Part shown: one piece after another, positions 1 through 64,000 of the stretch | Position numbering within the stretch: the stretch's first letter is position 1 | Layout: each line of letters opens with the position of its first letter | Assembly: GCA_944332295.1 (NCBI GenBank) | Contig: CALVJR010000004.1 | Coordinates: 4,157 to 68,156 of the forward strand | DNA length: 64,000 nucleotides | Source: an uncultured Bacilli bacterium | Lineage (GTDB): Bacteria > Bacillota_I > Bacilli_A > RF39 > UBA660 | Direction of reading: 5' to 3' | Notes under the pieces: generated by a model | Databases searched by the model: none | Seen by the model: the letters and a program-made list of their open reading frames with translations, nothing else | What the model was told of the DNA's origin: nothing | Position numbers and translations under genes: made by a program

Positions 1-1
1 A

Positions 2-334
2 AAGATTCCTAGAGTCAAACCCAATGGAGAACCATATTATTATTGTGAGGGTTCTATGCCTTTTCCAGATAATTTGGATGCTCCTGCTAGAACTATGCTT
101 ACTAGTGAAAGTGGTGTTAGTAGAACAACTCACGTAATCGAGGATTTTAAAACAAAAAATCTTCGTTTATTAACTCCAAGAGAATGTGAACGAATTAATG
201 GCTTTCCAGATGATTGGACAAATACAGGTATGAGTGATAAGAAAAGATATTTTATGATGGGAAATGCCCTTGTAGTTGGCGTTATTGAGAGAATTGGAAT
301 AGAAATAGAGAATATTGTTGACAACGAAAATTAA
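2..334 (+). CDS. DNA (cytosine-5)-methyltransferase, C-terminal part (5' end lies upstream of the window)
   Basis: The frame is open from base 2. RLLTPRECERINGFPDDWT and GNALVVGV resemble the conserved C-terminal motifs of C5-MTases. Confidence 0.8.
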   Translation, partial: KIPRVKPNGEPYYYCEGSMPFPDNLDAPARTMLTSESGVSRTTHVIEDFKTKNLRLLTPRECERINGFPDDWTNTGMSDKKRYFMMGNALVVGVIERIGIEIENIVDNEN

Positions 335-380
335 TCTATAATGTATATTTTTGCAATCTATTAATAAAAGAGGTGTCCTT

Positions 381-1265
381 ATGAAATGGATTAAGAATTT
401 AGATATAGATAACACTCAAAAGCATATTATTAAATTGAGCTTTGTATCTTTATTAGTGATAATTGCGGGTATTTTTATTATTAATTTTTTATTTCAACAG
501 CACTGGGGCATTAAATTACTTGAAGCCGAATGGAGTGCTGGAGATGCTTTATCCTTTTTTGGGACTATTTTGACCATTGTAGGAACAGTAATCTCTACTT
601 GTATTGGTGTTAAAATGACAATCAAGGAAGAACGAAAAAAAGATTTAGAAAATGAAAAAAATTATAATAAACGAAATAATTCTTCTTACCTTTTGCTATC
701 TGATTCTATTTTAAAATTAGCTATAGATAAAAAAACTAGTATTTCTAATCTTGGAGAGGATAGAATTATTTTGACTAGTAAAAATTATGATTCTAATTCA
801 TCCTATTTTTTTGAATTAGAAACTTATTTTGATATTTTAAACAATGTTTATCCCATCAAAGCTCTAGTGGAAGAGTTAAGCTTAGACTATCATTGTGATA
901 ACACTCTTAATAAAAACATATTCGTTAAACATATTAAATTCACTAATTCATCTTGTGAACATAAATCTTTAACTATTGTTGATAATAAAAAAGTAGCTTT
1001 ATCTCTTTCATGCCTTTTAAGTTACTCAGAATTACAACAATTGCAGAATCATCTTGCCAATGATAAAAAAATTCAGATTATATTTACTGTTAGTTTTTTG
1101 AATTCTTTTGATGTAACCACAAAATGTCAATATAGAGCGGTTCTAACTTTAGATAATTCTTCTAAACAAGGAGTCTCAGAAATCAAAGGTTCTAACGCTT
1201 TAATATTCCAATATAAGGTAGAACATAGATTTTGTGATTTAATTAATATTGATACTTTATCATAA
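381..1265 (+). CDS. hypothetical membrane protein (two N-terminal TM helices)
   Basis: The ORF track starts at 351, but ATG 381 follows the RBS AGAGGTG. Hydrophobic stretches LVIIAGIFIINFLF and FFGTILTIVGTVISTCIGV are present. No recognisable domain. Confidence 0.55.
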   Translation: MKWIKNLDIDNTQKHIIKLSFVSLLVIIAGIFIINFLFQQHWGIKLLEAEWSAGDALSFFGTILTIVGTVISTCIGVKMTIKEERKKDLENEKNYNKRNNSSYLLLSDSILKLAIDKKTSISNLGEDRIILTSKNYDSNSSYFFELETYFDILNNVYPIKALVEELSLDYHCDNTLNKNIFVKHIKFTNSSCEHKSLTIVDNKKVALSLSCLLSYSELQQLQNHLANDKKIQIIFTVSFLNSFDVTTKCQYRAVLTLDNSSKQGVSEIKGSNALIFQYKVEHRFCDLINIDTLS

Positions 1266-1267
1266 TC

Positions 1268-1310
1268 AAAGAATCGCTTTCCCCACACCCCTGCGATTCT
1301 TTTGTTTTGA
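1268..1310 (+). terminator. rho-independent terminator
   Basis: Stem AAAGAATCGC / GCGATTCTTT followed by a T-rich run, directly after the stop at 1265. Confidence 0.6.
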
Positions 1311-1677
1311 TTTTTCTTTCTATTTATATACTTTTAGAAAAAGTAGAATCTAAAAAGTCTTATTTATCTTAAGCGAATCCCGAAATTTTTTGATGACTTT
1401 TTCGTACTCCAAATTCATCAAAAAAGTTTTAATTTTACTGGTGTAAAGATAATTTTCTTCGTATAATAAAGATGAGTAATTTATATAACAGATCGTGAAC
1501 TACCATGGAAAGCTTATTAGAAACGGGACTGTGGTAATTAGGACTTCGTCTCCAAAACCACTGTTGGGAGTTCGATTCCGATTAATTAATACTACAACTT
1601 TTTATTTCTGCATAATCGAAAGTATGAGTTTAAAATATAAGTACTAAATCATTATAAAAGCAATTTGGAGGTTTCTT

Positions 1678-2004
1678 ATGGAAAAATTATATGACAAGCT
1701 TGTACGGGATAATATTCCTAATATTATTAAGAATAATGGAGGAGAACCTATATATCGTGAATTGGAACAAGACGAGTATTGGGACTATCTACTAAAAAAA
1801 GATGAAGAAGAGTTATTAGAAGTAAAGGAAGCTAAATCTCTTTCTGATCGTAAAATGGAATTAGCAGATAAATTAGAAATTATTAGAGCAATGGCAGAAT
1901 TTTCTGGATTTTCTTTGCAAGATATTATTGAAGAGTCTGATAGAAAAAAAGAAAAAAATGGAGGTTTTCAAAAAAGATTATTATTAGAAAAAGTAATTGA
2001 GTAA
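1678..2004 (+). CDS. MazG-like / phosphoribosyl-ATP pyrophosphohydrolase-like NTP pyrophosphohydrolase
   Basis: The N-terminus KLVRDNIPNII, the acidic helices and the C-terminal GGFQKRLLLE are typical of small all-alpha NTP-PPase house-cleaning proteins. RBS GGAGG lies upstream. Confidence 0.65.
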   Translation: MEKLYDKLVRDNIPNIIKNNGGEPIYRELEQDEYWDYLLKKDEEELLEVKEAKSLSDRKMELADKLEIIRAMAEFSGFSLQDIIEESDRKKEKNGGFQKRLLLEKVIE

Positions 2005-2143
2005 TCATAGTTTTTTCTATATTAACTCAAACGGGTACATCATTTACTATGAATGCTGTGATATTCTTTTTTATAAAATTTTCTATAATGCTTAGTGTTT
2101 TTTTACTGTTCTTTGATTTATCTATAGCTAAAAGAGGTGTAAA

Positions 2144-2884
2144 ATGATTAAAATTATTGATAATGTGACCATTAATATAAGTTTTGTAGAAGAAAAAGTT
2201 ATACTGCCTAAAGAGATAGAGAGTAACATTGATACCTTTTGGCAACAACAGAAATTAGAAAACCCTAAATTATGGAATGGAGCGTTGTTATGTGTCGATG
2301 ATTTTTATATGTATAATGATTTAATCACACTTACTTGTAAGCGAACAAGTTATTCACATCATTTATATGATGAAAGGGTAGGATTACCTGATAAATATAC
2401 TTGTCGCAATTTAGTAGTTGGATGTTTATTAGAAACAAGTGACAATTTCTACGTTGTTGGTGAAATGTCAGAGTTTTCTTCTTTTCCCTGTGGATTGCAA
2501 ATAATAGGAGGCAATGTTGATGATAATGATATCAATAATGGGAAAATAAACATATTTAATGCAATTCAAAGAGAATGTCGAGAAGAAGTAAATATTGATT
2601 TATTTGATACTAGCCAAGTAGACTCCTTTAAATTTCGTTATATTATTTTGACAGAACAGTCACATGCCTATTTTTTTGTTGCGAAAGCAAAATTAGCAAT
2701 GAATATGGAGCAATTTAAGGAACATTTCCAGTCTTATTTAGATTATTTAAGGAAAAATAATTTAGAAATGGAATTTAGAAAAATTCATTTTATTCCTAAA
2801 AAAGAAGCAATTACTATATTATGTCAAATGGAAAATCCTAAGCGAACATATTTAACGGAGTTACTAGAAACTGATAATAAATAA
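2144..2884 (+). CDS. Nudix-like hydrolase (degenerate Nudix box)
   Basis: GGNVDDND...IQRECREEVNI matches the RE-x2-EE-x-x-I part of the Nudix box. The upstream conserved Glu is not evident. Confidence 0.45.
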   Translation: MIKIIDNVTINISFVEEKVILPKEIESNIDTFWQQQKLENPKLWNGALLCVDDFYMYNDLITLTCKRTSYSHHLYDERVGLPDKYTCRNLVVGCLLETSDNFYVVGEMSEFSSFPCGLQIIGGNVDDNDINNGKINIFNAIQRECREEVNIDLFDTSQVDSFKFRYIILTEQSHAYFFVAKAKLAMNMEQFKEHFQSYLDYLRKNNLEMEFRKIHFIPKKEAITILCQMENPKRTYLTELLETDNK

Positions 2885-2993
2885 TTGACCTTTTTGTATC
2901 AGGACTAGTAATTAGACACTCCTTAACACTATTTTTTCATCTTTTTTGGTTCTATTTTTTATTTTAGCCTTACAATAAATGTGGAGGTATGAT

Positions 2994-3959
2994 ATGGAAG
3001 CAAAAGATATAAGAAAAGTAGCTTGTGTAGGAGCAGGTGTTATTGGTTATAGCTGGGCTTTGTATTATTCTTTAAAGGAGTTATCTGTTACCGTTTATGA
3101 TTTAACAGATGAGAAGCTTCAACTTGCTAAGAAAAGAATTCATGAAAGTTTAGCTAACTTAAAACAAAATGATGTAGTTAACGAAAATGAAATCGATGAA
3201 ATTGAAAGTCGAATTAGTTATACTACTTCTATGGAAGAGGCTGTAAAAGATGTTCAGTTTATTACTGAGTCTGGTCCTGAGAATTATGAAGTAAAACAAA
3301 AAATGGCAGAAGAGATGGAAAAATATACATCTAGTGATACTATTATTGCCTCTTCTACTTCAGGATTACTAGTTACAGAAATTGCTAAGAACGCAAAACA
3401 TCCAGAAAGGTTTATTGGTGCACATCCTTATAATCCACCACATTTAATTCCATTAGTAGAACTTACAAGAGGAGAAAAGACAGATGACCATGTTTTAGAA
3501 GTTGTGAGGGAATTTTATCAAATGATTGATAAGGAGCCTGTGGTATTACAAAAAGAAGCACTAGGATTTATCTGTAATCGTATTCAAATGGCTGTATATA
3601 GAGAAGTATGTAATCTAGTAATGAAAGGTGTTTGTACTATAGAAGATGCAGATAAGGCCGTTACTTACGGGCCTGGTTTACGCTGGGCTATCATGGGGCC
3701 TAGTTTAGTTTTTGAACTAGGTGGTGGTGAAGGCCATATTGACGGGCTTATGAAACATTTAAATCCATCTATTAGTTTATGGCTTCATGACATGGCAGAT
3801 TTCAAAGATTTTCCGGAAGAATTTCCAGAAATTGCCAGAAAGGGAGTCGAAGAAGCTTTAAAAAATAGACCTAAAGAAATTGGAAATGCCGATCAAAGCC
3901 TTGCGGAGTATCGTGACAAAATGCTTATCTCATTATTAAAATTACATAATAAACTATAA
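2994..3959 (+). CDS. 3-hydroxyacyl-CoA dehydrogenase family protein (L-carnitine/L-gulonate dehydrogenase-like)
   Basis: Rossmann motif VACVGAGVIGYSWA and HPYNPPHLIPLVE. ATG 2994 is preferred over 2979 because of GGAGG six nt upstream. Confidence 0.75.
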   Translation: MEAKDIRKVACVGAGVIGYSWALYYSLKELSVTVYDLTDEKLQLAKKRIHESLANLKQNDVVNENEIDEIESRISYTTSMEEAVKDVQFITESGPENYEVKQKMAEEMEKYTSSDTIIASSTSGLLVTEIAKNAKHPERFIGAHPYNPPHLIPLVELTRGEKTDDHVLEVVREFYQMIDKEPVVLQKEALGFICNRIQMAVYREVCNLVMKGVCTIEDADKAVTYGPGLRWAIMGPSLVFELGGGEGHIDGLMKHLNPSISLWLHDMADFKDFPEEFPEIARKGVEEALKNRPKEIGNADQSLAEYRDKMLISLLKLHNKL

Positions 3960-3963
3960 AATT

Positions 3964-4011
3964 AAAACTACTAAAGATTGCATTTGCTACCTTTCTTTAG
4001 TAGTTTTTTTT
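3964..4011. terminator. bidirectional terminator between convergent genes
   Basis: AAAACTACTAAAG ... CTTTAGTAGTTTT stem flanked by A-run and T-run. Confidence 0.6.
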
Positions 4012-7000
4012 ATTCATTATTAAATTTTAGTAATTCTCTTATGTCGTCCACAGATAAATTTTGGAAGCTTTGATATTCATCACCATCATTTTCAATTAAT
4101 TTATCACTCAGTATTTTTTTCTTTTCTTGTAAATCTAATATTTTTTCTTCTATTGTTCCTTTTGTAATTAATTTAATTACTTCTACAGTGTTTTTTTGTC
4201 CAATTCTATGTGCTCTATCAGTAGCTTGATTTTCTGCTTGTGGATTCCACCATAAGTCTAGATGAATTACGATATCTGCACTTGTAAGATTTAATCCTGT
4301 TCCGCCACTTTTTAACATAATTAAGAACACATTGGTATCATCCATGTTAAACTTATCTACTAATTCTTGGCGCTTTTTGCTACTAACAGAACCATCTATT
4401 ACATAGCTTGTTATGCCTTCTATATCTAGCTCATTTTTAACAATATTTAATGCTGTCTTAAAACTTGTAAACAATAATATTTTATGTCCATTACTTATTG
4501 CTTCACTAACTACATCTATTAAGTGATTTATTTTTGATGAAGTTTTTGTAAAATTATCAAATATAATTTTGGGATCAATGCATACTTGTCTAAGTCTGGT
4601 TAAAAGTGTTAAAATCTGCATTTTATTTTTGGTAAATCCTGCTTTTATTAGTTCTTCCATTTCTTTTTTTGTCTGTTCAACTAATGCAGCATATATTTTC
4701 TTTTCTTCCTCACTCAAATCTATATAAATATTATTTTCAATTTTATCTGGTAAATCTTTTAATACTTCATTTTTCTTTCGTCTTAAAATAAATGGAGCCA
4801 CCTGATTTCTTAATTTACTAAGAACTAAATTTGTAATATCATCAAACTCTTCTCCGATTTTATACTTTTCCTTAAATTTTGATTTATTAGAAAGAAATCC
4901 TGGCATAATATAGTCGAATATGCTCCATAATTCTAAAATAGAGTTTTCAATTGGTGTTCCTGTTAGGGCAAGTTTTACTTCGCTATTAATACTTTTTACT
5001 GCTTTTGTTAACATGGCTGTTGGATTTTTTATATTTTGTGCTTCATCTATAATCATAACTTTAAAATTCATTTCTTTATAGATATCTAAATCTTCTCTTA
5101 ATAGCCCGTAACTTGTGATATATACATTGCCCTCATACCCAGATAATTGTTTATGACGTTCTTTCTTTAATCCCGTAAATATTCTTCTTTTAATATTATC
5201 ACTAAATTTTTTAAATTCGTTATCCCAATTATACACTAGTGCTGTTGGTGTTACTATTAATATTTTAGCTTTCTCGTCTTTTACTTCTTCTAATACCTTT
5301 TTAACAAATATAATTGTTTGTAGACTTTTACCAAGGCCCATTTCATCAGCTAGTATTCCTCCAAGATTACATTTATAAAGATTATATAGCCATTTTACTC
5401 CTTCTTTTTGATAAGGTCTTAATAATTTTTCTTCTTCTTTAGAGAAAACTACTGGAGCATTTTTATACTCCTTAAAATTCTTAATAAATGAATCAAATAA
5501 AGTATTAGTTCTAATGAATCTATTTTTATTTCTTAAACTGTCTAGATAAAGTGCTCTGAATTTAGGAATTTCACCACTATTTTCTTCTAGCTCTAAATCT
5601 TCTTTTAACTCTTCTAATTCTTTTACCGATGGATCAAGTAAGTCTAAGATATCTCCACTTTTTAATCTGTAATATTTTTTCTTACTCTTTAGGCTTAGAA
5701 AAATATCTTCTAACTCATCAGTATTAACATTATCTAATTTAAATTCATAATTTATGATATTATCTTTTCCTATACTAAAACTAGTAGTACCTTGAATTTT
5801 TCGAATTAGATTCGTATTTTTTAATTTTTCACTAGTCAACACTTCATATTCTTTGGCAAGTTCTTCTAATCCATTTTCCATGAAATCAACTATTTCATCT
5901 ATATCATAAAGCATTAGATTCTCATCAAAACCATATTTTTGGATTTCTAGAAAAACACTTCTTTCTAACTGTCTATCTCTTACTAGTTGTTTATCATCTT
6001 TATCAAAATAATTAATTTCTATATCTTCATAATTAAAAATAATTTTACACTCTATATATTCTTCCAATATATCAAAATATAGTTTTACATTAGGCGTTTT
6101 TACAATCACTAAGTCATCTACAGTATCATCTAATATTACTTTATCTTTAATGCTGGGAATTAGATAATCTTTAAATTCTGAGAAGCTATCAGAAGAAAAT
6201 GTCAAACTATTTAAATTTTCGTCTAAAATCTTACTAGCAATAATTTTTTCCACTTCATTTAATTGATAAATTCCTTTATTATCTATTAAATAACTATAAT
6301 CATCAGACAGTGACTGTAATGTTGTTAAATCATAGTCTATATTTAATATGTGGATATCATCCTCTTTTGTTATCTTATAATTAAATGGTAGGCCCTTGAT
6401 GACGGATAGTTCCTTATTTATATAAGGTGATTCTACATATATACTATCAACAATTGAAAATAAGCTATCTAATTTATTTTTGTTTAATGTTATAGAAGAG
6501 TCATATCGATAGGATTTATAATAGCACATTTCTATAAAGTTCAATAGTTTTTTAGAAGTTTCATTGAAATAATAATCTTGATTATTGTAGATAAAATCTT
6601 TTCCAAATTTTACTGAACGATTATTATGGTAACTTTCAATAAAGCTATTTACTTTATTTCCTAATACATAAAGTTTTTTATCTCCTACCTTGAATCTTAA
6701 ATCATATTCTTCTGTTTCTTCATAATCATAATAGTTCATATATTTTTCTAGTTTTAAATAAGGAACTATTTTAGCTTCTTTTTTTATGATGTTTTTCTTT
6801 AAAGATGCTTGTTTTATTTCATTTAAAAATTCTATTACTTTTCTTTGGCTTTGCTCTTTTTTATCGATTAGAAAAAGATCATTTTGAAATTTAATTAAAA
6901 CTGCTGCAACGTGTTTACAAGAATCTGTTAATAAGAATTGAGGACATGTGCAACTTGTATTTATTATTTCATCTTCTTCATCTATATCAATTCTTACTAC

Positions 7001-7156
7001 ATATGACCTTGTAGTATGCTCAGAAGATACTATAAATCTATGATTTTTTCCGTTTAATAATCCGGCAGTTCCTACATACTTTACTTTTCTATTATCATAA
7101 TCCATTCCTTTTCTTAGATCACTTATTTTAACGTATTTTTCTAGCTCATCAATCAT
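4010..7156 (-). CDS. SNF2-family helicase with N-terminal SWIM zinc finger
   Basis: SWIM CTCPQFLLTDSCKH. SNF2 motifs ILADEMGLGKSLQ and DEAQNIKN. Helicase-C motifs LKSGGTGLNLT and QATDRAHRIGQ. Confidence 0.85.
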   Translation of the reverse strand: MIDELEKYVKISDLRKGMDYDNRKVKYVGTAGLLNGKNHRFIVSSEHTTRSYVVRIDIDEEDEIINTSCTCPQFLLTDSCKHVAAVLIKFQNDLFLIDKKEQSQRKVIEFLNEIKQASLKKNIIKKEAKIVPYLKLEKYMNYYDYEETEEYDLRFKVGDKKLYVLGNKVNSFIESYHNNRSVKFGKDFIYNNQDYYFNETSKKLLNFIEMCYYKSYRYDSSITLNKNKLDSLFSIVDSIYVESPYINKELSVIKGLPFNYKITKEDDIHILNIDYDLTTLQSLSDDYSYLIDNKGIYQLNEVEKIIASKILDENLNSLTFSSDSFSEFKDYLIPSIKDKVILDDTVDDLVIVKTPNVKLYFDILEEYIECKIIFNYEDIEINYFDKDDKQLVRDRQLERSVFLEIQKYGFDENLMLYDIDEIVDFMENGLEELAKEYEVLTSEKLKNTNLIRKIQGTTSFSIGKDNIINYEFKLDNVNTDELEDIFLSLKSKKKYYRLKSGDILDLLDPSVKELEELKEDLELEENSGEIPKFRALYLDSLRNKNRFIRTNTLFDSFIKNFKEYKNAPVVFSKEEEKLLRPYQKEGVKWLYNLYKCNLGGILADEMGLGKSLQTIIFVKKVLEEVKDEKAKILIVTPTALVYNWDNEFKKFSDNIKRRIFTGLKKERHKQLSGYEGNVYITSYGLLREDLDIYKEMNFKVMIIDEAQNIKNPTAMLTKAVKSINSEVKLALTGTPIENSILELWSIFDYIMPGFLSNKSKFKEKYKIGEEFDDITNLVLSKLRNQVAPFILRRKKNEVLKDLPDKIENNIYIDLSEEEKKIYAALVEQTKKEMEELIKAGFTKNKMQILTLLTRLRQVCIDPKIIFDNFTKTSSKINHLIDVVSEAISNGHKILLFTSFKTALNIVKNELDIEGITSYVIDGSVSSKKRQELVDKFNMDDTNVFLIMLKSGGTGLNLTSADIVIHLDLWWNPQAENQATDRAHRIGQKNTVEVIKLITKGTIEEKILDLQEKKKILSDKLIENDGDEYQSFQNLSVDDIRELLKFNNE

Positions 7157-7225
7157 ACCATCACTTCCGTGCTTTATAGTATATCATAAAAATCATATAA
7201 AGTATATTTTTACTTATTTTTTAAA

Positions 7226-7720
7226 CTATTTTGAGAGATGGTTTATTTGATTTTCTTTTACATAAAAGGGATTTTTTCTTGAGAATACTAAAGTACGATT
7301 ATCTCCAGTTTCTCTTAATTCTTGTTCTAGACTAGAGTTTTCTATAAATCCACAGTTACTGGCTAAGTTGATTGATGAGATGTTTTCTTTATCAATTGAT
7401 AAATGCACGTATTCACAGTCAGGACTAGCTGTAAAGATATTATTTGTTAGGGTATTTACTACATAACTTGCCATACCTTTTTTTCGATATTTAGGAACTA
7501 GTGCTATATATATTTCTTTATCATTTTTTTCCTCATCTGGCGTTATTGTCTTATAAAATCCTGCAAAATCATCCTTATAAAATATTAATGAAGAATCCCA
7601 TTTTGAAAAACTAACATATTCTGTAATTGATTTATCTTTTAAATATGTATCAAAATACTTTTCGTATGAAGGACGAAAAGATTCAAACTTTACTTTATCC
7701 CATTCCATATTAAACTCCAC
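7226..7720 (-). CDS. GNAT family N-acetyltransferase
   Basis: Size and the acetyl-CoA loop-like YRKKGMASYVV. Confidence 0.65.
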   Translation of the reverse strand: MEFNMEWDKVKFESFRPSYEKYFDTYLKDKSITEYVSFSKWDSSLIFYKDDFAGFYKTITPDEEKNDKEIYIALVPKYRKKGMASYVVNTLTNNIFTASPDCEYVHLSIDKENISSINLASNCGFIENSSLEQELRETGDNRTLVFSRKNPFYVKENQINHLSK

Positions 7721-7878
7721 CTTTTATTTAACTATATCACTGTTTTTACATAAATTGATGATATTTTTATTCACTTTACAGTCACTTATTCATTTTATCT
7801 TTAATAATCATTAAAATCTTTCCTATTTTATTGACTACAGCGTATTCTTATAGTAATATTCAAGTTGGAGTGATTTTC

Positions 7879-8421
7879 GTGACTAAGACACAAAGTAAGA
7901 TTCAGCTTTTTTTAAGTACTGATACTGAATATTATGAAATTGTAAAACCAATATTAGAACATCCAGAAATTCTTAAAAGAAAAACGTTTGTACACCATGA
8001 AAGTTGTAGTGTTTATGAACATTGTTTAATTGTTTCTATCATCTCTTATCTCTGGGCAAAGAGATTAAACTGGGATTATCGAAGTGCTGCGATAGGTGGA
8101 TTATTACATGACTTTTATGATGAACCATGGCAAACTGCTGACCATAAGGCTATCTCTGGAAAAAAGAAATTGAGAGAAAAGCACGGTTTTGTTCATGCTA
8201 GACAAGCAGCAAAAAATGCAGCTTATTACTTTCCTGAGCTTGTTACAGAAAAAGTGGATAACATTATTAGAAGACATATGTTTCCTTTAAATATTGTTCC
8301 TCCTAAATATAGAGAGGCTTGGCTTGTTACTATGGCAGATAAATATACTTCTTTAGATGTTTTTAAATCTCCTAAAGAATGGCCCAAATATTTAGGATTA
8401 TCAAGGAATAGGCAAAGTTAA
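7879..8421 (+). CDS. HD-domain phosphohydrolase
   Basis: H...HD signature (VYEHCL ... GGLLHDFYD). GTG 7879 with GGAG eight nt upstream is preferred over the TTG at 7831. Confidence 0.65.
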   Translation: MTKTQSKIQLFLSTDTEYYEIVKPILEHPEILKRKTFVHHESCSVYEHCLIVSIISYLWAKRLNWDYRSAAIGGLLHDFYDEPWQTADHKAISGKKKLREKHGFVHARQAAKNAAYYFPELVTEKVDNIIRRHMFPLNIVPPKYREAWLVTMADKYTSLDVFKSPKEWPKYLGLSRNRQS

Positions 8422-8462
8422 TACCAAAAAATAAGTTCTTGTGTTAGAACTTATTTTTATAT

Positions 8463-9515
8463 TTATAGTACTTTACATACCTTTTCTTGAATTTGATCTA
8501 ATCCTGTTTTTTCTGTTTCTACGATTGATACTACTTCTGTATTTTCAAAAATATTGCTCATATCTTCAGATAAATCTTCTTGATTACTAGAAAAAGTAAA
8601 TTCATAATATTTTCCTTCTTCTATATTGTTATTTATTTCTCTTGGTATCGTTACTGTTTCTGCTCCTGCTTTTTGAAATTCAGTTAATGTTACATGTAAA
8701 TATCCCTCATCATTACTTTCTATTATTTTTTCAACTCGATATGTTTTAGTAAACTGACAACTATCTTCTATTATTATAGAACTTATAAAATCATATATTT
8801 CGTCTTCTGTAAAATTATTAAAGCTTATGATATATTTTTTGTCATTTATTAGTAAGGTTACTTCTTGTACCGTATCATTTACATTTAAAATATACCCTGG
8901 ATAGTCGCCAGTTATTTCTGTTATGCTTTTTATTTTAGGTATGGTAATCGTTGTTAGGTAGTGTAATTCATATCTTCCTTTTATATCATTAATATTATCA
9001 AATAAAGATACTTTTTTCGCATAATCTCTTCCCAAAAAATCTAATAATTCTAGGTCATTTGTTATGTTGTTTTTTTCTAGATATGCTTTTCTTTTTTCGG
9101 CACTTTCTATATCTTTAGGAAGTTCTTCATCAGAGTCCATAGAGCCATAAATTGTTATTTGATCATTTGTAAACATTGATACAAAAGTCTCCATAGTACT
9201 AATACTAATCCATTTCTTTTCCGCTTCATTTTTATATTGCATGATAGGATAGGTACTATCTATTTCTTCTTTTGTATATCCTTCAACAATATTTTTAAAT
9301 TTAATATTTTGAAAATTTGTATATTCTTCTTCTGATAATTGTTGATTATTTATTGTTACAGTTTCTTTATTGTTAAAACTTTCTATTATTTCTTGGTAAG
9401 TATTTCCAAGATTTGCGACATTATATTTATTTAAAATATATGTTTTATAGCCAATATAACCTGCTACTATTAAAATTATTACTATACCTACTATTATCAC
9501 TACTTTTTTTATCAT
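8463..9515 (-). CDS. membrane-anchored hypothetical protein
   Basis: Single N-terminal TM (VVIIVGIVIILIVAGYIGY), long extracytoplasmic part, no motif recognised. Confidence 0.5.
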   Translation of the reverse strand: MIKKVVIIVGIVIILIVAGYIGYKTYILNKYNVANLGNTYQEIIESFNNKETVTINNQQLSEEEYTNFQNIKFKNIVEGYTKEEIDSTYPIMQYKNEAEKKWISISTMETFVSMFTNDQITIYGSMDSDEELPKDIESAEKRKAYLEKNNITNDLELLDFLGRDYAKKVSLFDNINDIKGRYELHYLTTITIPKIKSITEITGDYPGYILNVNDTVQEVTLLINDKKYIISFNNFTEDEIYDFISSIIIEDSCQFTKTYRVEKIIESNDEGYLHVTLTEFQKAGAETVTIPREINNNIEEGKYYEFTFSSNQEDLSEDMSNIFENTEVVSIVETEKTGLDQIQEKVCKVL

Positions 9516-9753
9516 ATTATTCTCACCCTACTCAAACTCTATCTTTTCTATATTGTAACATGGATATTATTTAAAGCAATACATTTTGATAACTATATTT
9601 ATCTCGTTATTGAATAGATTGGATTATGATTTTGATTTTACCAAATTCATTTCTTTATATATCTATTTTTAACTTAATATATATTGATACTGTAATTTCT
9701 TTTATTTCCATTTAAATTACTGTTAATGTATATATAAAGCAATTTTTATAAGA

Positions 9754-9778
9754 AAAATCCACAGATATTGTGGATTTT
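9754..9778 (-). terminator. rho-independent terminator (ATCCACA/TGTGGAT stem)
   Basis: AAAATCCACAGATATTGTGGATTTT immediately downstream of the SDR gene. Confidence 0.6.
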
Positions 9779-9790
9779 CAGTATATTAAA

Positions 9791-10684
9791 TTATGCATTT
9801 GATTCATGTGATATTTCTTCTATTGTTTTATTATTGGAATTTAATAGTGCCATACTTGTCCAGTTTGAGGTTAATCCGAAATCAATATAGATTAATTGTC
9901 CTGACATGTAAGAACAGATATTACTTCCTACTACTACCATAGGATATCCCATGTCTTCTGGTTCAGCAGCATAACCATTCCAACTCTTTAAGAAGATATT
10001 TTCAATCATTTTAGCGCCTTCTTCTGCATTACCAGTAGGGCTTGTTGATTTGTTGAAGTCATCTGTTAGTCCTGTTGTTGTATCTCCTGGATTGATAGCA
10101 TTAATTCTGATTCTTCTATTAATAAACTCTGGACTCATACATTTATATGTTACATAAGATAGTAAGCATTGTTTCGCAAATACATAGGCACTTTCAATTT
10201 CTTTTGGATGTTCCTCATACCACTTCATTGCTTCCTCCCAGGAATTTAGATTAATTAATTCTACTGCTTTAGGATAGACTTGTTGCCATCCAAAACCTCC
10301 AACAGAAGCAATGAAGGTAACAGAGCCATGATCAGAGATTCTATTAAGTAACTGTTCCGTCATATATTTTTGACTATAGAAATTTACTTTTTGAACTAGT
10401 AATTCTTTTCCTTTAAATCCGGCAATTCCATGACATAAGAATAAAGCATCAATTGTCTCTGGTAAATCTGCTATTACGCTATCAATATCTTCTTTTTTAC
10501 TTAAGTCTGCTTGATAAGCTTTTTTCACTGGTAAATCAATAGGATTAATATCAATTGCATATACTTCTGCTCCTAGGTCTAGTAATAATTCTGTTGCTGA
10601 CTTACTCATTCCAGAAGCAGCTCCGGTAATTACTACTTTCTTTCTTTCATATCCAAATAATTTTTTTAAATCCAATTTCATCAT
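9791..10684 (-). CDS. SDR family NAD(P)-dependent oxidoreductase
   Basis: VVITGAASGMSKS dinucleotide-binding motif and catalytic YVFAK (YxxxK). Confidence 0.8.
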   Translation of the reverse strand: MMKLDLKKLFGYERKKVVITGAASGMSKSATELLLDLGAEVYAIDINPIDLPVKKAYQADLSKKEDIDSVIADLPETIDALFLCHGIAGFKGKELLVQKVNFYSQKYMTEQLLNRISDHGSVTFIASVGGFGWQQVYPKAVELINLNSWEEAMKWYEEHPKEIESAYVFAKQCLLSYVTYKCMSPEFINRRIRINAINPGDTTTGLTDDFNKSTSPTGNAEEGAKMIENIFLKSWNGYAAEPEDMGYPMVVVGSNICSYMSGQLIYIDFGLTSNWTSMALLNSNNKTIEEISHESNA

Positions 10685-10776
10685 CCCTTCTATTTTACAA
10701 ATTTATTTTAACACTAATTTTCTATTTTCATTCATTTCTAGATAATTTTATTTGTTATTTACGTTAATTGCTAAAT

Positions 10777-10802
10777 AAAAATCCACAGATTTTGTGGATT
10801 TT
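10777..10802 (-). terminator. rho-independent terminator (ATCCACA/TGTGGAT stem)
   Basis: AAAAATCCACAGATTTTGTGGATTTT overlapping the adhE stop codon. Confidence 0.6.
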
Positions 10803-13392
10803 ATAGATTTATTCCATAATAAGCATCAACTAAGATTTTCTTTAATTCTGTAACTAATGGAAGTCTTGGATTAGATGTTGTACATTGGTCTTCAAATGCT
10901 CTATTTGCTAATTCATCTATTTTACTCATATATGTTTCTTCATCGATTCCATATTCTTGGAATGATTTTGGTATGCCAAGTTTTTCATTCATTCTATTTA
11001 CCATGTCTATTAATTTATCTACACCATCTTCTATGTCTTCTATCTCTAGACCAATCTTTTTGGCAAACATTGCATATTTTTCATCAGCAATATAATATTC
11101 ATATTTTGGAAATGATACAAATTTAGTAGGCGTAGATGCATTATATCTAATCACATAAGGGAGTAATATGGCATTACATCTTCCATGAGCAATGTGAAAT
11201 TCTCCTCCTAATTTATGGGCTAAAGAATGATTGATTCCTAAGAAAGCATTCGTGAAGGCCATACCGGCGATACAACTTGCATTATGAACTTTTTCTCTTG
11301 CCTCTTTGTCATTCCCATTTTCATAGGCTCTGATTAAATACTTATGTACTAATTCTCCAGCTTTTTCTGCTAGTCCATCTGTATAATCACTTGCCATATT
11401 GGAAACATATGCTTCTATGGCATGAGTTAGTACGTCCATTCCTGTATCAGCCGTTAATACTTTTGGTAGAGTTAATACTAAATCAGGGTCGATGATTGCA
11501 ACATCTGGTGTTAATTCATAATCCGCAAAAGGATATTTTACATTATTATCTTTATCTGTAATTACAGCAAAAGAAGTTACTTCACTACCAGTTCCTGATG
11601 TTGTTGGAATAGCAACAAATTTTGCTTTTAGACCAAGTTTAGGATATTTATAAGTTCTTTTTCTAATATCTAAGAACTTTAATTTTAGGCCTTCTTTATC
11701 TACGTCTGGATGTTCATAGAATAGCCACATTCCTTTGGCAGCATCAATTGCACTTCCTCCACCTAAAGCAATGATAACATCTGGTGTAAATTGTCCCATG
11801 GCATTTACTCCACGATCAATGGTATCAAAAGATGGATCTGGTTCTACATCACTAAATACTTCAAAATGAATATGATTGTCATGTTTTTCTAATTGATAAA
11901 TTATTTTATCTACGTAGCCTAATTTTACCATAGACTCATCTGTTACAATAAAGGCTTTGGTAATTTCTGGCATTTTTGATAAATATTGGATAGAGCCTCT
12001 TTCAAAATAAATTTTAGGAGGTACTTTAAACCATTGCATATTTACTTGTCTTTTAGCAACTCTTTTTAAGTTAATTAAGTTTACACTGGATACATTGTCC
12101 GTAGTACTGTTTCCACCAAAAGTTCCACAACCTAAAGTTAGAGATGGCATATTGGTGTTATAGATATCTCCTATTGCACCATGAGTAGATGGAGAGTTTA
12201 CAATGATTCTACCTACTTTTAATACATTTGAAAAATGGTTAATTGTATCTTCATTTTCAGTATGGATTACTGCAGAATGACCAAGTCCTCCAAACTCTAC
12301 TAGTTTTTCACTTAACGCGATTCCTTCCTCTTCCCCTTCTACAATATAATAAGTTAAGATAGGACTTAATTTTTCTTTTGAAAATGGATATTCTTTTCCA
12401 ACACCATGTTCTCTTACTACAATTACTTTTGTTTCTAACGGAATAATAAAGCCTGCTTTTTCGGCAATATCACAAGGGTCTTTTCCTACTACTTCTGAGT
12501 TTAAATCATAGCCGTCTTCTTCTTTTGTAAACATATAATTTTTTAGTAATTTTTTTTCTTCTTCTGTTACAAAGTAGCATTCTGCTTTTTTCATTAGTTC
12601 TTCAAACTCATGGCTAATTTCTCTATCTACAATTACTGCTTGTTCACTGGCACAAATCATTCCATTATCAAAGGCTTTAGACATCACTAAATCATTTACA
12701 CTTGTTTTTAATTTTGCGTCTTTATGAATATAGCAAGGAACATTTCCAGGCCCTACCCCAAGAGCTGGTTTTCCACAAGAATACGCACTCTTTACCATTC
12801 CTTTTCCACCAGTTGCTAGAATGAGGCTTACGTCCTTATGATTCATTAGTGTCTTTGTAGCTTCTACTGATGGTTTATCAATCCATAAAATACAATCTTT
12901 TGGTGCTCCGGCTTTTACTGCTGCTTCTAATAAAATTTGGGCAGTTTTTACACTACAATTTTGAGCGGATGGATGAAAACCAAAGACAATAACGTTTCTT
13001 GTTTTGGCCGCAATTAGTGATTTAAAGCAAGTTGTTGAAGTGGGATTCGTAACTGGCGTTACTCCGGCAATGATTCCTATTGGTTCTGCTATTTCCATAT
13101 ATCCTTCTTCTTCATTATCCTGAATTATTCCCACTGTTTTATTATGTTTTATGCTGTGATATATATATTCTGATGCAAAAATGTTTTTTGTAATTTTATC
13201 CTCGTAGATTCCACGCTTTGTCTCATCTACGGCAAGACGTGCTAACATCATATGATTTTCCAACACTGCCATTGCCATCTGTTTTACAATTCTATCTACA
13301 TCTTCTTGCGTTAATTTACTATATTCTTGTTGAGCAATTTTTGCCCTTTGCATTAATTCTTCTATCATTACTTGTGTTTCATTCATAGCCAA
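10801..13392 (-). CDS. adhE: bifunctional acetaldehyde-CoA/alcohol dehydrogenase
   Basis: 863 aa. N-terminal aldehyde dehydrogenase (catalytic ICASEQ) plus C-terminal iron-type ADH ([10 protein letters not shown], histidine-rich metal site). Confidence 0.95.
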
Positions 13393-13728
13393 CTCTCCCT
13401 ATTTTATGTTATTGTATCATATAATTTTATTCATTTAAAGAAAAACAGCCTTTTTAATAAGTATCCTTGTCATCCCATTCTGAAATTCTCTATAAAATTT
13501 TCATTTACTTTGGTGATATTAATAAATTGTTTATACTATCTTTGTTGTTGCACCATGAAAACATGCTGTATTCTTTTACCATTTAGTCAAACTATGTTAT
13601 TAGAAGAAAATATACAAGTTGTAATATCTGGCTCATTTTTCCCAAATACTCCTAGCAAAGTATAAATTTCTTAAATCTATTGATTATCTAGTGTTAAAAT
13701 TACTATTATCATAATTATCTTTTCTTTA

Positions 13729-13968
13729 TTATTTATCTATCTCTTTCGAGTTTTTAATATACATTTTTTGTAATATTTTTATATTTTTCGCACGTTTTAT
13801 ATTGTAGGGACGATATTCTGCTCTGAATTCTACTATGTCTCCTGTTTCTATACTGGTTATGAAATTCGAATTACTAAAATCCGATGCATGGAAGTTAAAG
13901 TCCTCTTTTTCTCCTGTAATCAATCCGAAGCGACCATTAAACTCCATAATTTGTCCGACTTTTTTCAT
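13729..13968 (-). CDS. small cold-shock-domain-like (OB-fold) protein
   Basis: GQIMEFNGRFGLITGEKEDFNFHASDF...GDIVEF follows the CspA pattern G-x-V-x-W-F-N..GFGFI..D-x-F-x-H. Its ATG overlaps the upstream stop (ATGA). Confidence 0.45.
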   Translation of the reverse strand: MKKVGQIMEFNGRFGLITGEKEDFNFHASDFSNSNFITSIETGDIVEFRAEYRPYNIKRAKNIKILQKMYIKNSKEIDK

Positions 13969-16259
13969 TTTTTACCACCTCTATTGATATCTATTTCTAA
14001 TTCCTTTGAATCTTCATTTAACATTTCTAAGGTTTGTAGTTTTGTCTTTAATAGAGATATTTCATTTCGTTGTGACTCTAGTTCTATTGGTAATATTACT
14101 TCTTCTATAATTTTTCCATCTTTTATGCCTATATACCAGTCTTGCCCTCTAAATATTTCATCATATTTTTCTTTATCTATTACTTCAAAGTTTCTTGATT
14201 TTTCCTCTTTTTCTTCTTTGTCTTTTGTTAGTAATATGTCTAGAGCTTTTATTTTAGTTAATTCATCAGATGTTATCTCATCTTTATTTTTGACTCTATC
14301 CCTTTTCGTTTTATAAATTGTTGGTATATCTACCGTTAAATCAATTTCTACAGGCTTACTTGAATTCTTATTTCCTATTAAATAAGCTACTTCTTCTAAA
14401 TCTGCATGGGGAAAAGGGTCAGATAAATAGCTATCTTGTACTAATGTGTAGAAGTCATTTAAGTCTACATATGACACTGCAAAAACGTACTCTAGAGTAT
14501 CATTTTCTTTTGTTGCTTTTTCTAGCATTTGATTAGCAATTTTTGATAATAAGCCTGGTTGATATAGATAATCTGAAATTCCTTCTTGATCATGAATTGG
14601 AGCAAAGACTACATAGTTTCCTTTACGAAAGCATAAACTTCGTGCAATAAATTCTCCTGTTTCTTTATCTTTTATCATAAGTACATCTGCAGTATGACCA
14701 TTTAAAGTTTCATAATATGCTTTTTCTCCCTCTCCTTTGGGTCCGATACAACTCATATTGCAATTCTTACCAATTAATAACCTATCTCTATCTGAATCAT
14801 GGGCGGTTTCATAATAATAATTTAAGAATTCTCCTTCTACTGGAGGGATAACTGTATACTCTCTTTTTAGCATTTCTATATATGTTTCTAAATATTTTTG
14901 TGGATTTCTACTGGTTTCTCTGTCAACCATGATTCCCTCTATTATATCTTTTCCTAAAGCAGCTATTGTAATATCATCTGCTCCATCATAAGTTTCTGCC
15001 ATCTCTAACATATTGTATAATTTAGGCATTGCTTCTTCGATTGTTTCTTCTTTAATTAATTTATCTTGCTTCATCTGATGTAATATTCTTGGATAGTTTC
15101 TTAATAAACTAATCATCACATTTTCATTTAATTCATCAAAATAATTTACTAGTGGAAGTAATAATTTTAAATCTTCTGGAAGTTGTCCATGTACTAAAAT
15201 ATCTTGAGCTTGATCTTCTGTTAGATTACCAATAATTTTTGCTATGTTTTGATAGGTTTTTATTTGTGTTCCTATTTTATAGTTATTATAATTATAACCT
15301 AAATGAATATGTGATAAATCTTTTCTTTCTACTGAAACTATATTTAAGAATCTTGTTTTTTCTTGATTGTATTTCGTTAAAACAACTGATTTTACTTGTG
15401 ATGGTGCATCAGGAATGATTTCCTGTAAGCTCTCTTCTGATAATCTTCCTGTTACAAACAATTCATTTATTTTTTTTAGTTGATCTTTACTAATTACAAC
15501 ATGCTCTTTTCTTATTTTCTTTAAAGAGTTTAAATAAGTATCATAATCTGATAATAAATCTAGTAGTTCTTCTTTTGTCACTCCTAATCTTTCATATTCA
15601 CCATTCGCAAAAAGTTCGTCTATTTTCTTGAATTTTGCACCTCTTATTATTCCTTCTTCTGTTTTTTTGGTAAGAGGAAGCATTCCAGTTAAGTGATTAA
15701 TCATCCTAGTTTTTTCCCATTGATGATAGAAGTTATATTGCGTATTTAATATTTGATTATAAAACCAACTTGTATCCTCCTGTGATAAAGTATGATTATT
15801 TTCTTGATATAGTTGATATAGACTTTTTAGACCTTGTAAACACATCTTATAATATTTTAAATCATTAATTTTATAGTTTAATACTCCTGCCATGTTTTTT
15901 AAATAATATTCTTCATTATTTTTATCTATCCTAGACATTTCTTTTGATATATAACGGTTTAGTTGATCTGCACTTCTAAATCGAAAACTATGTCTGTCTT
16001 CTCTGTATTTTAGTCTAATAATTCCATCCATCATCTTATCTAGTGTTAAATACAACTTTTCTTGAATATTAGGGTCATCTTCATTAAAATTATATAATAA
16101 GCTTTTTATTAGTTTAACTGCTGTTTCACCTTGTAAATGATTAGGGTTTTTTGAGTAAAAAAATGGTAGATATTGTACAAAGTCAATATTTCCCTGCCTA
16201 ATATACTGTAATATAAATTGTTGTTCTTCTAGAGTTAGTTTTTCTTTATTTTCTTCCAT
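13965..16259 (-). CDS. hypothetical protein, 764 aa
   Basis: Long uninterrupted ORF with a coherent start. No domain recognised by eye. Confidence 0.6.
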   Translation of the reverse strand: MEENKEKLTLEEQQFILQYIRQGNIDFVQYLPFFYSKNPNHLQGETAVKLIKSLLYNFNEDDPNIQEKLYLTLDKMMDGIIRLKYREDRHSFRFRSADQLNRYISKEMSRIDKNNEEYYLKNMAGVLNYKINDLKYYKMCLQGLKSLYQLYQENNHTLSQEDTSWFYNQILNTQYNFYHQWEKTRMINHLTGMLPLTKKTEEGIIRGAKFKKIDELFANGEYERLGVTKEELLDLLSDYDTYLNSLKKIRKEHVVISKDQLKKINELFVTGRLSEESLQEIIPDAPSQVKSVVLTKYNQEKTRFLNIVSVERKDLSHIHLGYNYNNYKIGTQIKTYQNIAKIIGNLTEDQAQDILVHGQLPEDLKLLLPLVNYFDELNENVMISLLRNYPRILHQMKQDKLIKEETIEEAMPKLYNMLEMAETYDGADDITIAALGKDIIEGIMVDRETSRNPQKYLETYIEMLKREYTVIPPVEGEFLNYYYETAHDSDRDRLLIGKNCNMSCIGPKGEGEKAYYETLNGHTADVLMIKDKETGEFIARSLCFRKGNYVVFAPIHDQEGISDYLYQPGLLSKIANQMLEKATKENDTLEYVFAVSYVDLNDFYTLVQDSYLSDPFPHADLEEVAYLIGNKNSSKPVEIDLTVDIPTIYKTKRDRVKNKDEITSDELTKIKALDILLTKDKEEKEEKSRNFEVIDKEKYDEIFRGQDWYIGIKDGKIIEEVILPIELESQRNEISLLKTKLQTLEMLNEDSKELEIDINRGGKK

Positions 16260-16383
16260 ATTATCCTCACTTTGATTTATTACGATTCAAATTATCCTTT
16301 TTACATTATTATTTTATCATGCTTGTGCGATATTTGAAAGATACATTTCTTTGCGTTATAATGTTTTTAGTCGAGGTGATGCT

Positions 16384-17193
16384 ATGAAGATATGTTCTTT
16401 ATGTCATACAGAAAATGAAGAAGATGCTATTTATTGTAAAAAATGTGCTCATCCTTTTTATGAGGATGATAATACTAAAACTAAAGATAGACATAAAGTG
16501 AAAAAGCAAACAAAAGTAAAAATTAAAACTAAATATAAAACAAAGGTACAAAAACAAAAACCTCCTAAAGAAAAGCAAAAATCTGGATTCTTTTCTAAGT
16601 TTTTAGTATTTGTGTTACTCATTTTAGTGATTGGTCTTGCCTTTGTTCTAGGTTTGTTTATTTATCATTATTATGAAGAAAATAATATCAAAGTTCCTAA
16701 TGTTGTTGGATATTCCTATAATGAAGCTGTTAATATTCTTAGTAATGCCAAGTTAAGTTACCAACAAAAAACAGTACTTACTAAGGATGAGGAGGAAGTT
16801 GATGTTGTTATCAAACAAAGTAAGCGAGCAGGTAGTAAAACACACGAAAATGCTGTTATTACTTTAACTGTTGGAGTTTTAGATACTAGAGTAGAAGTTC
16901 CTGATGTTCGTGGTCTGACTTTGGAAGAGGCCGTAAAATCTTTGAACTCTTTAAATATTTCATACCAAGTAGTTTATCAGGAAGATAAGGATGAAGAAAA
17001 TATAGTATTAAAACAAAGCATACGTTCTGGAAAAGTGATTGATAATACAGAAAGTATCACTTTAACTGTTTCACAGAAAGAAAAAACGCTTCCTGATGAG
17101 GAAGATATTTCTGATGATGATACTAATATTACTAATGATAATACTAATAATAAAACGGATAGTAGTGTTAATAATGCAGAAGAAAGTGAATAA
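16384..17193 (+). CDS. zinc-ribbon / TM / two-PASTA-domain protein
   Basis: CSLCHTEN..YCKKC zinc ribbon, a lysine-rich linker, one TM, and two PASTA-like repeats (VPNVVGYSYNEAVNIL, VPDVRGLTLEEAVKSL). ATG 16384 follows a GAGGTG RBS. Confidence 0.65.
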   Translation: MKICSLCHTENEEDAIYCKKCAHPFYEDDNTKTKDRHKVKKQTKVKIKTKYKTKVQKQKPPKEKQKSGFFSKFLVFVLLILVIGLAFVLGLFIYHYYEENNIKVPNVVGYSYNEAVNILSNAKLSYQQKTVLTKDEEEVDVVIKQSKRAGSKTHENAVITLTVGVLDTRVEVPDVRGLTLEEAVKSLNSLNISYQVVYQEDKDEENIVLKQSIRSGKVIDNTESITLTVSQKEKTLPDEEDISDDDTNITNDNTNNKTDSSVNNAEESE

Positions 17194-17243
17194 AATATTA
17201 AACCATTATACTAATACTTTTCTTATAAGGAGATTGATGATTT

Positions 17244-17867
17244 ATGAAAAATATTATTTTTGATATTGATCGTACTTTGGTAGATAGTTATCATCCTGAA
17301 CTTACCACTTTACAAGAATCACTTTATCTTGTAACAGGTAAGCATTATGATAATGATGTCATGGATAAACTAACAGTGCTTACAACTAATGAATTTTTTC
17401 ATTTTCTTGGAATTGATGACGATGAAACGCTAAAGCAGATTAACTATCATTGGGGAAGATTACTAAAAAATTACCCTGTTACTATGTTTACTGGGATTCC
17501 AGAACTTCTTACTCTTTTAGCTAAAGAGCATTACTTTTTAGGTATTGCAACTTCTAGAACTTGGAAAGAATTAGAAGAGATTGATGACCTTATGAAAATA
17601 TTATCTATTTTCGATTGTGTTATTACTTCTGATAAAGTGGATAAACCAAAGCCTAATCCAGAATCCATTTTAACTATTCTAAAGCAAAATCACTTGCAAC
17701 CTAGTGAGACAATTTATGTTGGTGATAGTGAAAGTGATATGTTAGCAGCTAAGTCTGCTGGGGTCTTCTTTGCGTATGCCAGTTGGGATAATCACGACGA
17801 TAGTATTACTTATGATTATATATTAAATACTCCTGAAGATTTAAAAAAATTACTCACTAAATCATAA
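17244..17867 (+). CDS. HAD-superfamily phosphatase
   Basis: DIDRTLVDS (DxDxT), TSR, and K...GDSESD motifs. Confidence 0.8.
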   Translation: MKNIIFDIDRTLVDSYHPELTTLQESLYLVTGKHYDNDVMDKLTVLTTNEFFHFLGIDDDETLKQINYHWGRLLKNYPVTMFTGIPELLTLLAKEHYFLGIATSRTWKELEEIDDLMKILSIFDCVITSDKVDKPKPNPESILTILKQNHLQPSETIYVGDSESDMLAAKSAGVFFAYASWDNHDDSITYDYILNTPEDLKKLLTKS

Positions 17868-17869
17868 AT

Positions 17870-19366
17870 CTATAATAGCTTTGTTAATTCTTCTATAAAA
17901 ATAGAAGGATTTTTTTCTGGTACTAATAGATATACATAATTTCTAGTTCTAGTTAAGGCTACATAAAATAATCTTCGTTCTTCACTATAGGGATAATTAT
18001 CCTTTGCTTTGGTTACTAGTCTTGTTAATTTTTCTTCTTCTATCTGGCTAGGAAATCCGGTTATTTTGTTTTCTAGATTTATCACAATTACATTATCACT
18101 TTCTAATCCTTTTGATTTGTGGACAGTCATATAAGTAATATCTAAATTTTCATAATTTTTAATAATTATCTTATCCTTATTTATTTTAATATTTTCATCT
18201 ATCAAGCAGTAAATATCTTTATTATTTCTGCCTAATATTAATATTTTTTCTTCTTTCTTTTTTGATAATTCTTTGATTATTTCTAAAAATATCCTTTTTA
18301 TATTCTTATACTTTAGTATTTTGATAGGCTTTTTTAGTCTTTTTTCTGAATATAATTCTTTTTTTATTTGATGTTTATTTTTCATTATAAATTTTCCGGC
18401 AATTTGTATTAATTCTTTGCTATTTCTATAAGTTCTTTCTAACTTCATAACTTTTGCTTCTTTAAAATATTTTTGGAAGTCAATAAATAGAGAAACATCA
18501 CAACCGGTAAATCTATATATCGATTGAAAGTCATCTCCTACTACCATTAATTTGGCATGTGTTTTGTTGATTATTTCCTTTATTAAGTTAAACCTAATAA
18601 AAGAAGTATCTTGATATTCATCAATAATAATATATTTTATTTCTTTATTCATTCCTTGTTCTGTTACTATTTTTGTTGCTTTTATTAGCATGTCATCAAA
18701 GTCTATTTCCTTATTTTCCTTTAGATAATTCTCATACTTCAGATAAATATTTAATATTAATGTTAGTATAATTTTTTCTTTTTTATATTGAGTATATGAT
18801 AGGTTTCTTTTTATTTTAGAAAGAAAAAGTATAAAATCTTTTAACTCATAATTATTACACTTCATTAATCTAATAAATAACATGCATAGCTTTTCTAGTT
18901 GCTGTAGGTCTGTTTTCTTTCTTTCTAGAATTTGCTGGTAAGACTTTTCTAAGTTTTTTGATGATTCTTTAAAATATTTACATATTAATTTTAATAAATA
19001 AGGTGACTGGAAAATATCTATTTCAAAAAATTCAGTTGTTACTTCTTCTAATAAATAATCATCTGCTATTTCAAATTCTTCTTTTATGATTTCAAGTGAT
19101 AATTTATGAAATGTATAGGTTGGAACTTCTAAGTTTAGGGTGTTTTTTATTTTTTTCTTTAGGCTTTCTGTTGCTGCTTTGGTAAACGATATACATAATA
19201 TTTCTTCTGGCCTTAAATTCTTTTCTTTTACTAAATAATTTATTTTTCCTAATATTGTTAATGTTTTTCCACTTCCTGCTCCTGCGCTTACTAATACATA
19301 ATTATTTTCTTCTTTTACAATTTGTATTTGTCTTTCATCTAATATATAGTTTCCTATTTGCATCAT
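17870..19366 (-). CDS. UvrD/Rep-family (helicase IV-like) short helicase
   Basis: Walker A SAGAGSGKT, DEYQD, and C-terminal VHKSKGLESDNV / YVALTRTR. Confidence 0.75.
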   Translation of the reverse strand: MMQIGNYILDERQIQIVKEENNYVLVSAGAGSGKTLTILGKINYLVKEKNLRPEEILCISFTKAATESLKKKIKNTLNLEVPTYTFHKLSLEIIKEEFEIADDYLLEEVTTEFFEIDIFQSPYLLKLICKYFKESSKNLEKSYQQILERKKTDLQQLEKLCMLFIRLMKCNNYELKDFILFLSKIKRNLSYTQYKKEKIILTLILNIYLKYENYLKENKEIDFDDMLIKATKIVTEQGMNKEIKYIIIDEYQDTSFIRFNLIKEIINKTHAKLMVVGDDFQSIYRFTGCDVSLFIDFQKYFKEAKVMKLERTYRNSKELIQIAGKFIMKNKHQIKKELYSEKRLKKPIKILKYKNIKRIFLEIIKELSKKKEEKILILGRNNKDIYCLIDENIKINKDKIIIKNYENLDITYMTVHKSKGLESDNVIVINLENKITGFPSQIEEEKLTRLVTKAKDNYPYSEERRLFYVALTRTRNYVYLLVPEKNPSIFIEELTKLL

Positions 19367-19472
19367 ATCACCAGATTATATATTATTTGATTTTATTCTA
19401 TAATACAAATCATGCTTTTTTAAATTTTAATCTGTTTTTTTATTTGTTTTTATAAATTTAAAAAATCATTCT

Positions 19473-19799
19473 TTAAAAGAATGATCCTATTACTATCCCT
19501 ATTAATACCATGAACGTTAAAAGCATTGTTATTATTACTGTTAACATTAAAGGACTCGTTAAACCTGCTTTTTTCATATCTGATGAGACTTTTTGAAATA
19601 CTTTTCCTTGATGTTTTTCTAAGGTGTTGGTATTTTTTTGTTCTTCTCTTAACATTCCTGATAATTCATTACTTTCTTTATGAGAAAGAACTTTTCTTTT
19701 TAATTCTTCTAAAGCACTGATTTTATTTTGAGTTGTTAATAGAGGGCTGTTTACTACTGTATTAATTTTATTTTCTGTACTTTCTTTCAAGTTTTGCAT
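19473..19799 (-). CDS. small C-terminally TM-anchored protein
   Basis: Hydrophobic C-terminus LMLTVIITMLLTFMVLIGIVIG. Confidence 0.4.
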   Translation of the reverse strand: MQNLKESTENKINTVVNSPLLTTQNKISALEELKRKVLSHKESNELSGMLREEQKNTNTLEKHQGKVFQKVSSDMKKAGLTSPLMLTVIITMLLTFMVLIGIVIGSFF

Positions 19800-19915
19800 A
19801 TTATCACCTATTTTAATTATATCACGTATACTTTTACCTGTTCTTGTTTTCTTTTTTCTTTTACTATAATTTACATATTTTAATTCATTTTCTATAATAA
19901 TATTAGGTGAAGATT

Positions 19916-20494
19916 ATGCAGATAACTATTTCTATTACTAATTTAGATGAGTTAAAACATTTTGAGAGGATGATACCTTTTTATCGCTCTTTTTTATGCC
20001 ATAATGTTCATTTTTCTTGTTCTAACTCTTACCTACCAATTTATCATTTTATTGAAGCATTAAACATCAAAAATAAAAAACAAAGAATTATTTATCTTTA
20101 TGATACTTTATGTCAACAGATTGATATGTTTTACGTTGATAAAAATCCTTGTGATTTTAAACATGACCGTTGCATTTCTCAGAGAAAAAAAATAAAACAT
20201 AAAAACGGGTGTTGTAGACTTTGTAAATATGCTGGTCCTAAGGGATGTACAACTAGTAATTTTATTTGCAAAATGTTTTATTGTTATACTGTAAAAGAGA
20301 AAAATAGGACACTAGGTCCTAAAGATTTACCCTTACTTAAATGCTTTAGTCTAAGGCAAAGATTTTTACTTCGATATGAATATTTTTCTAGTCGAGAAGA
20401 TGTTATTACTGATTTATGGATTGAAAGTTTGTTTATTAATTTATTTCGAATATACCCTAGGTTTATTTCTAATATTCTCTTACAACGTAGGTAA
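19916..20494 (+). CDS. cysteine-rich hypothetical protein
   Basis: Multiple Cys clusters (GCCRLCKYAGPKGC, ICKMFYC). ATG 19916 follows AGGTGA. Confidence 0.45.
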   Translation: MQITISITNLDELKHFERMIPFYRSFLCHNVHFSCSNSYLPIYHFIEALNIKNKKQRIIYLYDTLCQQIDMFYVDKNPCDFKHDRCISQRKKIKHKNGCCRLCKYAGPKGCTTSNFICKMFYCYTVKEKNRTLGPKDLPLLKCFSLRQRFLLRYEYFSSREDVITDLWIESLFINLFRIYPRFISNILLQRR

Positions 20495-20498
20495 CCTT

Positions 20499-21794
20499 TT
20501 ATTTTTTTATTGTTGTACTATTTTCTGAAATATTAATTTTATTATATTCTTGTATCAATTGATTTAAACTACTATTTTTTAATGGGTAAAATTGATGCTT
20601 TTGCATAAACTCTATTGGCTCTATTCCCATCTTCACTTCTTTTGTTTTAGGATTATAAAAACAGTATAATCTAGCATCACTTGCCTCTTCTGGCTTTATC
20701 GATACTATCATATAATATTCTGATTTTCCATTTTCTTCCCTTGTAATAGTGTGTCTATAGATACTATTCTTTTCCTCATTTCCTCGGAAAATATGTTTTT
20801 TAGCTTCATCCATAAAGTTTTTATTTTCAATATAACCTGTTAAGTTTTTTGTTATCTGTGGTAAAGCAAACATCATATACTTAAATTTATATAGCATCAT
20901 TTCTTTTTGATGCTCCTTTAGGGATGTAGGGTCTATTGTTCCAATAATTTTTGCTCCTTCTCTTTTCTGATTTAAATTCAATTCTGTTCCAATTAAATCT
21001 TGATAGGCTAATCTATAAATTGCCTTTCTTACTTTCTTATCAATATTTTGTGTTTCTATTGCTTTTTTTATTATTTCTCTATTTTTTGTGTAATTGGAAT
21101 CAACTTTTTTCCACTTCTCCAACTTTTCATTTACACTTAACTTATCATTTTTTATTAATTCTAATAATGTTAAATACCTGTCTTGATATCCATCTGATGA
21201 CCTAATGATATGGGTTCCTAATTTATTTATAATTTCTCCACCTAATTTGTCTAGTAATTCTTCTGTATACATTCCACCTGAAAGATTTCCTAATTGTTCA
21301 TTTAAACTTCTAATATATTCCTGTGACATACTGCTAAAACTAGGACCTTTATATCCTACATATTTTTCAGATACACAAAAATGTTTTGGTGAAAATCCAA
21401 GTTGTACTCGATAAAAATCTGGGATTGGATTTATAATATATCTTTTTCCATCATCTGAAGTATATACTAATGCCCAGTGATTTACTTTTACTTCTTCATC
21501 TACGCCCATTTCTATTGCACATACGTTTATTCCTAACTTCTTCCCTTGTTCTTCAAATAAATTTACAGCACTTCTGCATATAACTTCGTTATTTTCAATT
21601 ATTTGATAATTATTCATAATCTCTTTTTTTCGCTCTATATCTGCTTGATAAAAAAACTCCATATTTTTGGATAATACTTTTCCTAGCTCATTATATAAAT
21701 ATAACATTTTTAAGTCTGAGTTCGTAGTTCGTGGAGCATTTCTTATTATTCTTTCACATGAGTCTTCTAATGTTTCATTATCTTTTTCTTTCAT
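20499..21794 (-). CDS. hypothetical protein with transglutaminase-like Cys-His-Asp core
   Basis: ICRSAVNLFEE..LGI ... NHWALVY ... INPIPD follows the C/H/D order and spacing of the transglutaminase-like cysteine peptidase fold. Confidence 0.45.
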   Translation of the reverse strand: MKEKDNETLEDSCERIIRNAPRTTNSDLKMLYLYNELGKVLSKNMEFFYQADIERKKEIMNNYQIIENNEVICRSAVNLFEEQGKKLGINVCAIEMGVDEEVKVNHWALVYTSDDGKRYIINPIPDFYRVQLGFSPKHFCVSEKYVGYKGPSFSSMSQEYIRSLNEQLGNLSGGMYTEELLDKLGGEIINKLGTHIIRSSDGYQDRYLTLLELIKNDKLSVNEKLEKWKKVDSNYTKNREIIKKAIETQNIDKKVRKAIYRLAYQDLIGTELNLNQKREGAKIIGTIDPTSLKEHQKEMMLYKFKYMMFALPQITKNLTGYIENKNFMDEAKKHIFRGNEEKNSIYRHTITREENGKSEYYMIVSIKPEEASDARLYCFYNPKTKEVKMGIEPIEFMQKHQFYPLKNSSLNQLIQEYNKINISENSTTIKK

Positions 21795-22047
21795 ATGATT
21801 CTCTACTATCCTTTTTATCTAAACTTTCTAACTCTATTTTATTTTTTTCTAAAAAAGTAAACACATCCTCTATTGGTTTTAATTCTGTCGTTCCATCTTC
21901 TATTGCTACTGTATAGTATGTTACTAAACCCTGATTATCTGTTTTAGTTGCAATATATTGTTTATTATCATTTTCTCCTTGTATTTCAAATATCTCTATG
22001 TCATTCAGAATTTCTTTGAAAGTCTCCTTATTATTTATCTTTTTCAT
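21778..22047 (-). CDS. small hypothetical protein (89 aa)
   Basis: ORF overlapping the downstream 431-aa gene by 17 nt. No motif recognised. Confidence 0.4.
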   Translation of the reverse strand: MKKINNKETFKEILNDIEIFEIQGENDNKQYIATKTDNQGLVTYYTVAIEDGTTELKPIEDVFTFLEKNKIELESLDKKDSRESYERKR

Positions 22048-22119
22048 ACAACCATTCCTTTTTTTATTTAATATACCATATTCTATTTTTTTCTATATTG
22101 ATAGTTGATTATAATTATT

Positions 22120-23967
22120 TTATTTTTTTATATTTAGTGCTCTCATAGAATTTAGTATGGCTATCACTGATACACCTACATCAGCAAATACCGCTTCCAT
22201 CATATTGGCTATACCTAAAGCTCCCAGGATTAAGAAGAATACTTTGATACCAATAGCAAAGTAAATATTTTGTTTTACAATTCTGATTGTTCTTTGTGAT
22301 AGATTAATTGCCATATTAATTTTAGATATATCATCATCCATAATCACAACATCTGCTGCTTCTATTGCAGCATCACTTCCTAATGCTCCCATGGCAATAC
22401 CAACATCTGCTCTTGTTAATACTGGAGCATCATTCATTCCATCTCCTACGAAAGCAACTTTATTATTTTCTGTTTGATTATTTAAAATCATTTCTAATTT
22501 ATCTACTTTATCTTTTGGTAATAATTCAGAATATACTTTGTCTATTCCTATTTGTTTTGCGATATGGTTTGCTATTTCTTTTTTATCACCGGTAAGCATT
22601 ATTGTTGTTTTAATATGATTATTATTTTTTAGTATATTAATTGTTTCTTTCGCATTTTCTTTTACTTTGTCGGCAATCACGATATATCCCAAACAAACTT
22701 TTTCTTCTGCTACATAGACTATTGTTCCAACTTCATTTGTTTCTTTATAGTCAATCTTATATTCTTCCATCAATTTATTATTTCCAACGTAGACATTTTT
22801 ATTATCAACTTTAGCAACGATTCCTTTTCCAGCAATCTCTTCGATATTTTTTATTCGGGTTTTATCTACTTTTTTCTTACTTTTTTCTTTGATTGCTAAA
22901 GCAATAGGATGTGATGAAAAAACTTCAGCAAAAGATGCGATGTCTAATAATTTTTCTTCATTATCACTTTCTATTTTTACTACTTGAAACTTACCTTCTG
23001 TTAATGTTCCTGTTTTATCAAATACTACTGTTTTTGTGTTTGCTAATGTTTCTAGATAGTTACTTCCTTTAATTAAGATACCTTCTTTTGATGCTCCACC
23101 AATTCCTCCAAAAAAACCTAAGGGAACTGAAATAACTAGTGCACATGGACAAGAAATCACTAAGAAGGTCATCGCTCTTTTTAGGCATTCTAACAACGTT
23201 AACTCTTTTATAAATAATGGAGGTAAGAAGGCAAGAAGTAATGCTAGTATTACAACGATTGGAGTATAATATTTTGCAAATTTAGTTATAAAGTTTTCTG
23301 CTTTTGCTTTTTTATTACTAGCATTTTCTACTAGATCTAATATTTTTGATGCGGTGGACTCTCCAAACTCTTTTGTTACTTTTATTGTTAGTATTCCTGT
23401 TTTGTTGATACAGCCACTTAATATGTTATCTCCGATAGTTACTTTTCTTGGAATAGATTCACCTGTTAAAGCTGAAGTATCTATCATAGAGTCCCCTTTT
23501 TCTATTATTCCATCTAAAGGTACCTTTTCTCCTTGTGTTACTATGATTTTCTGTCCTGATTTGATTTCTTCAGGATCTACTTTTACTATTTTCCCATCTT
23601 TTTCAATATTTGCATAATCTGGTCTAATATCCATTAACTCTGTAATTTGTTTTCTAGACTTTCCCACAGCATAACTTTGAAATAATTCTCCTATTTGATA
23701 TAGTAACATTACTAAAACTGCTTCTAAGTATTCTCCTGTTATTAATGCTCCTATGGTTGCGATACTCATTAAAAAGTTTTCATCAAATACTTCTCCTGCA
23801 AGAATATTTTTTATTGCCTTTATAATTACAGCATACCCTACAATTAAATAGGCTACTATGTATAAAAATAATTTTAGCTCTTCTACTACCGGTAATAATG
23901 CAATCACAAACAATAATAAAATCGTAACAACAATTTTAGTTAATTCCTTTTTTTCTTTTTTTGTCAT
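22120..23967 (-). CDS. heavy-metal (Zn/Cd/Co-type) P1B-type ATPase
   Basis: SCPCALV (CPC), DKTGTLT, SSHPIA and GDGMNDAP. ATG 23967 (MTKKEKK) with AGGTG six nt upstream is preferred over 24018. Confidence 0.9.
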   Translation of the reverse strand: MTKKEKKELTKIVVTILLLFVIALLPVVEELKLFLYIVAYLIVGYAVIIKAIKNILAGEVFDENFLMSIATIGALITGEYLEAVLVMLLYQIGELFQSYAVGKSRKQITELMDIRPDYANIEKDGKIVKVDPEEIKSGQKIIVTQGEKVPLDGIIEKGDSMIDTSALTGESIPRKVTIGDNILSGCINKTGILTIKVTKEFGESTASKILDLVENASNKKAKAENFITKFAKYYTPIVVILALLLAFLPPLFIKELTLLECLKRAMTFLVISCPCALVISVPLGFFGGIGGASKEGILIKGSNYLETLANTKTVVFDKTGTLTEGKFQVVKIESDNEEKLLDIASFAEVFSSHPIALAIKEKSKKKVDKTRIKNIEEIAGKGIVAKVDNKNVYVGNNKLMEEYKIDYKETNEVGTIVYVAEEKVCLGYIVIADKVKENAKETINILKNNNHIKTTIMLTGDKKEIANHIAKQIGIDKVYSELLPKDKVDKLEMILNNQTENNKVAFVGDGMNDAPVLTRADVGIAMGALGSDAAIEAADVVIMDDDISKINMAINLSQRTIRIVKQNIYFAIGIKVFFLILGALGIANMMEAVFADVGVSVIAILNSMRALNIKK

Positions 23968-23975
23968 AGTAACAC

Positions 23976-24197
23976 CTATTCTTCTAAAAGTGTGCAGTCT
24001 GGTTCTACCTTTTTGCATACTTTTTTGATTTCTTTCATAATTGTATCATAGTTTTCTTCTCTTAACTCTAGTTTTATCTTTTGAGTCATAAAATTGACAG
24101 TAGCACTTTCTACTCCTTCTATCTTATTGATAGCACTTTCCATCTTAGCGGCACAATTTGCACAATCTAAGTTTTCTAGCTTTATGATTTTTTTCAT
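23976..24197 (-). CDS. heavy-metal-associated (HMA) domain protein
   Basis: LDCANCAAKME CxxC metal-binding loop in a 73-aa ferredoxin-like protein, ending 8 nt before the ATPase start. Confidence 0.85.
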   Translation of the reverse strand: MKKIIKLENLDCANCAAKMESAINKIEGVESATVNFMTQKIKLELREENYDTIMKEIKKVCKKVEPDCTLLEE

Positions 24198-24213
24198 ACT
24201 TGTCTCCTTTCAT

Positions 24214-24229
24214 TTGAATGGTCGTTCAA
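24214..24229. promoter_or_regulatory. candidate ArsR/SmtB operator half (inverted repeat)
   Basis: TTGAA-TGGTCG-TTCAA in the divergent intergenic region. Confidence 0.4.
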
Positions 24230-24246
24230 TCATCTATTACTATTAT

Positions 24247-24266
24247 ATTTGAATATCTGTTCAAAT
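24247..24266. promoter_or_regulatory. candidate ArsR/SmtB (CzrA-type) operator
   Basis: Perfect 7-6-7 inverted repeat ATTTGAA-TATCTG-TTCAAAT containing the TGAA..TTCA core typical of 12-2-12 ArsR-family operators. A TATAAT lies at 24308..24313. Confidence 0.5.
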
Positions 24267-24331
24267 GTCAATTCTTTTTAATATTTGATTAATTATTTTT
24301 AATCGCTTATAATAGTTCTGAGGTGATACTT

Positions 24332-24682
24332 TTGGAAACTACTAATGAAATTACAATTCATGATACAGATTTTGTTGCACATATCCAACAAAAAATGAAT
24401 TCATATAACACTATTGCGGATTTATCAGACTTTTTTAAAATCATGGGTGATAGTACTAGATTGCAACTTCTTATGGTCTTGGAACATGGAGAATTATGTG
24501 TTAGTGATTTAGCATACTTACTTAATATGTCTATTTCTGCTGTATCGCATCAACTAAAGTCCTTAAGAAACGCGAAACTTGTTAAAATTAGACGGGATGG
24601 AAAAAATATTTTTTACTCTTTAGATGATGAGCATATTAAATCTATTCTAGAAGTATCTTTAGAACATATTTTAGAACGATAA
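24332..24682 (+). CDS. ArsR/SmtB-family metalloregulator, alpha5-site (CzrA/SmtB-like)
   Basis: HTH ELCVSDLAYLLNMSISAVSHQLKSL. The C-terminal DEH-x10-H-x2-E matches the DxHx10Hx2E Zn/Co alpha5 site. The start is uncertain (TTG 24332 or GTG 24323). Confidence 0.85.
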   Translation: METTNEITIHDTDFVAHIQQKMNSYNTIADLSDFFKIMGDSTRLQLLMVLEHGELCVSDLAYLLNMSISAVSHQLKSLRNAKLVKIRRDGKNIFYSLDDEHIKSILEVSLEHILER

Positions 24683-24702
24683 TTTAATTAGGAGGAAAAC
24701 TT

Positions 24703-26766
24703 ATGATTATTAAATCTAGTGCCATCGATCGTTTATTACAACAAAATCCTAATTTAGGTGAAAGACGATTTGGACTTCCAGAAGTAGGTGGAAGAGGAGA
24801 TGGAGAATCTTTTAATCCTACTGTTCAAGAAATTGCAGATGCTATTGAATATTATGGTTTTGATGTTCGTGATAATGATATCACAACAGTGCCTGATATT
24901 GATTTAGGAAGTGGTAATCCTACTAAATATCCACCTTTTCCTATGTCTATTGACGAGATGAAAAAGTCACTGGATTCTTTATCTATGTATAAATATCCTT
25001 ATACTGAAGGTGCTGATGAAATTCGTCAAGTATTATTAGACTATGTAGAAAAAGAAGGGTTTATCAACACTGCACCTTATAATTATTCTGATATTGATGA
25101 TAAGGGTTTATGCGTTCATAATATTACTTTTTTGCCATCTACTTCGATTGCTTTTAATATGATTGTTAGTATTATATCTAAACCAGGGGATGTTGTATTA
25201 GTTACTGGACCTAATTATGGTTTATTTACTATTCGTGCAGAACGTGCTGGGGCTGAAGTAGAAATACTACCTTTATCTAAAGAAGATAACTGGTTGCCTA
25301 ATCCTTTAAAACTCGCTGAAAAAATTGATGAAATCAATGATAGTTTACAAAAAGTTTATCATAGACGTAAAGGATATATTCCTAGAGTAGTTGCTTTTGT
25401 TAATGCTAATCCTAATAATCCTACTGGTAAAGTCATGGGACCAAAACAAGCAGATCTATTAAAAGAAATTGGGGAAGTTTGCCTAAAACGTGGAGTCTTT
25501 ATTATTGATGACTTGGTTTATCGTGATCTAACATTCGATTCTGATAATCTTGCTATGCCTATTGCTACTATTCCTGGAATGTTTCGTAATACCATCTCAT
25601 TATTTGGACTTTCTAAAAGCTATGGAATGGCAAGCCTTAGAGCAGGATTTGTTGTTGCTGATGAAGTGATTATTCGAGAACTTATTAATCGTATTTTCCA
25701 AGGAATGGATTCTGCTCCTGATATTGTGGGTAGAGCTTTAGCTGGTGCTTTTAATATTCGACCTGAAAGAGATGCTATTTATCAAGAATATTTCTCTAAA
25801 TTAAGAAAAATTTATCAAGATAAATATCAATTGCTAAAAGCTTTAGTTGAAGGTATTGATACAATTAATGATGAATCATTAAAATGCTCTATTATTCAAA
25901 AAGTTAAAGATGTTATTTCCGATTCTAAATTACAAAAACAAGTACTAGAAGGACTTCCTTATACTAAATTTCCAGATAATTTGGAACCTGAGTCTGGTTT
26001 CTTTGCTATTTTAGACTTTACTAAAGTTCGTGGTATGAAATATAAAAATATGGTTATTAATACTGAACGTGATTTACTTACTTTCTTTTATCGAACTTAT
26101 CGTACTCGTTTTTTAGTAGGACAATCTATTAGTTGGCCTTATCCAAATGAATTCGTAGGTCGTGTTACTTTTGCTTTGGAAGACGAAAAAATTATTTCTG
26201 CTTTATCGCAGATGAATCAATCTCTTCATTTGTTAGAGTCTGGTGAAGATTATATTATTCGTAAGAACTTAGAAAAAGATCAAGAACAAATGGCACATAT
26301 TAAGATAGATGGATGGCGTACTGCTTATGATAAAATTGTTGCTTCTAAATATTTAAACTCTTTAGACTATGACACTCAAACACAACGTTATTTAAGTAGT
26401 TTTGATGATTATAAAGACTTGGTCTTTGTTGCTGTTCGTGGAGAGGAAGTACTAGGATACTCTTGCTTTATGCCATATGATAAAGATAAGAAATATGACT
26501 CTGAGCTTGTTAGTTTATATATTAAGAAATGTGAATCAGGGCGTGGAATTGGTTCGTCTTTACTTATTGCAACTGCTAAAGAGTTATATTCTTTAGGAAA
26601 AGAAAATATGATTGTTTGGTGTTTTTCTGATAATACTAATGCTATTCATTTTTATGAAGGATTAGGTGGTATTAAAGTAGAAGAGAAGATGGCTCGTATT
26701 GGTGATCAAGAGTATTTAGAATATGGTTTTTATTTTGATTTAGAAAAAGTAGTAAACCAAAATTAA
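24703..26766 (+). CDS. class I/II PLP aminotransferase fused to a C-terminal GNAT acetyltransferase domain
   Basis: NPNNPTG and SKSYGMASLRAG (PLP lysine). The last ~170 aa carry the GNAT loop GRGIGSSLL. Confidence 0.75.
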   Translation: MIIKSSAIDRLLQQNPNLGERRFGLPEVGGRGDGESFNPTVQEIADAIEYYGFDVRDNDITTVPDIDLGSGNPTKYPPFPMSIDEMKKSLDSLSMYKYPYTEGADEIRQVLLDYVEKEGFINTAPYNYSDIDDKGLCVHNITFLPSTSIAFNMIVSIISKPGDVVLVTGPNYGLFTIRAERAGAEVEILPLSKEDNWLPNPLKLAEKIDEINDSLQKVYHRRKGYIPRVVAFVNANPNNPTGKVMGPKQADLLKEIGEVCLKRGVFIIDDLVYRDLTFDSDNLAMPIATIPGMFRNTISLFGLSKSYGMASLRAGFVVADEVIIRELINRIFQGMDSAPDIVGRALAGAFNIRPERDAIYQEYFSKLRKIYQDKYQLLKALVEGIDTINDESLKCSIIQKVKDVISDSKLQKQVLEGLPYTKFPDNLEPESGFFAILDFTKVRGMKYKNMVINTERDLLTFFYRTYRTRFLVGQSISWPYPNEFVGRVTFALEDEKIISALSQMNQSLHLLESGEDYIIRKNLEKDQEQMAHIKIDGWRTAYDKIVASKYLNSLDYDTQTQRYLSSFDDYKDLVFVAVRGEEVLGYSCFMPYDKDKKYDSELVSLYIKKCESGRGIGSSLLIATAKELYSLGKENMIVWCFSDNTNAIHFYEGLGGIKVEEKMARIGDQEYLEYGFYFDLEKVVNQN

Positions 26767-26826
26767 AACTTGTTAGATTTTGATGTTTCCTAAATAGGAT
26801 TTACATCATTTTCTAACAAGTTTTTT
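26765..26826. terminator. long bidirectional hairpin terminator
   Basis: AAAACTTGTTAGA ... TCTAACAAGTTTT with an inner TGATGT/ACATCA stem, between convergent genes. Confidence 0.5.
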
Positions 26827-27355
26827 ATTGTCTGTCTAATGAAAATGTAGCAGAACCTTTCGTTACTACTATACGTGAACAATCATCTGCCATTACATAA
26901 TCTTCTGTATTGTAGTATGGATCTTGATTTCTTGGACCAACAGTATCTTTTTTACCAATTAAACTTATTGTATTGTCATTAATTACATAAACCCCAGTCG
27001 TTCCTGATACTCCACCAAACTCAGCAGAGAAAGTTCCATCTGCGTTTAATGTGTATTTATATGTCTCTGTTGCACTTAGTGCTCCATAGTAAGTTCCGGT
27101 ACATTTTGGTACTGTAGTAGGTTGTGACCCTGTATTGTCAGTAACTGTTTCAGTATTATCCGACTCAACTTCTTCCGCAGAATCTGTTTCATTTTCTGGT
27201 TCTTGTTCTTTTTCGTTTTTAGTTTCTTTTTCCGATGTAGTATTGGTATTGCTATCAGTCGTAGCAAAGACTTTATCATATACTATAAATCCTCCTAATC
27301 CTACAACTAATATAGATAATACTACAATCGCTCCTATTAACCCTTTCTTTCCCAT
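26825..27355 (-). CDS. membrane-anchored hypothetical protein with acidic low-complexity linker
   Basis: N-terminal TM GLIGAIVVLSILVVGLGGFIV and a T/E/N-rich linker. Confidence 0.5.
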   Translation of the reverse strand: MGKKGLIGAIVVLSILVVGLGGFIVYDKVFATTDSNTNTTSEKETKNEKEQEPENETDSAEEVESDNTETVTDNTGSQPTTVPKCTGTYYGALSATETYKYTLNADGTFSAEFGGVSGTTGVYVINDNTISLIGKKDTVGPRNQDPYYNTEDYVMADDCSRIVVTKGSATFSLDRQ

Positions 27356-27528
27356 ATACTCCTCCTTTTTGTTTTTATTATAACATCAATTTTTCCGTTT
27401 TACCGTTTTTTAGATTTTTTTATTTTTACAATGTAAAGTCTGTCCTGAGATTTTAATATCTATATTCTAATTTATCTTGCCTTTTTACTAATTATACAGT
27501 ATGCTAAAGGCAGGAAGGAGTAGTTGAG

Positions 27529-27981
27529 GTGAAAATTTTAAAATTACTGGGTGTTGTTTCTATTTTCTGTCTTCTTTTATCTGGGTGTGGAAATGAACAA
27601 GTTCTTTCTTGTTCTATGATTCAAGAACAAAGTGGTGCTACGATGGAACAAGTTTTTGATGTTACTTTTAAGAAAGAGGAAGTTTCTAATGTAAAAATGG
27701 CGATTAATACTAAAGTAACTGATGAAGTTTCTGATAGTGACTGGGATTCTTTAGTAGATTTACTTGATGAACAATACGCTACAGTTAATAAAAATGGCTT
27801 TCAGATAACAAAGGAAAATAATAAGAAAGAACGTTCTTATAATATTACCATTGATGTAGATGTTAATAAAGCAAAAAAAGAAGATTTGGCTGAGTATGAT
27901 TTAGAGAGTTTATCTGGTGCTCAAGGGACATATGATGAGATAAAAGAACAAATGGAAAAAAGTGGTCTTACTTGTAAATAG
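27529..27981 (+). CDS. lipoprotein (YehR/DUF1307-like)
   Basis: Signal peptide with lipobox LLSGC. GTG start after AAGGAG. Confidence 0.6.
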   Translation: MKILKLLGVVSIFCLLLSGCGNEQVLSCSMIQEQSGATMEQVFDVTFKKEEVSNVKMAINTKVTDEVSDSDWDSLVDLLDEQYATVNKNGFQITKENNKKERSYNITIDVDVNKAKKEDLAEYDLESLSGAQGTYDEIKEQMEKSGLTCK

Positions 27982-27993
27982 TAAGCCACTTTT

Positions 27994-28422
27994 TTATACA
28001 TATCTATCCGAAGATATTACTTCAATTCCATTTTTCTTTAATAGCTCTGCTGTTATGCCATCTCTTTTTGTTAATGTATGAGAGAATGTTCCATCATAAA
28101 TCTCTCCCGTTCCACAAGATGGACTACGGGATTTTAAAATTGCTTTTTTAATATTTAATTTTTTTGCTAATTTTAATACTTCTTCAGCACCTTTTTGATA
28201 CTCTTTTGTTACATCTACTCCATCTTTTGTTATTACTTTTTCTTGTTTTCTTTCTGCACTAGTTCTAGGTGTTTTCAATCCACCCAATTGTTCTGGACAA
28301 ATTGGTACTAGGTCTTTTTCTTTCATTAACTCTATCAATTTTGGATTTTCATTGTTTTCTCCGTTATACTTGCAATTTAACCCTACTAAACATGCACTAA
28401 TTAATATTTTTTCTTTTGCCAT
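27994..28422 (-). CDS. DUF523 (TudS-like) family protein
   Basis: ISACLVGLNCKYNG and SPSCG cysteine motifs are typical of DUF523. Confidence 0.65.
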   Translation of the reverse strand: MAKEKILISACLVGLNCKYNGENNENPKLIELMKEKDLVPICPEQLGGLKTPRTSAERKQEKVITKDGVDVTKEYQKGAEEVLKLAKKLNIKKAILKSRSPSCGTGEIYDGTFSHTLTKRDGITAELLKKNGIEVISSDRYV

Positions 28423-28464
28423 TTTTTCTCATCCTTTACTACATTTATAGTATAACATATACCT

Positions 28465-29400
28465 TTATCTATTTTCTATGGCATATAATATAATTTCTGT
28501 TGGGAAAAGTTCTCTGCCGTAGCAACGTAGAAAAAAATTATAATTTGGATTAATGTCATCGACTAATCTCGGTATCTTCCATAGGTCTTCATGATTATGA
28601 TATACGGAAAGTAACAGTTTTGGTGTAGTATTTCTGATATGATTTTGACATCCGATTAATGCTTTTGCTTCAGAACCTTCAATATCCATTTTTATCATAC
28701 TAACATTTTCTACAATATCTGTATCAATACTTATTCCATCTAAAATCTCTTCTCCTATTGTAGAGATTTGATTGGCTGATGAACCTTCTTCATTAATACT
28801 CATATATACTTTTTGTGGTCTATCTAGGACCGCTTTTTTTCTGATTTCTATATCATGATAGTATCTAGTATTATTTTTTAAAACCTCAATACTTTCTGGA
28901 GTAATTTCATAAGCATATATTTTTTCATAATTATTTATGCCATAGTTATCTACATAAGTTAAAATACTGTCTCCTACATAAGAACCAATATCTACTATTA
29001 CTTCCTCTTTCGTTGGTTTTATGATATCTAAGTCCCAGTATTGATTATAGTTTGCTTCTAGGGATGTTTTTGTTGTTATCGTATCAAAATGATACCAGTT
29101 ATTTAATATGGCATATAATAGTTTTTTTGAACGATAATCTTTTAATTTAGTATATAACCATTCATAATCTTCTACATGTTCTTTTAGAGAAATAGCCCTA
29201 TTGTAGAGTGATTCATATTCTCCATTACTTTCTTTTAACTTTCCCCAGTAACTAAATGTTTGAAAGTAGTTTTCTAAGGCTATTTTTACTTCAGGAGATT
29301 GCTTTATATAAGTATCTTTAATCTCTAGAAAAATCTCCTCCTTACTTTTTCTTTTTAAATCTGAAATTAACTCTTGAAATTTTTCATCTATTTTATTCAT
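28465..29400 (-). CDS. FkbM-family methyltransferase
   Basis: SAM motif VVDIGSYVGDS and the MDIEGSE motif typical of FkbM-type methyltransferases. Confidence 0.6.
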   Translation of the reverse strand: MNKIDEKFQELISDLKRKSKEEIFLEIKDTYIKQSPEVKIALENYFQTFSYWGKLKESNGEYESLYNRAISLKEHVEDYEWLYTKLKDYRSKKLLYAILNNWYHFDTITTKTSLEANYNQYWDLDIIKPTKEEVIVDIGSYVGDSILTYVDNYGINNYEKIYAYEITPESIEVLKNNTRYYHDIEIRKKAVLDRPQKVYMSINEEGSSANQISTIGEEILDGISIDTDIVENVSMIKMDIEGSEAKALIGCQNHIRNTTPKLLLSVYHNHEDLWKIPRLVDDINPNYNFFLRCYGRELFPTEIILYAIENR

Positions 29401-29416
29401 AGGCTCTCCTTTTCTT

Positions 29417-31999
29417 TTAAACTGTTCTCGTTTTTTTCGTTATTAATTTTCTTAACCAATCTACAGGAATTACTGTTGCTGCTAGAAGAATAGTAATTCC
29501 TAATTCTTTTGGTGATAATCCGTATGCTCGAAATAGATCCCCTCCATAATATATTAAATATAGCTGCACAATTATGATAAATATAATGATAATTATAAAT
29601 ACTTTATTCTTACTTAAGTTAGATAATAAATTTAATCTTGGAGTTCTTGCATTAAAACAATTAAATATTCCCATGAAGATAAATAAGGCAAAAAATGCTG
29701 TCATTAAGTATTTATCTGTGCCATTTGTACGATACATAGTCTCTATCCATGGACTTTTTAGGAAAAAGATGCATAGTAATGCGGAATAAAATCCAGTGAA
29801 TATAATTTCACTATACATATAAGAGTTCATTATTTTTTCATCTTTTGGTTTTGGCTTTTCTTCCATATATGATTTTAATGGTGCCTCATATGAGAAAGCA
29901 ATTCCAGCTAATGTATCCATAATCATATTAATCCATAGCATTTGCATTACTGTTACAGGGCTTTCTATACCAATAAATGGACCTATGATTGATAAACTTA
30001 CAGCACATAAATTAATTGTTAACTGGAATATAATAAACTTTCTAATACTTTTAAAAATTGTTCTTCCATAAAATATAGCACTGGCAATCGATAAGAAATT
30101 ATCATCTAGTATAACAATATCACTAGCTTCTTTCGCAACTTCGGTACCACTTCCCATGGCAAATCCAACATCTGCCTTTTTTAATGCAGGAGCATCATTT
30201 ACTCCATCACCAGTCATTCCTACTACTAGGTTTTCTTCTTCTGCCAATCTTACTAGTCTACTTTTATCTTGAGGCATACTTCTAGCAACTATTTTCAATC
30301 TTGAAAGTATTTTTTTTACTTCGTTATCTGATAACCTATTTAACTCATCACTTGTTAATACTACATCTTCTCTATTCGTAATTAAACCTACTTCTTTTCC
30401 AATACTGATAGCCGTATCTTTATTATCTCCAGTAATCATTACTGTTTGAATTCCTGCATTTTGTACTAACTCTACTCCGCTTCTTGCTTCTTGTCTAACA
30501 TCATCTTTAATATATAAAACGCCAATTAATGTTAGTCTTTCTAGTCGTTCTAGGTTGTAATTATCATTATATGCTAAGAGTATGGCTCGGATACCTTCTT
30601 TTGTCTTCTTTTTTATTTCTTGTTCTAAGATAACTTTATTTAATAACTGCTCTTTTCTTCCTGACTTTGCTACATAAGTTTTACAAAGTGGTAATAGTTT
30701 TTCAGGAGAACCTTTGATATAATTTATCTTTTCTCCTATGTCGATAATTGCACCCGAAAATTTGTTTTTACTATCGAAAGGAATTGTTTTTAGTTTATGA
30801 TATTTTTTCCTTTTATCCGACTTAATAAATTCTAATATTGCTCTATCTGTTGTATTGCCTCCGATTGCTTTTTTCTCTTGATCTAAATAACTTCCATTAT
30901 TATATAAGCAATTATTTTTTAAATGCTCGTGAAGAAATTTATGTACTTCTACATCTTGTTCTGTTTTATATTCTGTTCCTGTTCCATCTTGAAATCCTAC
31001 TACCTCTAATTTTCCTTTGGTTAAGGTTCCTGTTTTATCAGTAAATAAAATATTTAGGCTTCCAGCGGTTTCTATTCCTACCATTTTTCTTACTAATACA
31101 TTACTTTTTAACATTTTTTTCATATTTGATGATAATACTAAAGTAATCATCATAGGTAAACCTTCTGGGACTGCTACTACGATAATTGTAACACTTAATG
31201 TTAGAGCATAAATTAAGTGATTCATTAACACTGGAAAATTAGTAATCGTTTTTAGTATTTTATCCAAATTAAAAGAATTGGCTATTATTATTTCTGTAAA
31301 AAGATAAGAAATGGCTACTAAAACTGCACTTACATATCCTATTTTACTAATAAACTTCGCTAATTCTCTTAATCTTATTTTTAAAGGACTTTCTTGTCCT
31401 GTTTCTTGTAATTCTTTACTCATTTTACCATAGAAGGTTTTATCTCCTACTTCTGTTACTTCCATGTAAGCTTCTTCTGCATAAATTACAGTTCCACGAT
31501 AGAGCTTTTCTCCTAAGCGTTTCTCTACTTCTTTTGCTTCTCCATTCATACTAGATTCATCTACTAGTACTGATCCTTCTTTGATAATACCATCTGCTGA
31601 TATTTTATCTCCTGTTTGTAGAAGAACTAGATCTTTTACAACTACATCCTCTATTGGTATTTCTATTATTTTATTATCTCGTTTTACTTTACATTTTAGC
31701 TTGGACGATTCTTCTTGTAATCTTTTAAATGCCTCTTCACTTCCATACTCAGATAATGTAGAAATTAAAGAAGCTATTAATATTGCTATTACAATTCCTA
31801 ATGTTTCAAACCAATCAAAGTCATGAAATAAGAATACTGTTTTAATTCCTAATGCTATTAATAATATCTTAACAATTGGATCTGCTAGAGATTCTAAAAA
31901 TAGTTTTACAATACTTTTTCTTTTTTGTCTAGTGATTTCATTACTGCCATATTTTTTTCTTTGTTCTATTACTTCTTTGTTAGTTAGACCGTTTCCCAT
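29417..31999 (-). CDS. calcium-translocating P-type (P2) ATPase
   Basis: DKTGTLTKGKL, TGDNKDTA, GDGVNDAPALKKADVG and PEGLP in TM4. Confidence 0.9.
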   Translation of the reverse strand: MGNGLTNKEVIEQRKKYGSNEITRQKRKSIVKLFLESLADPIVKILLIALGIKTVFLFHDFDWFETLGIVIAILIASLISTLSEYGSEEAFKRLQEESSKLKCKVKRDNKIIEIPIEDVVVKDLVLLQTGDKISADGIIKEGSVLVDESSMNGEAKEVEKRLGEKLYRGTVIYAEEAYMEVTEVGDKTFYGKMSKELQETGQESPLKIRLRELAKFISKIGYVSAVLVAISYLFTEIIIANSFNLDKILKTITNFPVLMNHLIYALTLSVTIIVVAVPEGLPMMITLVLSSNMKKMLKSNVLVRKMVGIETAGSLNILFTDKTGTLTKGKLEVVGFQDGTGTEYKTEQDVEVHKFLHEHLKNNCLYNNGSYLDQEKKAIGGNTTDRAILEFIKSDKRKKYHKLKTIPFDSKNKFSGAIIDIGEKINYIKGSPEKLLPLCKTYVAKSGRKEQLLNKVILEQEIKKKTKEGIRAILLAYNDNYNLERLERLTLIGVLYIKDDVRQEARSGVELVQNAGIQTVMITGDNKDTAISIGKEVGLITNREDVVLTSDELNRLSDNEVKKILSRLKIVARSMPQDKSRLVRLAEEENLVVGMTGDGVNDAPALKKADVGFAMGSGTEVAKEASDIVILDDNFLSIASAIFYGRTIFKSIRKFIIFQLTINLCAVSLSIIGPFIGIESPVTVMQMLWINMIMDTLAGIAFSYEAPLKSYMEEKPKPKDEKIMNSYMYSEIIFTGFYSALLCIFFLKSPWIETMYRTNGTDKYLMTAFFALFIFMGIFNCFNARTPRLNLLSNLSKNKVFIIIIIFIIIVQLYLIYYGGDLFRAYGLSPKELGITILLAATVIPVDWLRKLITKKTRTV

Positions 32000-32039
32000 A
32001 AATTTCCTCCTAACAAAGTGTATGTTAGAGGATGGTATT

Positions 32040-33035
32040 CTATGATAGATTCTTTTTTATATATTGTTTTGGTTGATATACAAAATCTTTTTCTGTTACA
32101 AACTTGTGTAATTCTTCTATTTGATTTTCACCTATTACTTTTTCCTGAAATTTTATAATGTTATTATTATGTAATAGTTCATTTATTTCTTTTAAGTCTT
32201 CTAACGTAGGATTACTACTTATGAATGTTTTGGCGAAGATATATCCCAGGGTATGTTTATAGATGTTTAAATTGTGATTAGTTCTATCCCAGAAATATGT
32301 TAAGTTTGTCTTTATTACTCTAGGAGAGAGATTGGTCTTTTGCGCCAACTTATCATATGAGTCCATTGTAATTTTATTACTGTCTTTTTGTTCTAAGAAT
32401 AGAGGTAACATTACTTGTAAATATTTTAAATTATCCGTGTATATTAATCCTCTATATTGCTGTAATAGACTGATGTCATATTCTCTATACCCTTTTTTTC
32501 TTAGAAACTCTTGGAACATTAATTCTGCTATAATCGATACTGTCTCTGTAAATACTCTATTCATTATATAATTATTTAGGTTTAGTCGATGAAACATTTC
32601 ATGTACAATGTCTTGTGCTTGGATTATCGTATTTGTTTTTCTTATTATAATTTTATAGTCTTTCTTTACCACACTACCTAGAATACAGCTTTTCTTATTT
32701 TCACTAAATTGTAGTTTTCCTTCTTTGCATTCTTTTAGTAATTGTTTTTGATAACTTTCATCACATTGTCCTAAAAATTCGGCTGCTAATAATATACTTT
32801 CCTCCTCCGATATATATGGTAAGCATCCGTGAACTTGTCCTACTTCTAAAGGTAGTTTAGCGTCTTTTATTATGATATATACCTGATCCATAAACTTAAA
32901 TAAAAAAGGATCTTGATTTTCTATTTGTTTTAGATAACAATTAATCTTTGCTGGTATCTTAAAATAGTGTTCTCTCATCATTAGTAATACCTTCTTTTGA
33001 TATTTTATTTTATCATTTGTGTTTGTTTTTTTCAA
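32040..33035 (-). CDS. hypothetical protein with HExxH motif (possible M3-like metallopeptidase)
   Basis: VHEMFHRL with a downstream Glu (IAELMFQE). Confidence 0.4.
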   Translation of the reverse strand: MKKTNTNDKIKYQKKVLLMMREHYFKIPAKINCYLKQIENQDPFLFKFMDQVYIIIKDAKLPLEVGQVHGCLPYISEEESILLAAEFLGQCDESYQKQLLKECKEGKLQFSENKKSCILGSVVKKDYKIIIRKTNTIIQAQDIVHEMFHRLNLNNYIMNRVFTETVSIIAELMFQEFLRKKGYREYDISLLQQYRGLIYTDNLKYLQVMLPLFLEQKDSNKITMDSYDKLAQKTNLSPRVIKTNLTYFWDRTNHNLNIYKHTLGYIFAKTFISSNPTLEDLKEINELLHNNNIIKFQEKVIGENQIEELHKFVTEKDFVYQPKQYIKKNLS

Positions 33036-33075
33036 TCAGTTCTATTTTATGATATGATTGTTGTGAGGCGATTTT

Positions 33076-33966
33076 ATGCAGGAATTAGAAAAATGTTATT
33101 TATGTCCTAGAAATTGTGGAGTTAATCGTTATCATAGTGTTGGAGTTTGTGGTGCTAGTGATAAAATCAAAGTTGCTCATTATGGTTTGCACTACTGGGA
33201 AGAACCTATTATTTCTGGTAATTCTGGTAGTGGTACTATTTTCTTTTCTTATTGTAATTTAAAATGTATTTTTTGTCAGAACTATAAAATTAGTACAGGT
33301 GGCTATGGAAAAGAAATTACGGAAGAACGCCTTCAAGAGTTGTATCTAGAATTACAGGAGAAAGGTGCTAATAATATTAATCTAGTCACTCCGACTCATT
33401 ATGTTCCACAAATTGTTTCATCTATTCATAAAATCAAAGATGATAAGTTAAAAATACCTATTGTTTATAATACAAGTAGCTATGAAAATGTATCTACTAT
33501 CCAAATGCTTGATGGTATTGTTGATATTTACTTGGCTGATTTAAAATACTTTGATGATAATTTGGCTTGTAATTATTCTCATTGTAAAGATTATTTTCAT
33601 TATGCTAGTCTTGCTATTTCCGAAATGGTTAAACAGATTGGATCTTTCGTTATTGAAAATGATTTGATGAAACGTGGAGTCATTGTCAGGATACTTATTT
33701 TACCTGGGCATGTAGAGGATGCTAAAAGACTAGTACATTATTTATATACTATTTATCATGATGATATTATCATCAGTTTGATGAATCAGTATACTCCTTT
33801 GAAGAATTTTGATAAATATCCTAATTTAAATAAAAAAGTTAGTGATGATGAATATCAGGAAGTTATTAATTATGCTTTAGATTTGGGAGTTAAATTTGCT
33901 TTTATTCAAGAGGGAGAAACACAGAGTGAAAGTTTTATTCCAAATTTTGATTGTTCTAGGATATAA
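33076..33966 (+). CDS. radical SAM protein (PflX/pyruvate formate-lyase activase-like)
   Basis: CNLKCIFCQN (CxxxCxxC) plus an N-terminal extra Cys cluster CYLCPRNCGVN. Confidence 0.8.
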   Translation: MQELEKCYLCPRNCGVNRYHSVGVCGASDKIKVAHYGLHYWEEPIISGNSGSGTIFFSYCNLKCIFCQNYKISTGGYGKEITEERLQELYLELQEKGANNINLVTPTHYVPQIVSSIHKIKDDKLKIPIVYNTSSYENVSTIQMLDGIVDIYLADLKYFDDNLACNYSHCKDYFHYASLAISEMVKQIGSFVIENDLMKRGVIVRILILPGHVEDAKRLVHYLYTIYHDDIIISLMNQYTPLKNFDKYPNLNKKVSDDEYQEVINYALDLGVKFAFIQEGETQSESFIPNFDCSRI

Positions 33967-33986
33967 TATATGTAGAGGTGATATAT

Positions 33987-34229
33987 ATGAAAAATTATAG
34001 AATTAACCCGGATAAAAAATATGTTTCTGTTATTATGGAAGGGTTACAGAAGAAAGATGGACATTGTCCATGTAGAGTTAATGTAGATGATACTACTTTA
34101 TGTCCATGTGACGAGTTCATCAAGGATGGTATTTGTAAATGTAAATTATATATTCCAATGGAAGAGGCAGAGGAAAAATTAAGAAAAATTAAGGATAAAG
34201 AAAAAGAACATGGAGATAGCCTTAAGTAA
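33987..34229 (+). CDS. ferredoxin-thioredoxin reductase catalytic-subunit-like protein
   Basis: Cys pattern HCPCR ... CPCDEF ... CKCKLY. ATG 33987 follows GAGGTG. Confidence 0.5.
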   Translation: MKNYRINPDKKYVSVIMEGLQKKDGHCPCRVNVDDTTLCPCDEFIKDGICKCKLYIPMEEAEEKLRKIKDKEKEHGDSLK

Positions 34230-34632
34230 ATCATTAACTGCCAAAGAATATCATCAGATGATTAGTGATTTCTATGCGAATACTTATGGACTTGTTGAGG
34301 TTTCTGCTAAAACAACTTGCACTCCTCATCATCCCTCTCTTTTTGAAACTATCGGAAGAGCAAATTCCAATCATAATTTTGTAAATACCGTTACTTCTGT
34401 TTCTGGAATTTTAAGAGAAAACGGTGAGGATTTCTCTTTTTCTCATGAACTTTCTCATTCAGATCTTGAAGAAATATTATGTGCTAGATTTTCCGATTAT
34501 ACAGTAGATGATTTTTCTGTTCATACTTGTTCTGTTCTTTCAATATTTTCAAAGAGTGGTTTTAAAGAAAAATTTTTAGGAATTGATATTCAACTTCATA
34601 AAAATATTAAAAACAATCTTATTCGAAAATAA
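34210..34632 (+). CDS. hypothetical protein (140 aa)
   Basis: ORF overlapping the upstream gene by 20 nt. No motif recognised. Confidence 0.4.
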   Translation: MEIALSKSLTAKEYHQMISDFYANTYGLVEVSAKTTCTPHHPSLFETIGRANSNHNFVNTVTSVSGILRENGEDFSFSHELSHSDLEEILCARFSDYTVDDFSVHTCSVLSIFSKSGFKEKFLGIDIQLHKNIKNNLIRK

Positions 34633-34727
34633 TTGTTTGTGAAAAAATGATGAAATTTGTAATACTTTCAGAGTATTTTTATTGGTGATTTTTGCAAACT
34701 ATGATATATTGATATGGGAGGTAGAAA

Positions 34728-35291
34728 ATGAAAAAGTTTAAATTTCTATTCGTAATGTTAATTGGAATTTTATTGATACCGTGTACAGTGTTTGCAGCCG
34801 ATACTGATACTAGTGAGGATGCAAGTTCAGATGAAAAAGTAAATGTTTATTTTTTCTATGGTAATGGATGCGGATATTGCGCTAATGCAGAAGAGTTTTT
34901 CGATGATTTGAAAGAAGACTACGGAGATCAATTTAATTTGGTAATGTATGAAACATGGTATGATGAAGATAATGCCAACTTAGTGGAGAAAGTAGCAGAT
35001 GCTCGAAAAGAAGAAGTAGAGGGTGTTCCTTACATTATTATAGGTAATCAATCATGGAATGGATATGATTCTTCCTATGATGAGGAAATCATTAGTAAAA
35101 TCGAGTCAGAATATAAGACAGATCCTGATGAAAGATATGACATTATGAATTATGTAGATGATATTGACTTGTCTGGTGCTGCTACATCTACAAATAGTTA
35201 TGCTGGTGATATTGCTGTAGTTATTGCTATAGTATTAGTTGTTGCAGCTGTTGGCGGTGGAATTTGGTATGCTAGAAAAAAGGCTGCTTAA
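34728..35291 (+). CDS. secreted/anchored thioredoxin-fold protein
   Basis: Signal peptide, GCGYC (CxxC) after a beta strand (VYFFYG), and a C-terminal TM. Confidence 0.6.
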   Translation: MKKFKFLFVMLIGILLIPCTVFAADTDTSEDASSDEKVNVYFFYGNGCGYCANAEEFFDDLKEDYGDQFNLVMYETWYDEDNANLVEKVADARKEEVEGVPYIIIGNQSWNGYDSSYDEEIISKIESEYKTDPDERYDIMNYVDDIDLSGAATSTNSYAGDIAVVIAIVLVVAAVGGGIWYARKKAA

Positions 35292-35316
35292 AATTTACAA
35301 TTATAATCTATTACTT

Positions 35317-35344
35317 AAAACTGCTATTTGTTAGCAGTTTTTTA
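35317..35344 (+). terminator. rho-independent terminator
   Basis: AAAACTGCTA-TTTG-TTAGCAGTTTT followed by T residues. Confidence 0.6.
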
Positions 35345-35373
35345 TTGACTTTTCATTTTTTATGATGTATAAC
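35345..35373 (+). promoter_or_regulatory. sigmaA-type promoter of the ytrA-like operon
   Basis: TTGACT, 17 nt spacer, TATAAC. Confidence 0.5.
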
Positions 35374-35405
35374 TGTATTAATCAACTAACACAAAGGAGG
35401 TTGTT

Positions 35406-35768
35406 ATGGAGTTTGAATTTGATGATGATAAACCAATCTATAAACAATTGGTCGAAAAATTAAAATTAGAAATTGTTCTAGGACACTTCAAAAGTGGTGA
35501 TAGGCTTCCTTCTGTTAGAGAACTTTCTACTTTGATATGTGTTAATCCTAATACTATTCAAAGATCTTTGGCAGAATTAGAAGATGAACATTTAATTATA
35601 ACTAAGCGTACTTCTGGAAAATTTGTTACAGAAGATGAAGATATCATTCATCAAGCAAAACAAGAGTTGGCAAAAGATAAAATTAATACCTTTGTCTCTG
35701 ATATGGAGACTTTGGGATTAAAACCTGAAGATATTGTAAAATTGTTGAAAGAGAGGAAAAATTCATAA
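35406..35768 (+). CDS. GntR-family (YtrA-subfamily) transcriptional regulator
   Basis: Short 120-aa GntR with the wHTH LPSVRELSTLICVNPNTIQRSLAELE. Confidence 0.85.
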   Translation: MEFEFDDDKPIYKQLVEKLKLEIVLGHFKSGDRLPSVRELSTLICVNPNTIQRSLAELEDEHLIITKRTSGKFVTEDEDIIHQAKQELAKDKINTFVSDMETLGLKPEDIVKLLKERKNS

Positions 35769-36463
35769 TGGAATTTATTGAGTTTAAAAATTTGTCTAAA
35801 AATTTTGGACCTAAAGAAGCACTAAAAAATATTAACCTTAAAATTGAAAAAGGAAAGATTTACGGATTACTTGGTCCTAATGGTAGTGGTAAGACTACTA
35901 TGATTAAAATCATTAATGATTTATTACAGCCAACGTCTGGAGAGATTTTAATTAACGGACGTGAACCTGGTATTGAAAGTAAAAAAATTATATCATTTTT
36001 ACCTGAGAGAACTTATTTAAATATGAATATGAAAGTATCCGAATTAATTCAGTTTTTTAAAGATTTTTATGAAGATTTTGATGAAAAAAAAGCAATACAG
36101 CTATTACATAAATTAAAAATTAAAGAAACTGATCAGCTAAAAAATATGTCTAAAGGTACCAAAGAGAAGGTACAATTAGTGATGGTTATGAGTAGAAAAG
36201 CAGATTTATATATTTTAGATGAACCAATTGGTGGTGTTGATCCTGCTAGTCGTGATTATATATTAGAAACTATTCTTACGAACTTTAATGAAGGTTCTTC
36301 CATTCTTATTTCTACTCATTTGATTTCTGATATTGAAAAGATTCTTGATCAAGTTATCTTTATTAATCAAGGTAAGATTGTATTAAATGAAGATGCTGAT
36401 ACAATCCGTAAAAAGAAAAAAACAACTATTGATAAGTTGTTTAGGGAGGAATTTAAATGCTAA
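35768..36463 (+). CDS. ABC transporter ATP-binding protein
   Basis: Walker A GPNGSGKTT, signature MSKGTKEKV, Walker B LYILDEP. Confidence 0.9.
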   Translation: MEFIEFKNLSKNFGPKEALKNINLKIEKGKIYGLLGPNGSGKTTMIKIINDLLQPTSGEILINGREPGIESKKIISFLPERTYLNMNMKVSELIQFFKDFYEDFDEKKAIQLLHKLKIKETDQLKNMSKGTKEKVQLVMVMSRKADLYILDEPIGGVDPASRDYILETILTNFNEGSSILISTHLISDIEKILDQVIFINQGKIVLNEDADTIRKKKKTTIDKLFREEFKC

Positions 36464-37239
36464 GTAAATTATTAAAATATGATTTTAAATCTTTATCCAA
36501 AATATCAATTCCTGTTTATCTAGTTAGTTTGTTACTGGCTTTACTTACTAGAGTTATTAATATGTTAGCGGATAAGTTTCATGTATTCTCTGTTCCTAGT
36601 GGATTTATTAGTGGTATCTTTGTTGTTGTATTGATTGCTATACCTATCGCCACTTTTATTTTTACTATTCTTAAGTTTTATCAAAACTTAATCAAAGATG
36701 AAGGATATTTAATGCATACTTTACCTGTTAGCAAAAATAGTTTAATTTTATCTAAGACTATTAGTTCTACTGTATTTATTGTTATCTCTTTTATCTTTTC
36801 TATTCTATTCTTATTTGTTGGTGTTTATGGAATTTGGTTTGATTCTAAGCTTTTATCATTAATTTGGGATTTATTTAAGCAAGTTGATACTGTATTTATC
36901 ATACTCATTATGCTTTCTATTTTAATTAGTGTTATTTTCAATCAAGTTATGATATATGCGTCTATTGCTCTTGGTCAAAAGCATAATAATAAAGTTATGT
37001 ATTCTGTAATTTATGGTGTAGTACTTTATAATGTTACTCAAATACTTTCTGTAGTAATTTTACTTCCTGTGATGTTTTTAGATCCTAATTATCAAAAATA
37101 CATTAATGGTACTTCTATTAGTGATTTTGGACTTATTAATGGATATTTATTGTTTGCTTTATTCTTATCTATATTATTTACTGTAGCATATTATGTTCTT
37201 ACCGTTAAAGTATTAGATAAAAAACTAAATTTAGGGTAA
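36457..37239 (+). CDS. ABC-associated multi-pass membrane protein (permease)
   Basis: About six hydrophobic helices. Overlaps the ATPase gene by 7 nt. Confidence 0.6.
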   Translation: MLSKLLKYDFKSLSKISIPVYLVSLLLALLTRVINMLADKFHVFSVPSGFISGIFVVVLIAIPIATFIFTILKFYQNLIKDEGYLMHTLPVSKNSLILSKTISSTVFIVISFIFSILFLFVGVYGIWFDSKLLSLIWDLFKQVDTVFIILIMLSILISVIFNQVMIYASIALGQKHNNKVMYSVIYGVVLYNVTQILSVVILLPVMFLDPNYQKYINGTSISDFGLINGYLLFALFLSILFTVAYYVLTVKVLDKKLNLG

Positions 37240-37272
37240 AAAAAGATTGCTTCTTAGGAAGCAATTTTTTTA
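37240..37272. terminator. bidirectional terminator
   Basis: ATTGCTTC-TTAG-GAAGCAAT flanked by A-run and T-run. Confidence 0.6.
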
Positions 37273-38202
37273 TGGAAGAATTAACTCTTGACCAATAGAT
37301 AGTAGATTGGATGTTAAATTATTTAATAATTTTATCTCTTCTACACTGGTATTATTATCTTTAGCTATTGACCATAGACTGTCACCTTTTTGAACTATGT
37401 ATGTTTTCTTTAATTCTTTTTTAGGAATTTTTAATTTGTCACCAATTTGTAGATTTACGGTTTCTAAATTGTTAATTTCAATTAAATCATCTACTGGTAC
37501 ATCGTATTTTTGAGAAATTAACCATAGACTATCCCCTTTTACTACCGTATAAATTTCATATTCCTCATCTTCTGGTATATCTAATTTTGGTACTTTTAAT
37601 TGTTGTCCAATATACAAATTATTACTTGTTATATTATTTAGTCTTTTTAATTCGTCTACTGTTATATCATATTTTCTGGCAATACCGTATAATGTATCTC
37701 CTTTTTGGACTGTATAAGTTTCATAAGTTGGTGTGATTGCTGTTACAGGGATAAATAATACTTGCCCTATCTGAAGTAAGTCTGAAGTTAAATTATTTAA
37801 TCTTTTTAATTCTGTAACCGTTGTATTAAACTCGCTTGCAATTTTTGATAAGGTATCTCCTTTTACTACAGTATATATATTATTTTCTGTACTCATACCT
37901 GGTGGAATATAAGTATAGCCTCCATAATCAGCGATTGCTTTTACTACACCTTCTACATAATCAATTAAATTATTTTGTAGCTTTTGTTGGTCTGCAGCAT
38001 TATCAATAAAACCATATTCTACTAAAAGTGATTGCATTGGTGTTGTTTCTCTAATAATATAGTAATAATCTTTACTAGGATCTTCTGGTAACCTTCTTTG
38101 ATAAATTTTTCTCATCTTTTGACCTGCATCACCAATATTTTCTAGTGCCATACTAGCTAATGTATCATCATTGCGAAGCGCATAGACAATTTCAGCACCT
38201 TC
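37270..38202 (-). pseudogene. 3' fragment of a split N-acetylmuramoyl-L-alanine amidase gene (end of the Amidase_3 domain plus four LysM repeats)
   Basis: The frame is open upstream of the ATG at 38151 and reads EGAEIVYALRNDDTLAS. It continues with LLVEYGFIDN and four LysM repeats of the form Y-T/I-V-x-KGD-T/S-L...IGQ. There is no own start or RBS at the true N-terminus. Confidence 0.85.
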
Positions 38203-38216
38203 TCCTCCTGGTGATA

Positions 38217-38227
38217 GTCATTGTGTA
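38217..38227. repeat. sub-terminal inverted repeat arm (left)
   Basis: GTCATTGTGTA is the exact reverse complement of 49250..49260. Confidence 0.7.
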
Positions 38228-38236
38228 GTTAATTTA

Positions 38237-38914
38237 TTATTCTTCGATTTCTTCTAATATACCCTCTATCAAATATTCATATAATACATCACTAACTTTT
38301 TGTGTACGTAATCCTGTATCTATATCCAATTGTTCCGTTGCAACACTCCCTGTTCCATTCCAATAAGCTTTTGCAATTCTATCTATAGAATTCTTATCAA
38401 AAGTAGAAATATCACAATTCCACATTCTTGTTACGATTTCCATATTACATTTAGCTATTTTTATACAGGAATCCAACACGCTATTAGTTTTCTTCAACCT
38501 AAATTTTTTTACTTTTTTTAAATTCCACCCATACCATTTACTAGCTTTTTTACAACTATCGTAATCTCCAAAAGCATAAACACACGAAAATCTTGATGGA
38601 TAATTTTTATAATCACTCACCCTTATATATTCTAATATATATTCCGTATTATATCCATTAACAACAGTCATACTATGAGATGATGGACTACTAAAAGTTG
38701 TTTTATTAGGAATAAATGGAGCATAAACGATATTCCCACAGATAAAATCTTCTATTTTATCTGGTTCTGCTGTAAGGTTTCTAAAACCACTGGATACAAT
38801 GGTTTTATTTAATTTGTAGTTATGAAAATTAATCTGACTATATGAATTTTTTCCTTGTCCAATAAAAATATAAAATACTTTGGGAGCTTCTTCATTAATA
38901 TTTAATAAATTCAT
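38237..38914 (-). CDS. hypothetical protein (225 aa), last gene of the element
   Basis: Clean ORF. No domain recognised. Confidence 0.5.
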   Translation of the reverse strand: MNLLNINEEAPKVFYIFIGQGKNSYSQINFHNYKLNKTIVSSGFRNLTAEPDKIEDFICGNIVYAPFIPNKTTFSSPSSHSMTVVNGYNTEYILEYIRVSDYKNYPSRFSCVYAFGDYDSCKKASKWYGWNLKKVKKFRLKKTNSVLDSCIKIAKCNMEIVTRMWNCDISTFDKNSIDRIAKAYWNGTGSVATEQLDIDTGLRTQKVSDVLYEYLIEGILEEIEE

Positions 38915-39096
38915 ACCTTTATATCACCTTTTTACTTCATTTCAATTTTTTTATCAAATTCTCATATTATTCTTTGCTTTTCCTTATTCATGTATTCTTT
39001 ATCAATTATTCTTGCAAACTTCTTAAAAAGCCATATTTCTTTTTTAGTATAGTAATTATTTACAATAGTTCTAGTTTCTGCTCTCAATGATGATCC

Positions 39097-40023
39097 CTAC
39101 AATAATTCTAAATATTTCTTCAACATTTCAACTTCTAACTTAGTAACTAGCTTAACAAAATCAGTATAATTACCAGTTGTATGTGCTTTATCTAAAGCTT
39201 CATAATATTTTAATCTTGATTCTTTTTTTATAATTACAGGATTATATCCACTATTCATTAAGTCTAAATTCATAAGTAATCTTGAAGTTCTTCCATTGCC
39301 ATCTATAAATGGATGTATTTTAACTAACTCACCATGTAATAGCGCTGCTTGAATTATCGGATGATATTCATTCCAAGTATTATAAGTTAATATTAATTTT
39401 TCCATTAATTCGGGAACTTTTAAATAATCTGGTGGAATATGTGTTGCGCCTTTAATAGTTACATTTTCTTTTCTATATCTTCCAGCATTTTCGTTATCAA
39501 TATCTTTTAAAATTAACTGATGAATATTTTTAATATTCCATTCACTAATTGGTTCATTATCTTTTACTAGATCATCCAAAAATAAAATTGCTTTTTCATG
39601 ATTAATCGCTTCTAAATGCTCTTTAATAGATTTTCCACCAACAGTTATTCCTTCTAAAACAACCTGTGTTTCTCGTAATGTTAAAGTATTACCTTCAATT
39701 CCATTACTATTATAAGTCCATTCTAAATTAATAGATTCTCTTAAAGATTTTAAAGTTTCTTTAGGCATTGGTCTTTTACTATCTAATTTTCTTTTTAAGC
39801 TATCTACTTCATCAAAATAATTATCGTCTAAATCAATAATAAATTTATTATCATCTGGTTTAATTATTCTTTTATCAACAGGTTTATCAGCATCAATTGG
39901 AATATTCCAACTATTACCTACTTTAACAGCACCTTCAATTCTTCCATCTTGTAATAATTGTCTTATTCTTCTTTCACTAATATTCCATTTTTCAACAGCT
40001 TCTTTTGTAGTCATAAATTCCAT
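39097..40023 (-). CDS. Fic-family protein with N-terminal HTH
   Basis: Fic motif HPFIDGNGRTSRLL, inhibitory-helix-like SNGIEGN ([S/T]xxxE[G/N]), and an N-terminal MerR/excisionase-like HTH TTKEAVEKWNISERRIRQLL. ATG 40023 follows GAGGTG. Confidence 0.85.
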   Translation of the reverse strand: MEFMTTKEAVEKWNISERRIRQLLQDGRIEGAVKVGNSWNIPIDADKPVDKRIIKPDDNKFIIDLDDNYFDEVDSLKRKLDSKRPMPKETLKSLRESINLEWTYNSNGIEGNTLTLRETQVVLEGITVGGKSIKEHLEAINHEKAILFLDDLVKDNEPISEWNIKNIHQLILKDIDNENAGRYRKENVTIKGATHIPPDYLKVPELMEKLILTYNTWNEYHPIIQAALLHGELVKIHPFIDGNGRTSRLLMNLDLMNSGYNPVIIKKESRLKYYEALDKAHTTGNYTDFVKLVTKLEVEMLKKYLELL

Positions 40024-40042
40024 ACTTTTCACCTCGATTACA

Positions 40043-40071
40043 ATTATACCGGAATCGGTAGTATTTGTCAA
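40043..40071 (-). promoter_or_regulatory. consensus sigmaA promoter of the fic gene with an embedded palindrome
   Basis: On the minus strand: TTGACA, 17 nt, TATAAT. The spacer contains the palindrome TACCGATTCCGGTA (40047..40060). A related CCGATAACGG sits just upstream (40082..40091). Confidence 0.6.
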
Positions 40072-40266
40072 TATTTTTATTCCGTTATCGGTATATTAAC
40101 TTATGAATTAGCGACAAGTTGTCGGGAATTTTTAACTTCTCGCCAAGTTGGCACGAAGTAATGTTGATAAGTCTTTTAACTTCTCGACAACCTGTCGCGA
40201 AGTTAAATTTGTGATACATACGGGTTTTAGTATTATGTACTATTCTGTGCATATTGCACAGAATTT

Positions 40267-41841
40267 TTAAATCATGAATCTATAGAAAATTTCAATATTT
40301 TTATCTTTATCAATTTCAATTTTATCAATTAATGTTTGTAAAAGTTCTCTAGTAGGTTTCTTTATATCAATTAATTCTCTTATTTTCTTTTCATATTCTT
40401 CTAATTCTTTTGCTTTAATACTTTCTTTTTTAGTGCTTTTATATTTTTCTAAATCTATCTGAGCTTTATTTAAAAGTCGTTCTGTTTCTTGAGATAATCT
40501 TTTATAAGTAACATCTGATATATTACCTCTAAATTTATCTTCATATAACATATCTATTTTTGATATATATTCTTTTATCTTGTTTTCTAAGTATCTTATC
40601 TTTTCTTTATTATCTTCCTTTCTACTATTTTTATCTGCTATTTCCTTTGATAAGACCCTAGAATCGATTTGTTTAATATAATTTTTACAAGTTGTTCTTA
40701 CTACATCAAGCAATGCTTCTTCTAATTTATCATAAGGCATAAAATGTGGTTCACATAATCTTCTTCTTGGATCTCTTGCATATTTATTACAATTAATAGT
40801 CCAATAATTATGATTCTTTCGGTAAGTAATAGTTAGTGCATTTCCACATTCTTTGCAAAATAGTAAATTTTCAAATAATCTTTTTTCTCTATGACTAACG
40901 CTTACATTAGTTCTTTTTACATTACCTTGTATTCTTTCAAAAGTTAATTTATCAACCAATGGTTCGTGTGTACCAGGAACTATGTCCCAATTGCTTTTTG
41001 GAAGAGCTTTTTTCTTTTTAGATTTATAATTTACTTTAGTCTGTGTACTTTGAACCATATCACCTGTATACATTCTGTTTTTTAGTATCTTCTTAACTGA
41101 TGATATAGTCCATTGTTCATTATATCTCATTTTAGAATTAGGATTTTTACGTTTTAAACTGCTAGGTGTTTTAATTTTATTGTCATTTAAATATGAAGTT
41201 ATATCAGATAATCCTACACCATTAGCAGCCATTTCAAATATTTTTTTAACTACTGGTGCATATTCTGGGTCAGGTATTAAATGTCCTTTTTCTTCTGGGT
41301 CTTTCATATATCCATAACTAGGATTACTTCCAATAAACTTTCCTTTCTTTCTTTTATCATTTAAAACACTTCTAATTTTAATAGAATTTTGCCTACTATA
41401 ATAATCATTACATGCAATAATGAATGTTGATGAATCATTACTTGCTTGATTAATTGCACTATCATAGTTTTCTTGCAACGATATAAATCTTATATTATTT
41501 TCTGGAAAAAAGTTTTCAATATAATATCCTGTCATAACATGATCTCTACCTAATCTTGATAAATCTTTTACTATAACTAAATTTACCATTTTATTTTTAA
41601 TATCTTCAATCATTTTAGTAAATCCAGGTCTTTCAAAATTAGTACCGGAATATCCATCATCAACATATTCTCCAACAAATATAAAACCTTTTTCTTTTAC
41701 GAAGTTCATTAATAAATTTCTTTGATTAGTAATACTTTCACTTTCTGATTCATAAGATTTTCCTTCGTCTGCTTCCGATAATCTTATATATATGACCGCT
41801 CTATAAATATTATTTGGCATTTGCATTAATCCGTTATACAT
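40267..41841 (-). CDS. large serine recombinase (TnpX/TndX-like)
   Basis: N-terminal resolvase domain (AVIYIRLSEAD, VKDLSRLGRD), a recombinase domain, a zinc ribbon CKECGN...C, and a C-terminal coiled coil. AAGGAG RBS. Confidence 0.9.
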   Translation of the reverse strand: MYNGLMQMPNNIYRAVIYIRLSEADEGKSYESESESITNQRNLLMNFVKEKGFIFVGEYVDDGYSGTNFERPGFTKMIEDIKNKMVNLVIVKDLSRLGRDHVMTGYYIENFFPENNIRFISLQENYDSAINQASNDSSTFIIACNDYYSRQNSIKIRSVLNDKRKKGKFIGSNPSYGYMKDPEEKGHLIPDPEYAPVVKKIFEMAANGVGLSDITSYLNDNKIKTPSSLKRKNPNSKMRYNEQWTISSVKKILKNRMYTGDMVQSTQTKVNYKSKKKKALPKSNWDIVPGTHEPLVDKLTFERIQGNVKRTNVSVSHREKRLFENLLFCKECGNALTITYRKNHNYWTINCNKYARDPRRRLCEPHFMPYDKLEEALLDVVRTTCKNYIKQIDSRVLSKEIADKNSRKEDNKEKIRYLENKIKEYISKIDMLYEDKFRGNISDVTYKRLSQETERLLNKAQIDLEKYKSTKKESIKAKELEEYEKKIRELIDIKKPTRELLQTLIDKIEIDKDKNIEIFYRFMI

Positions 41842-42062
41842 TTACTACTCCTTTCTTTTTTGCATAACAATCAAAGCCATTTAAAGTATAATACTTTATT
41901 TTCAAACTGACGAATGTGCTAATTTTTAATTAGTACACTTTTTATATATTTATTTAACAAATCTACCAAATTAAGAGCATTATCATCTTTTCTAAAAGTT
42001 TCCGTAATTTTAAACATAAGCCACCTCATAAAATTTTATGAGTGTCTTTTTCATTTTATTTC

Positions 42063-42578
42063 TTATTCCTCCTCGTATATATCACTTAATAATTTTTTTA
42101 ACTCTTCTTGTTCTTCAAGAGTTGCTTCATTTTTAGGTATTAATTTACCATGCCAGTATTCATTACCAACTTCATCTTTATAATAAATACTATCTTCTTT
42201 TTTATTTAATTTATTATTATATTGTTTAAATTTTTGTTTATAGTCTGTATTAAAATTATTTTTAATACTTTTTAATTTTAAATTTAAGACCTCTGATAAT
42301 TTAATTATACGCTTTGAATTATTTTTACTTGTATTATCATATTTAGTCTTAATATAACCAAAGGTGGCTAAATTACTTATACTTTTTGATACAGTTACTG
42401 ACGTTACATCATAAATATCACAAAAATATCTATTAGTAGCCCAACAATAACCATTCTTCTTACAAAGACTTATTATATGAATTAATAATAATCTTTCTAA
42501 AAAAGTTAATCTATTATCTCTTAATACAGATTTTAAAATAAATACATTTATGAATTCTTCTTTATCCATAATAATCAA
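42063..42578 (-). CDS. winged-helix DNA-binding protein (phage/plasmid replication- or regulator-like)
   Basis: LLLIHIISLCKKNGYCWATNRYFCDIYDVTSVTVSKSISNL resembles wHTH domains of mobile-element regulators. Confidence 0.45.
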   Translation of the reverse strand: MIIMDKEEFINVFILKSVLRDNRLTFLERLLLIHIISLCKKNGYCWATNRYFCDIYDVTSVTVSKSISNLATFGYIKTKYDNTSKNNSKRIIKLSEVLNLKLKSIKNNFNTDYKQKFKQYNNKLNKKEDSIYYKDEVGNEYWHGKLIPKNEATLEEQEELKKLLSDIYEEE

Positions 42579-42713
42579 TATATAAGATATATCTTAAGAT
42601 AATAAGAGTGCACTTTTAAATGTTATTTTCCCTAGGTATTTTCATCTTATAACAAATTAAAATAAAAAGAAATTGTACAAAATATGCAAAAGGAGTACAT
42701 TTCTGTACTCCCA

Positions 42714-43169
42714 CTACAATGATTCTATATCTTTAAACTCATAATTTATGTTTTCTTTTAACAATCTTTTTAATATAGACATCAATTGCATAATTATGTA
42801 ATTAATTTCATCAAAAGATACCTTAATATCAATAACATCTTTATTCGGATGTAACAATTGATTTCTCAATCCATCATCACTGTAATATTTATTTAAAATT
42901 TGAATAGTTTGTTCTGGCAAAACTTCTGTTTTATTATTTTGAATTATTGAAAGTAAAGTCTTCATTATACCTTGTTCATAATGTTCAACATCTGCATCGG
43001 GCACTAATTTGTATATCTCCAAAACCATTCTTTCAATTAAAGGAAAGCTATAATACAAACTCTCAATAGTTCCAGAATTTAAAAAGTCTGTATCTATTTC
43101 ACCAATTATATTTTTAGTATTATCATCTTCCAATGCTTTTACAAAATCTAAATATGTAAATCTAACCAT
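42714..43169 (-). CDS. HEPN-like protein (151 aa) with Rx4H motif
   Basis: GLRNQLLH (R102..H107, nt 42866..42849, verified codon by codon). All-helical-looking. Overlaps the upstream gene by 22 nt. Confidence 0.5.
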   Translation of the reverse strand: MVRFTYLDFVKALEDDNTKNIIGEIDTDFLNSGTIESLYYSFPLIERMVLEIYKLVPDADVEHYEQGIMKTLLSIIQNNKTEVLPEQTIQILNKYYSDDGLRNQLLHPNKDVIDIKVSFDEINYIIMQLMSILKRLLKENINYEFKDIESL

Positions 43170-43654
43170 TCTATCACTTCCTTTATAGTTTTCAAATCCA
43201 ACTTTGTTAATTGGTTATCAAATATTAATTTACTATTCCCTATTTCTTTATTATATTTAAAATTATAATATTTTGAGAAATCTAATCTTTCATCACTTTT
43301 ACTTTTAATCTTATTAATCAAATATTTAAATCCTTGAAAATTAATATTATTATTTTCAGACAAATTATACATCATTCTATAAATATCATGATCATAATTC
43401 TCTATTTCTTCTAAAGATAAATATGTTTCCAAAATTAATTTTGTTTTAAAAAACATTTCGATGTAAAAAAACAAATTAAAGAATGTTAATGGTTTAATTA
43501 TTAAATTATTTGTACAACAATTTAAAATGGACAATGAATTATCTTTTAAATATATATAATTATCTATTATTTCTTGTCTTAGCTGTCTAGTTTTTTCTGA
43601 AATAGTATCGGAAATATCCGGTAAATACTCTAATTCAAATGCTTTATTTTTCAT
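43148..43654 (-). CDS. hypothetical protein (168 aa), possible classical HEPN fold
   Basis: EMFFKTKLILE...YDHDIYRMMYNL and YYNFKY resemble the E..lKa.l...tHdL..L / Y...RY layout of classical HEPN domains. This is a weak, by-eye match. Confidence 0.4.
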   Translation of the reverse strand: MKNKAFELEYLPDISDTISEKTRQLRQEIIDNYIYLKDNSLSILNCCTNNLIIKPLTFFNLFFYIEMFFKTKLILETYLSLEEIENYDHDIYRMMYNLSENNNINFQGFKYLINKIKSKSDERLDFSKYYNFKYNKEIGNSKLIFDNQLTKLDLKTIKEVIEWLDLHI

Positions 43655-45404
43655 TCAATAACCAACTTATAAAAATTAGCCCTGAAAAGGTCACTACTAA
43701 TGATGTTACTAATTGTTCATTAATTAGCGTCCCATGCATAATATTATTTCTTAAATTTAAACCAGATTTCTCGTACAAAATATAATTTAAATACATTATT
43801 CCATCAACTTTCGACTCATCATCTTTATAAATTTCAAATAAATTATTTAAATTTGTAAAACCATCTTTACAAACTGCAAGATTATTTCTTTCCAAAATTT
43901 TTATAACATTAACTTCTATTGATAATATATTACTAACAACTATAGCATATTCGTTATTAAAATCATAACCAATTGATTCTTTTAATTCCTTAATTATGCT
44001 TTTAAAATCTGATTTAGATATTGTTGAAATCAAAATATTTTGATGCAATTGAAATGTTGTAGATAAATATTTTAGTAATTCTTCATAAAAGTTTGAACTT
44101 AATTTATTTAATAATTTTGGATGAGTTTCAGTATATTCAATACCTTTTTCATCAAAATATTTTTTAAAGTTATCATCATTAACTTTTTTTCTATCTTCCA
44201 AACGTAATGAATAAACTTCTCTCTTTGAATCTATAGTATATTTAGAAACCAAACTCAGCATAGGATGTTCTGCATATGATTCTAAAGCCTGATATAATTC
44301 TGATGTAAAATTTATTTTTGAGGCTGCATATAGCTTAAATTTGTTATCTAATAAGCTTTTTCTATATTCTTCTACTTCTTTTGTTGGAACTTTATGTTCA
44401 TATTTATATTCATGCATTTCAGACTTCACATAGTCATTATCAGAAACAATATATCTCTTTAGACTTAATAAATGCGATAAACATTCTTGAATTTTTCCCT
44501 TTTGATTATCCTGGTAACTTTCTATATTTTTTGAAAGATACAATAATTCTTTTTTCAAATTTTCAATTTCTGATAACCCTTGTATAAAACTATAATCTTT
44601 ATTTTTAAGTTTATTTACTAATTTATTAGTTACATTAATATACATATTAATTATTTTGTTATTTGAATCTAAATCTAAACAATTATCTTTATCTAATTCA
44701 AATATTACTTCTTTTGCATAATTATATCCACCAAAAGTATCTAAAGAATCCTTTATATATTCCATATATACATCTATATGTTTTGTCTTTTCAACATCAT
44801 AATATATTATATTAGATATATGCTTTTTGCTTGTAATAAACAATTCTATCAGCTCATTATAGTCTTTTTTCATAGATTTTAAATTATTAAATATTTTACT
44901 TATAATTTCTCCATCTATAAAAATATCATTATCTAAACCAAAATAAATAATTTCTTTATAAAACAAATACAAATCGTTAGGTGTTTCAATGAATAATTTT
45001 TTTCTAACATTTAAACTATCCACGACATTTCTAAAATCATCTTTTGCCAATTTATAATCATTACAATTTGTTTTGTACTCATTTGAATTAATTGTATTAT
45101 TATATGTATACAAAAAATCTTGAATAATATTTTTATAATATAATAAATCGTTATTATCAGCATAAAGATACAAATAAAATATAATTTCTAAATCTTGTTT
45201 TGATATTCTTATTTCATGACTATTAAAAATAGTAAATAATCTATTATCGTGATAATAAAAAGAATTATATATTCTTAAAAACTTTCTAAACTCCAACAAA
45301 AACATTTCTCTACTACTTTGATTATTAAAAGTATAATCAAAATTCTCATTTAATTGATTACCAGAAAGTTTATCTTCTAGAAATTCCTTTAATATTTTTT
45401 TCAA
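43644..45404 (-). CDS. large hypothetical protein (586 aa) with C-terminal Rx4H HEPN-like motif (DUF4209-like)
   Basis: GLNLRNNIMHGT (R552..H557, nt 43751..43734, verified) followed by a hydrophobic tail. TTG start with AGGAGG six nt upstream. Confidence 0.5.
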   Translation of the reverse strand: MKKILKEFLEDKLSGNQLNENFDYTFNNQSSREMFLLEFRKFLRIYNSFYYHDNRLFTIFNSHEIRISKQDLEIIFYLYLYADNNDLLYYKNIIQDFLYTYNNTINSNEYKTNCNDYKLAKDDFRNVVDSLNVRKKLFIETPNDLYLFYKEIIYFGLDNDIFIDGEIISKIFNNLKSMKKDYNELIELFITSKKHISNIIYYDVEKTKHIDVYMEYIKDSLDTFGGYNYAKEVIFELDKDNCLDLDSNNKIINMYINVTNKLVNKLKNKDYSFIQGLSEIENLKKELLYLSKNIESYQDNQKGKIQECLSHLLSLKRYIVSDNDYVKSEMHEYKYEHKVPTKEVEEYRKSLLDNKFKLYAASKINFTSELYQALESYAEHPMLSLVSKYTIDSKREVYSLRLEDRKKVNDDNFKKYFDEKGIEYTETHPKLLNKLSSNFYEELLKYLSTTFQLHQNILISTISKSDFKSIIKELKESIGYDFNNEYAIVVSNILSIEVNVIKILERNNLAVCKDGFTNLNNLFEIYKDDESKVDGIMYLNYILYEKSGLNLRNNIMHGTLINEQLVTSLVVTFSGLIFISWLLNEK

Positions 45405-45477
45405 TTTTTACCTCCTACTACTAAAAAAAGCGTAATACAAACCCAAAATAATTTAAGCCTGTACTAGCGCCTTTTTA

Positions 45478-46662
45478 TTATCTATTTCCTTTAATACGGT
45501 TATGCGTTCTACATAACATTTGACAATTAATTATATCAGTAGAACCACCCTTACTCCATGCTGTAACGTGGTCAGCATCCATATCTTTATAATCCCATAT
45601 TTTGACTTTATTTGATAAATTTTCAATTACACACATAGGGCAATTAGAAACTGCTTTCAATTTTGCTTCTTGCGTCTGTCTTTCATAAACTGTTTTTTTT
45701 GTCGGCTCATCAAAGATTCTAATATTAAGTAATTTAGTATCTTCTTTTCTACAACCATTTAATATATATTCGTAGCATCCTTTTTTATCGGTAACAAAAT
45801 AATCACTATATAATTCATTTAATTTTTTTGAAATTTCATTTGAATTATAGGGATTCTTATGATATTTTTCGTACATTTTCCCCCAATTTATATATTGCAT
45901 TTCATCTTTTACATCAATGAATATAGTAGAAACCCAATTGATAACATCATTAAAATATGAAGTTAGTTCATTTATATTATCATCATGTCTGTGATTTGCC
46001 ATATATTTTTCAAGATTACCATCTTTTTCCCAATCCTTTGAAACCCAAGATAAAGCAACTTCTAACAAACCTTGTCTTTTTACTTCTACTTTCATATAAC
46101 TCAACCACTTATGTAAATTTGAGTTCTGAGAATTGCTAAATATTTCTTTTGCTTTAGTTATAAAAGTTCCACTATATATAGAATTTAATAGTTCTTGATT
46201 ATTTAGTGGCTTTCCGGCGATATTGATTGTTTTAAACCACTCCTTTATTTCTGATTCATCACCACTACAAATATAAATAGTCAATTCAGTATTATATATT
46301 TTTTCTTGCTTATCTTTAGGCAACGATTCAAATTTATATGGAATATCATTTTCATCTATCCATGCGAATTTATTTGTTATATATCTACCTATGCTAGTTA
46401 TTCTTTGCTGTCCATCAAGAATTTCATATTTATCTCTTTCTGTTTCAACAAAATATATTAGCCCTATCGGATATCCTTTTAATAAAGAATCAATAACAGC
46501 AACGTCATCTTTTCCGTTTGCATAAATATAATTTCTTTGATATTCTGGCTGAATAGTTAATTTCCCAGCCCAACCAAACAACCCTTTTTCTTCTGATTCA
46601 CTATATTGAAATCCTTCGCAAATTTGTCTAATAGTTAAATCTGTTCTTAATCTAGTTTTCAT
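45478..46662 (-). CDS. DUF262 (ParB/Srx-like) domain protein with C-terminal HNH nuclease (GmrSD-like)
   Basis: [13 protein letters not shown]262 signature. C-terminal Cys pairs plus [12 protein letters not shown]...[18 protein letters not shown] motif. Confidence 0.75.
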
Positions 46663-47773
46663 CTACATCCTCTACTTTCTGAATTAATATTCTATCATAT
46701 ATTTGTTTACCATTAATATATCCTCTATGACGTTGAGATGGAATGATCCTTATTCTTTCAACTTCTGGTGTATTATCCCCAGAATGTGTGTGTCCTATTA
46801 TTCTAAATTGTTTAGGATTATGAAACTTAAGAAAAGTTATTGGAACCCCCATAACACCAACATAATCAGATGGAATCGCATCATATCTTGGGACTTCTAA
46901 TGCATCATAATTATCAAATTTTGGATAAGTATTTATTCCGTAATCTTTTTCTAACTTTTTTATTAATGGCTTGTTATATCTTAAATTATCTTGCATCGTC
47001 ATCAAACTTAGCGTTGTATGACGTCTTTTTAAATCAATATTAGTATACCAACATATATTTCCCATACTACGCCATTTTTGTCCCTTTTCATCTATCCAAA
47101 ATCTTGTTTCTCTAGGTTCCGAATCTTCGGGAACTTTAAATGCCATATCGCCAGCATATTTTCCTAACCACATCTTACCATCTCTTACAAGAGGAAATGT
47201 TTCTTTAGTAGTCGCATCATTTTCATTACCAATTATAATAAATTGCTTATTTGATTCTATTAACCAAGCTAGAAATTCTCTAAATAATGAAAACGGTGGA
47301 TTTGTTATTATAATATCTGCCTCATCCCTCAAAGTTTTGACTTCATCAGATCTAAAATCACCATCACCTTCAAGGTAATCCCATTCTAAATCATTAATAT
47401 CAATTCTTCCAGATTTATTTTTATCTCTATCTAATGTAAATATTTTACCATGTGAATTTGTTTTTGTTTTATCATATTTAGGACTTTCTTGCTCAAATAA
47501 TGATAATTGAACAAAAACTGATGTTTTTTTATCATTAGCATAACTCGTACTAATAAGTTTCTTTAATCCTAATAATTCAAAATTCTGTGCAAAATATCTT
47601 GTAAAATTACTCCATTCCGGATCATCGCACGGAAGTAATATTATTTTATCCTTGAAAACGTCTGGATTATATTCTAAATAAGCATTCATTTCTTTTTCTA
47701 TATCTGAGTATTCTGTGTAAAACTCGTCATCCTTCTCTTTTTTTGCTCTCTTTAAACTTTCGTTATTAGCCAT
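46652..47773 (-). CDS. N6-adenine DNA methyltransferase
   Basis: Catalytic IIITNPPFS (NPPF, motif IV) and an N-terminal DEFYTEY segment. Overlaps the downstream gene by 11 nt. Confidence 0.75.
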
Positions 47774-47777
47774 TCTA

Positions 47778-48434
47778 TCACTTCCTATTAACTAAAATTT
47801 TCTCTAATTTGTGTTCTAACTGATATAAAGTATTGGAACCGGATAAGTCTCCACCTAAGTCTTTGAGAGCCGAATATAATATTTGGCGTTTGGACGGATT
47901 TGAATTGTTTGGGACTTCTTTATCATTTTCTTTTTCGTAAATACCCAATGTTCCATCTTCTTTTGTTTTTGAATAATAATATTTACCGGTTAAACTAGAA
48001 TGAAACTGAATATTTTTAAAATGATGTCTATTTTTAGATAGTGATAATGCTTCTTTTTCTTCTTCTATTTCTTCTTTAGTTTCTTTCCACAAATGTAATC
48101 TATCAGTTGTACCATTAAATTCTGCCATACTTTCAAATGCAGAATATATTTCTTCTGGTTTAATATGATAAAATTCTCTTACTCTTATTTTATCACCTAT
48201 TTTTTCTTTACTTCTTAATTCTGGATTTAAAGTATCAATAAAGTTATGTAATTTTTTATCGGTTAATCTTTCCATAACATCAAATGTTGCATATATATGA
48301 AAGGAAAAAGGTACTGCTTCAGAATTATTTAACTGTTTAACTCTAGCATCGACATCATCTGCATAACCAATTTTTACATATTCTGGGAATGATGGATTGG
48401 TTAATATATAAATTACCCCACATTTTTGCTTCAT
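47778..48434 (-). CDS. T5orf172 / GIY-YIG-like domain protein
   Basis: GVIYILTN...VKIGYADDVDARVKQLN matches the T5orf172 (GIY-YIG superfamily) N-terminal pattern. AGGAG RBS. Confidence 0.65.
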   Translation of the reverse strand: MKQKCGVIYILTNPSFPEYVKIGYADDVDARVKQLNNSEAVPFSFHIYATFDVMERLTDKKLHNFIDTLNPELRSKEKIGDKIRVREFYHIKPEEIYSAFESMAEFNGTTDRLHLWKETKEEIEEEKEALSLSKNRHHFKNIQFHSSLTGKYYYSKTKEDGTLGIYEKENDKEVPNNSNPSKRQILYSALKDLGGDLSGSNTLYQLEHKLEKILVNRK

Positions 48435-48468
48435 GTTTTCACACTCCTAAAGATATAAATACATGTAT

Positions 48469-48477
48469 ATTATAGCA
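48469..48477 (-). promoter_or_regulatory. extended -10 promoter element for the cargo operon
   Basis: The minus strand reads TGCTATAAT about 35 nt upstream of the ATG at 48434. The -35 is weak. Confidence 0.4.
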
Positions 48478-48838
48478 TATAATTTGACATTTTTGGATTT
48501 TGTCATTAAATTACATACCATTTTTCAATTTTTGCTATATAATTATTTCAAAATTACGGTTTGAGATATTCCCCATAATTTTGCAAATGGCGGGAGTAAA
48601 TTTGCAGTGCTGGCTAAGACAAGATTTTACTAACCTGAAAGAGTCACCAATTTTTTTAAATTATTTAAAATCAATTTTTATCAAAAAAAGACTCTATTTA
48701 ATTTTTTTAAATAGAATCTTACATTTTAAATTTGTTTTTTCAATTTTAGTGGACTAATTTTTAAAATAATTAAGTTATATTTTATTTTTAAAAATTCTTC
48801 AAATTATTCATCTTTTATATCTTTTTTACCACTTATCA

Positions 48839-49195
48839 TCATGATTCTCCATAAATTAGTTCTTTCAAAACTATTTCTTCAGCTATATTTTTTATGTTAT
48901 TCATCTTACCTACCCATAAAATTTGATTATTTTGTTTCAACCTTTCATCAACATTTTCTTTTTCAGCAAGTAATAATATTAAATTATTTATTCTACTATT
49001 AGCAATAATATCGACATCATGTAGATATTCATTTAACTTATCATTCATAAGTAATTCAGTATATAATCCTCTTTTATTCTTCTTTAGATACTCTAATTTA
49101 AGCAATCCATACTTTCCTATATTAAATCTTTCTTTATCTTCTAATTTCAAATTTGGTAATAAATAATCACCTTTTCTAGTGTAACTAATATTCAT
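48839..49195 (-). CDS. tnpV: TnpV-like transposon protein
   Basis: N-terminal ISYTRKGDYLLPNLKL and GKYG..L.YLK resemble TnpV of Tn4451-family elements, from memory of that family. Confidence 0.6.
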   Translation of the reverse strand: MNISYTRKGDYLLPNLKLEDKERFNIGKYGLLKLEYLKKNKRGLYTELLMNDKLNEYLHDVDIIANSRINNLILLLAEKENVDERLKQNNQILWVGKMNNIKNIAEEIVLKELIYGES

Positions 49196-49249
49196 AACAT
49201 TTCTCCATTTCTTTCTATTTTTATTCAGCTTTAATTGTTATACATTCGT

Positions 49250-49260
49250 TACACAATGAC
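49250..49260. repeat. sub-terminal inverted repeat arm (right)
   Basis: TACACAATGAC is the exact reverse complement of 38217..38227. Confidence 0.7.
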
Positions 49261-49261
49261 C

Positions 49262-49549
49262 ATCCCCACCTCCGGAATTGATATGATTCGATATTAAAAT
49301 AGCATCGGGATCTCCATTAAACGCTTCGTTTGCTCTTCTTAATCTTTCTGTTCTAGAAATATCTTCATCTGTTGTTTTTACTGATACTACAGGAATACCT
49401 AACTCTTGTAATCTTCTTGTCATATAATTTGCTGCTTGTAAGTTAAAATCTTTCTCTTTTAAATTTCCACTGATTGCTCCAGGGTCACTTCCTCCATGAC
49501 CAGAATCTACTACAACACCCGTTATTTTCCTTTCGTTCATCTTTTTCAC
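49262..49549 (-). pseudogene. 5' fragment of the split N-acetylmuramoyl-L-alanine amidase gene (first ~95 aa of Amidase_3)
   Basis: VVVDSGHGGSDPGA...EKDFNLQ...ILISNHINSGGG, then the frame runs into element DNA (DGHCVTNV, stop at 49238). No signal peptide. Confidence 0.85.
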
Positions 49550-49613
49550 CTCTACATTAAAATATGTAAATGAGATGATTTTGCTACTATTAGAAAAATC
49601 TTAAAATAGATTT

Positions 49614-51053
49614 TTACCTCTTAACATATGCTTTTATTTGTCTTTTTGCTTTGGTTGTTTTTACTTTGTCTAACCATTCAATGTTAGGTCCTAAAGATAG
49701 GGTATCAGTAATAATTCTTACTCTATCTTTATTATGTAGAATATAATCACAATCTACAGGGTTATCGTTTACTATGGCTGCAACCATTTTATTTCCTATA
49801 TCAGTATGAATTTTATAAGCCAGGTCAATAGCAGTTGATCCTAATGGTAATTCCATTATCTCTCCTTTATTTGTATATACATATACTCTTTGTGATAATA
49901 ATTCTTGTTGTATACGTTTTACAAATTCTTGATTGTCTGTACAATTTTGGTCTATTTCTACTAAGGATTCAAAAAACTGATACTTATTTTTTAAATCTTC
50001 TTGCATTATATTTCTAGCATTACCTTTGTTTATATTCCAAAAAGCTGTTAATCCATATGATGCGATTTTTTCTTTTTCAAAAGTTCTTATCTGAATTTGA
50101 ACTAGTCTACCATCTGCTCCAAATACTGTAGTATGAAGAGAGCTATACAGATTAGTTTTGGGATTTGCTATGTAGTCTTTAAATCTATTATTCATAGGAA
50201 AATATTTATCATGAACTAGTCCTAAAGTTGGATAGCATTTAGCAACATTATCAACAAGGATTTTTAATGCTAATAAATCATGAATATCCGATAATTTTTG
50301 TCCTTGCTCTAGACGTTTATATATTCCATAGATATTTTTTGTTCTTATTTTTAGCTCATGTGGAATATTGGCATTAGTTAATACTTTATTTATTGTTTGT
50401 AACATTTCTTCGCGACATTGTTTGGTATCTTCATCTATTTTCATTCTTATGTCACGTACTCTTTGATAAGCATCTGAATTATAATACTTTAAAGATAAAT
50501 CTTCTAATTCACTTTTTATTATATGCATTCCTAGTCTGTCCGCTAAAGGGACATATAACAATAATGTTTCTTTGGCATTTTCTTTTTGCTTAAATTCTGA
50601 TTTAAATTGTAATGTTCTCATATTGTGTAGTCTATCAGCAAGCTTTATTATAATAATTCTTACATCATTTGTTATACTAGTAATAATTTTTCTAGTATTT
50701 GCTAGATTTTGTTCTTGTTTGCTTGCGAAATTCATTCTACTAATCTTAGTTACTCCATCTACTAAGTTTGCAACATCATCATTAAAATCTATAGCAATTT
50801 GCTCTTTGGTAATTTCGGTATCTTCTAGCGTATCATGTAATAGTGCCGCACAAAGGGTGTCCGTATCTGCATACATTTCAGCTAGAGTATACGCTACATT
50901 TAATGGATGAGTAATATAATCTTCTCCGCTTTGACGTTTTTGACCTTTATGTAATTCTTCTGCATAGTAATATGCTTTTTTTATCATTTCTAGTCCTTCT
51001 ATGTTGTATTCTGCTACTTTTAAAAGTAAATCATTTACAGTTAAATTATTCAT
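49614..51053 (-). CDS. rel: RelA/SpoT-homologue (p)ppGpp synthetase/hydrolase, short form (HD + synthetase + TGS only)
   Basis: HD motif HDTLEDT, synthetase motif DYIANPKTNLYSSLHTTV, TGS domain near the C-terminus, and no ACT/RRM region. ATG 51053 follows AGGAGG. Confidence 0.85.
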   Translation of the reverse strand: MNNLTVNDLLLKVAEYNIEGLEMIKKAYYYAEELHKGQKRQSGEDYITHPLNVAYTLAEMYADTDTLCAALLHDTLEDTEITKEQIAIDFNDDVANLVDGVTKISRMNFASKQEQNLANTRKIITSITNDVRIIIIKLADRLHNMRTLQFKSEFKQKENAKETLLLYVPLADRLGMHIIKSELEDLSLKYYNSDAYQRVRDIRMKIDEDTKQCREEMLQTINKVLTNANIPHELKIRTKNIYGIYKRLEQGQKLSDIHDLLALKILVDNVAKCYPTLGLVHDKYFPMNNRFKDYIANPKTNLYSSLHTTVFGADGRLVQIQIRTFEKEKIASYGLTAFWNINKGNARNIMQEDLKNKYQFFESLVEIDQNCTDNQEFVKRIQQELLSQRVYVYTNKGEIMELPLGSTAIDLAYKIHTDIGNKMVAAIVNDNPVDCDYILHNKDRVRIITDTLSLGPNIEWLDKVKTTKAKRQIKAYVKR

Positions 51054-51274
51054 ACACACCTCCTAATAAATAAAAAATGCGCCATGGCGTATTGCCTTAG
51101 CGCTTGTATTATTTTAAAGAAGCAAAACATGAGTATGATGACATGATTAAAGAAATTATTGAAAAATGTAACATATATTTTATATTTTCTTTATAACTCA
51201 CACTCATAACTGCACCTCTTTAAATATTAGTATTCAATTTATCACTAAAATTTAAAGTTGTCAAGATACTTTTC

Positions 51275-52234
51275 TTATAGAGTTTTCAAATAAATATTCC
51301 GTATTCCTCTTTCAAATTGTTTTGTATTTAGTAGTTTAAAATTATCTTTTTCTAGATTTCTAATAGAGTAAATATTATTTGGATGTACAGTTACTACTGC
51401 ATATTTATATCCTTTCTTTTTTGATATTTGATTTAGTTCTTTTAACATTTGATATTGTAAATTATTACCTATATATTTGGTATTTACAAACATTGGTCCA
51501 TAGTCAACTACATCTTGTTCTTTATAATTTAATTGTAAGCTTTTTAGTGACTCTTTTGTTGCAGGTATTAACATCATTGAACATACTGGAGTCTCTTCTT
51601 TATAATATATCCAAATCTTAGAATCTTTTTTCAATAGTTCCTCTAAATCTTCTTTTGTAAAATCTCCTAACCATTCTGGATATTCTATATTCAATTTTAC
51701 TTCTTTTCTAAATTCTAAATATTTATCTATATTTATTTTTTCTATTACTGATAGATTTTCTATATTTATTATAGGAGTCCAATTTAATTGTTTCCTTATT
51801 ATATTTATTTTTTCTTTATCTTCTATATATTCTTTTCTTGGCTTAATAAAGTTTTTTGATCCTCTTTTTTCTTCTTTATATCTTGGTATTAGTTGAATAT
51901 GAAAATGATTCATTGGACCATCACACATTGTACATAGATAGATACTTTCAGCTTGATATACTTCTTTTAATATAATCATTACTTTTTTAGCAAATGTATA
52001 TACTTTTTCACATAAGGTATCAGGTAATTCTGTCATATCCTTATAGTGTTTTTGTGTGGAAATTATTGTATGGCCTACTGCTCTTGGACTTCCACATAGA
52101 AAGCATTCTATATCTACGTCTTTATATAGCATTTTATTTTTATTGTCACCAAATACAATATGATTGTGTTCTCTATCATAACAAGTTGGACATATTCCTT
52201 TATCTGTTAGTTCTTTATTTGTAATCTTTTCCAT
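51275..52234 (-). CDS. HIT-family hydrolase fused to a GNAT-like C-terminal domain
   Basis: Histidine triad HFHIQLIP preceded by Cys pairs. The C-terminal ~150 aa are GNAT-like. Confidence 0.6.
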   Translation of the reverse strand: MEKITNKELTDKGICPTCYDREHNHIVFGDNKNKMLYKDVDIECFLCGSPRAVGHTIISTQKHYKDMTELPDTLCEKVYTFAKKVMIILKEVYQAESIYLCTMCDGPMNHFHIQLIPRYKEEKRGSKNFIKPRKEYIEDKEKINIIRKQLNWTPIINIENLSVIEKINIDKYLEFRKEVKLNIEYPEWLGDFTKEDLEELLKKDSKIWIYYKEETPVCSMMLIPATKESLKSLQLNYKEQDVVDYGPMFVNTKYIGNNLQYQMLKELNQISKKKGYKYAVVTVHPNNIYSIRNLEKDNFKLLNTKQFERGIRNIYLKTL

Positions 52235-52245
52235 ACTTTACTCCA

Positions 52246-53469
52246 TTATTTTTCATTTTTATATAGCACATTAATATCTACTGCAGTATTAATTCCATCA
52301 ATTCTTCCATCCTGACATAATTGCCACATTACATAGTGTGAATCATAGTCTGTTTGGTCTGTATAGTGTGCTAACCATACATCGTAATCATGATATTTCC
52401 AAATGCTATTTAAATAATTTTTACTACCATAAAGCATTCCATCATATCCTCTATCTTCTATCTTCTCTAAGAAAGATTCTGCTACCTCATTTAGTCCGAA
52501 TAGTGATAATTCCATTTGATTAAAACTGTTATAGCATTCCCAGTCAAATGCGATTGGAAGAGTTAACTCGTAGTCTTTTATTTGTTCTAGTACCCAGTCT
52601 GCTTGCTTTCTTGCTTCCTTTTTACTATTAGCATAAGAATAAAAATATACTCCTACTTTCAAATCATTAGCTAGCGCATTTTCTATATTCTGTTTAAAGT
52701 AAGGATCTAGTATATATTCTCCATCTACTCCTTGCTGGGAACCTACTCTAATCATTACGAAGGTTGCTCCCGCATCTTTTACTTTTTTAAAATCAATATC
52801 TCCCTGCCATTTTGATACATCTATTCCTATTTCTGTATTTTCATCTTTGTGTCTTGTAACGACGTCATTAAAAGCGGTTACTACTTCTTCTCTTTCTTCT
52901 GTAGGAGCTGGTGTTGGTTGAGATGTTGATACTGGTGCTGGTTCATAGACATTTAAAGTAAACTTAATTCGTTCTTCGTTTTTATTACTATCCGTTGCAA
53001 CATAAGTTAAATTATATGTTCCTGCTGTATTTAAATCGTAAGACCCTTCAATCTTACAGGTAGGATTACTATCATAATTATCGGCACAAAAAATTTCTTC
53101 TTCTAGGTTTAAGTCGCTTCCTACTCTTGCACTATAGCTTCCTGATAACCAAACTAGTGGCTTTTCCTCATCTACTACATCTATTGTAAATACTCCTCTT
53201 TTTTCTTTATTATTCTCATTTTCATATACAAAAGAGACTTCTTGTTTACCTAGTTTTTCCGTATTTAAGGTTTTATTGGTTATTACTTTTCCTTCAATAG
53301 ATGTAATTAAATCTTTTATTTTTACTTTGCTGTAAACTGGTATTTTTAAATTTTCAATTAATGTATATCCCGTATTATCTATTTCTGGAGGTGCTAATAT
53401 AGAGATTATACTTCCTAAAATAATTAAGAAGACACCTAGTGAACTAATGATAATTATTTTCTTTTTCAT
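52246..53469 (-). CDS. GH25 muramidase (lysozyme) with N-terminal anchor and Ig-like region
   Basis: GIDVSKWQGDIDFKKVKDAGATFVMIRVG is the GH25 N-terminal signature. N-terminal TM. Confidence 0.8.
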   Translation of the reverse strand: MKKKIIIISSLGVFLIILGSIISILAPPEIDNTGYTLIENLKIPVYSKVKIKDLITSIEGKVITNKTLNTEKLGKQEVSFVYENENNKEKRGVFTIDVVDEEKPLVWLSGSYSARVGSDLNLEEEIFCADNYDSNPTCKIEGSYDLNTAGTYNLTYVATDSNKNEERIKFTLNVYEPAPVSTSQPTPAPTEEREEVVTAFNDVVTRHKDENTEIGIDVSKWQGDIDFKKVKDAGATFVMIRVGSQQGVDGEYILDPYFKQNIENALANDLKVGVYFYSYANSKKEARKQADWVLEQIKDYELTLPIAFDWECYNSFNQMELSLFGLNEVAESFLEKIEDRGYDGMLYGSKNYLNSIWKYHDYDVWLAHYTDQTDYDSHYVMWQLCQDGRIDGINTAVDINVLYKNEK

Positions 53470-53477
53470 AAATCACC

Positions 53478-54377
53478 TCATATATCTAATATTCCTAAGA
53501 TGATAATTCCTATTATTACTAGTGATATTGCTAGATAGTGTTTCTTAGATAATTTTTCCTTTAAAAATATTCTAGACCATAATAGCGATAATATGCAATA
53601 AGAACCTACAATTGGTGCGGTAATAATAGAATTAGCACTCATTGCATACACATAGAAAAATTGTCCTATCGTTTCAAATATGGCTGCTATTACTTTTGGT
53701 TTTTCATTTTTTATTGTTAATTTTACTCTTTTTTTCTTTAGGTATATATATGTAATTATACTATATATCAAGAAAGTATATTCATAAGCGATTGGGGCAT
53801 TATCTTCACTAATTAGTTGCATTTTGTCTAGATAAATGGCATCTAGAAATGTTCCAAGACCATCTAATATACAATAAGCAATAGGAAATATCATGGTTAG
53901 TAGAACTACTTTCTTTTTCGTTAGACTGTTTTTTAATGTTACTCTATTATCTTTTTCTTCTTTTGATTCTATTATTCCAAGAAGTATTACACCCGTTAAT
54001 ATTAATAAAAAGGCTATATAGGCTGGTACTTGTAGCATTTCTTTAAAAAATAGTAAAAGTAATATTGCTGTTATTACCCCGCTACAGTTTTGTATAGGAC
54101 TAGCAATTGATAATTCTAGGTATTTTAATCCTTTATATCCTATTACCATGCTTATAATATATAATAGTGATACTGGTAGATATTTAATTATTTCTATTAT
54201 ATTAAAATCTATTCTTTTTACTATCACATAAATAGTTGCATGTATTCCCATGATTAGTCCTACACAGACACCAGTTTTTAGATGATTATAATCTCCTGCT
54301 TTTTTATTTCCAATCTTATAAAATAAGTCAGCAGTTCCCCAACATAAAAGTGTCATTAAGGCAAATAGCATAAACAT
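53478..54377 (-). CDS. EamA/DMT-family transporter
   Basis: About ten TM helices in two repeats, with typical size. Confidence 0.65.
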   Translation of the reverse strand: MFMLFALMTLLCWGTADLFYKIGNKKAGDYNHLKTGVCVGLIMGIHATIYVIVKRIDFNIIEIIKYLPVSLLYIISMVIGYKGLKYLELSIASPIQNCSGVITAILLLLFFKEMLQVPAYIAFLLILTGVILLGIIESKEEKDNRVTLKNSLTKKKVVLLTMIFPIAYCILDGLGTFLDAIYLDKMQLISEDNAPIAYEYTFLIYSIITYIYLKKKRVKLTIKNEKPKVIAAIFETIGQFFYVYAMSANSIITAPIVGSYCILSLLWSRIFLKEKLSKKHYLAISLVIIGIIILGILDI

Positions 54378-54422
54378 TCTCCTTATTATTTATATTATAG
54401 CTTATCTTTTTAGAAAAAACAA

Positions 54423-54449
54423 AAATATCCACAACTTTTGTGGATATTT
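54423..54449 (-). terminator. rho-independent terminator (ATCCACA/TGTGGAT stem)
   Basis: AAATATCCACAACTTTTGTGGATATTT overlapping the stop of the upstream minus-strand gene. Confidence 0.6.
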
Positions 54450-55668
54450 ATTTTGATGACTTTATTTCTTCCACAGATTCTGTTAATTTTTCATAAGTAG
54501 TAGCACCAGGAATGGTTAGTTTTATTACAGAATCTTTTACTATAAATGAATTAGGGTAAGAAATAATTTCAAATTTTGAAAAGAACTCACCTGTTTCATC
54601 CATTAATACCGGGAATGTTATATCTTTATTTTCGATAAATTTCTTGATTTGTTTTGTGCTCTTATGTTCTAGTTTTGGTGATACTACTGATAAAAGAATT
54701 ACCTCTTCTTTATTCTTTTTATAATGATTATATAGTTTTTCTAATTCTTTTAGTTCTTTTTTACAAGCACTACAATCTGTTGACCAAAAGTGTAATATTA
54801 CTGTTTTATCTTTATAGTCATTCCAATTATGAGTTTTGTTATTTTGATCTTTTAAAGTGAATTTTTCTACTTTATATTGTGATTTTTTATTTGTTTTATT
54901 ACTTAGTCCGTTACTGCAACTTGCAAGTCCTGTCTCTTCGTTGATGCCACAATTTTGTTCTAGTTTAGACGAAGTTTCAAAATCTATATTCGTAATTAAT
55001 GTATAGCTTCCTACTAAAACTAATAATACGCCTCCTACTTGAACTACTCTTTGCATGATATTTTGTTTTTTCTTTAAAAAGTTTAAGGCTTCTCCTGTAA
55101 ATAATCCTAATATTAGAAATGGAATAATAAAGCCAATAGCATAAATTAATACTAATATATTACCTAAAAGCATACTACTAGCACTACTTGCCATAATTAA
55201 TACAGATGATAAAGCAGGCCCTACACATGGAGTCCAAGCAAAACTAAATAGAAATCCCATGACGAATGCTACTATTGGATTCATTTTATTGGGATTAATA
55301 TTTATATTTAGCTTCTTTTCTTTTTGTAAAGACTTAAAGTTGATAATCTTTAATTGAAATAGTCCTAATATTACGATGATAATTCCGCCTATTATTGCGA
55401 TAATTGTCTTATATTCCTTGAAAAAACTACCTAGTGTTGTGAAAGAAAGTCCTAGAATAAAAAATGACATTGATATTCCTAATACAAAGAATAGGGTATA
55501 TAAAAATACTTTTTTTCTTTTATATATAATTTTTCCATCTTTTGTTTTTTCTTTGGCATTTCCAGCTAGATATCCCATGTATAGTGGTAATAGTGGAATT
55601 ACGCAAGGTGAAAAAAACGAAATGATACCTTCTAATAAAACGGTTACTCCCTGTATTAAAAAATCCAT
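54448..55668 (-). CDS. CcdA/DsbD-like thiol-disulfide transporter fused to a TlpA/ResA-like thioredoxin domain
   Basis: N-terminal FSPCVIPLLPLY and WTPCVGP (CcdA cysteines). C-terminal WSTDCSACKKE (CxxC). Confidence 0.8.
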   Translation of the reverse strand: MDFLIQGVTVLLEGIISFFSPCVIPLLPLYMGYLAGNAKEKTKDGKIIYKRKKVFLYTLFFVLGISMSFFILGLSFTTLGSFFKEYKTIIAIIGGIIIVILGLFQLKIINFKSLQKEKKLNININPNKMNPIVAFVMGFLFSFAWTPCVGPALSSVLIMASSASSMLLGNILVLIYAIGFIIPFLILGLFTGEALNFLKKKQNIMQRVVQVGGVLLVLVGSYTLITNIDFETSSKLEQNCGINEETGLASCSNGLSNKTNKKSQYKVEKFTLKDQNNKTHNWNDYKDKTVILHFWSTDCSACKKELKELEKLYNHYKKNKEEVILLSVVSPKLEHKSTKQIKKFIENKDITFPVLMDETGEFFSKFEIISYPNSFIVKDSVIKLTIPGATTYEKLTESVEEIKSSK

Positions 55669-55735
55669 TTTCTACCTCCTATTCATTATGCCTACTATAT
55701 TTTAACAAAGTTTATGCATTTGAACAAGAAAAATA

Positions 55736-56355
55736 TTATTTTTTCACTTTTATTTTTTGAATATGATTAATTAAATACGAAGAGATAGTTACAGTTATTA
55801 TAGAAAATATAATACGTGTTATTGGTATATATGATAGAGAAAGCCCTAATACTAAAAAGTCTGTAAATAAGATCGTGAAAGTGGCCATTTCGTGATATGA
55901 GAAATGCTTAGTGCTAGGGCATCGTCTCCACCACTTGAGCCTCCTTGTCTTACAATCATACCCACTCCCACTCCTACAAAAACACCTCCTAGTATTGCGG
56001 CTAATAGAGGACAATTTGATAAATTTGGTAACATCCAAGGTAGTACTTCCCAAAGTTCATAAAATAAAGATATACTTATTGTTGAAATTACAGATAACTT
56101 TAAAAAGTTTATTCCTAAATATTTAAAGGCGAGTAAGTAACAACTACTATCTAGTAATGGTGTTATGATAGCTGGTGATATTTCTAACCAGTGTTCGATT
56201 AGAAGCATCAATCCAATTACTCCTCCTTCTGTGATTTCCGTGCGCTCATGAATATTATGAATTCCAAAGGAACAAATTCCTGCTCCTAGAAGAATAAAGA
56301 ATACTTTTTTCCAGGTAATTCCTTTTAATAATTTTTTTATATACTCCTTTTTCAA
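55736..56355 (-). pseudogene. YitT-like membrane protein, apparently frameshifted
   Basis: The 167-aa and 105-aa ORFs overlap in different frames. One extra A in the AAA run (plus-strand TTT at 55888..55890) would fuse ...SISHITK to MATFTILFTDFLVLGLSL. Confidence 0.5.
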
Positions 56356-56445
56356 AGTATAACCTCCTTATCCTATATAACGACATGATAGTAAAGAATT
56401 TTTTATTAGTCAATATGAAAATATGAAAAAAAGTCCTTTCGGACT

Positions 56446-58125
56446 TTATATTTCTATTTCTTCTATATTTTTGATTCCTTTATTCATTACCTTATAATAA
56501 ATGAGTATACTTCCCATTAATAGTAATATAATTAACATTCCTTTTAAGATAGAAAGTGGTATTAAAACTACTTTATTTAAATAATAGATTCCTCCTCCTA
56601 ATACGACTGCAATAATCATAGAAATTGCCATAGAGAAGAAGGTATTTTCATTACCTCTTAAAGCATTTAATTCATCTTCCCAGACTAATTTTGGATTTAC
56701 GGTATCTAGATATATTCCTAAATATGTAAAGAATATACATGATAGTAAAGATACTACTGTAAATACTATGAAATCCATAAATGTAGCTTCTAAGAAATAA
56801 CAGATAATTAATAAATATATAAAATTAAATCCAAAACTAATTATAATTGATATTAATGCTTTGATATTTAATTGTGTTTTATATTCTACTGGAATATACT
56901 TCATAAATGGTAAATGATGTCCTTCTCTAGAGATAGAACTTGATGCAATACTGTTTGCTGTTGTTAGTATGGCAGATATAGCAAATATAGAAATAAATAC
57001 TACTAGTAAACCTAAGGCTTCTCCCTGTTTATAATGGTTTACAAACTCAAAAATAACATTATCTTGCCCTTGAATTAAGTAAATAAGAATGATGATAATT
57101 GGCCATAGTAGATTACTTAAAATACAATTACTAAAGAATGATGGTGTTCTAACTAATATTTTTAATTCTTTTTCTATATATGTTTTTACATAATTACGTT
57201 TTTCTGCTTTTTTAATAGTTTCTGATAATTTTGTTTTATTATCCACGGCATTACTACTAATTCTTTTTACTCCAGGAATATATATTTTATCTGCTAATAC
57301 CATAAAGATTAAATAGGCAAATACATTTATTAATAAATACATAATAAATGCAAAAATATTATTTGCTGTAATTGCTGTTACTAAGAAATAGGTACTAGGG
57401 AAAATAATATTCATAATATCTAGGAATCCTACTTTTCCTTGTGCTAATAGTGGAATAAATTCGGTTATACTATCATTATTTAAATATCCGATTGCTATCA
57501 TTCCTACTACAATAATAATACCTAGCATTACTAATGTTAACATATTGTTTTTATTTTTTATTAGTTTTGTAAATCTCATTATTAGTAAAGCAATGATTCC
57601 ACAATATACTAATGGTAGTATTGGTAATGTTATAATTCCTATTAAACTCATAAGAGCTGTAGATATACTTACACCATCAATAATTAAGAATCCTAAAAAT
57701 GCAGCGATTAGGAATAAAAATTCCATAATACTTTCACTAATTAGCACAGCCATAAATTTAGAAGAAATTAATAATTTTGGTTTTATTGGTAATGGTAATA
57801 TGTGCTCTATGTCTCCTGAAAAATAGAACGTGTTTAATATTATATTAAATCCAAAGATCATAGAGAAAATACAAATAAATTGTATTACTAATAATAAAGC
57901 ATTTCCTATATTTCCGGCATAGGCCATATTATTTAGTATTTCCCCTTTAATTCCACTAGTAGCGGCTGCTACTAAAAAAGTCATTAATATAAAGCATGGA
58001 ATAAAGATAAATACAGTTGCTATAATACCTAATGTAATATAAAAGTTTTTCTTTTTTACCTTTTCTGATTTTGGCATTTCTCCTGATAGTAGAAATGTTC
58101 TTACTAATTTATTATACATCTTCAT
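56446..58125 (-). CDS. ABC exporter membrane subunit (multi-pass)
   Basis: 559 aa, more than 10 hydrophobic helices. Overlaps the ATPase gene by 14 nt. Confidence 0.6.
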   Translation of the reverse strand: MKMYNKLVRTFLLSGEMPKSEKVKKKNFYITLGIIATVFIFIPCFILMTFLVAAATSGIKGEILNNMAYAGNIGNALLLVIQFICIFSMIFGFNIILNTFYFSGDIEHILPLPIKPKLLISSKFMAVLISESIMEFLFLIAAFLGFLIIDGVSISTALMSLIGIITLPILPLVYCGIIALLIMRFTKLIKNKNNMLTLVMLGIIIVVGMIAIGYLNNDSITEFIPLLAQGKVGFLDIMNIIFPSTYFLVTAITANNIFAFIMYLLINVFAYLIFMVLADKIYIPGVKRISSNAVDNKTKLSETIKKAEKRNYVKTYIEKELKILVRTPSFFSNCILSNLLWPIIIILIYLIQGQDNVIFEFVNHYKQGEALGLLVVFISIFAISAILTTANSIASSSISREGHHLPFMKYIPVEYKTQLNIKALISIIISFGFNFIYLLIICYFLEATFMDFIVFTVVSLLSCIFFTYLGIYLDTVNPKLVWEDELNALRGNENTFFSMAISMIIAVVLGGGIYYLNKVVLIPLSILKGMLIILLLMGSILIYYKVMNKGIKNIEEIEI

Positions 58126-58840
58126 CTTGAACCATCCTCAAGAAAATTTCTTCTAAGTCTTTTTTGGTATATTTTTTCTTTAGATCTTTTAATGTTCCTT
58201 GATATAGTATTTTTCCTTCTTTGATGATGATTACTCTATCACATAGTTTTTCTGCTACTTCTAAAACATGGGTTGAAAATAGTACTGCGTGTCCTTTTTG
58301 GGCATGGTCTTTCATCATTTCCTTTAGTTGATGTGCAGATTCTGGATCTAGACCAATTAATGGCTCATCTAATATCCATACGTCTGGTTCATGAATCAAA
58401 GCGGCAATTACCATCATCTTTTGGCGCATTCCGTGAGAGTAACTAATCATTTCTGCATCTAGAATATTTTCCAGACCAAAAGCTTTGGTTAATGTTTTTA
58501 TTCTTTCTTTTCTCTTAGCACTACTTACATTATAAATATCAGCAATCAAATTTAGAAATTCTATTCCTTTTAGACGAAGAAACATATCCGGACTATCAGA
58601 AATATATCCTATGTTTTGTTTTGCTTTTAAAGGTTCTTTATCAATATCGTAGCCGGCAACTTTGATATCCCCTTCGTCTTTTTGATAGATTCCAGTTAAT
58701 AATTTTAATGTCGTAGTTTTTCCACTTCCATTAGGACCAATAAATCCTACTATTTCTCCTGGATTTACAGTAAATGATATGTTATCTACTGCTTTATTTG
58801 TATCATTAAATACTTTTGTAACATTTTTTACTTCTATCAT
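58112..58840 (-). CDS. ABC transporter ATP-binding protein
   Basis: Walker A GPNGSGKTT, signature YSHGMRQK, Walker B VWILDEP. Confidence 0.9.
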   Translation of the reverse strand: MIEVKNVTKVFNDTNKAVDNISFTVNPGEIVGFIGPNGSGKTTTLKLLTGIYQKDEGDIKVAGYDIDKEPLKAKQNIGYISDSPDMFLRLKGIEFLNLIADIYNVSSAKRKERIKTLTKAFGLENILDAEMISYSHGMRQKMMVIAALIHEPDVWILDEPLIGLDPESAHQLKEMMKDHAQKGHAVLFSTHVLEVAEKLCDRVIIIKEGKILYQGTLKDLKKKYTKKDLEEIFLRMVQDEDV

Positions 58841-58947
58841 ACTATTACCTCCTTATTATTATTTTAATACCTCTACCTTACTTTAAGTCAATACTTCTAT
58901 CTATATTCTTTACCATTTTACATAAAAAAAACATCCTTTTGATGTTT

Positions 58948-59889
58948 TTACAGCATATTTTTCTTCTTTAATAATAATGCAACTAATAATGATACTACAA
59001 CTGCAATAATTATGACTAAAATAAAGGCATTGTCTTTACCAGCAAAGCTTCCTAGTGATACATTCATTCCTAAGAAGGAAGAAATCATGGTTGGTATAGA
59101 TAGTACAATAGTTGCGGCTGCTAAAAACTTCATAGCAATATTTAGATTATTAGATATAATTGTTGCATACGTATCTGTAATAGAAGATAAGATATCTTTA
59201 TAGATTCCACTCATTTCGATTGCTTGTTTATTTTCAATAATTGCATCTTCTAATAAATCTAGGTCTCCTTCATATAAGGGAAGAATAATACCTTTTGCTA
59301 GTTTTTCTAGTACTGCATCATTGGCCTTTAGAGATGTCATGAAATATACTAATGTCTTTTCAATATCTAATAGTTCTATTAAGTCTTTATTTTCTGTTGT
59401 CTTTTTTAATACTTTTTCTTTTGTTTCAATATCTGCATTAATTTCTTTTAAGGCTTTTAGATAGTTTGATGCACTTTTTAATAATATTTGTATTAAGAAT
59501 CTTGTCTTTTTAGCTGTTCTAAAATCTTTTACTTTATTTCGTTTAAAGTCATTTAGAAGAGTGGTCTTTTTTACTGATACGGTAATAATATAGTTATTAT
59601 TTGTGATAATAATACCAAGTGGATATGTTTTATATTTATGTTCCCCTTCATTTTCTAGATAGGGAATATCAATGACAATTAAGGTAGCATTATCTTCTTG
59701 TTCTACTCTGGGTAATTCTTCCGTGTCTAGCAGCTTCATAATTAAGTCTTTATCTACTCCAGTTCTATTTGCTACTTTATCAATTTCATCTGGTGCTGGC
59801 ATAATTAGGTCTATCCAGCAATCAGCAGTCATTTTCTTTACTTTTTTTGCTTTCTTTTCTACTGCGCTAGTTTTATAAATTTTTAGCAT
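58948..59889 (-). CDS. corA: CorA-family magnesium transporter
   Basis: GMN motif (FLGMNVSL) between two C-terminal TM helices. Confidence 0.85.
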   Translation of the reverse strand: MLKIYKTSAVEKKAKKVKKMTADCWIDLIMPAPDEIDKVANRTGVDKDLIMKLLDTEELPRVEQEDNATLIVIDIPYLENEGEHKYKTYPLGIIITNNNYIITVSVKKTTLLNDFKRNKVKDFRTAKKTRFLIQILLKSASNYLKALKEINADIETKEKVLKKTTENKDLIELLDIEKTLVYFMTSLKANDAVLEKLAKGIILPLYEGDLDLLEDAIIENKQAIEMSGIYKDILSSITDTYATIISNNLNIAMKFLAAATIVLSIPTMISSFLGMNVSLGSFAGKDNAFILVIIIAVVVSLLVALLLKKKNML

Positions 59890-59965
59890 AATAACACTCC
59901 CTTCTTTTCAATTCTATATATTATATCACAATTCTTGCTAATATTTACTTTTTTTAGTGATAAAA

Positions 59966-61462
59966 TTACTGATTTTTGGGAGGTTTTAGCTCTTTTACTT
60001 TGACAAAATGAGGTTTTTCGTTACTATCTTTTCTTTTTTTCCACTCTTCTTGTAATTGATAATAATGATATCTGTTTAATTTTTTATATTGTCCTAAATA
60101 TTGATCTTGTATTTCTTGCTGATATAAAGGAGTAGTATGGTATGTAGTATATAATTCATTTAAGCGGACTTTATATTTCATTAATGTAGAAGTTACCTCT
60201 TCTTCGCTTTGGATATTTCTTCTTCCTTCTGTATTACAGCTTGCTATCATATTAACTATTTCTTGTTTAGGAATTCTAGTAATATCTTGTGTCTGTAATC
60301 TTTCCTGCCTTTTTCTTATCTCTGTTATCGCGGGTGTTAATGCTCGTTCTTGTTTTTCAATCATGCCTTTTACCGCATTATAGTTTCTTTCACTACATAA
60401 GCCATTGGCAAGATCTAGAGAAAGTATGCGATATTCTTCTACTGATGGTATTTTGTCTATCTTACTAATATTAATATTTGCTTGATTTTTATCATAAAAA
60501 TCTTGATATATGGTTTTTTGTTCATTTAATTTGCCAGTTAATACTATTTCTCTTTTTAATCTTTTTTTTCTAGTTACTGTTGCTAAAACTTTGGCTTGTT
60601 CTATTATTTCTTTTAATGATAAGTCTTGGTTGTTAGAAAGTAAATTTATATAAACATACCAAGGATTATATCTACCATTTGTCATTACTATATTTTCTTG
60701 ATAGTAATCTAATAATAGTTCCCAGAATGCTTCTTCTTGTCTAGTATCTTGTTTATTTTCTATGAACGGTAACATAATTTTACTTATTTTATCGACTATT
60801 CCTTGATGTTTTAACATATGTAATACTAAATCTTCATCATTTTCCATTCTATACCTAATATCTTCTGAAATTTCTCCTAAAGACTGTAACTCATCATATG
60901 TTAAGTAGATTGCTAGCGATGAATATCTTTTTGTGTCATCTTCAAATAAATATGTCTTATCTTCAAATAGATGCGTTTGATCTGCAAATTGTACTAGCTG
61001 ATTCGGTGTCATTATTATTTCACAACTACCATCTGGATTGATTGTTGCCATTTTATTTTGCTCATAATTTGATTCTCCTAGTGATCGCCACTTTTCTTTA
61101 CTTTTGCAGCTTTCAAATTCTCCTTTTGAAATTGCTTGGGAAGGAATTACAGTATGTTTGCTATAGGTAAACACTAAACAGTCTACTGGTCGATAAATAG
61201 CACCTGGTATTGTTTGCTCGCGATAACTATATTTTGCTTTCATAAGTAATTCTTCCATCAGAGTTGGTTCTGGTATGGCTTTTTCTTGATAATTATCCTT
61301 TTTTTCCAGTGTTTGTGCTAATGTTTCTTCTGATACAGTATCATTATTTTTTATCTTTTGCCATATTTTTTTTATTTCTTCTAGTAATTCTTGTTCTTTT
61401 TCCGGATGATTTCTTATGTATTCTATTACATCCATTAGCATTTCGTAATCTTTCTTTTGCAT
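59966..61462 (-). CDS. hypothetical protein (498 aa)
   Basis: Clean ORF. No motif recognised. Confidence 0.5.
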   Translation of the reverse strand: MQKKDYEMLMDVIEYIRNHPEKEQELLEEIKKIWQKIKNNDTVSEETLAQTLEKKDNYQEKAIPEPTLMEELLMKAKYSYREQTIPGAIYRPVDCLVFTYSKHTVIPSQAISKGEFESCKSKEKWRSLGESNYEQNKMATINPDGSCEIIMTPNQLVQFADQTHLFEDKTYLFEDDTKRYSSLAIYLTYDELQSLGEISEDIRYRMENDEDLVLHMLKHQGIVDKISKIMLPFIENKQDTRQEEAFWELLLDYYQENIVMTNGRYNPWYVYINLLSNNQDLSLKEIIEQAKVLATVTRKKRLKREIVLTGKLNEQKTIYQDFYDKNQANINISKIDKIPSVEEYRILSLDLANGLCSERNYNAVKGMIEKQERALTPAITEIRKRQERLQTQDITRIPKQEIVNMIASCNTEGRRNIQSEEEVTSTLMKYKVRLNELYTTYHTTPLYQQEIQDQYLGQYKKLNRYHYYQLQEEWKKRKDSNEKPHFVKVKELKPPKNQ

Positions 61463-61604
61463 GGTATCACCTCATTTATAAGATATTTTATCATATTATT
61501 TAGAAGATTTAACTTTTTATAGGGCCATTATCTTTATTTCATAATTATTTAACATTTACTTTCGAACTTTTATTAAAAAAAAGCAACACCCTAGGGTATT
61601 ACTT

Positions 61605-62738
61605 TTATTCACTAGCACTTAATTTTACATCAACAGTATGTTCTTCTCCATCTCTAATATAGGTTACTTGGATAGTATCTCCTGCTTGATGTTGATATAA
61701 TTCGTATCTTAAGTAAGCGAAATCTTCTACTTCTTTTCCATCAATTTTAGTAATAACATCACCTGTTGTTAGTCCAGCATCATAAGCACCTGATCCTTCT
61801 TCTGCTTGTACTACAACAACACCTTCTGTAATATTTCTATCAATTATAATTCTATTCCTATAAAGTCCTGCTGAATCACTTGCGTTTACCATAGAAATAC
61901 CTAATACTGGCCAAGCAATATCTTCGCCTTTTTCAAGTGTTTCAATATGATTCATTGCATATTCGATTGGAATTGCAAATCCCATACCTTCTATTTCTTC
62001 TGATGCTAATTTTAGAGAACAAATACCAATTACTTCTCCATTTGCATTTAATAATGGTCCTCCACTATTTCCAGGATTAATAGATGCATCAAATTGTAGT
62101 ACACGCATTACCCAATCGTTGCTATAGCCAGTGTAGTCTTCAAAAGTATTGTTAGAGGTACTAACAGATACCATACGATCTTTTCCCGAAAGGACTCCAG
62201 ATGTTACAGTTCCTTGGAACTCTTCTCCCATGGGAGTTCCTACCGTAAAGATAGTATCTCCTAGTTTCATTTCTTCACTACTTCCTATGTTAGCAACCAT
62301 GGTAACATTACTTTTATCAATTCTAAGTACTGCTAAATCTAGGTATTGATCTCCACCTAGTACTGTGGCTTCTGCTTCTGTATCATTTGACATCGTTACC
62401 GTTACTTTATCTGCTCCATCTACTACGTGGTAGTTGGTTAATAAATATCCATAATTATTATCTGTTTTATAGACGAAGGCAGATCCTGTTGAGGTTAATG
62501 TATTTTTTTGATAAGAAGAAACCATGGCAACTGCATCATATATTTTGTCTACTGCAGCTGCTAAAGAACTCTTTTCATATACTTGAGTATCGTTTCTTGT
62601 TACAACGGTATTTCCATTCGTTCCTAATACTTCACTTACTAATGGTGTCCATTTTAATAAAGCAAACATTATAATTCCGCCCATGACAAATGAAAATACT
62701 ATTAAAAATATTGTTTTTATATTTTCTTTCTTTTTCAC
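61605..62738 (-). CDS. htrA: HtrA/DegP-family serine protease with PDZ domain
   Basis: N-terminal TM, NYHVV (His), D, GNSGGPLLN (Ser), and a C-terminal PDZ. GTG start overlapping the upstream stop (GTGA). Confidence 0.9.
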   Translation of the reverse strand: MKKKENIKTIFLIVFSFVMGGIIMFALLKWTPLVSEVLGTNGNTVVTRNDTQVYEKSSLAAAVDKIYDAVAMVSSYQKNTLTSTGSAFVYKTDNNYGYLLTNYHVVDGADKVTVTMSNDTEAEATVLGGDQYLDLAVLRIDKSNVTMVANIGSSEEMKLGDTIFTVGTPMGEEFQGTVTSGVLSGKDRMVSVSTSNNTFEDYTGYSNDWVMRVLQFDASINPGNSGGPLLNANGEVIGICSLKLASEEIEGMGFAIPIEYAMNHIETLEKGEDIAWPVLGISMVNASDSAGLYRNRIIIDRNITEGVVVVQAEEGSGAYDAGLTTGDVITKIDGKEVEDFAYLRYELYQHQAGDTIQVTYIRDGEEHTVDVKLSASE

Positions 62739-63685
62739 TCTTTATCTACGCTCCTTTCGATTCCTGCTAAATCTTTCCAATTTTCAGGGAATCCCATTCT
62801 ATTTAATACTTTTTCTATTTTTATTGATGTCAAATTATAGTTCAATGTCTGAACTACATTTTCTAATTCTATGGTCATATTTTTAAAGTCCTCTGTTAAT
62901 AGCATCTGACGCATAATAATTAGAAGTGCAAATAAATCTGACTTACCATATATATATTCTCCATTTTCTTTTGGTATATCCAATATTTGATGATATATGG
63001 TGTCATCAATTTGTTTTTGAGTTCTATTTTCATAAAGAATATCTTCATGGGCACATAAATTTCTATAATTGGCAAGTATTGGTAAGTATACCAAAAGATC
63101 ATCTACATCAACATTATAAATTTTTCCAATTTCTTCTTGGTCTTCTGGCTTTAAGATAGAAAACATTTCACTTACAATTCCAAATGACAATACTTTTACT
63201 AATATCCATAGTGGAATATAGCCATAGTTAGATACATAATGAAGAGTGGCTGAATGCTGACTACCATTGACTCTTATTTGCCTTTTCATCTTTTTTAATA
63301 AGTCATTCACTTGTCTTTGTCTTTCTGGATTATGAGTAAAGTTTTTTGTTTTTAAGTAATCTCTCTCCCTATATCCATATTTTTTAGACAGTTGATAAGA
63401 TGTAATTGATTTTAAGTTGTTTTCAATTACTAATAAATATTTAAATATTACATTACGAAATGAACGATCAAATAAGAATAAGCTATAAAGTTCTTCAAAA
63501 GTTGTTCCTTTGATAAACGCTTTTTCTTTATCTGACTTATAAAAAAGATGTCTGTAGCCATTTAAGAAAAAATAATTTTCTCTTAATAGCACTTGTTTTG
63601 CATATTTCTCATCATTAATTATTAAACCTTTGTGTTTAAATATTTCAATTTGTTCATCTAGATTTTTAAATTGTTTCTCTATCAT
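62735..63685 (-). CDS. Abi_2 (AbiD/AbiF-like) abortive-infection family protein
   Basis: The N-terminus LDEQIEIFKHKGLII and NYFFLNGY is typical of Abi_2. HEPN-type YRNLCAH (Rx4H). Confidence 0.75.
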   Translation of the reverse strand: MIEKQFKNLDEQIEIFKHKGLIINDEKYAKQVLLRENYFFLNGYRHLFYKSDKEKAFIKGTTFEELYSLFLFDRSFRNVIFKYLLVIENNLKSITSYQLSKKYGYRERDYLKTKNFTHNPERQRQVNDLLKKMKRQIRVNGSQHSATLHYVSNYGYIPLWILVKVLSFGIVSEMFSILKPEDQEEIGKIYNVDVDDLLVYLPILANYRNLCAHEDILYENRTQKQIDDTIYHQILDIPKENGEYIYGKSDLFALLIIMRQMLLTEDFKNMTIELENVVQTLNYNLTSIKIEKVLNRMGFPENWKDLAGIERSVDKE

Positions 63686-63790
63686 AATCTCACCTAGTAT
63701 TGATTATACCATATTCTTCCTTGAAAAGTATGAAAATTTTGTGAATTTGTATGGTATAATAAAACTAATATTTTGATTAGGAGGGATAGA

Positions 63791-64000
63791 ATGCCAGCTA
63801 CTGTAACTCATGCCTATTTTTCTAGTGATGTTTATGATATTTTACCTAGTCATATTAAAGATAAAATTTCACTTTCTAGAATAAAGATGTTTGGTCAGGG
63901 AACTGATCCACTTATGTTTTACCATTTATTTTCCTTTAAATCAGGGAAAAATATTCGAGCATTACAAGGTATTTGTCATAAACAATATACTAGAGATTTC
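63791..64000 (+). CDS. partial CDS, zinc-dependent phospholipase C-like family (3' end beyond the window)
   Basis: My own translation is MPATVTHAYFSSDVYDILP..., open to the window end. AGGAGGG RBS. The family call is from N-terminal T-H-x-x-F resemblance only. Confidence 0.4.
   Translation, partial: MPATVTHAYFSSDVYDILPSHIKDKISLSRIKMFGQGTDPLMFYHLFSFKSGKNIRALQGICHKQYTRDF

Follow-up and report, generated by a model that had tools for sequence, protein, structure and literature searches.

The gene of a CwlC-like amidase is split, in a gut bacterium of the order RF39 (CAG-877 / Ca. Faecimonas-like), by an integrated element of 11,062 bp that carries a large serine recombinase, and precise excision of the element in silico yields a single amidase ORF with an in-frame joint and a full Amidase_3 profile. 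The element occupies positions 38207..49268 of the minus strand of the window, i.e. the whole stretch of 64,000 nucleotides analysed here, and every one of its genes is co-oriented with the amidase gene. It is a non-phage, non-conjugative integrative element located in the metal-site codons of a chromosomal gene, between NSGGG and EGAE. Both the split by an element of about 11 kb, with its ORFs and coordinates, and the recovery of one frame had been proposed in a preliminary description of this DNA, and both hold. Element and amidase most likely represent a new host gene and a new lineage for intervening elements of the skin/SPbeta/gin type. The developmental account as a whole, in which a serine-recombinase element would rebuild a mother-cell amidase gene, is given about an even chance from the sequences compared.

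The interrupted ORF (49549..49238, minus strand) encodes the N-terminus of an Amidase_3 domain up to ...HINSGGG, followed by DGHCVTNV and a stop. The 5' fragment proper (49269..49540, minus strand) comprises codons 1 to about 91 and ends at ...HINSGG, from where the ORF runs into the element as far as its stop at 49238. The 3' fragment (37270..38206, minus strand) reads G-EGAEIVY... and contains the remaining part of Amidase_3 together with four LysM repeats; the open frame upstream of ORF 37270..38151 reaches 38217 and reads LSPGG-EGAEIVY, the E codon starting at 38202. Joined in frame, the fragments give an ORF of 1218 nt, or 405 aa, when read from the GTG at 49549 and of 402 aa when read from the ATG at 49540, whose equivalent is the start codon in homologues. 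In profile searches the joined protein matches Amidase_3 over the full profile (its residues 12-186 aligning with positions 1-173 of 174) and contains four LysM domains. It is colinear with many intact homologues of 399-402 aa, across which the joint ISNHINSGGGEGAEI is unchanged, and the joint HINSGGGEGAEI is the same in intact homologues of 84-95% identity. A search for uninterrupted orthologues had been suggested earlier; relatives with such orthologues and empty sites exist, and the joined ORF aligns with them across the joint. The exact reconstituted amidase of this strain was not found in the protein collection, where the best match is 93% identical. The joined protein has no signal peptide, as had been noted earlier, its catalytic domain beginning at residue 9, and its closest solved-structure matches are Cwp6 of C. 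difficile and another amidase, 4rn7. The motif NSGGGxGxE, formerly taken as the pattern of CwlC, is indeed present, but it is a general metal-site motif of Amidase_3 that occurs also in C. difficile Cwp6. The chromosomal context, a RelA-type gene, the amidase and an ABC transporter, is conserved across species at 84-95% identity.

The limits of the element were located by comparing its junctions with empty sites. In the blastn alignment of the intact locus L001 with the window, the break falls exactly at 49259 and 38208 and the two segments overlap by 12 nt; the reconstructed attB (ATCAATTCCGGAGGAGGAGAAGGTGCTGAAATT) equals the empty site of the relative L002; an empty attB matching the reconstructed joint is found in L001-L005 and in other relatives. 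The attL site (49250..49276, minus strand) consists of TCCGGAGG followed by TGGGGATGGTCATTGTGTA, with the crossover GG at 49270-49269, and attR (38198..38227, minus strand) of TACACAATGACTATCACCAGG followed by AGGAGAAGG. Since identity between attL and attB extends up to ...CCGGAGG, and that between attR and attB starts from AGGAGGAGAAGG, the exchange must lie inside the shared AGG, which is the only sequence common to attL, attR and attB; there is no long target duplication. The crossover had previously been placed at a GA; moving it to the GG within AGG leaves the protein product unchanged. A GA is present 5 nt past the exchange, outside the region that attB shares. The reconstructed attP, TACACAATGACTATCACCA-GG-TGGGGATGGTCATTGTGTA, is an imperfect palindrome with GG as its symmetry centre and, by visual count, symmetry at 17 of 19 positions. 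Its P' half-site forms the left arm of the terminal inverted repeats (49240..49268), 29 nt that are 79% complementary to the right arm at 38209-38237, and the repeats were detected also by an independent repeat analysis. Recombination of attL with attR at the GG would free a circle and regenerate the attB and the protein of the relatives. The circular junction was sought in assembled contigs: attP was not found in JGI metagenome contigs, where two chance matches only were obtained, on contigs of 63-70% G+C, nor by pattern search in IMG/VR. Two Logan contigs, L042 and L043, start 27-30 nt before the crossover.

The gene content agrees with an integrative element of the large-serine-recombinase type, in which recombinase domains, an imperfectly palindromic attP and an empty attB equal to the joint come together. 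The recombinase (524 aa; 40267..41841, minus strand) contains Resolvase, Recombinase and Zn_ribbon_recom domains and a weak DUF4368 match (PF00239 at residues 15-168, PF07508, PF13408), has its catalytic serine within an N-terminal RLSEAD motif, matches the integrase family phrog_95 with E=2e-99, and is preceded by a sigma-A-like promoter at 41906-41877. Directly upstream lies a tiny ORF of 32 aa, MFKITETFRKDDNALNLVDLLNKYIKSVLIKN (41919..42017, minus strand), with a counterpart upstream of the recombinase in all three recombinase lineages described below; it may serve as an accessory or directionality factor. The first gene of the element begins 43 nt beyond the stop codon that ends the truncated amidase ORF and encodes a TnpV-family protein of 118 aa (48839..49195, minus strand; PF14198, E=4.6e-39); no terminator-like site was reported between the two, and other elements do not consistently have tnpV at their attL end. 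The defence cargo comprises a type II restriction-modification pair, a SoFic-like protein and PDC-S57. Family matches identify a T5orf172 / PDC-S57 candidate defence protein of 218 aa (47778..48434, minus strand) and an EcoRI-like type II adenine methyltransferase (46652..47773, minus strand), followed by a GmrSD_N + HNH nuclease that matches a type II restriction enzyme model (45478..46662, minus strand); an HTH + Fic protein, SoFic / PDC-S04-like, lies at 39097..40071 (minus strand). The remaining genes, all on the minus strand, encode three proteins without family assignment (42714..45404; 586 aa with a weak DUF4209 match, 168 aa and 151 aa), an HTH_36 protein resembling phage and plasmid replication initiators, within a module common to several elements (42063..42578), and, as the last gene, a DUF2441 protein of 225 aa (38237..38914). 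Three 30-nt direct repeats, each with a short palindrome, separate the recombinase and Fic genes (40101..40203). In the PHROG search no phage structural, packaging or lysis genes appeared in the element, the matches being limited to integrase, replication initiator, methyltransferase, HNH nuclease and unknowns, and no relaxase or conjugation domain was present among its ORFs of at least 118 aa.

The amidase gene is preceded by a sigma-K-type promoter (49558..49584, minus strand), with a -35 GC at 49584-49583, a 16-nt spacer and the -10 CATATTTTA at 49566-49558, the ribosome binding site GAGGTG following 5 nt downstream of the -10. The -35 of the window is GC and not the canonical AC. Every orthologue checked, including those of about 50% identity, has the arrangement [A/G]C-N16-17-CATAnnnTA 2-9 nt before the ribosome binding site; its nnn and spacer differ between orthologues while the rest of the motif is kept. 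In 631 kb of RF39 DNA it occurs 15 times, 12 at the amidase and three at the gene of a 140-aa Hydrolase_2 protein (CwlJ/SleB-type, hereafter CwlJ-like), and simulations gave 0-2 occurrences of the composite motif. Because the protein lacks a signal peptide, and the promoter stands before every orthologue checked and, in the sequences compared, otherwise only before the CwlJ-like gene, the amidase gene is probably a sporulation gene expressed late in the mother cell, with a product functionally analogous to CwlC; the conserved promoter thus lends backing to the mother-cell role suggested in the preliminary description. RF39 bacteria have been predicted to be spore-forming from gene content, namely spoIIGA, spoIIM/P/Q and spoIIIAH (PMC10868615); by inspection, no sporulation genes lie within the 64-kb window. 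A strict motif search found no sigma-K-type promoter before any gene of the element; a CATA-type box located 26-32 nt before the start of the tiny ORF has no consistent -35 and partly overlaps a micro-ORF.

Interruption of this gene is frequent among relatives, affecting 18 of 29 species-level genomes (about 60%). The insertions fall at three sites, 13 between NSGGG and EGAE, three at GHGG and two in LysM between KGD(T/S) and L, and three recombinase lineages of 31-55% identity are found at them. For the 5' fragment 211 clusters were scored, and the 120 relatives listed are without exception truncated proteins, 87-153 aa long. The gene is under purifying selection (dN/dS 0.09 for the 3' fragment), and at the 18 interrupted loci every 3' fragment and every recombinase gene not cut by a contig end is unbroken. 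The same element occurs on different host arms (L038); in L029 the recombinase shows 95% identity against about 50% for the host gene, and between L008 and L009 the recombinase dS is 0.21 against a host-gene dS of 1.0-1.5. These comparisons indicate that the element is horizontally mobile and that the insertions are evolutionarily young. Since they are young, intact fragments are no proof that reconstitution is selected. In L015 a truncated amidase copy, followed by an element arm, occurs together with a full-length copy, which hints that loss of the amidase matters.

Several systems resemble the one described here. The elements skin (sigK), SPbeta (spsM), skinCd of C. difficile, vfbin, vrin and yin are large-serine-recombinase elements in mother-cell sporulation genes, kept by the germ line and lost in the terminal cell, where the gene is restored; neither an amidase nor a cwlC-type gene is in the lists of interrupted genes (PMC4191935, PMC5025042, PMC10747680), and no report of such an interruption was found in the literature searched. 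Those elements are prophages or remnants of prophages whose recombinase or directionality factor is under sporulation control, whereas the RF39 element has no phage genes and no sporulation-type promoter was found in it. A closer likeness is offered by gin of Bacillus cereus ATCC 10987 (GirC + GirX), a non-phage element with a restriction-modification system and a large serine recombinase, located in gerE, a mother-cell gene of the sigma-K period, whose ORF is rebuilt by precise excision (PMC5595907). The RF39 element shares with gin its non-phage nature, both enzyme systems, the position inside a coding region and an ORF that precise excision would restore. However, gin measures 28.6 kb, has three recombinases and has been demonstrated to excise during sporulation, whereas the RF39 element, known from sequence, measures 11 kb and has a single TndX-like recombinase together with TnpV; the gene interrupted is not gerE but that of the amidase in an uncultured RF39 bacterium, with three insertion sites and very high occupancy.

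The closest annotated recombinase is TndX, a distant one at 35% identity over 86% of the length, and the combination of a TndX-like recombinase with TnpV recalls Tn5397 (TndX) and Tn4451/Tn4453 (TnpX, TnpV) of clostridia and enterococci. The small ORF upstream of tndX has a C-terminal helix similar to that of the tiny ORF, and the RF39 element would, as that family, excise as a circle. It differs from the Tn4451/Tn5397 family in having no detected conjugation module or Mob/oriT gene, in carrying defence genes in place of antibiotic resistance and in targeting one specific conserved gene. The crossover reported for TnpX and TndX is GA, in contrast with GG/AG within AGG in the RF39 element. The amidase itself has in common with CwlC of B. 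subtilis, the sigma-K-dependent amidase of mother-cell lysis, an N-terminal Amidase_3, no signal peptide, a sigma-K-type promoter and C-terminal peptidoglycan-binding repeats, which are LysM (4-6 copies) in RF39 and SPOR-type in CwlC. XisF, which removes the fdxN element in cyanobacterial heterocysts, is also a large serine recombinase excising from a gene that serves a terminally differentiated cell only; the recombinase matches the NCBIfam XisF model weakly, far below cut-off, and since phylum, cell type and regulation differ, the likeness is at the family level only.

A gene that no cell but the terminally differentiated mother cell needs would be a low-cost landing site. The recombinase, apparently made from its sigma-A-like promoter, might act alone, as its TndX/TnpX relatives do, or with help from TnpV or the tiny ORF. 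It would excise the element in the mother cell and rebuild the amidase gene there, while the forespore would keep the element, following the logic of skin/sigK, SPbeta/spsM and gin/gerE; by this analogy, such a partition between the two cells seems evenly balanced between likely and unlikely. Excision could be tied to late sporulation if transcription from the amidase promoter continued into tnpV. A wider proposal, that the late mother-cell lysis amidase of RF39 is a landing pad common to three or more lineages of serine-recombinase defence islands, all excised in the mother cell with rebuilding of the lysis enzyme, is tentative and rather doubtful in this full form.

The main rival is a tolerated knock-out. 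The amidase would be dispensable and simply off in carriers, its conserved motifs serving as attB for site-specific defence islands, and excision would be rare and unregulated, as transfer requires. Single mother-cell lysis amidases are dispensable in B. subtilis, large serine recombinases commonly integrate inside ORFs, and defence cargo could repay the cost; neither a regulated promoter of the element genes nor an attP junction in JGI metagenome contigs or IMG/VR was found, and intact gene fragments are to be expected anyway of recent, horizontally mobile elements. Yet purifying selection on the gene is strong (dN/dS 0.09) with some 62% of species representatives interrupted, no decayed fragment or recombinase was seen among the 18 interrupted loci, three unrelated recombinase lineages converge on one gene of roughly 1,300 expected (an estimate for a genome of about 1.4 Mb), and the copy pair of L015 hints at a cost of losing the amidase. 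Plain inactivation is a serious possibility, short of probable.

A reversible vegetative switch of the 'active lysogeny' type, in which the element would leave and re-enter the gene and so turn an autolysin on and off in a subpopulation by stress or chance, is improbable. It would accord with the sigma-A-like promoter of the recombinase and with TndX/TnpX-type enzymes, which catalyse both directions without a directionality factor; the starts of L042 and L043 would fit a graph branch from coexisting attL and attB, but mixed strains explain those breaks equally well, no attP was observed in the assembled contigs searched, and the conserved promoter of the amidase is of the sigma-K and not the sigma-A type. 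An assembly chimera, or an amidase derived from a prophage endolysin, has a negligible probability and is effectively refuted. Amidase_3 with LysM and without a signal peptide is frequent among endolysins too, but the conserved chromosomal context and the absence of phage structural genes nearby argue against such an origin, and because identical junctions are present on independent contigs of several other samples, the split is not an artefact of assembly.

If mother-cell excision is true, it would restore a host function and release a circular island for horizontal spread, and would account for movement between species without phage or conjugation genes. If excisable, the element adds a CwlC-like amidase and the uncultured, genome-reduced RF39 to the known host genes sigK, spsM, spoVFB, spoVR, gerE and yabG, with an unusually strong occupancy pattern of three insertion sites and about 60% of species. 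Small defence islands in the amidase gene connect the flow of anti-phage genes with a developmental 'safe harbour'. Both the att sites and the recombinases, of several subfamilies with one common 2-bp core, are defined enough for direct testing and could serve as orthogonal integrases. Sporulation in this genus of RF39 is known as a prediction from gene content (PMC10868615), to which the sigma-K-type promoters at the CwlC-like and CwlJ-like genes bring new sequence-level support; developmental excision, if true, would be independent genomic evidence for a sigma-K-type mother-cell programme in RF39. Sporulation of RF39 bears on the transmission of these abundant bacteria of the human and animal gut.

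The 5' part of the amidase gene lies on the minus strand, with a GTG at 49549 and, at 49540, the ATG that is the start in homologues. It encodes the N-terminus of the Amidase_3 domain up to ISNHINSGGG, followed by eight unrelated codons (DGHCVTNV) and a stop at 49238. About 11 kb downstream is the 3' ORF (38151..37270), whose frame is open back to 38217 and reads LSPGG-EGAEIVYALRNDD before continuing with the remaining amidase domain and four LysM repeats. As the preliminary description of a gene split by an 11-kb element had anticipated, joining both parts yields a single in-frame ORF, of 1218 nt. Besides the four LysM repeats its product has a complete Pfam Amidase_3 domain, with residues 12-186 aligned to profile positions 1-173 of 174. 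Uninterrupted, colinear orthologues do exist: a search of 5.8 billion proteins gave dozens of homologues of 399-402 aa with 84-93% identity, and the joint ISNHINSGGGEGAEI is exact in all 11 full-length homologues aligned. Therefore, the split-gene observation is real and precise. The protein collection searched contains no exact match to this strain's reconstituted protein. The protein has no signal peptide, as had been stated; unlike CwlC it ends in LysM repeats, and it is at most a putative CwlC orthologue. Its best structural relatives by sequence are Cwp6 of C. difficile and another amidase, 4rn7.

The intact gene of a relative (L002) reads ATCAATTCCGGAGGAGGAGAAGGTGCTGAAATT, identical to the reconstructed empty host site, attB. 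The junction attL follows attB up to CCGGAGG and attR follows it from AGGAGGAGAAGG; strand exchange therefore occurs within the shared AGG. The junction of the excised circle, attP, is reconstructed as TACACAATGACTATCACCA-GG-TGGGGATGGTCATTGTGTA, an imperfect palindrome with GG at its centre (longer junction sequences: attB, ATCGAATCATATCAATTCCGGAGGAGGAGAAGGTGCTGAAATTGTC; attP, AACTACACAATGACTATCACCAGGTGGGGATGGTCATTGTGTAACG). Taking GG as the crossover, the element occupies 38207..49268 (11,062 bp). Terminal inverted repeats of 29 nt (38209-38237 and 49240-49268) were found independently by a repeat finder, and the blastn alignment of another intact locus (L001) with the window breaks at 49259 and 38208. 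The crossover had previously been placed at a GA, 5 nt off the inferred GG, but this shift leaves the protein product unaffected.

The element genes all have the orientation of the amidase gene. Mobility or maintenance genes encode TnpV (PF14198, E=4.6e-39), an HTH_36 protein resembling replication initiators, and a 32-aa ORF (41919-42017, minus strand) directly upstream of the gene for a large serine recombinase of 524 aa with Resolvase, Recombinase and Zn-ribbon domains. Among annotated recombinases it comes closest to TndX of Tn5397 (35% identity). The cargo comprises a T5orf172/PDC-S57 protein, an EcoRI-like methyltransferase paired with a GmrSD_N and HNH nuclease (matching type II methyltransferase and restriction-enzyme models, respectively), an HTH and Fic protein (SoFic-like), a DUF2441 protein and three proteins of unknown function. 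Neither phage structural nor conjugation or relaxase genes were found among the element genes. Judged by this gene content and by the TndX match, the element is thus a small integrative element of TndX/TnpV type, and its cargo is predicted anti-phage defence. A prophage was rejected, the element being without phage genes; in its sole IMG/VR relative (L037) phage-like genes were seen, by inspection, only outside the element. An Rfam scan of window positions 36500-50500 gave no match. Three 30-nt direct repeats lie between the recombinase and Fic genes (40101-40203); a short palindrome occurs within each of them (e.g. CGACAAGTTGTCG), and they may serve as operator, iterons or terminators.

Interruption of the amidase is recurrent among relatives. 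In the genomes collection, which holds one genome per species, 30 loci carry the gene and 29 can be classified. Eleven are intact (L001-L005, L011, L015-L019); 13 are split at NSGG/GEGAE, joining at AGG without exception (L006-L010, L012, L023-L029); in three the break falls at the GHGG motif around residue 17, or site 1 (L020-L022), and in two within a LysM KGD(T/S)/L motif, in repeat 2 of L013 (shared core GGTGATAC) and repeat 3 of L030. The gene is interrupted in 18 of the 29 species representatives (about 62%), at three sites and by three recombinase lineages. In the NSGG/GEGAE class the element-side arms form several subfamilies and most recombinases are 53-55% identical to that of the window (95% in L029); identity to the window recombinase is 35-37% for those of L013 and L030 and 31% for that of L022, which is encoded directly upstream. 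When the 92-aa N-terminal fragment was searched (211 clusters scored), all 120 matches listed were truncated versions of 87-153 aa, with 55-96% identity. The N-terminus of a database homologue (P0003; 404 aa, sharing 93% identity with the joined protein), MNFNIIFNIWDFLLPS-HGGSDPG, is foreign sequence entering the gene at GHGG; therefore, close relatives of the window organism also bear site 1 insertions.

The elements have in common only the recombinase, a tiny ORF just upstream of it and, in some, the HTH_36 protein; the cargo is different in each and includes restriction-modification systems, toxin-antitoxin pairs and ATPases. The tiny ORFs (30-60 aa) share a helix of the form hydrophobic-x-D/E-L-I-x-x-Y-L. 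In Tn5397 (L060, NZ_KP345886.1) a 46-aa ORF missing from the annotation (2261-2401) immediately precedes tndX and ends in TLQHLIKRLIKNEV, resembling the helix of the RF39 ORFs, such as that at window 41919-42017. On this resemblance, TndX-type recombinases may have in the tiny ORF a conserved partner not yet described. Two loci are more complex. At 2412-2760 of L015 the 5' end of the amidase is duplicated over 289 bp (98% identical) and followed by an element-type arm (GGAGG and TGGGGCAGTAGTC); the contig also has, 7.3 kb further downstream, a full-length amidase gene (9984-11398) with its own sigma-K-type promoter, and at the contig end a truncated recombinase gene; possibly, the element here brings along an intact amidase gene or restores one. 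In L007 the element-side arm at attR (10020-10080, CTAATCACATAAAATCTTTCCGGAGG) resembles the left arm of host attB and matches the amidase from residue 70 by tblastn; a leftover duplication or a second site in tandem could explain it.

Long-term vertical inheritance was rejected by a co-divergence comparison of L008 and L009, in which dS is 0.21 for the recombinase versus 1.0-1.5 for the flanking host genes. The recombinase and Fic protein of L029 are 94-95% identical to those of the window, the host amidase only about 50%, and L038 holds a copy of the window's element, with an identical TnpV protein, on the attB arm of another species. Identical junctions occur on several independent contigs from other samples: L040 (ERZ28614770/SAMEA6814413) is 100% identical to the window, and ERZ24773425, ERZ26778540 and SRR12730712 also carry the element. 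This movement and these junctions indicate that the recombinase is active and that the junction is no artefact.

In the flank upstream of the amidase, a RelA/SpoT-family gene (49614-51059) encodes only 481 aa; the match ends at position 451 of the 687 of profile TIGR00691 (1-451), so the C-terminal regulatory part is missing, and relatives have the same short form (479-490 aa). One relative has a TnpB/Cas12f-like gene (OrfB_IS605; L056:3332-4462) inserted in this otherwise conserved flank. Elsewhere in the window, a 316-aa ORF (62735-63685) looks, by eye, like an abortive-infection (Abi) protein, and a 1048-aa ORF (4010-7156) like an SNF2-type helicase.

The loci with the best matches belong to Candidatus Faecimonas and to MAGs that bear the labels uncultured Bacilli, Tenericutes or Mycoplasmatota. 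Candidatus Faecimonas is GTDB genus CAG-877 of order RF39 (genome about 1.4 Mb, 28% G+C; PMC8035907), placed in family UBA660 (PMC10868615). From gene content, RF39 is predicted to be thin-walled and to include some sporulating species, with spoIIGA, spoIIM/P/Q and spoIIIAH (PMC10868615). The G+C content of the window is 21-34%, and by eye no sporulation genes were recognised in its 64 kb. To our knowledge, RF39 has never been cultured and its spores have never been observed. Every amidase orthologue examined, down to about 50% protein identity, carries the motif [A/G]C-N16-17-CATAnnnTA ahead of its start codon, with 2-9 nt separating it from the ribosome-binding site and with a variable spacer sequence; in three species the motif directly follows a terminator. 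The -10 boxes are CATATTTTA, CATAACCTA, CATACGTTA, CATATGGTA, CATAGATTA, CATATTATA, CATAAAATA and CATACAATA. The B. subtilis sigma-K consensus is AC-N16-17-CATAnnnTA, and sigma-E has a similar -10. By this match the promoter is probably of sigma-K type, with sigma-E as the alternative; the window's own -35 is GC, versus AC in the consensus. For this assignment only the comparative and composite tests are informative and single-sequence statistics are not, the strict motif alone occurring in the window at chance rate (9 observed, 7.3 expected). In 631 kb of RF39 sequence, however, motif, ribosome-binding site and start codon occurred together 15 times, against 0-2 in simulations: 12 sites precede the amidase and three a 140-aa single-domain Hydrolase_2 (CwlJ/SleB-type), the only other gene family bearing it in the sequence scanned. 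These Hydrolase_2 genes (140-144 aa; L022:14301-14723, L024:4438-4869, L037:5179-5613) are found on more distant RF39-like contigs, close to the amidase locus, and all have AC-N16-17-CATAnnnTA and a ribosome-binding site in front of them. The Bacillus counterparts of both cell-wall hydrolases are sporulation-specific. The shared mother-cell-type promoter is good, though indirect, evidence that the amidase would be expressed late in the mother cell.

Traces of excision were sought in several collections. The attP pattern GACYATCRCSAGGTGGGGATGGTC had only two matches in JGI metagenome contigs, both by chance in contigs of 63-70% G+C, and a longer pattern had none in IMG/VR; contigs encoding DUF2441 or TnpV, screened for a circular form, were all integrated copies or cargo variants. 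Two Logan contigs (L042:1-30 and L043:1-30) start 27 and 30 nt before the crossover, within the host arm; such an assembly-graph branch would arise in a sample containing both attL and empty attB, be it through mixed strains or through excision. TndX and TnpX are reported to perform both insertion and excision without a directionality factor. The sigma-K-type motif AC-N16-17-CATAnnnTA was not found before element genes, and the recombinase promoter is sigma-A-like in all lineages. Most elements have a CATA box 26-32 nt before the tiny ORF, with an inconsistent -35; its conservation may be due in part to an overlapping micro-ORF. In the window the truncated amidase ORF stops 43 nt before the start of tnpV; no terminator-like site was reported in this gap, and the host amidase promoter could read through into tnpV. 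The idea that TnpV invariably comes first after attL, under the control of the host promoter, was rejected for the elements in general: others begin with AAA_21, PIN_8/sigma70_r4 or Metallophos genes.

Whether the split amidase hosts a programmed intervening element is, on this evidence, evenly balanced. This reading is favoured because the amidase is under strong purifying selection (dN/dS 0.09) and yet so often interrupted, because no decayed amidase fragment or recombinase was seen in the interrupted loci, because three recombinase lineages converged on one gene, and because of the close parallel with skin, SPbeta, vfbin, vrin, gin and yin, all in mother-cell genes (PMC4191935, PMC5595907, PMC10747680). 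Selection, the lack of decayed pieces and the convergence count equally against a tolerated knock-out of the amidase, which is credible but somewhat doubtful. In favour of such a knock-out, the insertions are young, an amidase for mother-cell lysis may be dispensable, and nothing links excision to sporulation. Given that the elements move horizontally, the split state cannot be credited with the low dN/dS of the gene. A vegetative switch or other readings take the small remaining probability.

Interrupted sporulation genes listed in published work are sigK, spsM, spoVFB, spoVR, gerE and yabG (PMC4191935, PMC5595907, PMC10747680), and the literature searched makes no mention among them of an amidase or cwlC-type gene or of RF39. 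The split amidase of RF39 would be an addition to this set, unusual in that one gene is entered at three sites and with very high occupancy, in the defence-island cargo and TndX/TnpV-type machinery, and in the genome-reduced, uncultured host.

Follow-up and report, generated by a model that had tools for sequence, protein, structure and literature searches.

A short gene set within the window, by which we mean the whole 64,000-nucleotide stretch of DNA that was analysed, is by its sequence a rare, conserved and unnamed cassette, A-(B)-C, whose proteins A and C bear the signature of HEPN RNases. The explanation that we favour, at a probability of roughly 0.55, is that A-(B)-C is a self-contained and horizontally mobile defence cassette with HEPN-type RNase effectors. 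Because it adjoins R-M genes in many gut bacteria (gut Bacillota and Mollicutes-like hosts), it can be regarded as a credible candidate for an R-M-linked, HEPN RNase-based abortive-infection system of the anti-phage suicide type. The cassette looks foreign and sporadic, with a low GC content (roughly 21% versus roughly 28% for the window) and a patchy, rare distribution. A previous annotation made from the sequence alone (the sequence-only reading) did not recognize the genes as any named system, and this holds after searching: PADLOC, Pfam, NCBIfam, PHROGs and the literature give the cassette no name, the cluster names provide none for A, B or C in any source, and the same four profile collections reveal no MNT, Cas or ATPase partner, again as first proposed.

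All three open reading frames (ORFs) are co-oriented on the minus strand in the order A-B-C, and the three lengths and two overlaps given in the sequence-only reading (586, 168 and 151 amino acids; 11 and 22 nucleotides) were re-derived exactly. The genes, the elements that flank them and the adjoining context genes are as follows.

43644..45404, minus strand: gene A, an ORF of 586 amino acids with a TTG start
43148..43654, minus strand: gene B, an ORF of 168 amino acids
42714..43169, minus strand: gene C, an ORF of 151 amino acids
45411..45416, minus strand: Shine–Dalgarno sequence AGGAGG, read from the sequence, 6 nucleotides ahead of the TTG of A
45424..45476, minus strand: terminator-like stem-loop flanked by an A-run on its 5′ side and a U-run on its 3′ side, in the 73-nucleotide gap upstream of A
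42685..42718, minus strand: stem-loop at the stop codon of C, overlapping the stop and followed by UUUUGCAUAUUUU
45478..48434, minus strand: context genes outside the cassette, co-oriented and upstream, for a T5orf172 protein, an EcoRI-type adenine methyltransferase and a GmrSD_N-HNH type II restriction enzyme

The start of B lies inside the end of A (43644..43654, with the junction ATGAAAAATAA), and the start of C lies inside the end of B (43148..43169). Translational coupling of this kind would supply A, B and C in fixed proportion. An alignment of six loci reveals an invariant GAGGT upstream of A, and the TTG start in the window aligns with ATG elsewhere.

The 73-nucleotide gap that separates A from the upstream GmrSD_N-HNH gene (45405..45477) had been described as having no obvious terminator. 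This description has to be abandoned, as RNA folding places a strong terminator-like hairpin at 45424..45476 (−24 kcal/mol, z = −4.7, matched by none of 200 shuffled sequences). This hairpin begins directly past the stop of the restriction gene upstream and leaves about 8 nucleotides to the Shine–Dalgarno sequence of A. Its stem arms, GCGCTAGTACA and TGTATTRCGCTTTTT, are kept upstream of A in L001, L003, L014-16 and L017 despite the differing upstream gene. The hairpin, which is conserved in part of the A family only, marks the 5′ boundary of the cassette. At the opposite end, the stem-loop at 42685..42718 (−18.2 kcal/mol, z = −4.6, matched by 1 of 200 shuffled sequences) is likely to be an intrinsic terminator that closes the cassette. 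A consensus terminator scan of positions 42000..48800 reported no terminators, that at 42685..42718 included, and this negative result was set aside because direct folding gave two strong hairpins. The space between the upstream hairpin and the Shine–Dalgarno sequence of A leaves no room for a promoter, and thus transcription probably enters from the R-M operon. Expression is probably low, because the terminator-like hairpin sits directly before the ribosome-binding site of A.

Genes A and C travel together. C directly follows A in all 25 loci that have downstream sequence, and searches seeded with C uncovered an A-sized upstream gene every time. The pairwise identities of A and of C are correlated with r = 0.92, a value that 0 of 2000 Mantel permutations reach, and the gene order with overlapping frames recurs in 18 of 19 non-redundant loci. 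These results bear out the proposal of an overlapping, co-inherited unit. The trio as such is not that unit, since B is missing from 9 of the 25 loci (L008-L012, L023/24 and L026/27), where A and C are intact. With B missing from about one-third of the loci, the conserved core is therefore A plus C. Relatives of A number only 116 among 1.84 billion protein representatives; the A family comprises 87 clusters, all of roughly 584–589 amino acids, and the C family comprises 109 clusters. A tblastn search with A gave no match in 50,697 phage records or in 72,556 plasmid records.

The Rx4H motifs that had been pointed out in A (R552 and H557) and in C (R102 and H107) are both present as claimed. In HEPN proteins, the R of the Rx4-6H motif is typically followed by a polar residue (N, D or H; PMC3710099), and this arrangement is found both at the C terminus of A and in C. 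The protein features concerned correspond to the following positions.

43647..43952, minus strand: putative C-terminal HEPN-like domain of A, approximately residues 485–586, from the Pfam DUF4209 match
43734..43751, minus strand: putative RNase motif of A, R552-N553-N-I-M-H557, from conservation
42849..42866, minus strand: putative RNase motif of C, R102-N103-Q-L-L-H107, within DGLRNQLLHPN, from conservation

The motif of A, GLNLRNNIMHGT, carries R552 and H557, which are invariant among 49 sequences of the family, and N553, which is at least 90% conserved. The Pfam family DUF4209 matches residues 536–570 of A with E = 8.5e-5 and 23.0 bits, 0.7 above the cut-off of 22.3. It also exceeds the cut-off in the distant A relatives P0248 (23.8 bits) and P0313 (22.5 bits), and it falls just below the cut-off, with 18–19 bits at the same position, in the A relatives from L008, L009, L010 and L011. 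The HEPN C terminus suggested for A is a marginal but reproducible match that recurs in divergent relatives. Together with the conservation of R552, N553 and H557 across the family, it supports the assignment of a putative HEPN-like domain of the DUF4209/C6orf70 type.

A HEPN domain is expected to form an up-down bundle of four helices, the last core helix beginning at the motif. An AF2 model of A (pLDDT 88.4) is all-alpha with two small hairpins, and its C-terminal helices span residues 485–506, 515–525, 530–543, 551–556 (the motif-bearing helix) and 566–583. A short motif-bearing helix ahead of a long C-terminal helix is predicted at the C terminus of A and likewise in C. The hydrophobic C-terminal helix 566–583 was also considered as a membrane anchor, and this reading was dropped because the helix falls within the DUF4209 match and forms the final helix of the modelled domain. 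Foldseek comparison of the full-length A model with the PDB returned no HEPN structure and generic helical repeats only (TM ≤ 0.22), and a PDB sequence-profile search with A gave no match. Approximately residues 1–480 match no sensor domain, ATPase or other trigger module in profile and structure searches.

In the C family, R102, N103 and H107 are invariant among 52 sequences and include the only invariant R and H of the family, and all three residues are retained in the distant copies from L021 and L022. HEPN domains also have an upstream acidic residue, typically in an Ex3[KR] motif. C has invariant E46 and E51 in a long helix (residues 35–54), in which the spacing is E51-x2-K54 and not Ex3K. 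When the AF2 model of C (pLDDT 88.6, pTM 0.84) was compared with the PDB by using Foldseek, 12 of the 28 top matches were HEPN proteins, with Csm6 (5yjc, 8jbc, 6tug and 5fsh), 2hsb, 4nqf and the KEN domain of IRE1 (6w3c) as the HEPN-type entries, none of them significant (E ≥ 0.66, TMq 0.22–0.47). The motif first noticed in C is an invariant RNx3H, in a protein for which HEPN structures dominate the Foldseek list at non-significant scores. A Foldseek search of the viral BFVD library returned nothing, C has no significant Pfam, PADLOC, NCBIfam or PHROG family, a PDB profile search was empty, and scanning of 25 C members at E values up to 10 uncovered no recurring HEPN family. C would accordingly be described as a small HEPN-like protein whose model resembles Csm6 and other HEPN structures only weakly.

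Shuffled sequences indicate how readily such motifs arise by chance. An Rx4H motif appears in 23% of A shuffles and 5% of C shuffles, and an RNx3H motif appears in 2.6% and 0.3%, respectively. The sequence-only reading had taken the HEPN regions of A and C for paralogues. We reject this relationship, as hhalign assigns the pair a probability of 1.4%, the sole aligned stretch comprises 11 columns outside the motifs, and there is no detectable profile–profile similarity over the motif region.

The proposal, made from its helix pattern, that B is a classical HEPN protein is not supported. B has no Rx4-6H motif and no family match in Pfam, PADLOC, NCBIfam or PHROGs, a PDB profile search with it is empty, and its invariant residues among 13 diverse sequences are E66 and K70 (an Ex3K motif), a single histidine, H89, and Y134. 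The placement of H89 upstream of a [KR]133-Y134-[NG] motif recalls the AbiV/AF0298 variant (PMC3710099). The possibility that B is a degenerate copy of C was rejected, because hhalign finds no relationship (1–6% probability for B against C), and none is found between A and B. B is a fast-evolving accessory protein, with identities of 27–43% where those of A are 46–64%.

The surroundings of the cassette match the defence-island and mobile-element setting described for the window, in that R-M systems of five types, AbiE and other defence genes recur in independent loci. The context genes of the window give Pfam and PADLOC matches to REase_II (2.6e-80), MTase_II (7.2e-100) and PDC-S57 (4.5e-56). 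Across loci, the cassette adjoins R-M genes of type I, II, IIL (MmeI), III or IV in about 10 of 16 independent contexts; no R-M genes were found nearby in L002, L005, L008, L010/11, L021 and L022. Other neighbours are AbiEi/AbiEii, a KAP NTPase, DUF3644, HEPN_Cthe2314, DUF4238, AAA_14-DUF4143, a GHKL-type HATPase_c_3 protein and Fic toxin modules. A serine-recombinase element carries the cassette in the window and in L014-17, and a tyrosine integrase lies next to it in L010/L011. On the same serine-recombinase element, the R-M module has been swapped while the cassette was kept (window and L017 versus L014-16). In L018-20, L025 and L026, the cassette lies beside type I R-M genes and outside recognizable mobile elements.

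A defence-island location is typical of addiction modules too, and a toxin–antitoxin (TA) or addiction module that stabilizes mobile elements or islands is a possible but less probable identity for the cassette. In such a module, A or C would act as a HEPN toxin that a protein partner restrains; B could be this partner, or C could inhibit A by pairing with it as a pseudo-dimer. The recombinase and integrase beside several copies fit such a module, as do the small, overlapping and tightly coupled genes, which resemble TA operons, the rapid evolution of B, which is shared by many antitoxins, and the AbiE and Fic toxin modules among the neighbours. However, B is the most antitoxin-like gene and is the one missing from about a third of the loci in which A and C are intact, and the invariant, catalytic-type RNx3H of C argues against a pure inhibitor. 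Profile searches found no MNT, HTH or other known HEPN antitoxin, and the copies located beside type I R-M genes outside recognizable mobile elements also speak against a stabilizing role. TA and abortive-infection roles are not mutually exclusive. We consider it rather unlikely that none of the genes encodes a HEPN enzyme, and that RNx3H is conserved for structural reasons in helical element-cargo proteins of unrelated function whose role does not involve RNA cleavage. Such an origin of the motif would agree with the lack of a significant Foldseek match for A or C, the lack of an A–C relation in hhalign, the marginal DUF4209 match and the 5–23% of shuffles that contain Rx4H. Against this, few positions in either family are invariant, and the motif residues belong to them; in C, they supply the sole invariant R and H. 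Moreover, seven divergent A relatives each give a DUF4209 match of their own, the top structural neighbours of C are strongly enriched in HEPN entries, and the genomic context agrees with what has been published on the DUF4209 HEPN family (PMC3710099).

Least probable among these alternatives is a non-autonomous R-M accessory, in the form of an RNA-level regulator or a quality-control factor of R-M expression whose HEPN-like motifs might bind nucleic acid rather than cut it. In about 10 of 16 contexts, the cassette directly follows R-M genes in the same orientation, and the lack of promoter room before A, with transcription probably arriving from the R-M operon, would suit an accessory. Nevertheless, the partner systems of types I, II, IIL, III and IV are unrelated, which is hard to square with a specific molecular partnership, the loci named above have no R-M genes nearby, and the cassette travels with its own 5′ hairpin and 3′ terminator.

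For the favoured reading of a mobile defence cassette, we infer a mechanism along the following lines. A would join a large, helical N-terminal part, serving as a sensor or scaffold, to a HEPN domain of the DUF4209 type at its C terminus, C would be a free-standing small protein with a second RNx3H active-site motif, and B would be an accessory subunit, possibly regulatory and dispensable in some lineages. By analogy, the A, B and C proteins are predicted to assemble into a complex. A phage that evades or disables the neighbouring R-M system would switch on the HEPN site or sites, which would cleave tRNA, rRNA or mRNA and thereby halt translation, and the infected cell would become dormant or die before phage release. 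A more elaborate version can be offered only as a tentative suggestion, and we would not presume it to be correct. In it, A and C would form a split, two-polypeptide HEPN RNase whose composite active site takes one Rx4H motif from each and would thus correspond, in heteromeric form, to the dual-HEPN site found in Cas13. This enzyme would serve as a generic guard of R-M systems, dosed by read-through of the co-travelling terminator and firing once restriction is overcome, and in some lineages B would modulate or gate its activation.

If the cassette does protect against phages, it would add a HEPN-based system from gut Bacillota and Mollicutes-like hosts, which are poorly covered in defence catalogues. 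It would also open the bacterial members of the DUF4209/C6orf70 HEPN family to functional study for the first time; we know of no mechanism for ERMARD, which represents the eukaryotic members. Furthermore, its persistent position downstream of unrelated R-M types would make layered immunity tractable beyond the one example of PrrC, with RNA-level suicide as the back-up to DNA restriction. The design in which a terminator is followed by a ribosome-binding site may contribute to the same end. For the question of how HEPN sites assemble and stay silent, a large HEPN protein paired with a small one would be relevant.

Several characterized or catalogued systems resemble the cassette in part. DUF4209 (PF13910) is the C6orf70/ERMARD-type HEPN family, with bacterial members in R-M-related operons, and both the family and its link to R-M operons are already published (Anantharaman et al. 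2013, PMC3710099). Literature searches found DUF4209 only in this 2013 HEPN survey, and a search for HEPN with ERMARD gave nothing. The C terminus of A matches the family profile with the conserved R and H in place, and the R-M context fits the published account (PMC3710099). In contrast, the match is marginal and covers only about 35–80 residues, the N-terminal 480 residues of A have no TPR, WD40 or any other match, and neither C, the obligatory small partner, nor the accessory B figures in the published description. The PADLOC candidate PDC-S39, which the literature mentions in lists only, is similar in length to A, and positions 549–581 of its 615-position profile align with residues 534–567 of the 586 in A, the RNx3H region. 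However, this match has E values of 0.003–0.01 over about 33 residues with the rest unmatched, and PDC-S39 is a single-gene candidate whereas the cassette has two or three genes. No full-length match to PDC-S39 was found, with E = 0.0087 for A of the window, a short match in 3 of 17 relatives and none in the other 14.

The HEPN-based systems AbiD/F, AbiJ, AbiU2, AbiV, the C terminus of AbiA, and ApeA share with the cassette low-GC Gram-positive hosts, mobile DNA and presumed RNA cleavage. AbiV has been demonstrated to be a dimeric HEPN RNase and is described as a protein–RNA pair that is unrelated to the cassette (bioRxiv 10.1101/2024.05.05.592566). The profiles of the lactococcal Abi HEPN proteins and ApeA match none of A, B and C, and these systems are single proteins or protein–RNA pairs rather than a large HEPN protein with a small one. 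Cas13 and the dimers of Csm6/Csx1 build an active site from two Rx4-6H motifs, and the HEPN domains of Csm6 are the best structural neighbours of C. Unlike these, the cassette has no CRISPR, CARF or guide RNA, and its motifs lie on two polypeptides that differ greatly in size and whose pairing is hypothetical. HEPN–MNT pairs likewise have a small HEPN protein in a tightly coupled operon on mobile DNA, although no nucleotidyltransferase match is present in A, B, C or the immediate neighbours of the cassette. PrrC and RloC are HEPN RNases tied to R-M loci, in which Rx4-6H is catalytic and which serve as a suicidal back-up once a phage neutralizes restriction (in part from PMC3710099). The cassette shares this genetic linkage to R-M loci. 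PrrC and RloC differ in having an N-terminal ABC-type ATPase domain, whereas searches of Pfam, NCBIfam and PADLOC with A reveal neither a P-loop nor an ATPase match. PrrC lies inside a single type Ic R-M operon, to whose enzyme it binds, whereas the cassette adjoins many unrelated R-M types and, unlike both PrrC and RloC, brings a second HEPN-like subunit.

The three genes proposed from the sequence alone lie on the minus strand exactly where that reading placed them, as the ORF listing shows:

43644..45404, minus strand: gene A, 586 aa, TTG start
43148..43654, minus strand: gene B, 168 aa
42714..43169, minus strand: gene C, 151 aa

In the same listing, A and B overlap by 11 nt and B and C by 22 nt. 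An AGGAGG sequence is located six bases 5′ of the A start, the B start sits within the last codons of A, in ATGAAAAATAA, and a GGAAGTG stretch precedes the C start. The trio has a GC content of roughly 21%, compared with roughly 28% for the window.

We assembled 27 related loci (L001–L027) from genomes and metagenomes, with gut MAGs labelled Bacilli, Clostridia, Mollicutes/Tenericutes and ‘Muribaculaceae’ as source organisms. Wherever downstream sequence is available (25 loci), C is the gene immediately after A, and searches seeded with C found an A-sized gene upstream every time. Pairwise A–A and C–C identities among 19 non-redundant loci are strongly correlated (r = 0.92; 0 of 2,000 Mantel permutations as high), and reading frames overlap in 18 of these 19. 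Gene B intervenes in 16 loci and is kept even in the very distant copies L021 (whose A protein matches the profile with E = 4.5e-11) and L022; it is missing from L008–L012, L023/24 and L026/27, in which A and C directly adjoin. Therefore, the core is a co-inherited and translationally coupled A+C pair, with B as a widespread, dispensable third gene; the idea of a conserved overlapping trio holds for A and C but not for B. The gene after C in L022 (8193..9212) encodes a 339-aa protein carrying FLRNKYFH (Rx4H) near its C terminus, and thus may be a further HEPN-like gene attached at this distant locus.

Both A and C contain the Rx4H motifs claimed for them. A lone Rx4H in either protein is unremarkable, arising by chance in 23% of A shuffles and 5% of C shuffles. 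The two motifs exceed this level because they are conserved across their families: R552 and H557 of A are invariant and N553 nearly invariant in 49 sequences, and C has only twelve invariant positions in 52 sequences, among them R102, N103 and H107, with R102 and H107 being its sole invariant R and H.

The A family is uniform in length (about 580–630 aa), comprising 87 clusters in a word-indexed search and only 116 proteins when 1.84 billion representatives were searched exhaustively by HMM. C-terminal residues 536–570 match Pfam DUF4209 with 23.0 bits, just above the curated cut-off of 22.3. This family is matched at the same position in the divergent A relatives P0248 (23.8 bits) and P0313 (22.5 bits), and with 18–19 bits in the A proteins of L008, L009, L010 and L011. 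Within the HEPN superfamily, DUF4209 represents the C6orf70-type branch, which is described as having spread from bacteria to eukaryotes and as occurring in operons related to restriction-modification (R-M) (PMC3710099). The AlphaFold2 model of A is confident and all-alpha (pLDDT 88.4). Neither Foldseek nor profile searches match a solved relative of the whole protein, and thus its N-terminal ~480 residues have no assignable fold or function. A PADLOC check, as proposed with the sequence-only reading, matched nothing in A but a tail of 33 residues, to PDC-S39, a single-gene candidate (E = 0.009), hence no named system; most A relatives have no PADLOC match.

Protein C (109 clusters) matches nothing in any profile library scanned. 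Its confident AlphaFold2 model (pLDDT 88.6, pTM 0.84) consists of a long helix, two shorter ones, a short one with the motif and a long C-terminal helix, an order that parallels the C terminus of A. Foldseek found no significant PDB match for C; HEPN proteins account for 12 of its 28 best matches (TMq ≤0.47), namely Csm6 of three species, 2hsb, 4nqf and the KEN domain of IRE1. This comparison lends moderate, non-decisive support to a HEPN fold for C.

Protein B contains no Rx4-6H in its sequence and has no match in the profile libraries or PDB. Only E66, K70, H89 and Y134 are invariant in 13 diverse copies. The E66-x3-K70 spacing fits the Ex3[KR] element described as a second HEPN hallmark in a 2013 survey, and the combination of a conserved H upstream and a basic residue further on is reminiscent of the AbiV/AF0298 HEPN variant of that survey (PMC3710099). 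A non-canonical HEPN fold for B is possible on these residues. Profile–profile comparisons reveal no relationship between B and A or between B and C (probability 1–6%). The same holds for C and A (1.4%), leaving the proposed paralogy of their motif regions unsupported.

The cassette is carried by an element of roughly 11 kb (38152..49237) with all genes on the minus strand, which splits an Amidase_3/LysM cell-wall hydrolase gene and resembles Bacillota intervening elements inserted in sporulation genes:

49238..49549, minus strand: hydrolase, N-terminal piece, 103 aa
minus strand: 118-aa ORF, lying where related elements have TnpV (an assignment from position alone)
47778..48434, minus strand: T5orf172 protein (PADLOC PDC-S57, E = 4.5e-56)
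upstream of A, minus strand: EcoRI-type adenine methyltransferase
45478..46662, minus strand: GmrSD_N (DUF262)-HNH restriction enzyme (full-length match to the PADLOC type II REase profile, E = 2.6e-80)
42714..45404, minus strand: genes A, B and C
minus strand: HTH_36 replication-initiator-like protein
40267..41841, minus strand: large serine recombinase
39097..40071, minus strand: Fic protein with N-terminal HTH (SoFic/PDC-S04, E about 1e-35)
38237..38914, minus strand: DUF2441 protein
37270..38151, minus strand: hydrolase, C-terminal piece, 293 aa

The GmrSD_N-HNH enzyme is paired with the methyltransferase, rather than being a modification-dependent type IV enzyme. The T5orf172, Fic and DUF2441 genes are other defence-type cargo. 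In L014, L015 and L017 this hydrolase gene is interrupted at the identical position, and part of the cargo differs. Related elements at this site keep A-B-C as other cargo varies: in L014–16 the R-M module is replaced by genes for a C5 methyltransferase, a 370-aa protein and an ASCH protein, and L017 has also exchanged other cargo. A 31-codon ORF lies between the HTH_36 and recombinase genes in L014 (10020..10115) and L017 (11395..11490); the equivalent window gap is 41842..42062.

At other loci, too, the genes that the cassette follows or sits among are of defence type:

L018–20: type I HsdS/HsdR, KAP NTPase, AAA_14-DUF4143
L003: C5 methyltransferase, NOV_C
L004: D12 methyltransferase, HNH_2
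L006: two putative C5 methyltransferases (judged by eye), AbiEi/AbiEii
L007: type III Res/Mod, ASCH
L010/11: tyrosine integrase at the edge of an integrated element
L023/24: DUF3644, MmeI-type enzyme
L025: HsdR, GmrSD
L026/27: HEPN_Cthe2314, HsdR, DUF4268

By plain count, ~10 of 16 independent contexts have R-M genes only a few genes away from the cassette, and these are of five different types. ASCH-domain proteins directly upstream of A in L014 (6136..6510) and L007 (6483..6887) share 45% identity, and the R-M systems there are unrelated (C5 methyltransferase versus type III). This protein, with its predicted RNA-binding domain, may form a fourth component at some loci. In the otherwise different loci L004 (3536..4618) and L007 (5356..6438), a 360-aa protein with no Pfam match is encoded between R-M genes and cassette; the two proteins are homologous (43% identity).

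A stem-loop over the C stop codon, followed by a U-rich tract (-18.2 kcal/mol, z = -4.6), is plausibly a terminator. The 73-nt gap 5′ of A, described earlier as lacking an obvious terminator, turned out to hold a strong terminator-like hairpin:

45424..45476, minus strand: hairpin 5′ of A, -24 kcal/mol, z = -4.7, with flanking A-run and U-run

Its stem arms GCGCTAGTACA and TGTATTRCGCTTTTT are conserved in L001 (~1450..1493), L003 (~7930..7980), L014–16 (L014, ~6517..6561) and L017 (~7928..7980), with a variable loop and an upstream gene that differs (restriction enzyme, ASCH protein or NOV_C protein). Unrelated strong hairpins with U-runs occupy this position in L025 and L007, and L018 has no strong hairpin with U-run there. 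Because only ~20 nt, Shine-Dalgarno site included, separate the U-run from the A start codon, we infer that read-through of upstream transcription is the main route of cassette expression, which is probably low. Possible roles of the hairpin are to tune the level of expression, to delimit the cassette or to act as a regulatory RNA.

The cassette is mobile, co-inherited and translationally coupled, carries two invariant HEPN-type motifs and resides amid defence genes. In HEPN RNases (PMC3710099), among them Csm6, Cas13, RNase L, PrrC and AbiV, the motif R and H are catalytic, activity is metal-independent, active sites arise from the pairing of two HEPN domains, and the enzymes stay silent until triggered. 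A and C, plus B where encoded, would assemble; the large N-terminal region of A would sense infection or lost restriction; and the activated RNase would stop translation, resulting in abortive infection. We assign this scheme as a whole a probability of roughly 0.55. Other readings overlap with it in part. An addiction or toxin-antitoxin role for the cassette is unlikely, that the proteins are non-HEPN with some other function is somewhat more so, and a dedicated R-M accessory is the least likely.

Membership of known systems was ruled out for PDC-S39 (no full-length match), PrrC/RloC (no ATPase domain in the cassette), HEPN-MNT (no nucleotidyltransferase partner) and the lactococcal Abi families (no profile match). 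No source (libraries dated up to 2023–2026) names A, B or C, and we found no description of the cassette in the literature. The suggestion of an undescribed system stands to that extent, but novelty is lower than claimed because a 2013 publication had already described the HEPN family (DUF4209) and its link to R-M. Likewise, ‘HEPN-rich’ overstates the case, because B is unproven as HEPN and optional. The observation itself is real, and it is reasonable to regard the cassette as a defence candidate. Among described entities the DUF4209/C6orf70 HEPN family comes closest, and A passes its sequence tests only narrowly; beyond it, B and C represent two new protein families, the gene architecture is undescribed, and the whole is a candidate defence cassette that is HEPN-based and R-M-linked.

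Follow-up and report, generated by a model that had tools for sequence, protein, structure and literature searches.

A probable two-gene, Type II-like restriction–modification cassette with a DUF262-HNH nuclease, carried on a serine-recombinase integrative element

Introduction

Do three tightly packed genes in the genome of an uncultured Bacilli bacterium encode a single three-gene restriction system, or a restriction–modification (RM) pair next to an independent gene? The genes occupy positions 45478–48434 of a stretch of 64,000 nucleotides, here called the window (assembly GCA_944332295.1, contig CALVJR010000004.1, positions 4,157 to 68,156 of the forward strand; GTDB lineage Bacilli_A, RF39, UBA660), from a low-GC host (about 28%) that occurs in chicken-gut metagenomes. 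They specify a T5orf172 protein, an adenine methyltransferase (M), and a nuclease with a DUF262 and an HNH domain (R), and a preliminary description had read them as an RM-like trio with an unusual nuclease. The analysis presented here makes it probable, with good confidence, that the locus is a two-gene, Type II-like RM cassette consisting of M and R, that the T5orf172 gene is independent of it, and that both are cargo of an ~11-kb integrative element.

Results

Gene organization and expression signals

Rereading of the sequence and Pfam searches bore out the three open reading frames, their spacing, and their domain assignments as first described. All three genes lie on the minus strand: that of the T5orf172 (GIY-YIG superfamily; Pfam, PADLOC) protein at 47778..48434 (218 aa), that of M, a stand-alone N6-adenine DNA methyltransferase of the EcoRI_methylase family, at 46652..47773 (373 aa), and that of R, a DUF262/ParB-fold and HNH nuclease, at 45478..46662 (394 aa). 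Independent gene calls on many public contigs give identical lengths (218/373/394 aa). The T5orf172 gene meets the M gene at AAG TGA taga ATG, a 4-nt gap, and the M stop and R start codons lie in an 11-nt overlap, ATGAAAACTAG (46652..46662, minus strand), an arrangement indicative of translational coupling, with M preceding R.

Upstream of the T5orf172 ATG at 48434, a putative AGGAG ribosome-binding site is found at 48448..48444 and a putative extended −10 element, TGCTATAAT (TGcTATAAT), at 48477..48469, both on the minus strand. The promoter proposed in the preliminary description is present as a match to the extended −10 consensus only; no good −35 element precedes it, and promoter-like hexamer pairs in this AT-rich region are not enriched (53 found vs 64.5 expected from shuffles). 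A search from 42000 to 49700 revealed no terminator-like site, and an Rfam scan of 37–50 kb, which included the 400-nt gap upstream of the T5orf172 gene, returned no RNA family. T5orf172 appears to be the first gene of a transcription unit and to be cotranscribed with M and R.

The methylase

M matches EcoRI_methylase (PF13651) over profile positions 2–344 of 345 (E = 2.3e-124; 415.6 bits against a gathering cut-off of 26.4) and the PADLOC MTase_II model at 7e-100. Its NPPF catalytic motif (residues 158–161) is encoded at 47291..47302 on the minus strand. M is a full-length, stand-alone methyltransferase with its own target-recognition region and catalytic motif and no S subunit, as is characteristic of Type II systems. 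A PDB sequence search gave no match, and no named close relative was found, database annotations being only generic.

We also looked for a recognition site through palindrome avoidance. GAATTC, the site of the prototype of the methylase family, occurs 12 times in the window, with 20.9 occurrences expected, and its avoidance is not significant. When the observed/expected ratios of all 4- and 6-mer palindromes were computed under a Markov model, pooled over 80 host loci (820 kb) and in the window, the only signal was a generic depletion of GATC, GGCC, and CTAG, and palindrome avoidance was therefore set aside as nondiagnostic of the site. Site counts within the element and in its flanks showed no informative difference.

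The nuclease

R folds, according to an alignment-based AF2 model (pLDDT 82.7; a single-sequence prediction, at pLDDT 33, was unusable), into three parts: a DUF262/ParB-fold domain at the N terminus, a helical domain in the middle, and a zinc-finger HNH domain at the C terminus. In Pfam it matches GmrSD_N/DUF262 (PF03235, 1e-20) and HNH (PF01844, 6e-7). No match to DUF1524 was obtained at E ≤ 0.01, in keeping with the earlier reading that a canonical HNH takes the place of DUF1524 at the C terminus. The motifs of the DUF262/ParB-fold domain are encoded, on the minus strand, at 46531..46542 (YQRN), 46486..46497 (VIDS), and 46402..46416 (DGQQR, residues 83–87), and those of the HNH domain, which span residues 341–388, at 45631..45642 (CPMC), 45568..45579 (DADH), and 45499..45528 (the last HNH motif). 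Among 67 diverse homologues, Q42, R43, D83, G84, R87, E157, N160, C341, and H365 are invariant, and little or no variation is seen in the HNH catalytic residues and zinc ligands or in the QR, IDS, DGQQR, and E..N motifs of DUF262.

The novelty first ascribed to this architecture proved overstated, as PADLOC already includes a "Type II restriction enzyme" model that covers it in full length: REase_II (PDLC03418) matches R at 2.6e-80 over positions 10–371 of 372. Elsewhere, R relatives carry only the public names "DUF262 domain-containing", "HNH endonuclease", or "McrA". Cluster look-ups, protein searches, and plasmid and phage annotations likewise failed to yield a characterised relative that could be named, returning only generic names, and an NCBIfam search gave no hits. 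A PDB sequence search with R retrieved only BrxU (E = 0.037). The best match in a fold search with the R model was also BrxU (7p9k), and CTP-binding ParB/Noc/KorB proteins and SspE were matched as well. Neither search found a solved Type II structure with a DUF262 ParB/Srx-fold domain, and no published description of a DUF262-HNH nuclease paired with an EcoRI-type methylase was found in the literature. The nuclease design, a GmrSD/BrxU-like ParB-fold domain fused to a zinc-finger HNH, is unstudied, and the rest of the system is largely ordinary.

The ParB-fold domain raises the strongest alternative to an orthodox Type II enzyme, namely that R is SspE-like, with DUF262 as a nucleotide-dependent switch and HNH cleavage dependent on NTP binding or hydrolysis, which would set it apart from Type II nucleases that need only Mg. 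In that case the methyl mark might do no more than protect, or it might act as a "self" signal whose sensing adjusts activity. We regard this alternative as doubtful but worth serious consideration. It is favored by the conservation of Q42-R43, V56/S59 (which align with the RLFDS region of BrxU), D83-G84-Q85-Q86-R87, and E157/N160, which vary little or not at all between clades sharing just ~31–60% identity; by the identity of the structural matches, headed by BrxU, the CTP-binding ParB/Noc/KorB proteins, and SspE; and by the behavior of relatives. BrxU and GmrSD are reported to be NTP-stimulated, and SspE to be a DUF262-DUF1524 effector that acts with a host modification (PMC12707154, PMC9646914, PMC13251355), and a Q79A/R80A substitution in the DGQQR motif of HEC-06 abolishes defence (bioRxiv 10.1101/2024.01.29.577857). 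However, conservation of these motifs is also compatible with a role in DNA binding or dimerisation only, and PADLOC classes the family as Type II.

The NTP independence of R is left in doubt by its invariant ParB-like nucleotide-binding motifs, a pocket of this kind being foreign to classical Type II enzymes. As a tentative proposal, which we hold to be rather less probable than its negation, a DUF262(ParB-fold)-HNH nuclease paired with an EcoRI-type methylase would be nucleotide-gated, with NTP binding or hydrolysis at the invariant QR/DGQQR pocket licensing HNH cleavage of unmethylated sites. By analogy with BrxU and SspE, ParB-like clamping or a dimer rearrangement would possibly be part of such gating. 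If this is true, a very widespread cassette would constitute a separate mechanistic class that combines Type II genetics with GmrSD/SspE enzymology, and the GmrSD scaffold would have switched between modification-dependent and modification-blocked restriction.

Linkage of the methylase and nuclease genes across genomes

Evidence for a two-gene cassette comes from the neighborhoods of R homologues. Two distant clades of the R family supplied 160 diverse loci, 149 of them with enough upstream DNA for comparison. In 147 of these 149, the nuclease gene has the gene of an EcoRI-family methylase upstream of it on its own strand: 71 of 73 in clade 1 (80 genome loci, 53–66% identity to the window nuclease) and 76 of 76 in clade 2, to which the window nuclease is about 32–35% identical. 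Clade 1 hosts range over Clostridia, Bacteroidota, CPR, Chloroflexota, Proteobacteria, and one archaeal MAG. M and R point the same way in each of the 147 pairs, and 125 pairs abut; in the first 71 pairs, the distance from M stop to R start is in most cases −4 nt (18 loci) or between +1 and +7 nt. The two proteins have diverged together (Spearman 0.77, p = 4e-27, 147 pairs). The pair also occurs alone on 9–10-kb plasmids of Pediococcus, Apilactobacillus, and Moraxella, on megaplasmids of E. faecium, and as a moron in the Flavobacterium phage laban6-1.

No third gene is conserved with the pair. Other neighbor families are found in at most 6 of the 147 loci, the family that reaches this number being that of a Cro/C1-type HTH gene, and no motor ATPase or helicase belongs to the cassette. 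The HTH gene lies upstream of M, the classic position of a Type II controller protein.

At two loci of the 149 (L049 and L054) the nuclease homologue is intact but an EcoRI-type methylase is not found nearby, and in two others (L073 and L078) an apparently frameshifted methylase gene adjoins an intact nuclease gene. Should these four cases be genuine and not MAG errors, lack of the methylase does not always make the nuclease lethal.

PDLC03418 matches ten representatives of all clades end to end (1e-73 to 1e-104), so that the genes belong to an already catalogued Type II-like RM family, the seeds of this model, which the PADLOC and DefenseFinder papers do not disclose, being either an experimentally characterised enzyme or REBASE predictions. 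The near-constant company of a cognate methylase (147/149) implies that R attacks unmodified rather than modified DNA. Comparative genomics thus lends weight to one suggestion of the preliminary description, that R is a methylation-protected, Type II-like restriction enzyme, and supports the view that R is an obligate partner of the adjacent adenine methylase and not a plain stand-alone enzyme of the GmrSD type.

The T5orf172 gene

The T5orf172 protein matches PF10544 at 3.2e-12 (47.3 bits; cut-off 20) and the PADLOC model PDC-S57 (PDLC05043) at 4.5e-56, the latter only at positions 3–145 of 221. Its C-terminal 75 aa are conserved, with no family assignment. Y9, Y24, R31, H63, and E87 are invariant among 23 homologues. 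No paper on PDC-S57 was found in the literature.

The preliminary description had grouped this protein with M and R and asked whether the genes co-occur elsewhere. Whereas the M–R pair does so in nearly all loci, the trio is confined to near-identical copies of one element and to two distant loci of the 160, L039 and L126. In all close relatives the three genes stand at identical positions, because they share descent of one mobile element. In L039 and L126 the T5orf172 proteins (27–31% identical) are encoded directly upstream of M; the order T5orf172-M-R recurs there independently. Closer homologues (62–78% identity) are found without M–R, next to RM systems of Type III or Type IIG, where they are downstream, or in other islands, including islands that contain CBASS. 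The plasmid and phage copies of M–R that were inspected have no T5orf172 gene.

It is unlikely, on these data, that the locus is a composite three-gene system in which the T5orf172 protein serves as a second effector nuclease or as a controller of M and R in the slot of HTH C-proteins. Such a system would account for the promoter region common to the three genes with the 4-nt gap to M, for the constant position of the trio among close relatives and its order in the two distant loci, and for the repeated adjacency of T5orf172 homologues to RM systems of other types, and a T5orf172 domain can be an active, sequence-directed nuclease, as in ICP1 Odn/Gp88 (PMC8263062). Against it, the gene is missing at 158 of the 160 diverse loci, its conservation among close relatives reflects common descent, it lies downstream and not upstream at the Type III and Type IIG systems, and PADLOC models it as a single-gene candidate. 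CapR was considered as a precedent for a T5orf172 regulator and rejected; it is the counterpart of the DNA-binding domain of T5orf172-containing homing endonucleases and not the T5orf172 domain itself.

The distribution of T5orf172 is best read as that of an independent defence-island gene, encoding a PDC-S57-like putative GIY-YIG nuclease and not an RM subunit. Some functional interplay with M–R may exist, and is conceivable because the promoter is common, the gap is 4 nt, and the order recurs in L039 and L126.

The carrier element

The M–R cassette and the T5orf172 gene are cargo of an integrative element of ~11 kb (38209..49258), bounded by an imperfect core, GGAGGnGnnGGT, that is repeated at both ends. 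The element encodes a large serine recombinase of 524 aa (40267..41841, minus strand; Pfam Resolvase, Recombinase, Zn_ribbon_recom, and DUF4368) and, at its left end, a TnpV-family protein (48839..49195, minus strand; Pfam TnpV, 4.6e-39) whose gene has the same position in relatives.

The element is inserted in an Amidase_3-LysM gene, a feature that is absent from the preliminary description. The N-terminal part of the amidase is encoded at 49238..49549 (profile 1–79) and the C-terminal part, with four LysM, at 37270..38151 (profile 123–173), and the amidase frame is restored across the element junctions (HINSGGGDG | AEIVYALRNDD). Alignments with public contigs break at 38205–38207 and 49257–49272, the interior being identical and the flanks differing by 5–8%. 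Relatives have the same element architecture with a polymorphic insertion, and the carrier is mobile; a contig with the empty site was not observed among the public contigs.

Discussion

In the two-gene, Type II-like RM cassette that we favor, the EcoRI-family M would methylate adenine at N6 in a short site on host DNA, and R would cut DNA that lacks this mark with a predicted zinc-finger HNH active site formed by D364, H365, N379, and N388. The M-then-R order, with its overlapping stop and start codons, would favor synthesis of the methylase before, or at the same time as, that of the nuclease. On its carrier the cassette probably acts in two ways, restricting incoming phage or plasmid DNA and stabilising the element through postsegregational killing. 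The protective role of methylation, the identity of HNH as the cutter, and both of these cellular functions are inferred.

That R is instead an ordinary, modification-dependent Type IV enzyme like GmrSD, its methylase being an unrelated neighbor or protecting against something else, is very improbable: the DUF262 domain, the DGQQR motif, BrxU as the nearest structure, and the rare solitary homologues in L049 and L054 point that way, but at 147 of 149 loci, drawn from different phyla, from plasmids, and from a phage, one specific methylase family abuts and codiverges with the nuclease, which is unexpected for a stand-alone enzyme, DUF1524 is lacking, R is about 200–300 aa shorter than the solved BrxU and SspE, and the dedicated REase_II profile fits it end to end.

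For annotation, the region is thus better described as a Type II-like RM pair and an independent T5orf172 candidate on a mobile element than as a new three-gene system. The generic public names appear to mask thousands of genes for restriction nucleases with a dedicated methylase. The family offers a natural comparison with the Type IV enzymes GmrSD and BrxU and with SspE, as the same ParB-fold and His-Me scaffold is placed in a methylation-protected context, and it may yield new specificities of practical use. The cassette also represents a fixed module within a family of integrative elements of gut bacteria in which defence cargo is exchanged in the neighboring slots.

Comparison with known systems

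Orthodox Type II RM systems with HNH nucleases include KpnI, PacI, and Hpy99I. Like these, the cassette encodes its nuclease and a self-sufficient N6A methylase as separate proteins from a single operon that lacks a helicase, an ATPase motor, and a specificity subunit; it spreads horizontally via plasmids, phages, and integrative elements, with an optional Cro/C1-type controller gene; and it uses a ββα-Me/HNH module, the PADLOC Type II models fitting both M and R. Unlike them, R includes a complete DUF262 domain of the ParB/Srx fold, in which the nucleotide-binding motifs are invariant. The EcoRI nuclease itself is a PD-(D/E)XK enzyme, so the methylase family is paired here with an unrelated nuclease fold.

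In its N-terminal DUF262 domain with QR and DGQQR, its helical linker, and its C-terminal His-Me finger nuclease, R resembles GmrSD, Eco94GmrSD, and BrxU (PDB 7p9k). However, R ends in a zinc-finger PF01844 HNH where the GmrSD family has DUF1524, and its 394 aa compare with 580–587 aa in BrxU. GmrSD-family Type IV enzymes are stand-alone and modification-dependent, whereas R has a cognate-type methylase in all but two of the loci compared.

The T5orf172 protein resembles PDC-S57 and ICP1 Odn/Gp88 in having a T5orf172/GIY-YIG-like domain with conserved catalytic-type residues, but the match to PDC-S57 is limited to the N-terminal 145 aa.

NsnA (Menshen) and PD-T4-2_A have the ParB-DUF262 core in common with R. 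R matches the PADLOC models of NsnA at 1e-30 (residues 33–291) and of PD-T4-2_A at 5e-20, both far below REase_II, and these proteins are parts of multigene systems without a dedicated EcoRI-type methylase. The Menshen paper asks whether ParB-DUF262 domains target nonmodified genomes when methylases are adjacent (PMC12065111), which is the arrangement seen here.

SspE (PDB 6jiv), finally, shares with R the fusion of a DUF262-type NTPase domain to an HNH-like nuclease (PMC12707154). It differs in having DUF1524 and, at about 560 aa, is much larger, and the R model matches its fold weakly (probability 0.15). The Ssp mark is a backbone phosphorothioation by SspABCD, whereas a base methylation is predicted here. 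SspE is nevertheless the restriction arm of a host-modification system and provides a precedent for a DUF262 nuclease that works with a self mark (PMC12707154).

Organization of the T5orf172, methylase, and nuclease genes

The three tightly packed, co-oriented genes of the preliminary description are borne out by ORF calls and direct reading of the sequence, and all lie on the minus strand. The first (48434->47778) encodes a 218-residue protein that matches Pfam T5orf172 (3.2e-12), the second (47773->46652) a 373-residue adenine methylase, M, that matches EcoRI_methylase over its full length (2.3e-124), and the third (46662->45478) a 394-residue protein, R, that combines GmrSD_N/DUF262 (1e-20) with HNH PF01844 (6e-7) and has no DUF1524 match in a Pfam search of the window protein. 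These matches agree with the domains originally assigned, and the NPPF, DGQQR, and CxxC...DH...N...CxxxC-H-N motifs were found where they had been placed. The T5orf172/M junction reads AAG-TGA-taga-ATG, with a gap of 4 nt, and the M stop and R start overlap by 11 nt (ATGAAAACTAG). The proposed extended -10 element (TGcTATAAT) is present 5′ of the T5orf172 gene, together with an AGGAG ribosome-binding site, but promoter-like matches are no more frequent in the local 24–30% GC DNA than in shuffled sequence, so that a promoter for the trio is plausible but unproven.

Between TnpV and T5orf172 lies a 400-nt gap (48435..48838) without Rfam matches, in which the minus (operon) strand has no ORF of at least 50 aa; one 85-aa ORF (48500..48757) runs on the plus strand, and a stretch at about 48560–48650 is locally GC-richer. 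The gap may be a decayed gene, as an ORF of 99 or 76 aa occupies this position in close relatives.

Linkage of the methylase and the nuclease

At 50% identity, the R family comprises 5,344 clusters with E<=1e-3 (388 with <=1e-30), and a 370–420-aa architecture is shared by most of them. Two sets of loci were compared: 80 genomic loci from Clostridia, Bacteroidota, several CPR lineages, Chloroflexota, Proteobacteria, and one archaeal MAG, with R homologues 53–66% identical to the window R, whose six-frame ORFs were searched with the window's proteins; and 80 metagenomic loci seeded with the most distant representatives (~32–35% identity). An EcoRI-type methylase is found upstream of R, in the same orientation, in 71 of the 73 first-set loci with enough upstream DNA, and the methylase is present in all 76 second-set loci with upstream DNA (76/76). 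The six-frame scan of the first set found the window's other neighbors in 0 loci. All 147 M-R pairs are co-oriented (147/147) and 125 abut; in most of the 71 first-set pairs, the M stop and R start either share a 4-nt overlap or are separated by 1–7 nt. The scores of R and M co-vary over both sets (Spearman 0.77, p = 4e-27). The pair is also carried by itself on small plasmids of Pediococcus (CP146864, 9 kb, where it adjoins replication genes), Apilactobacillus, and Moraxella, and further copies reside on megaplasmids of E. faecium and on plasmids of actinobacteria. In the Flavobacterium siphovirus vB_FspS_laban6-1 (L090), a complete pair (gp007–gp008; R 59% identical) sits among structural genes as an oppositely oriented insert adjoining the tail tape-measure gene. 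By this linkage, co-divergence, and solo occurrence on plasmids and a phage, the conserved unit is the M+R pair, which behaves as a self-contained, horizontally mobile restriction-modification (RM) cassette.

Some loci call for caution in this RM reading. Two R homologues have no neighboring methylase (L049 and L054), and in L073 and L078 the methylase is apparently frameshifted and R intact. A Peribacteria chromosome (L028) displays joint decay, with the methylase in three fragments and R truncated. The latter three cases may reflect MAG assembly errors or toleration of R without its methylase. In L054, a Fic gene (248..1294) lies 3 nt upstream of the solitary R homologue, in the methylase's place.

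Clustering of all neighboring ORFs in the 147 loci revealed no recurrent third gene family. The largest cluster (6/147 loci, including L160 229..585) is a small Cro/C1-type HTH_3 protein encoded on the same strand upstream of M, the standard place of a Type II controller protein. In this RM family it probably acts as the controller (C) protein; its gene is missing from the window's copy of the pair.

R of the window aligns to positions 10–371/372 of the PADLOC model PDLC03418 ("Type II restriction enzyme"; 2.6e-80), and M is matched by the MTase_II model. End-to-end matches to the REase_II model were also obtained with ten R representatives drawn from every clade (1e-73 to 1e-104). This very architecture thus has its own Type II profile, and the M+R pair belongs to an already catalogued kind, Type II-like RM. 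The PADLOC and DefenseFinder papers are silent on whether the PDLC03418 seeds were experimentally characterized, public protein names of R homologues are uninformative, and NCBIfam has no model for the family.

Palindrome observed/expected ratios gave no diagnostic recognition site for the M+R pair. In the whole window, GATC is strongly under-represented, with 71 sites against 192 expected (O/E 0.37); this hints at a GATC-specific restriction system in the host, now or formerly, but no link to the M+R pair was found.

The carrier element

The trio is cargo of an integrative element of ~11 kb (about 38209..49258), which interrupts an Amidase_3-LysM gene and has its junctions at ~38197–38208 and ~49259–49271. 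At the left junction the N-terminal part of the amidase ends ...HINSGGGDG, at the right junction its frame continues as ...GGEGAEIVYALRNDD, and an imperfect GGAGGnGnnGGT core is common to both junctions. As judged from the junction sequences, precise excision would restore the amidase frame (HINSGGGDG + AEIVYALRNDD), and in this mending of a split gene the element is reminiscent of skin-like intervening elements. Its gene products include TnpV, a protein of the HTH_36 family, and a large serine recombinase. Independent chicken-gut metagenome contigs end at 38205–38207 and 49257–49272; in two chicken-gut runs the interior of the element is identical and the flanks differ by 5–8%, consistent with recent mobility. 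Tandem insertions are seen in amidase genes of relatives (L081 and L085).

In human-gut relatives (R 95% identical), the TnpV-T5orf172-M-R module is constant, and the slots downstream of R and beyond the recombinase hold differing defense-type cargo. The window's slot downstream of R contains three overlapping minus-strand ORFs of 21% GC, 43644..45404 (586 aa, weak DUF4209 match), 43148..43654 (168 aa), and 42714..43169 (151 aa); relatives have AAA_21/OLD-TOPRIM with Mrr_cat-nSTAND3, or an 821-aa AAA_21 protein. As these ORFs have no significant PADLOC or NCBIfam match, they may represent an undescribed defense system. The second slot, 38237..40071, is occupied by genes for an HTH-containing Fic/DOC protein (39097..40071) and a DUF2441 protein (38237..38914); in relatives it has AAA_14/DUF4143 with DUF4238, or Bro-N.

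The T5orf172 protein and the proposed mechanism

The N-terminal 145 residues of the T5orf172 protein match the PADLOC single-gene candidate PDC-S57 (4.5e-56). Conservation is full-length in 23 homologues, with Y9, Y24, R31, H63, and E87 invariant, and the conserved C-terminal domain has no family assignment. The suggestion that the trio forms one system was not supported, as T5orf172 appears in one locus of each 80-locus set and its homologues adjoin other RM types. Homologues of 62–78% identity, away from any M+R pair, lie downstream of Type III mod/res genes (L091–093, L097–099), follow the gene of a Type IIG fusion enzyme at a distance of 20 nt (L094–096), or share an island with Endonuclea_NS_2 and CBASS genes (L100). 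The near-identical relatives of the window, to which conservation of the trio is confined, carry it at identical coordinates, as one element inherited as a block. Against this distribution, a genuine functional role of T5orf172 in M+R RM is improbable, although two independent, distant T5orf172 proteins (27–31% identity) are encoded directly upstream of M in L039 (4148..4849) and L126 (637..1257).

T5orf172/PDC-S57-like genes recurrently adjoin RM genes (Type III, Type IIG, and the M+R pair in three independent lineages). The pattern suggests a loose general affinity of the family for RM loci, for which we found no explaining tool or paper. From its sequence context, we treat T5orf172 as a co-transcribed, independent defense-island gene.

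We consider it probable that M would mark a short DNA site with m6A, that R, translated by coupling from the same mRNA, would cut DNA lacking this mark through its HNH site, and that T5orf172 would act apart from both. Methylation would then protect against R, with the HNH as the presumptive cutter, and the cassette would restrict incoming DNA and stabilize the element. By extension from established RM biology, an RM pair carried on an element of this kind would plausibly act both in phage/plasmid defense and as an addiction module. NTP gating of R cleavage is possible but rather doubtful; were it to occur, the family would merit a mechanistic class of its own.

Comparison of R with known systems

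The alignment-based AlphaFold model of R (pLDDT 82.7) has an N-terminal α/β domain (about residues 1–175), a helical middle domain (about residues 183–336), and a small C-terminal ββα module. The best Foldseek match in the PDB is BrxU, a GmrSD-family Type IV enzyme (probability 0.92), followed by CTP-binding ParB/Noc/KorB, SspE (the DUF262-type nuclease of the Ssp phosphorothioate system), the Gme HNH nickase, and Cas9 HNH domains; no Type II enzyme is among these PDB matches, and BrxU is the sole match in a PDB sequence search. The alignment of R homologues comprised 67 diverse members. Among very divergent members, Q42-R43, V56/S59, D83-G-Q-Q-R87, and E157/N160 are invariant or nearly so, as are C341, D364-H365, N379, C384, and N388 of the HNH. 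In relatives, DGQQR is required for nucleotide hydrolysis and defense (PMC4619093; bioRxiv 10.1101/2024.01.29.577857).

We found no published biochemistry or solved structure for the R family, and a full-text literature search retrieved no description of the pairing of a DUF262-HNH nuclease with an EcoRI-family methylase. The published statement closest to the M+R pairing comes from the Menshen paper, which leaves open whether ParB-DUF262 domains adjoining methylases "may target non-modified genomes" (PMC12065111).

Assignment of R as a GmrSD Type IV enzyme was rejected, as two defining features tested were not found. The scaffold of R is GmrSD-like, but R is compact (394 aa, compared with 580–587 aa in BrxU), has a canonical zinc-finger HNH in place of DUF1524, and is genetically tied to a methylase, and for these reasons we do not file it there. 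Its interest lies in the family rather than in a single locus: a very widespread Type II-like RM in which the nuclease is predicted, from sequence and model, to share its ParB-fold/His-Me scaffold with Type IV and Ssp effectors.
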